Counted from the stretch's first letter, positions 1-36,454 are shown. The stretch is 36,454 nucleotides of DNA from a virus (IMGVR_UViG_3300045988_081733:1-36454); one strand, 5' to 3'. A program made the numbers and translations. Notes: generated from the letters alone by a model not told the origin.

Positions 1-62
1 TACATTTTGTCAACAAAAAGATGACAAAATGTATTGACAATGCGGTGAAAACCTGATATAAT
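1..62 (+). promoter_or_regulatory. Early operator plus promoter cassette. A perfect 12-bp inverted repeat TACATTTTGTCA-N9-TGACAAAATGTA (1..33) directly abuts TTGACA (34..39), a 17-nt spacer and TATAAT (57..62).
   Basis: Read directly from the sequence. The -35 and -10 hexamers and the spacing all match the sigma-70 consensus. The same cassette recurs at 34844 and 36376. Confidence 0.8.
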
Positions 63-80
63 TATATACGTAAAAGAGAT

Positions 81-96
81 ATACCCCGCAGGGTAT
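81..96 (+). promoter_or_regulatory. Leader RNA hairpin ATACCC-CGCA-GGGTAT about 15-25 nt downstream of the predicted transcription start
   Basis: 6-bp stem with a 4-nt loop. It is conserved in the duplicated leader at 34924..34939 and shares the CCCCGCAG core with the intercistronic hairpins. Confidence 0.5.
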
Positions 97-143
97 TCAA
101 ACGAAGCTGTGACAGCGGCTAAACGGTCAGAAAGATAAATATC

Positions 144-416
144 ATGACTATCTATGTATTAAAGAATCGTATGAGAATTTTAGGTGGAAACGGCATGATC
201 GTAGGGTTTGAAACATACACTTTCGATTGCTACAAAGACAAGGCAAAAGCCGACAAAGAAGCGGATAGATGGAATGACGCATACGCACATTTTAGTCACC
301 ATGAAATGGCGGGGAGCGTTTACGTTGAAAAGCAGGAAATCACAACCATTGAAGAAAAGGAAGCCCTTAAAGCTGAATTACACGCCGGAAGAAAGGCGCT
401 TGAAATCGAAAAGTAA
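144..416 (+). CDS. Hypothetical early protein (90 aa)
   Basis: First ORF after the promoter. Its ATG lies at almost the same distance from the shared leader (CGGTCAGAAAG) as the ATG at 34988 in the other cassette copy. An alternative start at 195 has an AGGTGG RBS. Confidence 0.6.
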   Translation: MTIYVLKNRMRILGGNGMIVGFETYTFDCYKDKAKADKEADRWNDAYAHFSHHEMAGSVYVEKQEITTIEEKEALKAELHAGRKALEIEK

Positions 417-427
417 AAAAGACAAAC

Positions 428-448
428 GCGGGGGTACAAATCCCCCGC
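428..448 (+). promoter_or_regulatory. GC-rich intercistronic hairpin GCGGGGG-N7-CCCCCGC with no U-tract, directly upstream of RBS AGAGAGGGA
   Basis: Seen in the sequence. Paralogous elements occur at 35265..35286 and 35757..35777. Confidence 0.6.
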
Positions 449-463
449 AGAGAGGGACGGAAA

Positions 464-643
464 ATGAAAAAGTTTGTGTTTTGCGCTTTGGGCTTTCTGT
501 TTGTGCTTCTGATCTTCGCGCCGATATCTTTCGGGCTTGCGTGGGGCTTCAAGGCAATACCGATCACCATAATTCTTTACGCGATTGCATGGCGGGTGTT
601 CAAGATCATGACAAGTATATATCGCAAGACGGGCAATCCGTGA
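464..643 (+). CDS. Small membrane protein, 59 aa (MKKFVFCALGFLFVLLIFAPISFGLAWGFKAIPITIILYAIAWRVFKIMTSIYRKTGNP), with two predicted TM helices
   Basis: Translated by hand. Absent from the supplied ORF list, whose shortest entry is 60 aa. Strong RBS AGAGAGGGA 5-6 nt before the ATG, and a hydrophobic composition. Confidence 0.6.
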   Translation: MKKFVFCALGFLFVLLIFAPISFGLAWGFKAIPITIILYAIAWRVFKIMTSIYRKTGNP

Positions 644-709
644 GTTGTGAAACGGAATTCACATTACAAAAATATCACATTTCAAAATGTGGTTTTTATA
701 AGTTTTTCA

Positions 710-726
710 ATGTGTCAGAACGACAC
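710..726 (+). repeat. Copy 1 of the 17-nt motif ATGTGTCAGAACGA(A/C)AC
   Basis: 16/17 identical to the copies at 5643..5659 and 9044..9060. All three copies are intergenic. Confidence 0.7.
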
Positions 727-747
727 GATTTGAAAGGGGGTGAGACA

Positions 748-957
748 ATGGCGAAAAGACATAATTTGAAGATGTTCCGCGTTCAGCGCAAAATGACGCA
801 GGACGAAATGGCAAGCCGCTTGAAATACAGCCGCAGTCAATATGCGCTTGTAGAACGCGGCGAGAGGGACGGAACATTTGATTTTTGGGAAAACCTTCAG
901 CAGACGTTTGTTATCCCGTCTGCGGATATGTGGAACTTAATGCGAAAGGATGATTGA
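748..957 (+). CDS. XRE-family HTH protein, Cro-like (69 aa)
   Basis: RBS AAAGGGGG precedes the ATG at 748. The sequence MTQDEMASRLKYSRSQYALVERGER is a typical HTH_3 helix-turn-helix. It is the C-terminal part of the artefactual 208..957 ORF. Confidence 0.8.
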   Translation: MAKRHNLKMFRVQRKMTQDEMASRLKYSRSQYALVERGERDGTFDFWENLQQTFVIPSADMWNLMRKDD

Positions 958-1073
958 CGCATGAGAAACGGCAAGCGCAGAATCGCACATTTGATTGAAA
1001 GCGGCGATTTGCTGAATCGGCGAATCGTGCAAATAAAAAATTCAGAAAAAATCAAAAAAGGAGAAATCAACGA

Positions 1074-1331
1074 ATGAACAAAATTTTTGAAGCAATCGAA
1101 GAAAAACTTGTGTCGCAGGAAACAACAATTTCACTTCAGCGGTACGAAATCGCCGATCTGAAAGCGAAACTTGAAGAAGCTGAAACGCGAATCAAGGCAC
1201 TTTCGGCAAATGTCCCCGATGAAAACGCAAAAGTTTCAAGACGAAAGAAATCGGATTCAGTATCAAGCAACGAATCACCCGAATATTTTGATACGCTGAA
1301 AGAAATCATTGCAAAGGGGGAAACGAAATGA
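1074..1331 (+). CDS. Hypothetical coiled-coil protein (85 aa)
   Basis: RBS AAAGGAG. ATGA overlap with the downstream ssb gene. Confidence 0.7.
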   Translation: MNKIFEAIEEKLVSQETTISLQRYEIADLKAKLEEAETRIKALSANVPDENAKVSRRKKSDSVSSNESPEYFDTLKEIIAKGETK

Positions 1332-1729
1332 ATGTTATTTGTCTGAAGGGACGCTTCACAGCGAAACCCGAACTGAAGAAGACGAAAAGCGGGCTGTCTG
1401 CTGTCGGCTTCACAATGGCGGTTGATCGTGACTATAAATCGAAAGACGGTCAGAAGCTGACGGATTTCATCAATTGCATTGCGTACAGAGGAACAGCGGA
1501 ATTCATCTGCGGCTATTTCGACAAAGGCGATATGATTGCGATTGTCGGCGAGTTAAACAGCAGGGTTCGCGAAGACCGCAACGGGAACAAATTCACCGTT
1601 CATGAAGTCATCGTCAGCAAAGCGGAATTCTGCGGCAGTAAAAAGAAAGAAGCAAGCACGGACAACGCGCCGTCTGATGATTCACCAAAATTCACCGATC
1701 TTGAAGACGGTGACGATTTACCATTTTGA
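1328..1729 (+). CDS. ssb: Single-stranded DNA-binding protein
   Basis: OB-fold-like N-terminus (GRFTAKPELKKT...) and an acidic C-terminal tail ending DGDDLPF, the canonical SSB tip. Confidence 0.85.
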   Translation: MNVICLKGRFTAKPELKKTKSGLSAVGFTMAVDRDYKSKDGQKLTDFINCIAYRGTAEFICGYFDKGDMIAIVGELNSRVREDRNGNKFTVHEVIVSKAEFCGSKKKEASTDNAPSDDSPKFTDLEDGDDLPF

Positions 1730-1745
1730 AAAGGAGAATGAAAGC

Positions 1746-2363
1746 ATGAAAAACGGACTGAACCCGCGTCAATGGACGCTGTACAACCTTCTGAAAAACA
1801 ACCCCGATCACAAATTCAAGCAGTCTGAAATTGCGGCAATCCTGCCCGATCTGTACGACTATGACAAAGACCGTAAAAAGGGCATATCTTTTCACGATTC
1901 TGCGGCGCGGCTTCTTATCACGAAAGACATTCAGATTATCAATCGAAGTACTGTCATTCAGAAAATCATCATCAGCGACAACAGCGGCGTGAAGCTGGCA
2001 AGCAAAGAAGAATTTGAAACATACATAAACCGTCAGTTTGCGTCTATATTTCGCAGACTTGAACGGACACGAATCAAAGCGAGAAAAGGCGGTCTTGACG
2101 GTCAGTATCGCTTCACGTTCGATTCAGAGCGCGAGACGATCGAAGCGTTCACGGCAAACATCAGCAGACTGAAAGCGGCGAGAAAAGCGAAGAACATGAA
2201 GCTGGCAGAAGTCACAGCCGCGCTTCGGAGCATGGGCGAAGATAATCTTGACGTTTCACTGTTGTCGAAGATGGAAAACGGCTATTGTATGCCGACAGAA
2301 ACACAGGTGCGTTTATTGGCGCGTATTTACGCCGTAGAGCCGTGGAAGCTGTGCAAGGTATAA
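1746..2363 (+). CDS. Hypothetical DNA-binding protein with a C-terminal XRE-like HTH
   Basis: RBS AAGGAG 9 nt upstream of the ATG at 1746. The C-terminus KLAEVTAALRSMG...LSKMENGYCMPTETQVRLLARIY looks like an HTH. Confidence 0.6.
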   Translation: MKNGLNPRQWTLYNLLKNNPDHKFKQSEIAAILPDLYDYDKDRKKGISFHDSAARLLITKDIQIINRSTVIQKIIISDNSGVKLASKEEFETYINRQFASIFRRLERTRIKARKGGLDGQYRFTFDSERETIEAFTANISRLKAARKAKNMKLAEVTAALRSMGEDNLDVSLLSKMENGYCMPTETQVRLLARIYAVEPWKLCKV

Positions 2364-2548
2364 ACAGACGGGCGAAGCGCGAAACGCTGTAAAAACCACT
2401 TTGCAAACGCGCACAGCGTGTCACAACGCCACATATCAAGAAAGAATATCAAAAAATCAGCAACAAACATGATTGACCCGTCACAGCTTTGCTTCTTCTT
2501 GGCGAGAGAGGGAGCAGAGCAGGACGGAAGAACGAAAGGAAAGCAAGA

Positions 2549-2887
2549 ATGAAAATCATATGCAAAGAGTGCATTCACGCAAAAGTTTGCGAAACGCGGA
2601 AAACGTTTCTGTCGAACAAATTCACGGAAGAAGAATTGAATCGGGCGCAAGAATCGCTTCACTGCGCCAATTATCAGAATAACAGAAATGTTCTGATTAT
2701 CAGGCGTAACGAAAACACTGCGCCGCCGTCCCCGTGTGACGCTTGCAAATCGACAAAAAACAAAAACGCTTGTATGTGTCGCGGTTGGGAAATATGGTTC
2801 GGGGAGCAGTGGCGCGAGATCAGAAGAATGTTCGGCTATACTGTACCCGATGAAGATGAAATCGACAAGGAAGGTGAAAGAATATGA
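2549..2887 (+). CDS. Cysteine-rich hypothetical protein (112 aa)
   Basis: RBS AAAGGAAAG. CxxC-type motifs (CKECIHAKVC; CDACKS). ATGA overlap with the next gene. Confidence 0.6.
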   Translation: MKIICKECIHAKVCETRKTFLSNKFTEEELNRAQESLHCANYQNNRNVLIIRRNENTAPPSPCDACKSTKNKNACMCRGWEIWFGEQWREIRRMFGYTVPDEDEIDKEGERI

Positions 2888-3300
2888 CAGAAGTTTTCTG
2901 CGACAATTACGATTGCGCATACTGCGACATTAATCGCGATCATTGCACACTTGGCATGATATTTATTGACGGGTGCGGGGATTGCGCAAGCTATGAAGAA
3001 TATCAAGACAATTCGCCAAAATTTGAATTTTGGAGATGTTGTATCGATCGAAAGACGAATGAAAAATATCGCAAGAAATGCTTCGGACGAAAAATTGAAA
3101 TTGACGGGCTGACTTTTTACACAGAAGTCAATGAAAGATACACCGAAGATTTAACGAACATCACGGAAGAAAAAACGGGGCTTCTTTGCAACAGCATAAC
3201 ATATGCAAGAGAAAATATCGAAAAAATCAAACATTACATTTCGGAACTGCCGAATGTGCTTGAATTGCCGATCAGAGAGGAGAACAAAAACGATGTCTGA
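2884..3300 (+). CDS. Cysteine-rich hypothetical protein (138 aa)
   Basis: Translationally coupled to the upstream gene. The N-terminus has many Cys residues (CDNYDCAYCD...CTLG...CGDC). Confidence 0.6.
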   Translation: MTEVFCDNYDCAYCDINRDHCTLGMIFIDGCGDCASYEEYQDNSPKFEFWRCCIDRKTNEKYRKKCFGRKIEIDGLTFYTEVNERYTEDLTNITEEKTGLLCNSITYARENIEKIKHYISELPNVLELPIREENKNDV

Positions 3301-3493
3301 AGCGAGATATTGCGCAACGTGCGGAAAAGAAATCGAAAAAAGTTATATCAAGGTTTTAGACAATTATCTGCAAGTCAAGTATTTTGATTCCGATGAAATC
3401 AATTGCTTTTGTTGCAATGAATGCTTGTGCAAATTCATTAGCGCGAAAGAAATTTATCTTGACGAAGAAGAAAGCAAGAGGGACGAAGAATGA
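3293..3493 (+). CDS. Zinc-ribbon-like small protein (66 aa)
   Basis: RBS GAGGAG. CATCGK...CFCCNECLC motifs. Confidence 0.6.
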   Translation: MSEARYCATCGKEIEKSYIKVLDNYLQVKYFDSDEINCFCCNECLCKFISAKEIYLDEEESKRDEE

Positions 3494-3810
3494 CTGATAT
3501 CGAAAAAGAAGTGTTCAAATGCTTCTGTCGCTTATATCTTGATGTTATGAATTATAACACAAAATTATTTCCGTCAACCGTCATCGCGACAATCTTTGAA
3601 ATATCACTGTACAAGGCGCGGAAAATTATCAAAACGCTTGTGAACGAAGGATTGCTTCAGAGCGGCTGTGATTCATGGTATGACGATTATTGCGAACAGC
3701 AAATTATTGCGAGAGGGTACACAATAACCGAAAAAGCAAAGCAGACAGACATTTTCAAAGAAGCTGAAGAAGCTGAAGAGAAATTGAGAAAAGAAATATG
3801 GGGGTTCTGA
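3490..3810 (+). CDS. Hypothetical protein, possibly winged-helix (106 aa)
   Basis: ATGA overlap with the upstream gene and compact operon packing. Confidence 0.6.
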   Translation: MTDIEKEVFKCFCRLYLDVMNYNTKLFPSTVIATIFEISLYKARKIIKTLVNEGLLQSGCDSWYDDYCEQQIIARGYTITEKAKQTDIFKEAEEAEEKLRKEIWGF

Positions 3811-4185
3811 ATGAATAACACTTGTGTTATGTGCGGGAAAATCATTCCTGAAGGGTTGCAAGTCTGCCCGATGTGCGCCGCTGTCGCAAGAAATGAATCA
3901 TATAACCGTTTAACGATTGCGATCAGAGCATTCACAGAAGCGTGTCACGCGATCGGGCTTGATTCCGCTTTACCGAAAAAGCGGGGAGGACAGTTGTATT
4001 ATACAGCATATCGAAATTACTTTCAGACGAATGTCGATGATGAAAAATGGCAGTTGCTTGAACGTCAGGGATATGCGAAACACGGCGAAGTCAGCGAAAG
4101 CGGAATGACATATTATCACATGACAAGACGCGGTCTTGACTTTATGGAAAGCATCTTAGGGATAAAAATTGAAGAATTGGAGTGA
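3811..4185 (+). CDS. Hypothetical protein with an N-terminal zinc ribbon (CVMCGK...CPMC)
   Basis: The ORF abuts the upstream stop codon. CxxC-N12-CxxC motif. Confidence 0.6.
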   Translation: MNNTCVMCGKIIPEGLQVCPMCAAVARNESYNRLTIAIRAFTEACHAIGLDSALPKKRGGQLYYTAYRNYFQTNVDDEKWQLLERQGYAKHGEVSESGMTYYHMTRRGLDFMESILGIKIEELE

Positions 4186-5048
4186 TGACAATGGCTGAAG
4201 TGAAATGGATAAAGATCGTGACGGACATATTTGACGATGAAAAAACGCTTTTAATCGAAAGTATGCCCGAATCAGACAGCATAATTGTGATATGGTTCAA
4301 GCTGTTGTGTATGGCGGGGAAGATGAATAATAACGGCGTTTTCGTCATGAACAACCGCATTCCGTATACAGATGAAATGCTTGCAACGGTTTTCAGAAGA
4401 CCGCTGAACACTGTTCGTCTTGCATTAGCAACGTTTGAACAGTACGGCATGATTAAGATTGTCGATAACGTTGTTACAATTCCGAATTGGGAAAAACATC
4501 AAAACATTGACGGGCTTGAAAAAATGCGGGAGCAGAACCGCAAACGGGTTGCGGCATACCGTGAAAAACAAAAACTTCTTGCCGCAAAACAGAATGAAGA
4601 AAGCGGGAAAAATCAATGTAACGTTACTGTACAAAAAAGTAACGCAATAGATAAGAATAAGAATAGAATAAGAGAAGATAAGAATATATATACACAAATC
4701 AAAGATTTGTATAACGAAACTTGCGTTTCGTTCCCACGTCTGACTGTTCTTTCAGACAAAAGAAAACAGGCAATAAAAGCGCGGTTGAACGTTTACACTG
4801 TCGATCAGATGAAAGCCGTTTTTGAAAAGGCTGAAGCAAGCACGTTTCTGAAGGGCGGTAATAATAGAAATTGGTCTGCAAATTTCGATTGGCTTCTGAA
4901 AGACAGCAATTTCGCGAAGGTGCTTGACGGGAATTATGACGATAAATTCAGCACATACAGCGGATATCAGAAGCCCGTGGAGCAGAGCAACAATATTTTC
5001 GCTGATATGTTGCGAGAGGGAGAGGGCGAACCGAATGAACGTTACTGA
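4182..5048 (+). CDS. Phage replisome organizer (DnaD / SPP1 G38P-like N-terminal domain)
   Basis: The N-terminus VKWIKIVTDIFDDEKTLLIESMPESDSIIVIWFKLLCMAGKMNNNGVF is typical of Phage_rep_org_N. The likely true start is the ATG at 4191, with RBS TTGGAG. Confidence 0.75.
   Translation: MMTMAEVKWIKIVTDIFDDEKTLLIESMPESDSIIVIWFKLLCMAGKMNNNGVFVMNNRIPYTDEMLATVFRRPLNTVRLALATFEQYGMIKIVDNVVTIPNWEKHQNIDGLEKMREQNRKRVAAYREKQKLLAAKQNEESGKNQCNVTVQKSNAIDKNKNRIREDKNIYTQIKDLYNETCVSFPRLTVLSDKRKQAIKARLNVYTVDQMKAVFEKAEASTFLKGGNNRNWSANFDWLLKDSNFAKVLDGNYDDKFSTYSGYQKPVEQSNNIFADMLREGEGEPNERY
4649..4693. repeat. AT-rich AAGAAT iteron cluster inside the organizer gene, a candidate replication origin
   Basis: AGATAAGAATAAGAATAGAATAAGAGAAGATAAGAATATATATAC, preceded by the palindrome GTAACGTTAC. 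Calling it an origin is inference. Confidence 0.4.
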
Positions 5049-5643
5049 GACAAAACAAATGCTTGCACTGCTGAAAACCGCATACCCGAATTTTTACAGC
5101 AAGATGACGCGAACGGAAGCTGAAGCGGTTGTCACGCTTTGGGCAGAGATGTTCGCCGAAGATGATGTCAATATCGTCAAATATGCGATGAAAGAACTGA
5201 TTGCGACACATTCGGGATTCCCGCCTGATATAGCCGCGATCAAGTCAAAAATGCGCGAATGCGTGTCTGTCGCTGTAAATGAACCAACGACAGAAGAACT
5301 GTGGCAGAAGCTGAAGAAAGCCGCTTCAAACGGATTCTACGGCGCGAAAGAAGAATTTGACCGTCTGCCGCCGATTCTTCAAAGATATGTCGGAAGCCCG
5401 AACGGATTGACTGATCTTGCGAAAATCGACAGCGACACTTTCAACACGGTAACGCGCGGGCAGTTTTACAAGCAGATCGAAATTGTCAAGGAGCGCGAGA
5501 GATACAGCGCGAAAATGCCCGATGAAATCAAAATGCTGATATCATCGTTACATAACAGCTTGACCGAACACAAGACACTGACAATCACCGAAGAGAACGA
5601 CAGAAGAAACAACCTTCTGAACCTTCTTGAAAGCGGCGGTTGA
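5035..5643 (+). CDS. Helicase-loader-like protein (SPP1 G39P family-like)
   Basis: LLKTAYPNFY...EAVVTLWAEMFAEDDVNIV...FPPDIAAIK resembles the G39P loader family. It sits directly after the replisome organizer. RBS AGAGGG. Confidence 0.55.
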   Translation: MNVTETKQMLALLKTAYPNFYSKMTRTEAEAVVTLWAEMFAEDDVNIVKYAMKELIATHSGFPPDIAAIKSKMRECVSVAVNEPTTEELWQKLKKAASNGFYGAKEEFDRLPPILQRYVGSPNGLTDLAKIDSDTFNTVTRGQFYKQIEIVKERERYSAKMPDEIKMLISSLHNSLTEHKTLTITEENDRRNNLLNLLESGG

Positions 5644-5659
5644 TGTGTCAGAACGAAAC
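5643..5659 (+). repeat. Copy 2 of the 17-nt motif ATGTGTCAGAACGAAAC
   Basis: Identical to the copy at 9044..9060. It begins at the last base of the stop codon of 5035..5643. Confidence 0.7.
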
Positions 5660-5690
5660 AAAATCAAAAGAAATGCGAGACTGAAAGAAA

Positions 5691-6011
5691 ATGAGTATTA
5701 ACGAAATAGCAAAAGAGATACACGAAAACGCGCGTCTTCATGGATGGTGGGATGATGAAAGGGCATTCGGCGAAATTATCGCGCTTTGTCATTCGGAGTT
5801 ATCCGAAGCCCTTGAAGCATATCGAGAGGGACAGCCGCCCGAATGGGACAATCACGGAAAGCCGGACGGAATCGCGGTCGAAATGATTGATTGCGTGATA
5901 CGAATATTTGATTATCTTGCGAAAGAGGGAATCGACATTGAAAGAATCATGCTTGAAAAACACGAATACAACAAGACAAGACCATACAAGCACGGCGGTA
6001 AACGAATATAA
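5691..6011 (+). CDS. mazG: MazG-like nucleoside triphosphate pyrophosphohydrolase
   Basis: HSELSEALEAYREG plus the later acidic helix EMIDCVIRIFDY match the all-alpha NTP-PPase (phage MazG) pattern. Confidence 0.75.
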   Translation: MSINEIAKEIHENARLHGWWDDERAFGEIIALCHSELSEALEAYREGQPPEWDNHGKPDGIAVEMIDCVIRIFDYLAKEGIDIERIMLEKHEYNKTRPYKHGGKRI

Positions 6012-6384
6012 TTATTTCGCGATTTTCGCGCAGTTGCCGTCACTGAATGAATATACTGCGGCTTGTCGTTCGCACTGGAGCAAAGGCGCGGAATTCAAGA
6101 AATCAATTGAAAGTCTGATCGGCTTCAGCATTCGCCAATCAGTGAACAAAGGAACACTGAAGCCGATTGACACGCCGTGTGAAGTACATATCTTTTGGCA
6201 CGAAGCAACGAAACGCCGAGACTGCGACAACATTCAGAGTGCACAGAAATTTATTCTTGACGCGCTTCAGCACTTCGGAATCATAAAGAACGACAGCAGA
6301 AAATATGTGAAGCAGATCAGACACGAAATTGTTGACGATAAAAAAGATTTCGTCATTGTCGAATTGAAAGAGGTGAAATCATGA
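5938..6384 (+). CDS. rusA: RusA-family Holliday junction resolvase
   Basis: LPSLNEY...RSHW...RRDCDNIQSAQKFILDAL...GIIKNDS matches the RusA motifs. There is no in-frame ATG. The proposed start is the TTG at 5938, 7 nt after AGAGGGA, which overlaps mazG by 74 nt. The start codon is uncertain. Confidence 0.65.
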   Translation: MKESCLKNTNTTRQDHTSTAVNEYNYFAIFAQLPSLNEYTAACRSHWSKGAEFKKSIESLIGFSIRQSVNKGTLKPIDTPCEVHIFWHEATKRRDCDNIQSAQKFILDALQHFGIIKNDSRKYVKQIRHEIVDDKKDFVIVELKEVKS

Positions 6385-7415
6385 AACACACAAAATCTGA
6401 TTTGCTACAAATGCAATCTTTGCCGTTAAGCGCAAAAGTGATAATGACAAAACGGCGTATAAAAGATTGGTATGACTATTGGGACGGTCAAGTGTACGTT
6501 TCTTTTTCAGGCGGCAAAGACAGCACGGTTCTTTTACACATTGCCCGTGAAGTATATTCGGATATTGAAGCTGTATTTGTAAACACGGGGCTTGAATATC
6601 CCGAAATACAGTCATTTGTCAAAACGTTTGACAACGTGACAATTTTGCGTCCGAAAATGCGTTTCGATGAAGTAATAAAAAAATTCGGATATCCAATGAT
6701 AAGCAAGGCGGTCGCGAATTGCATTGTCGGAGCAAAGAGAAATCCCAACGGGGTAAAATATCAACAGCTATGCGGCGAATATGTTACCAACGGCAAATTG
6801 TCGATGTTCAATTATGGCAAATATAAACCTTTGCTTGATACTGATTTCAATATCACGGACGAATGCTGTAAAATCATGAAAAAAACACCGATGAAAGCAT
6901 TTCACAAGCAAATCGGGAAATATCCCATAATTGCAACAATGGCTGACGAAGGCGAACAACGTAAAATGTCATGGTTTCGCGGCGGCTGTAATTCTTTCGA
7001 TTCAAAAAATCCGCGATCAGCACCAATGTCATTTTGGACGGAACAAGACATATTGAAATACATAAAAGAAAACGAAATTCCGATTGCGTCCGTTTATGGC
7101 GATGTGGTTTATAAAGATAATCCCGATCAGATAAAAATAGATGATTTCGGGATTGACAGCGGCGCACAGTATCAAACAACGGGTTGCAATCGAACTGGCT
7201 GTATTTTTTGCGGCTTCGGATGTCATCTTGAAAAAGAGCCGTCCCGCTTCCAACGGCTGAAGAAAACACACCCGCGACAATACGATTATTGTCTGAACGG
7301 CGGTGAATACGATGAAAACGGCGTTTGGAAGCCGAACAAAGCAGGGCTTGGAATGCGTCACGTTTTCGATGAACTGAATAAAATTTACGGCGAAGATTTT
7401 ATCAAATACAAATAA
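6381..7415 (+). CDS. PAPS-reductase-family PP-loop protein (DndC / IbrA-like) with a C-terminal Cys cluster
   Basis: SFSGGKDS PP-loop near the N-terminus. C-terminal TGCNRTGCIFCGFGCH cluster. ATGA overlap with rusA. Confidence 0.75.
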   Translation: MKHTKSDLLQMQSLPLSAKVIMTKRRIKDWYDYWDGQVYVSFSGGKDSTVLLHIAREVYSDIEAVFVNTGLEYPEIQSFVKTFDNVTILRPKMRFDEVIKKFGYPMISKAVANCIVGAKRNPNGVKYQQLCGEYVTNGKLSMFNYGKYKPLLDTDFNITDECCKIMKKTPMKAFHKQIGKYPIIATMADEGEQRKMSWFRGGCNSFDSKNPRSAPMSFWTEQDILKYIKENEIPIASVYGDVVYKDNPDQIKIDDFGIDSGAQYQTTGCNRTGCIFCGFGCHLEKEPSRFQRLKKTHPRQYDYCLNGGEYDENGVWKPNKAGLGMRHVFDELNKIYGEDFIKYK

Positions 7416-7425
7416 GGGGTAAAAA

Positions 7426-7707
7426 ATGAAAGCGAAAGACTACGTTGAAAAATACAAAGTGGAAATGTTTAGCGACAACGCAGAAAGGGTGACAAAAGCG
7501 GCAAGTGAATTGATATTCGATCTTTTGAAAGAAGTCAAAACAATAATGTCAATTCGTAACGCGAAATCAAACGCCGCTTTGTTTTCAGTACTCAAAGAAG
7601 TAAATCAGAAATATAATGCGATTTGCAAAACGTTTCCGATGTTAAAACGTGACGGCTTCAAAGCGGTTGTCAACGATTTATTCCCGTTAATAAGGGGCGA
7701 ATGGTGA
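7426..7707 (+). CDS. Hypothetical protein (93 aa)
   Basis: RBS AAGGGG and compact packing. Confidence 0.6.
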   Translation: MKAKDYVEKYKVEMFSDNAERVTKAASELIFDLLKEVKTIMSIRNAKSNAALFSVLKEVNQKYNAICKTFPMLKRDGFKAVVNDLFPLIRGEW

Positions 7708-7721
7708 AAGGAAAAACAACA

Positions 7722-7883
7722 ATGAAAAAGTACGAAATGACCGTGATTATCGAATGCGAAGAAGATGAAATCATCGGGGCAAAAGAACAGCTTGCGTCTG
7801 TCGTTCCTGCGGCGCGGGTTGTCAGAATTCAGGAACTGAAAGAGAGGGCGAACGATGAAAGAAAAGAACGGGAAAATCGTTGA
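7722..7883 (+). CDS. Hypothetical small protein (53 aa)
   Basis: RBS AAAGGAAAA precedes the ATG at 7722. Overlaps the next ORF by 29 nt. Confidence 0.45.
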   Translation: MKKYEMTVIIECEEDEIIGAKEQLASVVPAARVVRIQELKERANDERKERENR

Positions 7884-8163
7884 AATCACAGAATCGGAAC
7901 TTTTTGAATTATGGCTGAAGCGCGAAATGTGCGATATATATTCATTCAAAGCATACAAGACTATGTTTGAAAACGCGGGCTGTACTGTGATTGATGAAGA
8001 CGCGATCAGAGAGGAAAAGAAGAAAAACGATGAAAAGCGGCAACGGCTTATTTCACAGCTAACGCAGATTATCGGCGATCTTGCGGCAGGATATGACGGG
8101 TTCATGTACTTGTACCCGATTGTTTTTCCTGAAGAAGGGAACAAAAATGATAATTCACTATAA
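7855..8163 (+). CDS. Hypothetical protein (102 aa)
   Basis: RBS AGAGAGGG 6 nt upstream of the ATG. Confidence 0.6.
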   Translation: MKEKNGKIVEITESELFELWLKREMCDIYSFKAYKTMFENAGCTVIDEDAIREEKKKNDEKRQRLISQLTQIIGDLAAGYDGFMYLYPIVFPEEGNKNDNSL

Positions 8164-8332
8164 CAACGGCGAAACAGAAAAACTGATTAAAGATGTTCTT
8201 TGCATATCGGTGATTGACGGAAATAATCCCGTGACTGTAAATCTGCGGAACGGAAATGAACTTCAAATCAGGCTTGACAATATCGAAATGATTTTTGACG
8301 ATGAGATTTTGAAAGAGAGGGAAAACAAATGA
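8147..8332 (+). CDS. Hypothetical small protein (61 aa)
   Basis: RBS GAAGGGA upstream of the ATG at 8147. Confidence 0.55.
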   Translation: MIIHYNNGETEKLIKDVLCISVIDGNNPVTVNLRNGNELQIRLDNIEMIFDDEILKERENK

Positions 8333-8601
8333 CATACGAAGAAAAAATTGTTTGGCATGAGGTAAAGACAAGACCGCTGACGGACGAAGAAAAAGAAGAA
8401 TATGCCGAATTTGAACCCGAATATATGCTTGATTGTCCTTTACCCGATGACGGCGAAGAAATCCTTGTCGCAACAAAATACGGCGTTGACGTTGACGTGT
8501 GCGGCATAGACGAAGGCTATTATCTTGAAAAGCAGGGCGATTGGGAGGACGTTTTAGCATGGGCAGAAATGCCGAAGTACAAGCGGAGCGACAACAAATG
8601 A
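8329..8601 (+). CDS. Hypothetical acidic protein (90 aa)
   Basis: RBS AGAGAGGGA and an ATGA overlap. Confidence 0.6.
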   Translation: MTYEEKIVWHEVKTRPLTDEEKEEYAEFEPEYMLDCPLPDDGEEILVATKYGVDVDVCGIDEGYYLEKQGDWEDVLAWAEMPKYKRSDNK

Positions 8602-8837
8602 AAAATTACAACAAACTGCCGTTCAAGGAACGCAAACGACAAGCGGAATATTCGTTCAGGCAGACCGAAAGGCAAGAAGAAATCGCGTTGAAAAAAGAGT
8701 TTGAAGAGTTAAAGCGGATGAAAGAAATGTTCAACAAAGAGCAAGAACCAATGACCGACAAAGTACGTGAAGAATACGAAGCGTTTGAACGGTTGAAGGC
8801 ACTTGAAGAAAAAACGAAAGAGAGGGAACACAAATGA
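8598..8837 (+). CDS. Hypothetical charged coiled-coil protein (79 aa)
   Basis: ATGA overlap with the upstream stop codon. Confidence 0.55.
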   Translation: MKNYNKLPFKERKRQAEYSFRQTERQEEIALKKEFEELKRMKEMFNKEQEPMTDKVREEYEAFERLKALEEKTKEREHK

Positions 8838-8923
8838 TGTTTGGTTTGGGTGTACTTGCAACGATATCAGCCGAATTCATTGCAGTGCTGATAATTGCAA
8901 TTGTGCGGGTGCTGAAAAAGTAA
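8834..8923 (+). CDS. 29-aa hydrophobic peptide (MMFGLGVLATISAEFIAVLIIAIVRVLKK)
   Basis: Translated by hand. RBS AGAGAGGGA, an ATGA overlap and a single TM-like segment. Absent from the supplied ORF list because of its size. Confidence 0.45.
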   Translation: MMFGLGVLATISAEFIAVLIIAIVRVLKK

Positions 8924-9043
8924 AGCACAAAGAGACGTTCACAGCCCGTTTCTTTTCGCGTCAGAGCGTCGAAAACACATTTCAAGCGTTTATATATGTA
9001 TATGCGTTTCCGTTGCTTCTTCGCTTTTGCAAACGGGTTGTGA

Positions 9044-9060
9044 ATGTGTCAGAACGAAAC
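9044..9060 (+). repeat. Copy 3 of the 17-nt motif ATGTGTCAGAACGAAAC, 17 nt upstream of the late -35 hexamer
   Basis: Identical to the copy at 5643..5659. Confidence 0.7.
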
Positions 9061-9076
9061 ATTTTCAAGTAGGGTA

Positions 9077-9105
9077 TTGACAAAGTGACTTTTTTGTGAT
9101 ATCCT
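9077..9105 (+). promoter_or_regulatory. Candidate late promoter: TTGACA, a 17-nt spacer and an extended -10 (TGaTATCCT)
   Basis: Read directly. It lies in the 314-bp gap that precedes the late operon. Confidence 0.55.
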
Positions 9106-9132
9106 ACATTCAGAATTGATAATATGACATTG

Positions 9133-9207
9133 CAGAGGGTGCGGGGATGACTATTCAAAATTGAATAGACCGTTAAATGAACGTGACGTTTCAGCCCTCT
9201 GTTTTTT
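9133..9207 (+). terminator. Structured leader ending in a terminator-like helix CAGAGGG...CCCTCTG followed by TTTTTT. It encloses an inner hairpin CTATTCA-AAAT-TGAATAG.
   Basis: Complementarity and the U-tract are seen in the sequence. It starts about 30 nt downstream of the candidate late promoter and ends 30 nt before the first late gene. Confidence 0.5.
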
Positions 9208-9237
9208 AGTCTGCAAAAAAAGGAAAGATGATTTGAC

Positions 9238-9711
9238 ATGGCGAGAGGGCGAAAAAGCAAATATGAATCCTATGTCAAGCCCATGATTCCAAAAATAGAA
9301 GGTTGGGTCAGATCGGGAGCAACCGAAGCTGAAATCTGTCAGGCGTTGGGCATTGCGATCAGCACGTTCAACGACTACAAGAAAAAATATTCGGAATTAT
9401 CGGGGGCGTTACGCGCGGGGAGACAAAGCATTGTACTTGATATCAAAGCGGCATTATTAAAAAAGGCTTTGGGTTTTGAATATGAAGAAAAGCGCGGAAT
9501 CAAGAAAGACGGCAAAATAACATCGCTTGAAATCAATACGCGATATGCGCCGCCTGACACGACAGCCGCCGCAATGCTTCTGCGAAACTATGATAAAGAA
9601 TGGCTTGATAAGGACGCGACAACAACGGATTTCAAACAACAAGAACTTGAATTGAAAAAGGCACTTGCAGAAGCAAACAATTTCGATTTTGAACTTGAAA
9701 ACAAAGAATGA
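9238..9711 (+). CDS. HTH protein of the gp3/TerS-like family that is commonly annotated as a small terminase subunit in Firmicutes phages
   Basis: MARGRKSKYESYV...GATEAEICQALGIAISTFNDYKKKYSELSGALRAGR...ALGFEYEE matches that family pattern. It is not adjacent to terL. Confidence 0.5.
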   Translation: MARGRKSKYESYVKPMIPKIEGWVRSGATEAEICQALGIAISTFNDYKKKYSELSGALRAGRQSIVLDIKAALLKKALGFEYEEKRGIKKDGKITSLEINTRYAPPDTTAAAMLLRNYDKEWLDKDATTTDFKQQELELKKALAEANNFDFELENKE

Positions 9712-9712
9712 A

Positions 9713-11563
9713 ATGAAAAAGATAATCGCGATAGTTTCAGCAGTAATTTTATTATTTTTGATAATTGGGGTAGGAATCAAAATGAGTGAAAGAACATATA
9801 ACGTTGTTTGTCTTGACGGTTGTCTTTTTGAATCGATGACAAAAGAACAGATCATCGCGGCGATTGCCGAAGCAACGGGAAACACACCGACAAGCATTGA
9901 TGACGCTTTTATCACGAAAATCAAAGAGCAGAACAACGAAAAATCAATAAAGCTGTGGATTGGTACACAGGCACAGTATAACGCACTTGTCGCGGCGGGG
10001 ACTGTCGCGAATGATACGATTTATTGCACTTCGGACGGCGATAGACTGACGCTGATTGAAGAACAGCTTCAGGAGACAAGCGACACTGTCGATCAGTTAA
10101 TGTGTCGGTTCGGGGTGTGCAATACAAATTATTTTCTTGCTGAAAAGGCTGTAACATTACCCGAATTTGAACTGACGGCGGGCGCGATAATCGGCGTGCA
10201 ATTCAAATACATGAATCGGGCAAATGCGCCGCTGTCGCTGAACGTCAACGGCACGGGAGCAAAAACAATAAAAGATTGCTACACGGGAAATAATGCGGCA
10301 AAAGAATGTATCAAAGGTTTTGACGCTGTCCATCTCTTTCAGTATGACGGCGAAAATTGGGTGATACTGAATCCGAATGTTTCCGTTGCCGCTTTTCAGA
10401 TCGGAGATATCAAGCAGAGTGTAAACGGGAACGCGGGTTCTGATTGGCTTGAATGTGACGGTTCAAAAATTGACAAGTCGGAATATTCGGCACTTGCAAA
10501 CATTTTGTCAGCGAATTGGTATAATAACGCCGCTGATTCTAAAACGCTCGGACTGAATGAAACGCTGACGGGCATTATCTATGACGAAAGCAATGAAAAA
10601 TATATTGCTGTCGGATATGATTCATCATATAAAGCGATTATATATTCATCTACAACGGGAATCAAAAATCTTGCGAAAGATACAAGCATTGACGTTCAGA
10701 TGACATTGCGAGATATCATTGATAGCGGTGAATATTACGTTGCTTGCGGCGGTTTAACGCCGAATTCAAATCAGATTCTTTATTGCAAGTCAAACGCCAC
10801 AACGCCGAATTGGAGCGCAAAGCAGTTGACAGCAAATTCGGCTATGATGTGGGGCATTGCATACGGCATTGACAACGGAAAAAAATGTTATGTTGCGTGC
10901 GGTCAGGAATCGTCAAAAGCGGTTCTGTATTATGGAACAAGCCCGCTGAATGATTGGACGAAGGTTGAAGTCACAAACGGCACTTTTTACAGCATAGTCA
11001 GAGCAAATGACGCATGGTATGCTGTCGGTTCAGACGCTGACGGACACCCGATTATATACACTGCAAGCAGTGTGTCGGGAACATGGACACAGCTATTCAC
11101 CGATTCAACGCAATCGATAACCCTGAAAGATATCGCGATTGTTTATGATTCAATTATTGTTTGCGGTATGAACGAAACAGCGGGCTATATTATAGCAAGC
11201 AATGATGACTTTGCAACGCATACAGTCAAAGAAATTTCAGGGGCTTCGTTCAACGGGGTGACTGCTTTCGATTATGAAACGGTTATCGTTTGCGGAACAG
11301 ATACTGACAGCGATTCAAAGAAAGTCAATGTTTTGTATTACAGCAAAACACCGACAGCCGCTGACAGTTGGCAAAGAAAAGCGATTGCAACAAGCACAGT
11401 AAACGGAACGGAAGTTTTGAATGATGTCAAAGAAGCCGAAGGAAATGTTATCATGATCGGCGTACATGACACAGTAGCGGTTTCATATGAAATCGACACG
11501 GCTGTTCTTCCCGATCTGAATGACGGCACGACAAACATCAAATCTTTCATTCTTGCAAAATAA
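9713..11563 (+). CDS. Tail-fibre-like protein: possible N-terminal TM anchor, fibre N-motif, tail-collar-like motif and a C-terminal 6-7-bladed beta-propeller-like repeat region
   Basis: MKKIIAIVSAVILLFLIIGVGIK hydrophobic N-terminus. KLWIGTQAQYNAL...NDTIYC. GDIKQS...WLECDGSKIDKSEYSALANIL (collar-like). Repeats occur about every 45 aa: YIAVGYD, YYVACGG, CYVACGQ, WYAVGSD, IIVCGMN, VIVCGTD, VIMIGVH. An alternative start at 9782 would remove the TM segment. Confidence 0.6.
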   Translation: MKKIIAIVSAVILLFLIIGVGIKMSERTYNVVCLDGCLFESMTKEQIIAAIAEATGNTPTSIDDAFITKIKEQNNEKSIKLWIGTQAQYNALVAAGTVANDTIYCTSDGDRLTLIEEQLQETSDTVDQLMCRFGVCNTNYFLAEKAVTLPEFELTAGAIIGVQFKYMNRANAPLSLNVNGTGAKTIKDCYTGNNAAKECIKGFDAVHLFQYDGENWVILNPNVSVAAFQIGDIKQSVNGNAGSDWLECDGSKIDKSEYSALANILSANWYNNAADSKTLGLNETLTGIIYDESNEKYIAVGYDSSYKAIIYSSTTGIKNLAKDTSIDVQMTLRDIIDSGEYYVACGGLTPNSNQILYCKSNATTPNWSAKQLTANSAMMWGIAYGIDNGKKCYVACGQESSKAVLYYGTSPLNDWTKVEVTNGTFYSIVRANDAWYAVGSDADGHPIIYTASSVSGTWTQLFTDSTQSITLKDIAIVYDSIIVCGMNETAGYIIASNDDFATHTVKEISGASFNGVTAFDYETVIVCGTDTDSDSKKVNVLYYSKTPTAADSWQRKAIATSTVNGTEVLNDVKEAEGNVIMIGVHDTVAVSYEIDTAVLPDLNDGTTNIKSFILAK

Positions 11564-11581
11564 GTGAAAGGGGAAAACATC

Positions 11582-12379
11582 ATGCGAGTTATTACAGCAT
11601 ATGCGGAAAAGAATCCGTGTTATAAAGCGGCACAGAAAATGCCGAAAGGAAAGCCCGAAGGAATCGTTGTTCATTCAACGGGCGCGAACAATCCAAACTT
11701 AAAGCGATATGTTGACTGTCCTGAAGAAGTCGGGAAAAATCTTTTCGGAAATCATTGGAACAGAAATGTCAAGAAATGCGTTCATGCTTTCATCGGCTAC
11801 GACAAAAACAAGACGGTCGCTGTTGCGAACATCCTGCCATATGATGTTTGCTGTTGGGGTGTAGGAAGCGGCGCGAAAGGTTCATACAATTACAATCCCG
11901 CATACATACAGTTTGAAATCTGCGAAGACAATCTGAAGAACGAAACATATTTCGATGACGCATTTGAAGCGGCTGTCGAATATTGCGCGTTTCTGTGCAA
12001 AAAATTCGATATTCCCGTTGACAAGATTGTTTCGCATTACGAAGCGGGAAAAGCGGGCTTCGGTTCGCTTCACGCCGATTGCGATCATTGGTTGAAAAAA
12101 TTCGGCAAGTCAATGACATGGTTCAGGGCGCAAGTCAAAGCAGAACTTGAAAAGACTGAAGTGAAAGAACAGCCGTTCACGGCGTACAGAGTGAAAGTCA
12201 CTGCAAGTGTTCTGAATATCCGCAAGGGCGCGGGGACGAATTACAAAGTCAGTGGTCAGATCAGAAGCAAAGGCGTTTTCACAATTGTCGCAGAAGCTGA
12301 CGGCAAGGGCGCGACAAAGTGGGGAAAGCTGAAGTCGGGCGCGGGTTGGATATCGCTTGACTATGTGAAAAAGCTGTAA
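11582..12379 (+). CDS. Endolysin: N-acetylmuramoyl-L-alanine amidase (Amidase_2/PGRP-like) with a C-terminal SH3-like wall-binding domain
   Basis: GIVVHSTGANNP...HAFIG...C-terminal YRVKVTASVLNIRKGAGTNYKVSG...GWISLDYV (SH3_3 pattern). RBS AAAGGGGAAAA. Confidence 0.8.
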   Translation: MRVITAYAEKNPCYKAAQKMPKGKPEGIVVHSTGANNPNLKRYVDCPEEVGKNLFGNHWNRNVKKCVHAFIGYDKNKTVAVANILPYDVCCWGVGSGAKGSYNYNPAYIQFEICEDNLKNETYFDDAFEAAVEYCAFLCKKFDIPVDKIVSHYEAGKAGFGSLHADCDHWLKKFGKSMTWFRAQVKAELEKTEVKEQPFTAYRVKVTASVLNIRKGAGTNYKVSGQIRSKGVFTIVAEADGKGATKWGKLKSGAGWISLDYVKKL

Positions 12380-12392
12380 AGGGCTGATATAT

Positions 12393-13091
12393 TTGTTTAC
12401 TACTCTTTCACAATTCTACACTTCGCAAGAATGGCGGCAGTTTCGTCAGCAGTTAATTGCGGAGCGTATCAACAAGGCTGACGGCATTCTGTATGATGAA
12501 TTCAATCATCAACCGATTGTCAACGCTTATGACATTGTTCTTCACCATATCACACCGCTGACACTTTCAAATGTAAATGATTACAGTGTTTCACTGAACC
12601 CGCAAAACATCATGATTGTGTCACAGCGATCACATAATGAAATACATAAGCGGTTCGGACATTGTACCGAACGAAAAGTATATTATGTGTATGGTGCGCC
12701 GTGTAGCGGCAAAACATCATTCGTTAATGGTATCAAGGGCAATTCTGATATTGTGCTTGATATAGATAATATATGGCAGTGTATCACGGGCGGCGAAAGA
12801 TATTTCAAGCCTGTCGCGCTGAAACAGAACGCATTTGAATTGCGTGACTGTTTAACGGACATGATACGAACCCGCGCGGGAAAATGGGAACGCGCATTTG
12901 TGATTGAAAGCGGCGCACGAAAAGCAGAGCGGCAACGCAGAATTCAGCTTCTCGGTGCTGAACCGATTCACATTGACACAGACAAAGACACTTGTCTGAA
13001 ACGGCTTGCAAATGACGCGAATCGGGCGGCAGTGCAAGACGAATGGCGAAAGTATATTGAATCATATTTCAATGACTTTCAAGCCGATTAA
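12393..13091 (+). CDS. HNH endonuclease fused to a P-loop NTPase/kinase-like domain
   Basis: N-terminal half: EWRQFRQQLI...VLHHITPL...NPQNIMIVSQRSHNEIH (HNH). C-terminal half: VYGAPCSGKTSFV (Walker A). TTG start with an AAGGG RBS. Confidence 0.7.
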   Translation: MFTTLSQFYTSQEWRQFRQQLIAERINKADGILYDEFNHQPIVNAYDIVLHHITPLTLSNVNDYSVSLNPQNIMIVSQRSHNEIHKRFGHCTERKVYYVYGAPCSGKTSFVNGIKGNSDIVLDIDNIWQCITGGERYFKPVALKQNAFELRDCLTDMIRTRAGKWERAFVIESGARKAERQRRIQLLGAEPIHIDTDKDTCLKRLANDANRAAVQDEWRKYIESYFNDFQAD

Positions 13092-13390
13092 TTTGCGTCA
13101 ACGGGTTACTCCTCCGACCCTTGACATATAGGCTTTCCTTTCTTTTAGCCGCTGGCATATCGGCAATAATAATATGCCGCCTTTCTGAAAAAAATATTTG
13201 CAGTCTGAAAAAAGTTTTCTGAAAAAAATATCCCCCCGTTAAAAAATTTTTTTCAAGTCTGATTTCAACTGTGACCGGCTCTTCTTTTGCGCACGAACCA
13301 AAAAAATCAGATTTTCTGAAATCTTTTCGGGGAACTTTTGAAAAAATAGACGCGCTTTGAAAATTACGAAAATACATAGAGGTAAATGAG
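13092..13390. other. A-tract-rich non-coding region with TCTGAAA(AAA) repeats, a candidate cos or packaging-initiation region
   Basis: TCTGAAAAAA at 13184, 13204 and 13218, with variants at 13258 and 13315. An A6T7 block at 13241. Hairpin GGCATAT-N11-ATATGCC. It sits between the HNH gene and P27-like terS, as in HK97-type cos phages. Confidence 0.4.
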
Positions 13391-13585
13391 ATGACAAGGA
13401 AAGAAGCAACAGCGATTATTTATGATATTGTCAACAGCGGAATTCTTGACGAAGGACTTGAAGAAGGTCTGACGGAAATCTGCGAACACATTTGCACAGA
13501 TGATTTTGAACTGTGCGCCACTTCTGACGATTACCCGAATTATTGCGAAGGGTGTGAATTTGAATGTCCAAATCAGAGGAACTGA
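13391..13585 (+). CDS. Hypothetical acidic Cys-containing protein (64 aa)
   Basis: RBS AGAGGT 7 nt upstream of the ATG. Confidence 0.55.
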   Translation: MTRKEATAIIYDIVNSGILDEGLEEGLTEICEHICTDDFELCATSDDYPNYCEGCEFECPNQRN

Positions 13586-13869
13586 AAGCATTCTTTCAAA
13601 ACATTGATGATGATAAAAAACAATTCGCATATGACGCGATTGACGAATACTGTTTTTTCATCGACAGAATTCAGGAATTGCGCAAACTGCCGTTTATACG
13701 GGTAAGTAAAAGCAATCCCGAAAGACAAGAACTGACACCCGCCGCAAAGCTGATAAAAGAGTATTCACAAGCCGTTGACAATAAGCGCAAAACACTGCTG
13801 ATGATTCTTTATCGCGTGGAGAACAGCGCGGCAGACGATCTGCTTGCAAAGCTATCTGAATTTGAATGA
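13564..13869 (+). CDS. terS: Putative small terminase subunit, P27-family-like
   Basis: AYDAIDEYCFFIDRIQEL...NPERQELTPAAKLIKEY resembles the P27 TerS core. The position (after the putative cos, with an HNH gene and a Terminase_1-type TerL) fits. Confidence 0.5.
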   Translation: MSKSEELKAFFQNIDDDKKQFAYDAIDEYCFFIDRIQELRKLPFIRVSKSNPERQELTPAAKLIKEYSQAVDNKRKTLLMILYRVENSAADDLLAKLSEFE

Positions 13870-13882
13870 AAGGGGAAAGAAA

Positions 13883-14350
13883 ATGCAAATCAAAGATATT
13901 GCAATTGATGAATTGAAAGTTTATGAGAATAACCCGCGTTTCAATAATAATGCCGTTGAAGCTGTTGCGAATTCAATCAGTGAATTCGGCTTCAAAGTGC
14001 CGATTATCATTGATAAAGATAATATCATTGTTGCAGGACATACCCGATTAAAAGCGGCACAGCGTTTAGGCCTTGAAACTGTTCCTTGCATTGTCGCGGA
14101 CGATCTGACACCCGAACAGATAAAAGCGTTTCGTCTTGCTGATAACAAAACAGCCGAACTTGCGGAATGGGACTTTTCAAAACTTGAAGAAGAACTTGAA
14201 GATTTGAAAATGAATTTTGATATGTCCGAATTCGGATTTGTTGACAACAGCAACGGTCGCGATTTGGAACAGTCACCCGATGAATTTGAAGAATACGGCG
14301 AAGACATCAAGACAGAACACAAATGCCCGAAATGCGGCTATGAGTGGTGA
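13883..14350 (+). CDS. ParB-like nuclease-domain (ParBc) protein with a C-terminal zinc ribbon
   Basis: IDELKVYENNPRFNNNAVEAVANSISEFGFKVPIIID...IVAGHTRLKAAQRLG is the classic ParB N-terminal domain. The protein ends HKCPKCGYEW. RBS AAAGGGGAAAG. Confidence 0.8.
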   Translation: MQIKDIAIDELKVYENNPRFNNNAVEAVANSISEFGFKVPIIIDKDNIIVAGHTRLKAAQRLGLETVPCIVADDLTPEQIKAFRLADNKTAELAEWDFSKLEEELEDLKMNFDMSEFGFVDNSNGRDLEQSPDEFEEYGEDIKTEHKCPKCGYEW

Positions 14351-14356
14351 CAACAA

Positions 14357-15442
14357 ATGAAGCCCGAATATAAAGTGCCGACAATGAAAGAAATCGAATC
14401 ATTGCCGAAGAACGGCTTCAAGGTTGTTTCAACCTTCAGCGGCGGCGGGGGTTCTTGTCTCGGTTATAGAATGGCGGGTTATGATGTGGTATATGCAAAT
14501 GAATTCGTTGAGGAAGCGCAAAAGACGTATCGAGCGAATCACAGCGCATATCTTGATACCCGTGATATTCGTCAGGTAATGCCCGAAGACATTCTTGAAA
14601 TCACAGGTCTGAAGCGTGGCGAACTTGATTTATTTGACGGGTCACCGCCTTGCTGTGCTTTTAGCACAGCGGGAAGCCGTGAAAAAGGATGGGGCGAAGA
14701 AAGAAGTTATTCGGACGGCAAAAAGCAACGTGTCGATGACTTATTCTTTGAATATACAAGGTTGCTGAAGGGATTGCAACCGAAATGTTTTATTGCTGAA
14801 AACGTTTCGGGGCTTGTGAAAGGTAAAGCAAAAGGATATTTCAAACTGATTCTTCAGGAACTTAAAAATTGCGGGTACTTCGTGCGGGTGCAGTTATTAA
14901 ATGCGCAGTGGCTCGGCGTTCCGCAGAATCGACAGCGCGTTATTTTTCATGGTGTGCGAAACGACTTGAATCTTGCGCCAGTGTTTCCGAAGCCGTTTAA
15001 TTATTATTACACGCTTGCAGACGCTTTCAAAAATCTTCCCGAAAGCAATGCGCAAGAAGCGCAGGAACGCGCAGAAGCAATCAAAGAATATTCCGTTTAT
15101 CGCGTCATGCAACGAATATCGAAGAATCCCAATAGACCGATTGCGGGCGATCCTTTGAAAAAGAATTCGCGTTTCAATTTAATTCGTCAGTCTTGGGATT
15201 ATCCGTGTTCAACAGTTTGTCAGACGGGAAATGACGGCTGTGCAAGCGTCTTTCATCCGTCAGAAGATCGAAAGTTTACTATCAGCGAACTGAAGCGCAT
15301 AACAAGCATTCCCGATGATTTCATTCTGACGGGTACATTCGCGCAACAGTGGGAACGGCTCGGCAGAATGGTGCCGCCCGTCATGATGAAGAATATTTCT
15401 GAAACGATTGCGAGGGAAATTCTATGCAAGACAAAGTCATAA
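14357..15442 (+). CDS. DNA (cytosine-5) methyltransferase-family enzyme with an atypical motif X (GR instead of GN)
   Basis: Motif I FSGGGGSCLGY, motif IV GSPPCCAFS, motif VI ENV, motif VIII QNRQRV, motif IX RKFTISELKRITSIPDDF, and motif X LGRMVPP. Confidence 0.85.
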   Translation: MKPEYKVPTMKEIESLPKNGFKVVSTFSGGGGSCLGYRMAGYDVVYANEFVEEAQKTYRANHSAYLDTRDIRQVMPEDILEITGLKRGELDLFDGSPPCCAFSTAGSREKGWGEERSYSDGKKQRVDDLFFEYTRLLKGLQPKCFIAENVSGLVKGKAKGYFKLILQELKNCGYFVRVQLLNAQWLGVPQNRQRVIFHGVRNDLNLAPVFPKPFNYYYTLADAFKNLPESNAQEAQERAEAIKEYSVYRVMQRISKNPNRPIAGDPLKKNSRFNLIRQSWDYPCSTVCQTGNDGCASVFHPSEDRKFTISELKRITSIPDDFILTGTFAQQWERLGRMVPPVMMKNISETIAREILCKTKS

Positions 15443-16113
15443 AACACGGCAAATGGGAATTTGACGAAGACGTGACGAAAGTCTTTGATGATATGCTTCA
15501 GCGATCAATTCCCGAATATGAATCAATGCGCGATCTGATATACAGAGTGGGTCGGAATTTCGTAAACAAAGACAGCACATTGATTGATTTAGGCTGTTCA
15601 CGCGGCGAATCGTTCAGACGCTTTGCGGCTGATGGTGTAAAGATAATCGGCTGTGAAGTCAGCAAGCCGATGATTGAAGCGTGTCGCATGACATACGAAG
15701 ATTTTTCAAATGTGGCCGTTGTCGATATGGATATCAAGAAAGACTTTCCGAAAGAACGCGCAGATTTGACGCTGTCTGTTCTGACACTGCAATTCATTCC
15801 GATTGAATACCGACACGACATTCTTCGCAGGATATATGAAAATCTGAACGAACACGGCGCGTTCATTCTTGTTGAAAAGGTTCTCGGCAACAGCGCAGAT
15901 GTCGAACGCATTCTTGTTGACACATACTATTCAATAAAGAGCGATCACAGATACACGCAGGAGCAAATCGAAAGCAAGCGAAAAGCCCTTGAAGGCGTTC
16001 TTGTTCCGATAACATCAAAGTGGAATGAAGAAATGCTTTACAATGCGGGCTTCAAAACGGTTGACGGCTTTTGGCGTTGCTGTAATTTCTGCGGGTGGCT
16101 TGCGCTGAAATGA
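15424..16113 (+). CDS. CmoA-like carboxy-S-adenosylmethionine synthase homolog (class I SAM-dependent MTase fold)
   Basis: Collinear by eye with E. coli CmoA: WEFDEDVTKVFDDMLQRSIPEY / DLGCSRG / LTLQF / IESKRKALEGVL / YNAGF / CCNFCGWLALK. RBS GAGGGA. Overlaps the MTase gene by 19 nt and terL by ATGA. Confidence 0.75.
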   Translation: MQDKVIKHGKWEFDEDVTKVFDDMLQRSIPEYESMRDLIYRVGRNFVNKDSTLIDLGCSRGESFRRFAADGVKIIGCEVSKPMIEACRMTYEDFSNVAVVDMDIKKDFPKERADLTLSVLTLQFIPIEYRHDILRRIYENLNEHGAFILVEKVLGNSADVERILVDTYYSIKSDHRYTQEQIESKRKALEGVLVPITSKWNEEMLYNAGFKTVDGFWRCCNFCGWLALK

Positions 16114-17771
16114 AAACATATCTTGAACAGTATCACGATTTAATCACAAGCGGGGATATTGTCGCGGGGTATTGGATTAGAAAAGAAGTCGAAAATCTGA
16201 TTGAAGACTTGAACAATCCGCTTTACATATATGACACGACAGAAGCGCACAAGCGAATCAGATTTATTCAATCGATGTGCTTGCAGTCGAAACACCCGTA
16301 TTTCAACAAGCCCGTTCAATTAATGCCGTTTCAGCTTGCATTCTATGAAGCGTTGTACAGCTTCAAGATGACTGACACGGGCTTCAGGCGATTTGTCGAA
16401 GCACTGCTTGAAATCGGACGAAAGAACGGCAAAAGCACATTTCTTGCGGCTGACGGAAACACAGATTTGTTTATCGGCGAAGGCGGCGTTGAAATCTGTT
16501 GCGCGTCCAATGATGATAAACAGTGCCGTTATATATGGCGCGAAATCGCGGGAATGCGTCAGCGTCTTGACCCGAAGAAAGCAATCACAAGTCAGAACCT
16601 TTCCGAAATCCGAAACGACAGAAAAAATGTCATTATCAGCCGTATGTCAAGCAAAACGCAAAACAAAGACGGCGGCAATTATACAAAGACATATCAAGAC
16701 GAAAGTCACGATGTCGATGAAGAAAACGGAAACTGTGAAATCGCTGAAAGCTGTTGGCGCGGAATGTCAACCAAAGACGAACCGCTTTTCATAAATTGCA
16801 CAACGCAGGGCTTCAGCCGTGACGGGTGCTATCTTGATAAGAAGATCGAACGCGCAAAGAAGATAATCGAAGGCGAAATTGATGACATTCATTTTCTGCC
16901 GTTCCTCTTTGAGCAGGACAGCGAACAAGAGATATGGCAGGATGAATCATCATGGGAAAAAAGCAATCCTTCATTGCGTTACGGCGTGAAGAAAATCGAA
17001 AAACTGCGGCGAGATGTTGACATCGCGAGAACCGACAAAGCCGCGCGTCTGCATTTGCTTTGCAAAGATTTCAACATCAAGCAGAACAGCGCGGAAACAT
17101 GGCTGAAACTTGAAGATTTCACATATCCGCAAAAGAAACTTTCGCTTGAAGATTTTCGCGGTTGTGTATGCTTGGCGGCTTTAGACTGTTCGCAGACAAC
17201 CGACTTGACAAATCTAAAATTGTTGTTTATGCGTCCGAACGATAACACGAAATACGTGTTTTCGCATTATTGGATTCCCGAAAGCAAGCTGACCGACAGC
17301 GCGGACAGAAGCGCAGGCGCACAGTATAAAGAATGGGCGCAAAAAGGATATATGACGATCTGTTCGGGCAGTATCATTGATTTGACGCTTGTCACAGAAT
17401 ACATTGTCAAGCTGAAAAAGCAATACGGAATCACGGTTCTGAAATGCGGATATGACAAAGCATATGCGCGAGAGTTTGAAAAGAGCATTGACGAAGTTTC
17501 GGACGAAATACGCGAAGCGATCAATCAGAAGACAATGTCAACGCCTATGAAATGGGCTGAACGGGATTTCACAAGTCATGTGATTAACTTCGGAAGCAAC
17601 CCCGTTGACGAATGGTGTCTGTCGAATGCTTGCTGTAAGGTTGACGGACACGAAAATTATTCTTGTGTCAAGTCGCAAGCAAGCAAGCGAATTGATGGCG
17701 CGGTCGTGTTCATCATTCTGTATGCGACTTTGCTGAAATTCAATTCAGATTTTCAGCGTTATATCAAGTAA
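16110..17771 (+). CDS. terL: Terminase large subunit (Terminase_1 / HK97-type)
   Basis: Walker A EIGRKNGKST, typical size and position upstream of the portal gene. ATGA coupling to the upstream gene. Confidence 0.85.
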   Translation: MKTYLEQYHDLITSGDIVAGYWIRKEVENLIEDLNNPLYIYDTTEAHKRIRFIQSMCLQSKHPYFNKPVQLMPFQLAFYEALYSFKMTDTGFRRFVEALLEIGRKNGKSTFLAADGNTDLFIGEGGVEICCASNDDKQCRYIWREIAGMRQRLDPKKAITSQNLSEIRNDRKNVIISRMSSKTQNKDGGNYTKTYQDESHDVDEENGNCEIAESCWRGMSTKDEPLFINCTTQGFSRDGCYLDKKIERAKKIIEGEIDDIHFLPFLFEQDSEQEIWQDESSWEKSNPSLRYGVKKIEKLRRDVDIARTDKAARLHLLCKDFNIKQNSAETWLKLEDFTYPQKKLSLEDFRGCVCLAALDCSQTTDLTNLKLLFMRPNDNTKYVFSHYWIPESKLTDSADRSAGAQYKEWAQKGYMTICSGSIIDLTLVTEYIVKLKKQYGITVLKCGYDKAYAREFEKSIDEVSDEIREAINQKTMSTPMKWAERDFTSHVINFGSNPVDEWCLSNACCKVDGHENYSCVKSQASKRIDGAVVFIILYATLLKFNSDFQRYIK

Positions 17772-17786
17772 AAGGAGATATCAAAA

Positions 17787-18362
17787 ATGCCTATTTATTA
17801 TCAGGGAAAAGAACTCGGAAACATGGAAGTTAATCAAGTTGATTATGTTCTTCCTGCGGCAACCGATTCTGTTTTTGGCGGTGTCAAAATCGGTGACAAT
17901 ATAAATGTTGATGAGGATGGAACAATAAGCATTGACCGCGCGGGCGGTTGGCGGCTGATTAACACTGTTGAAATAACCGAAGAAATAAGAACAATCGAAA
18001 TCACAGAAGATTCAGAGGGAAATCCATTTGCGGTCAAAGAATTGCACATAATCGGGGAAGGAATTACCGCAAAAGAATCAATGTCGATATATTTGTGTTT
18101 TAATTCATCTTTTCCTTGGTATACGAATAACGCACAAGTAGGCGCATTTGACACAAAAGCAGAATATTGGGATTTCTATACTTTTCCTGCGGGAATAAGA
18201 TCATATTTTTCATGTATTAACACATGGAACACAGGTGCTTTGAATTACATACGCGGTAATAATAATGATATTCCGAATGACACAATATCATATATCAGAT
18301 TTATGGCTCCATATACTGAATCAAGATTTACTGCGGGAAAAATGACAATATACGGGAGATAA
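17787..18362 (+). CDS. Hypothetical protein with a tail-fibre-type N-terminal motif, inserted between terL and the portal gene
   Basis: RBS AAAGGAG. LPAATDSVFGGVKIGDNINVDEDGTISI resembles the ATxxxxG(I/V) motif of fibre proteins. Confidence 0.6.
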   Translation: MPIYYQGKELGNMEVNQVDYVLPAATDSVFGGVKIGDNINVDEDGTISIDRAGGWRLINTVEITEEIRTIEITEDSEGNPFAVKELHIIGEGITAKESMSIYLCFNSSFPWYTNNAQVGAFDTKAEYWDFYTFPAGIRSYFSCINTWNTGALNYIRGNNNDIPNDTISYIRFMAPYTESRFTAGKMTIYGR

Positions 18363-18366
18363 GACA

Positions 18367-18540
18367 ATGAAAAAATGGATTAATGGAAAAATTGTTGAGA
18401 TGACCGCCGAAGAAGTCGCGGCAATGGAAGCGGAAACCGCACAGCCCGAAATCGAACAGCACGCAGAACTGACAACCGAAGAACGGATTGCAAATCTTGA
18501 AGAAGCACTGAACATGATTCTGAACGGGGTGACGGAATGA
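18367..18540 (+). CDS. Small hypothetical protein (57 aa, MKKWINGKIVEMTAEE...)
   Basis: Translated by hand. Fills the gap between neighbouring genes and has an ATGA overlap with the next ORF. Confidence 0.5.
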   Translation: MKKWINGKIVEMTAEEVAAMEAETAQPEIEQHAELTTEERIANLEEALNMILNGVTE

Positions 18541-18737
18541 CAGACGAACTGCGGAAAAGAATCATCGAATATAACAAATCGGTGAAAGCGAAAGACAGCC
18601 GCATTGAAGAACTGAAAGCAGAGATTGAACAGCGATCAGAGACAATGCGAACGATTGCGAATTCTTTTTCAAATACGTTATGGAATGCGTTGCCGCAGAA
18701 AATCAAGGCGTATTTTGAAGAATATCGAAACACTTAA
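18537..18737 (+). CDS. Hypothetical coiled-coil protein (66 aa)
   Basis: Translationally coupled ORF. Confidence 0.5.
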   Translation: MTDELRKRIIEYNKSVKAKDSRIEELKAEIEQRSETMRTIANSFSNTLWNALPQKIKAYFEEYRNT

Positions 18738-18764
18738 AGTCAGGCACAGTGAGAAGGTGAGAAA

Positions 18765-19967
18765 GTGGGGCTGAAAGAATTTTTCTTCGGCAAAAAGAAA
18801 GAGAAAAGCGGGCTTCGATACGCGCCGACAATGTCAGGGGCTTCGCCGTTTTATTCCTCTTTCGGGGATAATATATATTCAAGCGATATTGTCGTTCAGT
18901 CGATCAGATGTAAAGCGAACGAATTCAAGAAACTGCAACCGCGTCACATTCGCACTGTGGACGGGAAACAAAGCGTAATACTTGACAGCAGTATTTCAAA
19001 GGTTCTGAACCGCCCGAATCCGTACATGACAACGGCTGACTTCCTTGAAAAAATAACAATCCTGCTTGAACTGAACAAGAATGTTTTCATTTATCCCGAA
19101 TACTACAAGACCAAAGGCGGCGAAAGATACTATACAGCATTGTACCCGCTGAAGCCGTCAACGGTTGACTATCTTGCAAACGATAACGATGAAATGTTCA
19201 TTCATCTTGCGTTTGCGAACGGGGTTGAAACGACACTTCCCGTTGATGAAATAATTCATTGGCGCAAAGACTACGGCGTGAATGATTATTTCGGCGGCAG
19301 TATGTTCGGCGGCAATGATAATATCGGACTTCTGAAAACTTTGCGTCAGTATGATATGTTGACGCAGTCAATTGCGAAAGCCCTTGACTGTTCGTGTCAG
19401 ATAAACGGGCTTGTCAGATACAATTCATATCTTGATGACGATGAATCAAAGAAAGCGCGTGAAAACTTTGAAGCCGATCTGAAGAACAACAAAAGCGGGA
19501 TAATGTTCACGGACTTGAAAACAGATTATGTTTCAATGCCGCGTGACATTAAACTTGTTGACGGGGAAACGACAAAGTTTTTCTATGAAACTATTCTTCG
19601 GGCGAACGGCACAAGCCTTGCAATCCTGAACGGCGATTATACCAAAGTGCAGAAAGAAGCGTATTATGAACACGCACTTGAAGCGGACATCAAAAGTTTA
19701 GGTCAGGCAATGTCGCGCGTTATGTTTTCAGAACGGGAAATAGCTTTCGGAAACGAAATCATTCTGTACCCGCACGACATAACATTCATGTCGATGGAAA
19801 ACAAATTGTCTGCGCTTCAAATCGGACTTCCCGCAGGGATTTTCACGAAAGACGAAGCGCGTGAATTGCTCGGATATGCGCCGTTGCCGAATGGCGCAGG
19901 GGACGCAATCCCGCAGGGCTACAATTCATTACTTGACGATTCAAACAACAATAGTCTGAAAGATTAA
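18765..19967 (+). CDS. Portal protein, HK97 family
   Basis: About 400 aa, positioned after terL. The N-terminal region ...IYSSDIVVQSIRCKANEFKKLQPRH... is typical of Phage_portal. GTG start with a GAAGGTGAG RBS. Confidence 0.8.
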   Translation: MGLKEFFFGKKKEKSGLRYAPTMSGASPFYSSFGDNIYSSDIVVQSIRCKANEFKKLQPRHIRTVDGKQSVILDSSISKVLNRPNPYMTTADFLEKITILLELNKNVFIYPEYYKTKGGERYYTALYPLKPSTVDYLANDNDEMFIHLAFANGVETTLPVDEIIHWRKDYGVNDYFGGSMFGGNDNIGLLKTLRQYDMLTQSIAKALDCSCQINGLVRYNSYLDDDESKKARENFEADLKNNKSGIMFTDLKTDYVSMPRDIKLVDGETTKFFYETILRANGTSLAILNGDYTKVQKEAYYEHALEADIKSLGQAMSRVMFSEREIAFGNEIILYPHDITFMSMENKLSALQIGLPAGIFTKDEARELLGYAPLPNGAGDAIPQGYNSLLDDSNNNSLKD

Positions 19968-19970
19968 CGG

Positions 19971-20615
19971 GTGAAAGATATGGAATACATAAAACGAAAT
20001 TACTTCGCCGAATTCAGGGCTGATGAAAACAGCGGGCTGATTGAAGGCGTTCCGATTGTCTTCGACACGCCGACCGATATCGGCGGTTGGTTTGAAGAAA
20101 CAATCTGCAAAGGCGCGATCAAAGAAAGCGTCATAAATGATGTGCGGTTCTTTTGGAATCACAACATAGATGAAAAAGCAATCGCGCGGACTGTCATCCC
20201 GATTGAAAAACTCGGCGGCATGAAGCTGACAATCAAGGATGACAAAATCGAAATGCTTGCAAACCCGAACAGAAAGAGGACAGACGCAAACGATTTGTGT
20301 CTTGCAATTGAAGACGGCGTTATCAATGCAATGTCATTCATGTTCGGTGTCAAGCGGGAACGGTGGGAAGATTTAGACACAGATTATCCGAAACGCTTCA
20401 TTGAGGAAATCGACCCGCTGATAGAAGTTTCGGCAGTAAACTTCCCTGCATATAAAACGACATCCATTAATGCGCGGGGTGATCTTGTCACGGAAATTGA
20501 CAAGGGCGTGTTGGAAAAAGCACGCAGTCAGCGCAAGTCTTCTGCGGAAAACAGAAGCGCAAATCTATATATAAAAAATCTTATCAAACAGTACAAAGGA
20601 GCAGAAAGAAAATGA
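19971..20615 (+). CDS. Prohead maturation protease, HK97 family (S78)
   Basis: FRADENSGLIEGVPIVFDTP...FFWNHN...AMSFMF...EVSAVNFPAY pattern, located between the portal and capsid genes. An alternative ATG start lies at 19980. Confidence 0.8.
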   Translation: MKDMEYIKRNYFAEFRADENSGLIEGVPIVFDTPTDIGGWFEETICKGAIKESVINDVRFFWNHNIDEKAIARTVIPIEKLGGMKLTIKDDKIEMLANPNRKRTDANDLCLAIEDGVINAMSFMFGVKRERWEDLDTDYPKRFIEEIDPLIEVSAVNFPAYKTTSINARGDLVTEIDKGVLEKARSQRKSSAENRSANLYIKNLIKQYKGAERK

Positions 20616-21892
20616 AAGACAAACTTATGAAAATGCTTGCCGCAAAGAAGGAACAGCGCGACAACCTGAACAAAGCACTGATCGAGAGTGACAGCAAAGA
20701 GGAACGCGCCGCAATCGGCGAAACTCTTTCCGCACTTGCAAAAGAAATCGCAGATTGCGAAGATATGCTGAAAGACCTTGACGAACCCGCTGGCGGCGGC
20801 AACGGAGACGGCGGCAACGGAGACGGCGGCGAAGGCAGAAAAGCGAAACTCGGCGGCATGAATTTTAGAAAGGCTTCTGAAGCCGACACGACTTCGCTTG
20901 AATATCGCAAGGCATTCAAGCAGTATATCGCAAACGGCAACATGGGCGAACTTCGCGCCGCCGCAGGAAACAGCACGGGCGCGGACAATGTCGGCACTGT
21001 CATTCCCGAAAATCTTCTGAATCAGATCATCGAAAAACTTGAATCTGTCGGAACGATTTACAACCTTGTCACAAAGACCGCTTATCCCGTAGGGCAGACA
21101 ATCCCGAAGGAAGCAACGAAGCCCGTTGCAACATGGGTCGGACGTAACACGACAACCCTTGCTTCGTCCACAAGCGGCGAGGGCAACGGTTCAACCGTGA
21201 CAAAGACTGTTCTTGACACTGCGATCAGCTTCACACACTTCAAACTTCGCTGTGAAGTCGCGATGACCGAAGAGGTCGCGACAATGGCACTGTCTGCATT
21301 TGAAGCACTGTTTGTCAAAAACGTATCGCTTGCAATGCTTCGCGCGATCGAATACGCAATTGTTGACGGTGACGGAAACGGAATGCCTACGGGTATTCTT
21401 GCAAATACCGCGCCGACAGGTCAGGCGATTGAGGTTGCCGCAGGAACTGCGGGCAAGCTGACATATAAGGTTCTTTGTGACGCTGAAGCGGCAATCCCCG
21501 CAGAGTATGAAGCGGGCGCGAAGTGGTGCATGACAAAGAAAACGTTCATGTCGTTCATCGGCATGACCGACACTGCGGGTCAGCCGATTGCCCGCGTGAA
21601 TTACGGGCTTAACGGCAAGCCCGAAAGAACGCTTCTCGGACGTGACGTTATACTGTACGTTCCGCAGAGCGGTTCAAAACTCGGAAACTTTGCCGAAACT
21701 GTGACCGATGACACGCTGTTCGCGTTTATCTTCGATTTCGGAGATTACACGCTGAACAACAATTACGATCTCGGAATTCAGCATAAAATCGATTGGGACA
21801 ACGAAGACCACAGAACGAAGGCTGTTGCCGCGTATGATGGCAAGGTCATTGACAAAGGTTCGCTTGTAACCCTGACGAAGAAAAAGGCTTAG
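20612..21892 (+). CDS. Major capsid protein, HK97 fold, with an N-terminal scaffold-like (delta) coiled coil
   Basis: N-terminal coiled coil followed by ...GTVIPENLLNQIIEKLESVGTIYNLVTKT..., typical of Phage_capsid. ATGA overlap with the protease gene. Confidence 0.85.
   Translation: MKDKLMKMLAAKKEQRDNLNKALIESDSKEERAAIGETLSALAKEIADCEDMLKDLDEPAGGGNGDGGNGDGGEGRKAKLGGMNFRKASEADTTSLEYRKAFKQYIANGNMGELRAAAGNSTGADNVGTVIPENLLNQIIEKLESVGTIYNLVTKTAYPVGQTIPKEATKPVATWVGRNTTTLASSTSGEGNGSTVTKTVLDTAISFTHFKLRCEVAMTEEVATMALSAFEALFVKNVSLAMLRAIEYAIVDGDGNGMPTGILANTAPTGQAIEVAAGTAGKLTYKVLCDAEAAIPAEYEAGAKWCMTKKTFMSFIGMTDTAGQPIARVNYGLNGKPERTLLGRDVILYVPQSGSKLGNFAETVTDDTLFAFIFDFGDYTLNNNYDLGIQHKIDWDNEDHRTKAVAAYDGKVIDKGSLVTLTKKKA
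20795..20830 (+). repeat. Tandem 15-nt repeat GGCGGCAACGGAGAC (2.4 copies) encoding GGNGDGGNGDGG in the capsid delta-domain linker
   Basis: Seen directly in the sequence. Confidence 0.9.
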
Positions 21893-21937
21893 TCCTGATG
21901 CGTCGAATCGAAACTAAAATAATAGGGGTGTAGCATT

Positions 21938-22225
21938 ATGACAGACACGGAACTGTTGAACATGGTAAAAACGGGACTTGGAATATCGGGAAATTATCAG
22001 GACGAAATCTTGAAAATTCACATTGACAATGTCAAGCAATTTATGATATCTGCGGGTGTCGCTGAATCCGTTGTCAACAGCGAAGTGTCTGTCGGTGCAA
22101 TCTTGATCGGCGTTAATGATCTGTGGAACTATTCAAGCGGGGGCGTGAAATTCAGCGAATTTTTCAAACAGCGTGTAATTCAGCTTTCGTTGAAAGAGGT
22201 GACAAGCGATGTTCAGACCGAATGA
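21938..22225 (+). CDS. Head-tail connector protein (gp6-like)
   Basis: Size, position and the LGISGNYQDEILKIHIDNVKQFM pattern. Confidence 0.65.
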   Translation: MTDTELLNMVKTGLGISGNYQDEILKIHIDNVKQFMISAGVAESVVNSEVSVGAILIGVNDLWNYSSGGVKFSEFFKQRVIQLSLKEVTSDVQTE

Positions 22226-22556
22226 AGCGGCACAGATGACAACGGCAATGCGCTTGCAAAAGCCGACAGCAACAGTTTCGTTCGGTGTAGCACAAAAGAC
22301 TTGGACGGACGTTGACGGCGTTATCATGTGCAATTTCAAGACATACGGCGGCACAGAAAGAGTTGACAACAACATTTTGTCTGTCGAAGATACTGCAAAT
22401 ATTGTTTGTTGGTATCGTCCCGATATCAAAAGCGATTGTCGCTTGATACGACTTTCAGACAATGCCGCGTTTGAAATTCTCGGAGAACCCGAAAATATCG
22501 AAATGCGGAATCAGTTTTTGAAATTCAAAATCAGACGCATAAAGGGCGGGGCTTGA
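22209..22556 (+). CDS. Head closure / head-tail adaptor protein
   Basis: Position, and the MRLQKPT...GVAQKTWTDV...CNFKTYGGTE pattern typical of Phage_H_T_join. Confidence 0.65.
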   Translation: MFRPNEAAQMTTAMRLQKPTATVSFGVAQKTWTDVDGVIMCNFKTYGGTERVDNNILSVEDTANIVCWYRPDIKSDCRLIRLSDNAAFEILGEPENIEMRNQFLKFKIRRIKGGA

Positions 22557-22557
22557 C

Positions 22558-22971
22558 ATGATAAAACTGAAACTTAGCGGCTTTGACGAACTGCTGAAGC
22601 AAATCGAAGACGCAGGGCAATCAATTGACAGCGCGTGTGAAAGCTGTATGAATCAATCGGCAAACATCATGTATAACGAACTGAAAACGCAGATGAGAAA
22701 CACGCACGTCAAAGGCAGTCTGATAAATAGAATGCCGCAACCCGAACTTGAAAAAGAGGGGAACGCATTCATTGCGCGTGTCGGATATGAAAAGGGCGAT
22801 TTTGACCCGAAGAATCTTTCTGACGGTTACAAAGCTGTTTTCATAAACTTCGGAACGCCGAAGATAACCCCGCGTCAATTTGTCAAACTTGCAAAGAAAA
22901 AAGCCGCGCCGCAGATCAAGAAGGCGCAGAAAGAAACGCTTGAAAAGATACTTGAAAGGGCGAAGAAATGA
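22558..22971 (+). CDS. HK97 gp10-like tail-attachment protein
   Basis: N-terminus MIKLKLSGFDELLKQIEDAG, plus synteny. Confidence 0.6.
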   Translation: MIKLKLSGFDELLKQIEDAGQSIDSACESCMNQSANIMYNELKTQMRNTHVKGSLINRMPQPELEKEGNAFIARVGYEKGDFDPKNLSDGYKAVFINFGTPKITPRQFVKLAKKKAAPQIKKAQKETLEKILERAKK

Positions 22972-23318
22972 ACGTTAAAACAATCTTGATAAACGTTCTG
23001 AAGGAATTCGGATATCCCGTTTTTCTTCAGGGTTCGTTGAATCAGAATGAATCATATCCCGATTCATTTATAACGTTTTGGACGGATTACACGGCAGATA
23101 ATTCGCATTATGATGACGCTGTTCATTCGGTCGATTGGTCTTTCTCGGTCATCTTTTACAGCAAAGACGCAAATCTTGTGAATGAAAAGCCGTTTGAAAT
23201 CCGCGCGGCGTTGATTGAAGCGGGATTCATAGCACAAGGAAAAGGGCAAGACATACCCAGTGACGAACCAACGCACACGGGGTGGGCGATGGATTTCAGA
23301 TACATTGAAATTCAATAA
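22968..23318 (+). CDS. Putative tail terminator / tail completion protein
   Basis: Based on synteny only: the last gene before the major tail protein, joined by an ATGA overlap. Confidence 0.5.
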   Translation: MNVKTILINVLKEFGYPVFLQGSLNQNESYPDSFITFWTDYTADNSHYDDAVHSVDWSFSVIFYSKDANLVNEKPFEIRAALIEAGFIAQGKGQDIPSDEPTHTGWAMDFRYIEIQ

Positions 23319-23341
23319 ATTCATAAAGGAGAAATTGAAAA

Positions 23342-23971
23342 ATGGCAGTTGAATTCAGAGGTTGCAAAAATCTTGTTTTTGCAGAAGTCACAAACGATGA
23401 CAACGAAACAACGGGTTCAAACAAAGGTTATGTAACGGGAACAGTCAAAGTGCTTGCACCCGTTGCAGAGATCAGCAAGACTGTCGAAACATCGTCTGAA
23501 GCGAAATATTATGACGATGTTGCCGCGATCATTATCAATTCAGAGGGTAGCGACACAGTGACTTTCACTTGTGCAATTCCTTCTGATGAAGTGCTTGCGG
23601 AAATCTGCGGCAGGGTGTACGACACTACAAGCAAAAAGTATATCGAAGCCCCGCGAAAGAATAAATATTTCGCGGTCGGCTATATTCTCGGCGAGACGGG
23701 CGAAGGCGATGACGAACGCTTTGTGTGGAGATACAAAGGCACGTTCAACATTCCTGACGAAACTTCGGCAACGAAGAATGACGGAACGGACAGCAACAAT
23801 ATTTCGCTTGAATTCACGGGAATTTTCACCGAACACAAATTCACCAACGGCGGCGGCACGGGAATTGCCGCGCCCGCGAAGGCGATGTTCATTCGCAAGT
23901 CTGACGATGTTGCAACCGAAGCGCAGTTTTTCGCGCAGGTCGCAACGCCTGACACGACTTTCACAGGCTAA
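23342..23971 (+). CDS. Major tail protein (phi13-like family)
   Basis: RBS AAAGGAG. Position upstream of the chaperone genes. About 210 aa with the pattern AVEFRGCKNLVFAEVTNDD. Confidence 0.7.
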   Translation: MAVEFRGCKNLVFAEVTNDDNETTGSNKGYVTGTVKVLAPVAEISKTVETSSEAKYYDDVAAIIINSEGSDTVTFTCAIPSDEVLAEICGRVYDTTSKKYIEAPRKNKYFAVGYILGETGEGDDERFVWRYKGTFNIPDETSATKNDGTDSNNISLEFTGIFTEHKFTNGGGTGIAAPAKAMFIRKSDDVATEAQFFAQVATPDTTFTG

Positions 23972-23986
23972 AAAGGGGGTAACAAA

Positions 23987-24274
23987 ATGAATTTTTCTGA
24001 CTACATAAAGCCCGAATTACTTGTTCTTGTTCCCGTGCTTTATTTTATCGGCATAGCAATCAAGAAAAGCAGTGTATCAGATAAATTCATTCCGTGGATA
24101 TTGGGCGGCGTTTCTGTCGCCCTTTCCGCGATATGGATTTTCGCAAACTGCGAGTGTCACAGCACTGCTGATGTGCTGACGGCAATCTTCACGGCACTGA
24201 CGCAGGGCGTTTTGATTGCGGGCGCGAGTGTATACGCGAATCAGCTTTATAAACAGACGGGAAAGGATGAATGA
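23987..24274 (+). CDS. Holin-like membrane protein (A118 Hol118-like, 3 TM helices)
   Basis: PELLVLVPVLYFIGIAIKKSSVSDKFIPWILGGVSVALSAIW...QGVLIAGASVYANQLYKQTGK is collinear by eye with Listeria phage A118 holin. RBS AAGGGGG. Confidence 0.6.
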   Translation: MNFSDYIKPELLVLVPVLYFIGIAIKKSSVSDKFIPWILGGVSVALSAIWIFANCECHSTADVLTAIFTALTQGVLIAGASVYANQLYKQTGKDE

Positions 24275-24567
24275 CAATGGCAAAATTTGAACTGAACATT
24301 TACGGAGAAAATGACGCGATTCTGAAGACATACAGCACAGATGTTATCAGATGGAAACTGTTCATGGAAGCCGTTGCACTTCAGGAAAAAATCAAGAATG
24401 AAGATGTTTCCGTTCAGATTGAATCTGTCAGCGCGTTTATAAAAGCCGTGTTTGTCGGACTGACAGACGCTGAACTTGAAAACGCTGACGCTTTCGATAT
24501 CATGAACACATTCCGTCAGATCGTTGTCAAGGCGAACGCGATCAACCCGAACGGAAAAAACGCATAA
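24271..24567 (+). CDS. Tail assembly chaperone (gpG-like)
   Basis: Position between the major tail protein and the tape measure. Ends at a slippery site. Confidence 0.7.
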   Translation: MTMAKFELNIYGENDAILKTYSTDVIRWKLFMEAVALQEKIKNEDVSVQIESVSAFIKAVFVGLTDAELENADAFDIMNTFRQIVVKANAINPNGKNA

Positions 24568-24818
24568 AGGGCGGGGAAAAATCATCTTCGCCCACAAACC
24601 TATATTTTGAGTTATTCGACATAACGCAGACGCTGTGCGATGTCTACAAGACAACGCCTTTTGAAATTTTCCGTCAGGACACTGACGAAGTGATTGAAGT
24701 TATAAACTTTATCATTGAAAAGGGACAGAAAAAACAATCTGAAACAGTGAAAACGAAAAAAGGCACAGTCGAGCGAATCAGGGTCAATGACGCAACCGCA
24801 ACGGGCGGTTGGTGGTAA
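24271..24818 (+). CDS. Tail assembly chaperone frameshift product (gpGT-like) produced by a -1 shift at A AAA AAC (24555..24561)
   Basis: The canonical X XXY YYZ heptamer sits 4 nt before the G stop codon. I translated the -1 frame by hand and it stays open to the TAA at 24816..24818 (..ERIRVNDATATGGWW), just before the tape measure start. Confidence 0.65.
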
Positions 24819-24832
24819 GGTGGTGAAACATC

Positions 24833-27310
24833 ATGGCAAACACTGAAACTTTGGGCGCGTCCTTTGCAATCGATACAACAAACCTGAAAGCAGGACTTGC
24901 GCAAGCAAATCGATTGATACGGGAAAGCAACAGCGAATTCAAAGCGGCGGCGGCGGGCATGGACGATTGGAGCGAAAGCGAAGAAGGACTGACCGCAAGA
25001 CTGAAAAACTTGAATACCGTTGCAGACTTGCAAAGCAAAAAGGTTGACGCGCTTCAAAGCGAATATGACCGTCTTATCTCTGAAGGACTTGACCCGACAA
25101 GCGCGGCGGCGATCAAACTGCGCACGGATATCAACAAAGAAAAAGAAGCCCTTGCAAAAACACAGAAAGAAATCAAGGATTCTTCGGAAGCCCTTGAAAA
25201 TCTTGCTGACGCAAGCGATGAAGCGGCAGACGGTCAAGATGAAGTCGCAGACAGCGCGAAAAAGGCTGGCAAGGGCTTGTCTGCGCTGAAGAAGGCGGGC
25301 GGCGTTGCTGTCGGTGCAATTGCGGCTGTCGGAGCGGCGGCGGCAGGACTTGTCACAGCATTTCTTTCAACGGCTGAAAGCACACGCGAAGTGCGCGAGA
25401 ACATGACGCGACTTGAAACATCGTTTGAAAGCGCGGGATTTTCCGCAGAAAAAGCGACAGAAACGTATAATGATTTATACGGTATTCTTGGCGATACGGG
25501 CAGAGCGACAGAAGCCGCACAGCAGTTGACGAAGCTATCAAAAACCGAAGACGATCTGAAAGCAAACACCCGCATTTTAACGGGCGTACTTGCTGAATAC
25601 GGTGATTCAATCCCGACCGAAGGACTTGCGGAAGGCATGGCGGCAACGGCGGCGATGGGAAACGTTCAAGGCGTACTTGCTGACGCGCTTGAATGGCAAG
25701 GCGTGAATCTTGACAAGTACAACGAAAAACTTGAAAAGATGAAAACCGAAGAACAACGCGCCGCATACATACAGCAAACGTTGATTGACTTGTACGGCGA
25801 ATCTGCTGACGCTTTCGCGGAAAACAACAAAGCTATCATTGAAGCGCGTGAAGCTGAAGCGGCACTTTCACAAGCAACCGCCGAACTCGGTGCAATCGCT
25901 GAACCGATCATGACAAGGCTGAAGCAGATTGCGACAGACTTGCTGATAACGATTCAGCCGTTTGTCAAACTTATCGGCGAAGGCTTAACGGGTGCTTTAG
26001 ATGGAGCGGCTGACGCGGGTCAGAAACTTGCTGACGGAATCAGCGGCGTTCTGAATACGGTTATCGGAAAAGTGACAGAAGCCCTGCCGATGGTGCTTTC
26101 AGTTATCACGGGTATTATTCCGTCTGTGCTGAAAGCCCTGACAGACGCTGTTCCCGAAATCCTGCAAGCAATCATTGACATTGTGCCGCAGATAACAGAC
26201 GCGCTGTTGAATGCAATCCCGCTGTTGCTTGACTGTCTTGCTGAAATCGTTGCGCAGTTGCTTATTTCGCTTGGAACTCTTCTGCCGCAGATTCTTCAGC
26301 AGATAATCGCGATTCTGCCGAAAGTCATCGAATCGCTGATAAATGCAATTCCGCTGTTGCTTGACGCGGCGACACAGTTTTTAATGGCAATCGTTGAAGC
26401 AATTCCGACAATCATCACGCAGTTGCTTCACGAACTGCCGAAGATAATCAATACCATTATCAACGGCGTTGTGAAAGCTGTGCCGCAGTTACTGCAAGCG
26501 GCGATCACATTGCTGATGGCAATCATTCAGGCAATCCCGACAATCATTCAAGCACTAATTGAAAATCTTCCGACAATCATCAACACGATTATTGATGGCG
26601 TTCTGAATGCCCTGCCGTTACTGCTTGAAGCGGCGATTCAGTTTTTCATGGCGATCATTGACGCAATCCCGACAATCATTGACGCGCTTGTGACAAATCT
26701 GCCGAAGATAATCACGACAATCGTGAAAGTGCTTGTGAACAATCTGCCGAAGATTATTCAAGCGGCTGTTCAGCTTTTCATGGGGCTGATAAAGGCAATT
26801 CCGCAGATTTGCAAAGAATTAATCAAGAATATGCCGCAGATCATTTCTTCAATCGTTTCGGGATTGAAGAAAGGATTCAAAGACATTGTCAATGTCGGAA
26901 AAGATTTAATTCGCGGGCTGTGGGACGGTATAAACGACATGGTCGGATGGATTGGCAAGAAAGTCAAAGGCTTCGGCGAGAACGTTCTCGGCGGGCTGAA
27001 AGACTTCTTCGGCATAAAATCGCCGTCAAAAGTCATGGCGAACGTTGTCGGAAAAAATCTTGCATTAGGTATCGGCGAAGGATTTGAAGACAATATCAAG
27101 GGCGTAAACGCCGACATTGAAGCGTCAATGAATCCGATCACGAAAACGAACGCAAGCACAGCGATTGCGGGCGCAGAGAGCGTCAGCGGCGGCGGCAGTG
27201 TCGTTGTATATCAAACTAATAACTACGCACAAGCGCACAGCCGTTTTGAACTGTATAAGAGCAAGCAAGAAACGGTTGCGGCGGTTCGCTTGGCTATGGG
27301 GACGGTGTAA
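24833..27310 (+). CDS. Tape measure protein
   Basis: 825 aa, alpha-helical and repetitive. Positioned after the G/GT chaperones. RBS AAGGTGGTG. Confidence 0.85.
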   Translation: MANTETLGASFAIDTTNLKAGLAQANRLIRESNSEFKAAAAGMDDWSESEEGLTARLKNLNTVADLQSKKVDALQSEYDRLISEGLDPTSAAAIKLRTDINKEKEALAKTQKEIKDSSEALENLADASDEAADGQDEVADSAKKAGKGLSALKKAGGVAVGAIAAVGAAAAGLVTAFLSTAESTREVRENMTRLETSFESAGFSAEKATETYNDLYGILGDTGRATEAAQQLTKLSKTEDDLKANTRILTGVLAEYGDSIPTEGLAEGMAATAAMGNVQGVLADALEWQGVNLDKYNEKLEKMKTEEQRAAYIQQTLIDLYGESADAFAENNKAIIEAREAEAALSQATAELGAIAEPIMTRLKQIATDLLITIQPFVKLIGEGLTGALDGAADAGQKLADGISGVLNTVIGKVTEALPMVLSVITGIIPSVLKALTDAVPEILQAIIDIVPQITDALLNAIPLLLDCLAEIVAQLLISLGTLLPQILQQIIAILPKVIESLINAIPLLLDAATQFLMAIVEAIPTIITQLLHELPKIINTIINGVVKAVPQLLQAAITLLMAIIQAIPTIIQALIENLPTIINTIIDGVLNALPLLLEAAIQFFMAIIDAIPTIIDALVTNLPKIITTIVKVLVNNLPKIIQAAVQLFMGLIKAIPQICKELIKNMPQIISSIVSGLKKGFKDIVNVGKDLIRGLWDGINDMVGWIGKKVKGFGENVLGGLKDFFGIKSPSKVMANVVGKNLALGIGEGFEDNIKGVNADIEASMNPITKTNASTAIAGAESVSGGGSVVVYQTNNYAQAHSRFELYKSKQETVAAVRLAMGTV
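26210..26870 (+). repeat. Five tandem 132-nt (44-aa) degenerate repeats within the tape measure gene (N-A-I/L-P-L-L-L...A-I-P-T-I-I...L-P-K-I-I), built from 11-residue sub-repeats
   Basis: Unit starts are seen at about 26210, 26342, 26474, 26606 and 26738. Confidence 0.75.
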
Positions 27311-28186
27311 ATGCTTAAACTTGATTTTATATCGGCAAGGGGCGATGTCCTGCCCCTTGTCGGCAACGATAAATTTGACTTAATCAACATTGACGGTCAG
27401 ACGCAGTCAACAGCTTCGTTGTCAAGTCTTGTGATAGGCGGCGTTGACGGCGATCAGGTCAATAATGCACAGGCACAGCCCCGCACGATAATCTTTGATT
27501 TGCGTATCAAAAGCGGGGTAAATGTCGAAGAAGCAAAGCGGCATATCTTGCAGTATATCAAGATCAAGCAGAAATCTTCGCTGAAGTGGACGCAGAATGA
27601 CAGAACGGTCATTCTTTCGGGCTATGTCGAAAATATCACAATGCCCCGATGGAGCAAAGCTGTCACAATGCAAGTACAGCTTCACTGCGATCATCCGTTT
27701 TGGGAAGATATCGACTTTGTCGTTCAGACTATCAGTGAAGCAATAAATCATCATTACTTCACAACAAATCTGAATGATATGCTGTACTTTCCCGAAACGG
27801 GAATTGTTATCGGAGAGTATGACACGATCAGAACGAAGCGTTTTTTCAATGATGGCGATGTCGCTGTCGGTCTTGATATCGTAATCAATGCAATTGCAAC
27901 GGTCACAAATCCGATTATCTATGACGAAAGCGGCAATTTCTTCGGTGTAGGTTACGGAGAAGCAGAACATCAGCTTGTCATGGAAGTCGGGGACATTGTT
28001 TCGATATCAACGCACAAGGGAAACAAGGTCGTGACGCTGAACGGGGTGAATATCTTTGACAAGATAAAGCCAAATTCAACATGGCTTCAGCTTCAGAGCG
28101 GCGAAAACCTTTTTTCAATCAACAGTGACGATGACAGCACAACGAATATGTATTTCAATTTGAGTTATAAACAGAGGTATGTATAA
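27311..28186 (+). CDS. Distal tail protein (Dit, Sipho_tail family)
   Basis: Position directly after the tape measure. N-terminus MLKLDFISARGDVLPL...DGQ, typical of Dit. Confidence 0.7.
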   Translation: MLKLDFISARGDVLPLVGNDKFDLINIDGQTQSTASLSSLVIGGVDGDQVNNAQAQPRTIIFDLRIKSGVNVEEAKRHILQYIKIKQKSSLKWTQNDRTVILSGYVENITMPRWSKAVTMQVQLHCDHPFWEDIDFVVQTISEAINHHYFTTNLNDMLYFPETGIVIGEYDTIRTKRFFNDGDVAVGLDIVINAIATVTNPIIYDESGNFFGVGYGEAEHQLVMEVGDIVSISTHKGNKVVTLNGVNIFDKIKPNSTWLQLQSGENLFSINSDDDSTTNMYFNLSYKQRYV

Positions 28187-30051
28187 TGGCTATAAAAAAA
28201 TTATACGGTATCGATGTTTCGTATTATCAAGGGGTCATAAATTGGAAAGCTGTCAAGGCGGCGGGCGTTGAATGGGTTATTCTTCGCGCGGGCTTTGGAA
28301 ACAGTGACGTTGACACGCAGTTTGTCAATAATATCACGGGTGCAATTGCGGCGGGCTTCGATAAAATCGGCGTGTATTGGTTTTCATATGCACATGATTC
28401 AGCTTCAGCAAATACCGAAGCGAAAAAATGTCTTGAAACAATCGCGCCGTATCGGGCAAATATAACGCTTCCCGTATTTCACGATTGGGAAAGCGCAAGT
28501 TATAACTATGTCGTGAAAACGCATGGATTCAGCCCGACACCTGCACAAATACGCGAGATTGCGCAAACATGGTGTGACGCGGTCAGGGCGGCAGGATATC
28601 AGACGGGAATCTATTCAAACAAATCAAGCGCGTCAGGGTGGTACAAACTGCCGAACGGCTTGTATTTGTGGGAAGATATCGGCTGTGAATTTTGGTATGC
28701 GCGATATGGCGCAAACAACGAAACACAGCTTTTTATCACCCCTGCTTTTGAAGAAACCGCACTTTCGGAACATCCCGAAACGAATATTTTTCAATATTCC
28801 GATGTCGGCGTTATCAGCGGCATAAATTCAAAGCGGGTCGATCTGAATATCAGATATGTTGAAACATCAGACCCCGAACCCGAACCGCCGACACCAACGC
28901 CGCCCGATTACAAAAAAGATGTTCAGTCAAACGGCATTGAATACGTTGAAATTCGCGATCAGAATTTCAGCGTTCAAGGAATCGTTGACACGGCGATTTC
29001 GGTTATATGGCATTCTGTTTATTACGGGGTGGGGGACTTTGAAATATATGTTTCCGCTTCGCAATCAATGCTGAATCTGTTATCGATCGGAAACTATGTC
29101 ACCCGACCGAATGATATCGAAGTCGGAATCATTGAAAAAATCGAAGTCACAGACAATCCGCAAGACGGGAAAATGATTGTTGCAAGCGGACGTTTTGCGA
29201 AATCAATTCTTGATAGGCGGCAAATTTACAAGCTGTCGGGAAATTCAAACACGGCAACGATTCTGCGCGGCAACGTTGAAACAAACATTCGTCAGATCGT
29301 TTCTGACAATGCGATTTCTTGCGCTTTCGACAGCAACAGAAACATTCCCGTTCTTGAACTCGGCGCGGCTTCGGGAATCGCGAAAATCATTCGGGACGAA
29401 AACGGAAACGCGGCACAGAAGCAAGTTTCGTATCAAAATTTGCTTGAATACACAGACAGCGTCTTGCAGGAATACGGAATGTCAAGTCTGCTTGTGCTGA
29501 ACGAAAGCAAATTACAGTATATCGTGTATGAAGGTTCAGACAGAAGCGCAAACAACGCTGTCGGAAACATTCCGATCATCTTCAGCAAAGAGTTTGACAA
29601 CCTGACCGAAAGCGCGTATTCATACGACACGCAGGGCGCGAAGAACGCGGCGTTAATCGGTGGAGAGGGCGAAGGGCTTGACCGCTTTTATACCGTACTT
29701 GTGGGCGCAGAAACGGGGCTTCAGCGGCGCGAAATGTGGGTTGATGGTTCATCTATCAATCGCAAGTACAAAGACGGCAATGAAGAAAAGCAATACACTG
29801 ACAGCGTGTATTCTGAAATGCTGATAACGCAGGGCAAGCAAGAAATGTCCGACAAAGTCATTGTTGAAAGTTTCGGCGGCACTTTCGATGTAATGAACGG
29901 GAATTATGTTTATAACCGCGATTTCTTTCTTGGCGATATCGTAACGGCACAAGATAACGACATCGGAAAATATATCGATGTTCGCATTCTTGAGGTTACG
30001 GAAGTACAAGACAAAGACGGCTATCAAATCGCCGTAAAATTTGACGCATGA
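28186..30051 (+). CDS. Tail-associated lysin: N-terminal GH25 muramidase fused to a Siphovirus Gp37-like tail domain
   Basis: YGIDVSYYQGVINWKAVKAAGVEWVILRAG...VYWFSYA is the GH25 signature. A PEPEPPTPTPP linker follows. The C-terminal 380 aa (GVGDFEIYV...GIIEKIEVTD...ASGRFAKSILDRR) resemble Sipho_Gp37. Confidence 0.7.
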   Translation: MAIKKLYGIDVSYYQGVINWKAVKAAGVEWVILRAGFGNSDVDTQFVNNITGAIAAGFDKIGVYWFSYAHDSASANTEAKKCLETIAPYRANITLPVFHDWESASYNYVVKTHGFSPTPAQIREIAQTWCDAVRAAGYQTGIYSNKSSASGWYKLPNGLYLWEDIGCEFWYARYGANNETQLFITPAFEETALSEHPETNIFQYSDVGVISGINSKRVDLNIRYVETSDPEPEPPTPTPPDYKKDVQSNGIEYVEIRDQNFSVQGIVDTAISVIWHSVYYGVGDFEIYVSASQSMLNLLSIGNYVTRPNDIEVGIIEKIEVTDNPQDGKMIVASGRFAKSILDRRQIYKLSGNSNTATILRGNVETNIRQIVSDNAISCAFDSNRNIPVLELGAASGIAKIIRDENGNAAQKQVSYQNLLEYTDSVLQEYGMSSLLVLNESKLQYIVYEGSDRSANNAVGNIPIIFSKEFDNLTESAYSYDTQGAKNAALIGGEGEGLDRFYTVLVGAETGLQRREMWVDGSSINRKYKDGNEEKQYTDSVYSEMLITQGKQEMSDKVIVESFGGTFDVMNGNYVYNRDFFLGDIVTAQDNDIGKYIDVRILEVTEVQDKDGYQIAVKFDA

Positions 30052-30359
30052 AAGGCGAAAAAGAGATGATAACAACCGACATTCTTTTAACGATTCTGAC
30101 ACTTGTCACGGGGGTTCTTGCGATTCTGACTTTTTTCAACGGGCGAAAAAAAGAAAATCGGCAGGACGGCGAAAAAGTGGGAAATCTTCGCGCGGATTTG
30201 CAGTATATCAAAGAAGTTTTGATTGATGTGAGAACCGAAACGAAAGAAATCAACAAACTGCTTGACGATCATTCGCAGAGACTTGCGCACTGCGAAGAAA
30301 AGCTGAAATCGGCATTTACGCGAATCGAACGAATCGAAAAACACATTGACGAAAGGTAA
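30048..30359 (+). CDS. Membrane-anchored coiled-coil protein (N-terminal TM helix)
   Basis: ITTDILLTILTLVTGVLAILTFF followed by a heptad-like region. The start is either 30048 or 30066. Confidence 0.55.
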   Translation: MKGEKEMITTDILLTILTLVTGVLAILTFFNGRKKENRQDGEKVGNLRADLQYIKEVLIDVRTETKEINKLLDDHSQRLAHCEEKLKSAFTRIERIEKHIDER

Positions 30360-30368
30360 GGGGAAACA

Positions 30369-32129
30369 ATGGCACAGAAAAGCGGATTTTTTAACGCGCT
30401 GAACGTCAACGGCGTATATGATAGGACGTACAACGCAAATGATTATACAGACAATCTTGCTGTAATAATCAGCAACGGCGTTCTGCGGTCTGACGCTGAC
30501 GATCTGAAGGTAACAGCAAGCGGAATGATTCCGTCTGTCGCGGTCGGTCGCGCATGGATAAAGGGTCATTATTATTACAATGACGCGATTTATTCTTTCC
30601 CCGCAGTTTCAGCCCCTGCGGGCGGCACAAGATACGACAGAATTGTTCTGCGCTTCAACAACAACGTTGATTCAAGAAGTATTTCGCTTGTATATCTTCA
30701 GGGAACAGCGGCGGCAACGCCGCAGAAGCCCGCAATCACACGCACAGCGAACGTTTTCGATTTAGTGCTTGCAGATATCTATATCGGAACAAATGCAACA
30801 AGTCTTGTTATCACGGACACCCGCGCTGACAAGAACGTTTGCGGATGGGTTTATTCGACATCGGGTGACGGGTCGTTTTTCACGACACTTGACAACGATT
30901 TCAACACATGGTTCGCGCAGACGAAAGACACGCTTGCTTCGGTCACGATATATAAACACTATGTGTGGAAAAAGACGCTGACGGCGGCAACAACAACGGT
31001 GCAATTCAACATCCCGCAGTATGACGGAACGGGCGTGACATATGTCGAAGTATATGTCAATGGCATTCTTCGCGCAACGCCTGAACATTATTCACTGTCG
31101 GGAAATGTCATTACCTTCACAAACACGATTGTCGCGGGTTCTGCTGTGACGGTTTATGTTTACAAGTCGATTGACGGAACGGGCATTGACAGTGTCGCGG
31201 ATGAAATCACGGAACTTCAGAACACCGTTGCAACAATCAAAAGCGCGGCGGCATTCAATTACAATTGCACGAATTCAAATGATAACATTTCGCTTTCGCA
31301 GATTGCACAAGCACTGTACAGCGGTTCATATACTGTCGCAGATGTTTCGGACGCGGCGGCGGCGTTTCTTGAATCAATCGGCGGCAATACTTATCTTGCC
31401 GCGCTTCCTACTGACTGCAATATCACGATAAATGTCATCGGCAAACTTGGCGTGTCAACGCCGTTCGCGGGTGACGGAACTACACTGAACCGTTACAAAT
31501 GGTTTTCGCTTGGCGTTGAAGCAAGTGGAACGAAAAAGATTGTCTTTGATTTTGCAAAGTGCGAACGTATGCTGATATGGGCAACGGGAAACACCGACAA
31601 TATTGTTTTTTACGGAACAGATTTGCAGATCAGAAACGCGAATGTGTGGGCGCGGTGCAATGCTTCAGGCTGTGCCATTCAGATGATTGCAGGACGTTAC
31701 AGCTATGGTTCGATTGACGTTTCTGATTGCAAACTTCGCATAAACACAACGGGCGTTGCAAAGATTGCTGAAAACGGCAATTTCACAAATTGTTATTGCT
31801 ATGTATCATCTTCAGATGTTCACGCGCTGTGTTTCGTTCCGACAACCGACAGTCTTGTTCGGCTGATTGGCGGTACTTATTACGCATACACGGCAAGCGC
31901 GAACGAAGGCAACATTTCCGCGATCTGCTACACATACAGCACAGCGACAAACGGCGTTATCATGGCATATAACATCAATTGCCCGACAGCGGCGGTCACA
32001 GCATTTTATCAAAAATTTCTGTCTGTCGCGTATGGCGGGAAAACGTATATCAACGGCGTTGTTTCAACGCTGAATTCAAGCGGCAATTATAACGAAATTG
32101 TCGGTCAAGTGAAAATCAATAAGCGATAA
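30369..32129 (+). CDS. Tail fibre / receptor-binding protein
   Basis: RBS AAGGGGAAA. The N-terminus MAQKSGFFNALNVNGVYDRTYNANDY...RAWIKGHYY... is typical of Firmicutes prophage fibre proteins. It is the last structural gene. Confidence 0.65.
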   Translation: MAQKSGFFNALNVNGVYDRTYNANDYTDNLAVIISNGVLRSDADDLKVTASGMIPSVAVGRAWIKGHYYYNDAIYSFPAVSAPAGGTRYDRIVLRFNNNVDSRSISLVYLQGTAAATPQKPAITRTANVFDLVLADIYIGTNATSLVITDTRADKNVCGWVYSTSGDGSFFTTLDNDFNTWFAQTKDTLASVTIYKHYVWKKTLTAATTTVQFNIPQYDGTGVTYVEVYVNGILRATPEHYSLSGNVITFTNTIVAGSAVTVYVYKSIDGTGIDSVADEITELQNTVATIKSAAAFNYNCTNSNDNISLSQIAQALYSGSYTVADVSDAAAAFLESIGGNTYLAALPTDCNITINVIGKLGVSTPFAGDGTTLNRYKWFSLGVEASGTKKIVFDFAKCERMLIWATGNTDNIVFYGTDLQIRNANVWARCNASGCAIQMIAGRYSYGSIDVSDCKLRINTTGVAKIAENGNFTNCYCYVSSSDVHALCFVPTTDSLVRLIGGTYYAYTASANEGNISAICYTYSTATNGVIMAYNINCPTAAVTAFYQKFLSVAYGGKTYINGVVSTLNSSGNYNEIVGQVKINKR

Positions 32130-32138
32130 AGAAATCAA

Positions 32139-32178
32139 CGGCAGAGAGGGACGCGCCCGCCCTGCCGTTTTTCTTTTT
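32139..32178 (+). terminator. Rho-independent terminator of the late operon
   Basis: CGGCAG...CTGCCG GC-rich stem followed by TTTTTCTTTTT. Confidence 0.75.
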
Positions 32179-32248
32179 GTTGAGATTTTCGCGTTAATTT
32201 TGAAAGTCGCATTGATGTGACTTTTGAAAAAGTAGCGAAATTCTCAAC
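32179..32248. other. Candidate attP core: a 70-bp imperfect nested inverted repeat centred near 32213/32214
   Basis: GTTGAGATTTTCGC...AAAGTCGCAT | ATGTGACTTT...GCGAAATTCTCAAC, with about 24/34 arm positions symmetric. It lies 18 nt beyond the 3' end of the serine integrase gene. Confidence 0.4.
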
Positions 32249-32265
32249 ATTTCGCCACAAAAAAA

Positions 32266-34113
32266 TTAAACAAGCCAACAGATATCAAGTTTTATTTCGC
32301 CGCCGCCCATGCGATTATATTCAATGCTTTCAATGATTGTGCGAAGCAGTGCATTTCTTTCGCCTGAAGATAATTCGTTATAGCTTTCAAACACATTCTT
32401 CAGGATAGGAACAGATTTTTTGATTGTGATTGTTTTTTCTTCTTCGTCAGCGTTGACGATCTTGTTTTTCTTTTCGTTCAGCGCGTCAATTTCTGAAAGT
32501 AATTCTTTCTTTCGGTCAATATATTCTTCAATGCTGTCTATGCCTTTTTCATAGGCAATTTTTGCGTTTCTGATTTGTTTTTCTTTCAGCGCGATATCTT
32601 TATCAATGCTTGCCGCTGTCTTTTTCGCAGAAGCAATCTTTTTCGTGATTTCAACGGCGTAATTATCAACGAAATATGTGTAATCTTCAAAACGTTTTTT
32701 CACTTCTTCGATGACGATTTCTTCGACAGCATGAACCCGCGCTGACGTGTTTTCGCAATTGTGACCCGAACAGACAAGAGCGGGGGCGCGTGTGACTTCT
32801 TTGAATTCGGTCACAGCTTTGTCAAATCGGTCATCGGTAATGTTCAGCACTCTTTTTATATCTTCCCATTTGCTGACGAACAGCGGGGAATTCGGATGAA
32901 AACGCGCTTCATTCGTCCCGAACCAATCGTGACAATAATGCGTCTTGACATCAAGCATGACGGCAAGTTTTCTGCCCGACAGCTTCGCTTTCTTTTTATG
33001 TTCATTCAGAAACCGCAATAATTCCGCTTTGTTCAGATCGTTGACCCGTTTTTTCGCATACTTGCGATTGTCGGCATTGCGAACCATAGCACGATGACAG
33101 ACGGCACATTTGACGATTCCCGCAAGCGGATTTTGTGTTTCTTCGCCTTTGCGAACGGGTGCTTCACCGACCGACAGCCGACTTTGAACCGCGTCCCATT
33201 GTTCTTTACTGACAATTGGCGTGTGTAAACCTTTATATTTCGGACAATCTTTATTATATCGTCTTTGCGAAATCGTTTCGCCGTTCACCATTTTTTCAAC
33301 CGTTGTATATTCACCATATGTCAAATACCCGTAATATGTCGTATTTTTCAAAATGCGTTGAACCTTGCAACGTTCCCACGGGGTATCATCGATATACGGC
33401 GCATTCATTTCATTCAGCCGCGAAGCGATTTTGTAACACCCCGCGCCGTCAACATACCAATCAAACATCAGCTTGACAAATTCGGCTTTTTCGTTTGGAC
33501 GAAGTGTAAAACCCTTGCCATCAGATACCTTCATTTCCTTGCAAGTTACGCGATCATAACCATACGGGGCAACAGAACCGATATATTTTCCGATTGATGT
33601 TGACCAATGCCGACCGTTCTGAAGCAATTCTTTTGTCTGTTCAAGATATTCGTTCCCGCGCAACAATTCATCTTTGAAAAATCGTTTATCATACTTGTTT
33701 TTCAGGTTGTAAATTTTCGGCGGCGTTAAAACAAGCGTATTTGTGACTTCAAATGTATTGATGATTGTTCCGCAGTCAATCAGATCACCACGCGACAGCC
33801 GCGAACAGTTGACAACAAGAACGCCGTCAATGTCATCGTTTTCAATCATCTTCAAAACCTTTTGAAATTCGGGGCGGTTTTTGATTTTTTCACCCGAAAC
33901 GACTTCTTTGAAGATATAATCTTCGGGAATTCGATAACCGAGATTATTTTCAGCCCATTGTTGAAGCTGTTCTTCGTGTCGTGAAAGTGTTTCTTCTGTT
34001 GACGCATAACGCCCGTCAATGATGTCTTCGCGCGATTTACGCAGATATATTATTATCTTTCCGAGTTTATCAAGTTTGACAACATATTCGTTGATATCAT
34101 ATTTATTGTGCAT
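32266..34113 (-). CDS. int: Large serine recombinase (phage integrase)
   Basis: N-terminal resolvase domain (IIIYLRKSREDI, with the catalytic Ser), a recombinase domain, a zinc ribbon (CAVCHRAM) and a C-terminal coiled coil. 615 aa. Confidence 0.9.
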   Translation of the reverse strand: MHNKYDINEYVVKLDKLGKIIIYLRKSREDIIDGRYASTEETLSRHEEQLQQWAENNLGYRIPEDYIFKEVVSGEKIKNRPEFQKVLKMIENDDIDGVLVVNCSRLSRGDLIDCGTIINTFEVTNTLVLTPPKIYNLKNKYDKRFFKDELLRGNEYLEQTKELLQNGRHWSTSIGKYIGSVAPYGYDRVTCKEMKVSDGKGFTLRPNEKAEFVKLMFDWYVDGAGCYKIASRLNEMNAPYIDDTPWERCKVQRILKNTTYYGYLTYGEYTTVEKMVNGETISQRRYNKDCPKYKGLHTPIVSKEQWDAVQSRLSVGEAPVRKGEETQNPLAGIVKCAVCHRAMVRNADNRKYAKKRVNDLNKAELLRFLNEHKKKAKLSGRKLAVMLDVKTHYCHDWFGTNEARFHPNSPLFVSKWEDIKRVLNITDDRFDKAVTEFKEVTRAPALVCSGHNCENTSARVHAVEEIVIEEVKKRFEDYTYFVDNYAVEITKKIASAKKTAASIDKDIALKEKQIRNAKIAYEKGIDSIEEYIDRKKELLSEIDALNEKKNKIVNADEEEKTITIKKSVPILKNVFESYNELSSGERNALLRTIIESIEYNRMGGGEIKLDICWLV

Positions 34114-34176
34114 TTCTTTTCACACTTCTTTCAAATTTTTGTTATACCGTTGATGTAAAAAATTGAGGTCAGCCGT

Positions 34177-34326
34177 ATGAACAGACAAAACCTTTTGAAC
34201 GTCTATGAAACTATTAATCACATTGCCCGCAATCATGAAAAGAGGGGGCGCGACTGCTCTGATTGGTTCTATTCAAACGCAGAGTTTGAAGAACTCAAAA
34301 AGAGCAATCGGAACACGATATTGTAA
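34177..34326 (+). CDS. Small hypothetical protein (49 aa, MNRQNLLNVYETINHIARNHEKRGRDCSDWFYSNAEFEELKKSNRNTIL)
   Basis: Translated by hand. RBS GAGGT 7 nt upstream, and its own terminator follows immediately downstream. Confidence 0.45.
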   Translation: MNRQNLLNVYETINHIARNHEKRGRDCSDWFYSNAEFEELKKSNRNTIL

Positions 34327-34331
34327 TTCGG

Positions 34332-34355
34332 GGATTGCTTTGCAATCCTCTTTTT
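34332..34355 (+). terminator. Hairpin GGATTGC-TTT-GCAATCC followed by TCTTTTT. It overlaps the stop codon of the convergent repressor gene.
   Basis: Seen directly in the sequence. Confidence 0.6.
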
Positions 34356-34677
34356 ACTTTAGTTTCAGATATAGTTTCATGATTTCTTCATATATATCGC
34401 GCTTTTCTTCTGCTGAAATATCATCGTTTTCAAACACGGCTTTTGCCCTGCTGACTACGTCAAATAATTCATCTTTTGAAGCAACCCCGAAATAATCAAG
34501 GCTAACCCCGTAAAATTCAGAAAAACGCTTCAGATCGTTCAGGTTCGGTGTCCTTCGTCCGATTTCATAATTTGAGATTGTCGCACGATTCAAGCCGAGT
34601 TTTTCAGCAAGTTGATCTTGCGTCAGCTTGCGTCCCTTGCGCAGAATTTTCAGCTTTGCGCCGATACTACTGTTCAT
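34354..34677 (-). CDS. CI-like XRE-family repressor
   Basis: KLKILRKGRKLTQDQLAEKLGLNRATISNYEIGRRTP is an HTH_3 motif. The gene is divergent from the early promoter and lies next to the integrase gene. Confidence 0.85.
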   Translation of the reverse strand: MNSSIGAKLKILRKGRKLTQDQLAEKLGLNRATISNYEIGRRTPNLNDLKRFSEFYGVSLDYFGVASKDELFDVVSRAKAVFENDDISAEEKRDIYEEIMKLYLKLK

Positions 34678-34822
34678 TATTTTGTCACTTCCTTTTCATT
34701 CTTTTCGCAAATATCGAAACTATCATGATTTGTGTCACATTGTTTCAATGCTTAATCATAATATCACAATTTATTTGCATATGGCAACAATTTGTATCAT
34801 TTTTGCGGAAAATATGCTGTCA

Positions 34823-34977
34823 ATTTGTGCATACCATAGAAAATACATTTTGTCAACAAAAAGATGACAAAATGTATTGACAATGCGGTGAAAACCTGAT
34901 ATAATTATATACGTAAAAGAGAGATACCCCGCAGGGTATTCAAACGAAGCTGTGACAGCGGCTGAACGGTCAGAAAG
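34823..34977 (+). repeat. Duplicated operator/promoter/leader cassette, second genomic copy
   Basis: 34844..34977 matches 1..134 at 132 of 134 positions. About 20 further nt of weaker similarity lie upstream, compared with 36355..36375. Confidence 0.9.
34844..34905 (+). promoter_or_regulatory. Early operator plus consensus promoter (copy adjacent to the repressor gene)
   Basis: Identical to 1..62. Confidence 0.8.
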
Positions 34978-34987
34978 GCAAGCAAAA

Positions 34988-35251
34988 ATGAAAAACGGAG
35001 AAATGAAAACATTAAGAGAGTGGATAGCGGAACTGAAGATCATCCCCGTCAAGTACACATTCAGCGAGACGGGCAGAACATACGATATGTATAAAAGCGA
35101 AGTCAAGAAAGACCGCAACGGATATATTGACATTTTCAAAAAAGGCGGTTACGGGCTCGGACATGACGAAATAGAAAGTCATCTTGACAACGTGTTCTTC
35201 GTTCAGAACGCCGACATTCATGACGCAAAACTTACTGAAAAATTTTGGTGA
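34988..35251 (+). CDS. Hypothetical early protein (87 aa)
   Basis: First ATG after the shared leader RBS (AGAAAGG). Confidence 0.55.
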   Translation: MKNGEMKTLREWIAELKIIPVKYTFSETGRTYDMYKSEVKKDRNGYIDIFKKGGYGLGHDEIESHLDNVFFVQNADIHDAKLTEKFW

Positions 35252-35264
35252 TATAGCAAGCCGA

Positions 35265-35286
35265 GCGGGGGCGGCGAATCCCCCGC
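35265..35286 (+). promoter_or_regulatory. GC-rich intercistronic hairpin GCGGGGG-N8-CCCCCGC
   Basis: Part of a repeat of about 35 nt shared with 35749..35784. Confidence 0.6.
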
Positions 35287-35301
35287 AGAAAGGTTCGAAA
35301 A

Positions 35302-35745
35302 ATGGCACAGATTAAAAGCGTGAGATTTGACAAAGCAGGGCGAAACAGCGGCTGTGTTTGCGACAAGTGCGGTCAGTACATAATGAACATTTGGACAGTG
35401 CAATACAGTGACGGCGTGTCGCTTCATTACGGAATTGATTGCTTTGAAAAGCTATGTAAAAGCGGCAAGTTAACCCGTTACGGTGAAAAGCTAATGCGCA
35501 ACACATTGAAGCAAATCGCATTTTACAGCGAACAGTTGAAAATGTGGGAAACCATAACGGAAGAAGAAGCCGAAGAAAAAGGACTGCTTGTTGATCTGAA
35601 GGTCACAGATTGGAATTCGTCTTATTGGGCGGGGAAAACCTTTGAAGAATATAAAAACTGGATGGTTAATGAATTTTTTCCCGCACGCCTTGCGTATTGT
35701 CAAAAAGATATTGATCGGTTCGCAAAAGTAAATTTCACAAGATAA
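35302..35745 (+). CDS. Hypothetical early protein with an N-terminal Cys motif (147 aa)
   Basis: RBS AGAAAGG. CVCDKCGQ...CFEKLC. Confidence 0.6.
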   Translation: MAQIKSVRFDKAGRNSGCVCDKCGQYIMNIWTVQYSDGVSLHYGIDCFEKLCKSGKLTRYGEKLMRNTLKQIAFYSEQLKMWETITEEEAEEKGLLVDLKVTDWNSSYWAGKTFEEYKNWMVNEFFPARLAYCQKDIDRFAKVNFTR

Positions 35746-35756
35746 TCAAAAGCCGA

Positions 35757-35777
35757 GCGGGGGCGGCAAATCCCCGC
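35757..35777 (+). promoter_or_regulatory. GC-rich intercistronic hairpin GCGGGG-N-CCCCGC
   Basis: Paralog of 35265..35286. Followed by RBS AGAGAGGGA. Confidence 0.6.
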
Positions 35778-35792
35778 AGAGAGGGAAGAAAA

Positions 35793-36020
35793 ATGAAGCT
35801 GTATTATAAAGTAATTTTCAAGGCAACAAGAACGCTTTTGAGCGGGGCAGAAAAGACCGAAACAAAGGTCGTATTTATTCCGCGATACAATGCGTCAAAT
35901 CGTCACGTAAATGTCGAAATGCGCGTCAAAATCGGCACTGACGAACTGAAAGCACGTCACTATTATAATATCCAATATATCGAAACCGTTACCGCGAACG
36001 ATATTATTGTTGACTGCTGA
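35793..36020 (+). CDS. Hypothetical early protein (75 aa)
   Basis: RBS AGAGAGGGAAG 5 nt upstream of the ATG. Confidence 0.6.
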   Translation: MKLYYKVIFKATRTLLSGAEKTETKVVFIPRYNASNRHVNVEMRVKIGTDELKARHYYNIQYIETVTANDIIVDC

Positions 36021-36066
36021 AAAAGTGCGCTGTGACATCGGCGAGACGGTCAGAGAGGGAAAGAAA

Positions 36067-36303
36067 GTGAAATACTATTCGGAAACATACTTTCGGGCGA
36101 AAATGATTGACGGAAGCGGGCAATTGATTGATTACTTCAAGACAAAAGAAGAAGCAGAACGCGCGATCGAAAAAGAAAATCAGTCTGAAATGAACCGCGC
36201 ACATACGCCGACACGGTACATTGTTTGTCAGATCGACAGAACGCGCGTTTTCGATGATAACGGGGTGTTCTGCTGTGACAGCATGATAACGCGCAGGATC
36301 TGA
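36067..36303 (+). CDS. Hypothetical early protein (78 aa)
   Basis: The GTG at 36067 follows AGAGAGGGA by 6 nt. The longer 36007 start has no RBS. Confidence 0.5.
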   Translation: MKYYSETYFRAKMIDGSGQLIDYFKTKEEAERAIEKENQSEMNRAHTPTRYIVCQIDRTRVFDDNGVFCCDSMITRRI

Positions 36304-36375
36304 AAATAGCAAAGTACACAATTTGCATAACAATATAAATCTATTTAATTATTTATTTGTGCATATCATAGAAAG

Positions 36376-36454
36376 TACATTTTGTCAACAAAAAGATGAC
36401 AAAATGTATTGACAATGCGGTGAAAACCTGATATAATTATATACGTAAAAGAGA
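36376..36454 (+). repeat. Exact repeat of nt 1..79 (operator plus promoter), marking a circular closure or terminal redundancy
   Basis: 79 of 79 positions identical to the window start. Confidence 0.95.

Follow-up and report, generated by a model that had tools for sequence, protein, structure and literature searches.

A probable ParB–CmoX–CmoA DNA carboxymethylation cassette in the complete genome of a temperate siphovirus of gut Clostridia

Carboxymethylation of DNA cytosine was described in December 2025 for Synechococcus phage S-B43, in a study that defined CmoA, CmoX and CmoY, natural 5-carboxymethylcytosine (5cxmC) and the key Arg (Yang et al., Nat Commun 2025; PMC12783734). Specifically, it was demonstrated experimentally that carboxy-SAM (Cx-SAM) produced by a CmoA homologue is used by a C5-cytosine methyltransferase (C5-MTase) in which Arg replaces Asn (PMC12783734). 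This enzyme, SpCmoX (PDB 8YF3), is a Cx-SAM-dependent DNA cytosine C5-carboxymethyltransferase; its R350 holds the carboxylate of Cx-SAM, and the wild-type protein takes only Cx-SAM and refuses SAM (PMC12783734). About 5,600 homologues and the association with ParB (ParBc) were reported in the same study (PMC12783734). The C5-MTase M.MpeI N374K, in which a basic residue substitutes for the motif X Asn, also uses Cx-SAM and forms 5cxmC (PMC12783734), which confirms what the first-pass annotation of the DNA analysed here had said of an engineered M.MpeI. In M.HhaI, the transferable group is flanked by two conserved residues, Gln82 and Asn304; with the Q82A substitution, methylation falls and larger groups are preferred (PMC3526304).

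We analysed a stretch of viral DNA of 36,454 nt (IMGVR_UViG_3300045988_081733:1-36454; hereinafter the window). The window is a closed circle with an exact terminal overlap of 79 nt, corresponding to a genome of 36,375 bp. A megablast search with 24 kb of the window found no match among 50,697 phage records. Positions 13883..16113 are assigned with high confidence to a ParB–CmoX–CmoA DNA carboxymethylation cassette within the complete genome of a temperate siphovirus of gut Clostridia. Judging from its genes, the phage very probably makes carboxy-SAM and carboxymethylates the cytosines of its own DNA. The idea of DNA carboxymethylation was already published in December 2025 (PMC12783734), and the window is a further member of the CmoA–CmoX family. 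The features of the cassette and its surroundings are as follows.

12393..13091, + strand: HNH endonuclease / P-loop (AAA_33) protein (PHROG 4581 at 1.7e-38, HNH PHROGs, Pfam AAA_33)
13564..13869, + strand: orf101, 101 aa, candidate terS, assigned by position only
13883..14350, + strand: ParB N-terminal-domain protein, 155 aa (PF02195, PHROG 620, PHROG 498)
14357..15442, + strand: CmoX, predicted Cx-SAM-dependent DNA cytosine C5-carboxymethyltransferase, 361 aa (PF00145, PDB 8YF3)
15412..15417, + strand: Shine-Dalgarno-like GAGGGA for cmoA, within the 3' end of cmoX, read from the sequence
15424..16113, + strand: CmoA, predicted carboxy-SAM synthase, 229 aa (TIGR00740, 1IM8, 4GEK, PHROG 4752)
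16110..17771, + strand: TerL, large terminase subunit (PF03354, PF20441)

The first-pass annotation had ascribed to 14357..15442 a full set of C5-MTase motifs, with PCC rather than PCQ in motif IV and Arg in place of the motif X Asn, and each of these readings holds. The motifs were located at residues 27-37 (FSGGGGSCLGY), 95-103 (GSPPCCAFS), 148-150 (ENV), 190-195 (QNRQRV), 305-322 (RKFTISELKRITSIPDDF) and 335-341 (LGRMVPP). Pfam PF00145 (C-5 DNA methylase) matches CmoX across the whole profile at E = 6e-57, so the resemblance to C5-MTases is not due to chance. The canonical signature of SAM-dependent C5-MTases, P-C-Q in motif IV and G-N-x-V-P in motif X, is absent from CmoX, which has PCC and GRMVP instead. 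The HMMER alignment to M.HaeIII sets ...ERLGRMVPP of CmoX over ...KMIGNAVP and thus places R337 exactly on the motif X Asn.

CmoX aligns end to end with SpCmoX (PDB 8YF3; E = 1.6e-81, 43% identity). The AF2 model of CmoX has a pLDDT of 86.5, and its top Foldseek match is likewise 8YF3 (TM 0.82/0.89). In this comparison R337 aligns with SpCmoX R350, and all published Cx-SAM contacts of SpCmoX are kept, namely F25/E47/F48/D69/C98/R350 as F27/E49/F50/D70/C99/R337. The catalytic Cys is C99, aligned with SpCmoX C98 and contained in GSPPCC (residues 95-100). Among the 120 closest CmoX relatives listed, motif IV reads PPCC, PPCS or PPCA and in none PPCQ; PCQ is retained in the control set of Asn-type phage C5-MTases (CL131, TPDSL_ph1, phi3T-SPbeta, L087 and L110). 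There are also 'Met-class' relatives, such as one from Flavobacterium phage FpV9, that read SPPCS…GMSVPP.

These features bear on a reading in which the MTase is an ordinary SAM-dependent 5mC orphan with an incidental Arg, and the CmoA-like gene encodes an unrelated small-molecule or RNA methyltransferase. Orphan C5-methyltransferases are indeed frequent in phages. However, R337 is invariant within the CmoX clade (31 aligned relatives), SpCmoX with the same Arg refuses SAM (PMC12783734), and both pocket residues of CmoX deviate from the canonical Gln and Asn. Together with the features of the partner gene described below, these observations make an orphan 5mC enzyme highly improbable.

The 229-aa product of 15424..16113 had been described as resembling E. 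coli CmoA (EcCmoA) from end to end, and profile searches agree. NCBIfam TIGR00740 (CmoA) matches it at 2.3e-51, covering 232 of 239 profile positions, the crystal structures 1IM8 and 4GEK match at 8e-38 and 1e-33, and PHROG 4752 matches at 1.5e-75. Two results would suit an unrelated methyltransferase: Pfam returns only the generic families Methyltransf_11/25, and the TIGR00740 score of 174.8 bits lies under the curated equivalog cutoff of 193.3 bits. The biochemically validated SpCmoA, however, scores 115.6 bits on the same model, much lower than window CmoA, indicating that the cutoff is geared to bacterial orthologues; we therefore rejected the sub-cutoff score as a sign that the protein is not CmoA.

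Mapping of the Cx-SAM contacts of EcCmoA from Byrne et al. 2013 shows that window CmoA keeps, as R186, the Arg (R199 in EcCmoA) that forms a salt bridge with the Cx-SAM carboxylate, which again argues against an unrelated methyltransferase. Other cofactor-binding residues are also kept (Y32, D55, G57, S59, D103, I104 and F124), and E78 represents a change from Asp to Glu at a cofactor-binding position. The cofactor contacts N90 and N132 of EcCmoA are both Val in window CmoA, and these positions are also non-Asn in the validated SpCmoA.

The gene set recurs widely. ParB–CmoX–(ligase)–CmoA synteny is found in about 30 unrelated loci, in genomes that span at least five phyla; phages S-B43, TurkishDelight and PaBG show it as well. 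The co-occurrence of cmoA-like genes with Arg-type C5-MTases, for which the first-pass annotation had proposed a survey, is borne out: a CmoA homologue is paired with a CmoX homologue in 30 related genome loci, and no CmoA neighbour was found for the three Asn-type C5-MTases tested (CL131, TPDSL_ph1 and phi3T-SPbeta). Both the independent recurrence of the pair and the unpartnered controls count against an incidental Arg. In 28 of 30 genome loci, as well as in phages TurkishDelight, Mcat8 and PaBG, the CmoX homologue is preceded by a ParB homologue. In the window, the ParB-like gene that had been noted ahead of the pair (13883..14350) matches PF02195 at 7e-10 and PHROG 620 at 8.6e-58; it also matches positions 33-172 of PHROG 498, a DNA methyltransferase family with a 633-position profile, at 2e-45.

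The claimed arrangement of overlapping genes is as seen in the sequence. Specifically, cmoA starts at the ATG at 15424, 19 nt before the cmoX stop, with GAGGGA (15412-15417) located 6 nt ahead of it, and the cmoA stop codon TGA (16111-16113) overlaps the terL ATG at 16110 (ATGA). The alignments to TerL of sibling phages begin at residues 1-4 counted from this ATG. The designation of orf101 as terS stands as far as position is concerned, as its homologue in sibling phages (TerL 46-84% identical) runs right up to the start of terL, and orf101 has no Pfam or PHROG family match. The label 'terminase small subunit' belongs to PHROG 4581, the family matched by 12393..13091. In sibling phages this gene is conserved at the head of the packaging block, with its homologues about 1 kb upstream of terL.

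Synteny with sibling phages supports the claimed placement of the module between positional terS and terL; the insertion at this site is peculiar to the window. Adjacency of cassette and terminase was assessed by tblastn with three TerL and portal queries; terminases are very diverse, and five lineages were scored. A scan of 11500-19000 for promoters and terminators yielded no more of them than shuffled sequences did, and so marks no operon boundary. Given the tight packing, the start–stop overlaps of cmoX, cmoA and terL, and the location between terS and terL, expression of the cassette most likely occurs late, alongside that of the packaging genes.

The overlap also bears on the role of CmoA, which might chiefly deplete host SAM to counter defence, as phage SAM lyases do, or feed tRNA cmo5U synthesis through a host CmoB. 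SAM depletion by CmoA was raised as an open question by the S-B43 authors (PMC12783734), and tRNA modification is the classical role of CmoA. Nevertheless, the 19-nt overlap suggests translational coupling of cmoA and cmoX, and CmoA co-occurs throughout with the Arg-type enzyme. In agreement with the first-pass annotation, no CmoB is encoded among the scanned window ORFs, and no further CmoB-like or methyltransferase-fold ORF was found among the others scanned. In general, Gram-positive bacteria contain mo5U and not cmo5U and lack cmoA and cmoB, which speaks against a tRNA role. A drain on SAM would fit as a side effect of Cx-SAM supply to CmoX and does not replace it. Thus, we give SAM depletion or tRNA modification as the main function almost no credence.

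A mechanism for the CmoA–CmoX pair can be proposed. By homology to the E. coli and S-B43 enzymes, CmoA would convert host SAM and prephenate to Cx-SAM, the prephenate supply of the host being assumed. CmoX would flip out the target cytosine, Cys99 would attack C6, and the carboxymethyl group of Cx-SAM would be moved onto C5, giving 5cxmC. The 8YF3 structure and the pocket engineering of M.HhaI suggest that the motif X Arg337 grips the cofactor carboxylate, while the small Cys100, in place of the motif IV Gln, may provide room for the larger transferable group. With late expression, replicated DNA would be modified before packaging. The purpose is likely to be a shield from host restriction, by analogy with SpCmoX, which has been shown to protect against HhaI (PMC12783734). 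The first-pass proposal that carboxy-SAM and an Arg-type MTase serve to write 5cxmC against restriction is supported in the same manner, since this route has been demonstrated for S-B43, whose CmoX is a full-length homologue.

The fate of 5cxmC depends on whether a ligase acts on it. Tblastn of SpCmoY and the TurkishDelight ligase against the closed genome gave E values above 4 throughout, and no Asn_synthase domain was found among the scanned window ORFs. Because the closed genome encodes no amide ligase of the CmoY type, bare 5cxmC is predicted as the end product, in contrast to the glycine amide of S-B43. Bare 5cxmC is a negatively charged base, and its detections so far come from recombinant systems only, none from a native virion.

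Alternatively, 5cxmC could be an intermediate from which an unlinked enzyme, either the PP-loop 'PAPS reductase'-like protein of 6381..7415 or a host ligase, makes a hypermodified base. In S-B43 virions the glycine amide alone was detected, and no 5cxmC (PMC12783734), which favours the role of 5cxmC as an intermediate. In L005, which carries the CmoX most similar to that of the window (72% identity), there are a CmoY homologue of the Asn-synthase type and an additional gene of 299 aa between cmoX and cmoA; L005 also encodes a homologue of the 6381..7415 protein (57% identity). The window protein has an SGGKDS motif and a C-terminal Cys cluster and belongs to the broad adenine-nucleotide alpha-hydrolase superfamily, as does asparagine synthetase.

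On the other side, neither SpCmoY nor the TurkishDelight ligase shows detectable likeness to any window ORF. The 6381..7415 protein falls in PHROG 424, annotated as phage PAPS reductase (auxiliary metabolic gene category) with no tie to CmoX; it sits 7 kb from the cassette, in the replication module, and of 30 loci, only 1 has such a protein in the vicinity of CmoX. The ligase is present in under half of CmoX contigs (2,251 of 5,615; PMC12783734). Further modification of 5cxmC is therefore unlikely. With its lack of likeness to either ligase type, its PAPS-reductase PHROG and its unlinked position elsewhere, 6381..7415 was rejected as a cryptic CmoY analogue and is kept only within this low-probability alternative.

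The target sequence of CmoX may differ from that of SpCmoX. The target-recognition region is alignable with that of SpCmoX at 25% identity, compared with 51-63% in the catalytic parts, and at this level the GpC specificity of SpCmoX is not transferable to window CmoX. Several GC-containing restriction words are strongly avoided in the genome, with GGCC observed 2 times against 68 expected, GCAGC 0 against 84 and AAGCTT 0 against 16. Protection of all GpC sites would make this avoidance needless, so the avoidance counts against it. Word avoidance gave no consistent 'protected' word, as the avoided sets differ among the window, L004 and L005.

We tentatively combine these points in a joint reading that we consider plausible and somewhat short of probable. 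In it, virion DNA would end as bare 5cxmC at a non-GpC target, and the change of the motif IV Gln to Cys, Ser or Ala would be an obligatory second determinant of Cx-SAM use alongside the Arg, one undiscussed in published work; the cassette would be mobile and able to enter the terS–terL junction.

The window illustrates how a DNA-modification chemistry discovered only recently can be inferred from sequence reading by itself. It provides a compact example of the CmoA–CmoX family, with three genes and no ligase, in a phage of human-gut Clostridia. Confirmation would make it a natural source of DNA with bare 5cxmC, and it might then supply a carboxymethyltransferase of new sequence specificity for sequencing and DNA-labelling methods that now use engineered CpG enzymes. 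The biological questions are the same as in the 2025 paper, namely the role of ParB, the range of specificity and the supply of prephenate (PMC12783734).

Among known systems, the tRNA cmo5U pathway (E. coli CmoA, 4GEK and 4IWN; H. influenzae YecO, 1IM8) shares with window CmoA the fold, the length, the N-terminal FDE…VF.DM.QRS.P.Y block, TLQF and the carboxylate-binding Arg (R199 / R186). It differs in that the window has no CmoB and that the carboxymethyl group is predicted to go to DNA cytosine rather than to tRNA ho5U. ParB-linked phage orphan DNA methyltransferases resemble the cassette through the PHROG 498 match, and ParB-like genes also precede non-CmoX C5-MTases in sibling phages; in the window, however, ParB is a separate 155-aa protein paired with a predicted carboxymethyltransferase.

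Like the engineered M.MpeI N374K, and similar CpG enzymes used in DM-seq and CMD-seq, window CmoX has a basic residue at the motif X Asn. M.MpeI N374K was made in the laboratory by a single mutation in a CpG methyltransferase and otherwise retains a SAM pocket, whereas CmoX is natural, carries Arg instead of Lys, and has also lost the motif IV Gln. The relation to M.MpeI-type enzymes is distant, with 4DKJ matching only residues 89-204 of CmoX (E = 1e-6). In M.HhaI Q82A/Y254S/N304A (Lukinavičius et al., NAR 2012; PMC3526304), the pocket was enlarged at the motif IV Gln and motif X Asn, the positions of Cys100 and Arg337 of CmoX. That enzyme has Ala at both positions and uses synthetic propargylic cofactors, whereas the charged motif X Arg of CmoX would, by analogy, select a carboxylate.

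The closest system is that of S-B43. In both phages a CmoA homologue adjoins a C5-MTase homologue with SPPC and a motif X Arg (R350 / R337), the CmoX match is full-length at 43% identity with shared Cx-SAM contacts, and there is an association with ParBc. S-B43 encodes the amide ligase CmoY and forms 5-glycylcarboxymethyl-C, whereas the window lacks CmoY and is predicted to form bare 5cxmC. The gene order is ParB–CmoX–CmoA in the window and CmoA–CmoY–CmoX in S-B43, and motif IV reads PPCC in window CmoX and PPCS in SpCmoX. S-B43 is a 214-kb cyanomyovirus; the window phage, a temperate siphovirus of gut Clostridia, has a genome of 36 kb, and its cassette, unlike that of S-B43, lies between terS and terL.

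Four ORFs make up the cassette and its downstream junction, at the places the first-pass annotation had given them:

13883..14350, ParB N-terminal-domain protein
14357..15442, CmoX, a C5-cytosine methyltransferase homologue of 361 aa (PF00145, 6e-57)
15424..16113, CmoA homologue of 229 aa (TIGR00740, 2.3e-51)
16110, start ATG of TerL

Both family matches are well past chance level. The methyltransferase motifs quoted by that annotation are all present in CmoX at the residues claimed: FSGGGGSCLGY (27-37), GSPPCCAFS (95-103), ENV (148-150), QNRQRV (190-195), RKFTISELKRITSIPDDF (305-322) and LGRMVPP (335-341). Its junctions are also read in the sequence. Specifically, cmoA begins 19 nt before cmoX ends, with GAGGGA 6 nt ahead of its ATG, and the cmoA stop codon overlaps the terL ATG as ATGA. 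These tight overlaps fit co-expression of the cassette with the packaging genes, as does a scan around the cassette, which found no promoter or terminator signal above background.

Among all PDB sequences, the top match of CmoX is 8YF3 (E = 1.6e-81; query 2-358, chain 2-371), ahead by a wide margin of the second match, M.HaeIII (1e-30). Yang et al. (Nat Commun 2025, PMC12783734) identify 8YF3 as SpCmoX, from Synechococcus phage S-B43, and Foldseek lists it as DNA cytosine C5-carboxymethyltransferase in complex with carboxy-SAM (Cx-SAM). An AlphaFold2 model of CmoX, with 32 relatives as input, is confident (pLDDT 86.5, pTM 0.88), with weakness confined to the catalytic loop (residues 100-112), and 8YF3 is once more the structure it resembles most (Foldseek, TM 0.82/0.89). 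In the published system, phage CmoA produces Cx-SAM, and SpCmoX accepts it as sole cofactor and makes 5-carboxymethylcytosine (5cxmC) at GpC; R350 of SpCmoX touches the Cx-SAM carboxylate, and its replacement by Asn (R350N) abolishes activity (PMC12783734).

The replacement of the motif X Asn by Arg, for which the first-pass annotation had proposed a profile or structure comparison, holds in both alignments. CmoX R337 falls on the Asn of M.HaeIII GNAVP and on SpCmoX R350, the latter counted back from the ends of the 8YF3 alignment and in agreement with a separate MAFFT alignment. The other published SpCmoX contacts are all kept, with F25, E47, F48, D69 and C98 corresponding to F27, E49, F50, D70 and C99 of CmoX. 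Identity to SpCmoX is 51-63% in the catalytic parts and 25% in the target-recognition domain.

The PCC noted earlier in place of PCQ is present as GSPPCC, and a non-Gln residue there is a consistent family trait. The residue following the catalytic Cys is C in 107, S in 11, A in 2 and Q in 0 of the 120 closest CmoX relatives, and is C, S, A, K or F across 30 genome loci and phage homologues. Canonical-Asn phage C5-methyltransferases, used as a control, keep PCQ (CL131, TPDSL_ph1, phi3T-SPbeta and comparison loci L087 and L110), and none of the three tested for a CmoA neighbour has one (CL131, TPDSL_ph1, phi3T-SPbeta). In M.HhaI, Gln82 of motif IV and Asn304 of motif X both border the transferable group, and the Q82A mutant transfers methyl less well and prefers larger groups (Lukinavičius et al. 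2012, PMC3526304). We infer that the non-Gln residue gives the carboxymethyl group room; PMC12783734 does not discuss this position.

The window CmoA aligns over its full length with H. influenzae and E. coli CmoA, in line with the end-to-end likeness to the latter first seen by eye. Its R186 corresponds to R199 of E. coli CmoA (EcCmoA), the cofactor carboxylate binder, and most other contacts are kept; EcCmoA N90 and N132 are Val in the window CmoA and are non-Asn in SpCmoA too. On TIGR00740 it falls 18 bits under the NCBI equivalog cutoff. Because the experimentally validated SpCmoA scores lower on the same model (115.6 bits; relatives at L004 and L005, ~150), this cutoff probably mirrors bacterial orthologues and is unlikely to be a functional limit. 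By MAFFT, the R199 column holds E188 in SpCmoA (L001 2497-3192) and A212 in the phage TurkishDelight homologue (L002 6581-7363), both with Lys or Arg adjacent; the window CmoA has Arg in the column. The absence of the Arg may reflect a shift in the alignment, or phage CmoA may really hold the carboxylate in another way.

The window has an exact 79-nt terminal overlap (1-79 = 36376-36454), which makes the assembly a closed circle of 36,375 bp. Its gene content points to a temperate siphovirus: HTH regulators, SSB, replisome organiser, G39P-like loader, RusA, a PP-loop PAPS-reductase-like protein, tail-fibre-like protein, amidase endolysin, HNH/P-loop protein, orf101, cassette, TerL, portal, protease, capsid, tape measure, Dit, Tal with GH25 domain and serine recombinase. 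The PP-loop protein (6381-7415; SFSGGKDS, C-terminal Cys cluster CNRTGCIFCGFGC, PHROG 424) lies in the replication module, has a 57%-identical homologue in L005 and is a DndC/IbrA-like phage protein. The tail-associated protein (28186-30051) fuses an N-terminal GH25 muramidase domain to a Sipho_Gp37 domain and is separate from the amidase/SH3 endolysin (11564-12379). A 100-nt element occurs twice, 98% identical and 1.5 kb apart (terminal overlap region; 34823-34922), each made up of a 21-nt inverted repeat (TACATTTTGTCA…TGACAAAATGTA) and, after it, a consensus TTGACA/TATAAT promoter. These are probably duplicated operator-promoter units of an early or lysogeny region. The nearest relatives of TerL, at 80-84% identity, come from contigs of 30-40 kb that were assigned to bins of Acutalibacteraceae, Christensenellaceae and further gut Clostridia. 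An ENA metagenome assembly (sample ERZ28629149) contains an identical CmoX protein.

Sibling phages (TerL 46-84% identical) share the order HNH, orf101, TerL, portal; in them orf101 runs right up to the start of terL. Among those compared, only the window has orf101 and terL separated by the cassette (2.2 kb); the closest sibling, JAZORX010000096 (L004/L043), carries it ~4.5 kb 5' of the HNH gene. These differing places suggest that the cassette is mobile. The position earlier described as between terS and terL thus stands by sibling synteny; orf101 is terS by position, with no family match in profile searches. Compared with L043-L072, the orf101/TerL/portal block of the window has two insertions (13883-16113; 17787-18737), the second being ~1 kb between TerL and portal that holds orf191 and two small ORFs.

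The gene order recurs elsewhere. In 30 loci with CmoX relatives, one genome per species, a ParB homologue lies upstream of CmoX in 28 and a CmoA-like gene downstream in all 30, sometimes with an asparagine-synthetase-type ligase between. Phage TurkishDelight has ParB, ParB, CmoX, glutamine-amidotransferase ligase, CmoA; Pseudomonas phage PaBG (L041 2674-6637) has ParB, CmoX, CmoA, one further gene, asparagine synthase; and phage Mcat8 has ParB, CmoX, a weakly CmoA-like gene, a small ORF, terminase, portal. The PaBG CmoA is annotated as tRNA cmo5U34 methyltransferase. ParB domains similar to that of the window precede, or fuse to, other phage DNA methyltransferases.

The closest CmoX relative (72% identity; L005 9089-10836, Ruminococcus sp. 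MAG contig JAZLGM010000062) has two additional genes between cmoX and cmoA, one for a 299-aa protein that faintly matches ornithine cyclodeaminase/mu-crystallin and one for a 308-aa Asn-synthase-type CmoY homologue; the pair may be a pathway to a different amide hypermodification. Verrucomicrobiota carry many ParB–CmoX–CmoA-like trios (L009-L011, L019, L022, L025; L027, L031-L033; L023, L024), at least six of them in a single MAG (L009-L011, L019, L022, L025), which suggests that the trio belongs to a repeated mobile element or a family of prophages. Their CmoX has a longer target-recognition region, and its frame is apparently broken in L032 and L033 by ~1 kb and 2.2 kb insertions. Erwinia phage vB_EamM_Alexandra (L037 2142-4271) and 40+ related jumbo phages have an Arg-type domain (…LGRICVP, SPPCF) in a 709-aa protein; since no CmoA lies within 3.5 kb, host CmoA may supply Cx-SAM.

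In a third class of phage C5-methyltransferase homologues, the motif X Asn is replaced by Met (…GMSVPP) or Leu (…GLMVAP), and PCQ gives way to SPPCS or SPPCP. Members occur in sibling phages (L059 3172-4224, L062, L069), each with a ParB-like gene 5', and in Flavobacterium phage FpV9 (L035 3441-4508), Bacteroides LoVEphage (L036 3408-4514) and Melnitz-3 (L038 3396-4613). No CmoA gene is nearby. The 2025 survey (PMC12783734), filtered on Arg, would exclude this class.

If the target were GpC, 2,328 steps, or 29% of all cytosines in the window, would be targets. Several words are strongly avoided genome-wide (observed/expected, Markov): CCGG 3/137, GGCC 2/68, GCAGC with its complement GCTGC 0/84, CGACG 2/68, GATGC 2/47, GACGCC 0/22, GCGCGC 0/20, AAGCTT 0/16 and CAGCTG 0/14. 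CCNGG and GGNCC are absent, against ~84 expected each at zero order. No avoidance is seen for GCGC, CGCG or GCSGC. The sibling at L004 avoids another set (CGCG, AGCT, GATC, CCGG, GGCC). The avoidance is very strong and concerns words of restriction type; the phage does not depend on modification alone. The avoided words containing GpC argue for no blanket GpC protection, recent cassette acquisition or a host-inherited signature.

The first-pass annotation had proposed that the phage makes its own Cx-SAM and carboxymethylates its DNA with an Arg-type C5-methyltransferase. In light of PMC12783734 this is very probably right in substance and matches the chemistry shown for S-B43, and the central idea is already established in print; beyond that paper, a literature search found only work on engineered enzymes. 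In the S-B43 study, 5cxmC blocks HhaI, CmoY joins glycine to 5cxmC, and S-B43 virions contain the glycine amide and no free 5cxmC. Among 5,615 homologues with SPPC and Arg, CmoA accompanies 4,257, a ligase 2,251 and a ParBc protein 1,660 (PMC12783734). The window genome encodes no homologue of either ligase type, so bare 5cxmC is the predicted final product. The evidence supports placing the cassette in the published CmoA–CmoX family as a new and uncharacterised member, set apart by its lack of a ligase, its insertion at the terS–terL junction and its diverged target-recognition domain.
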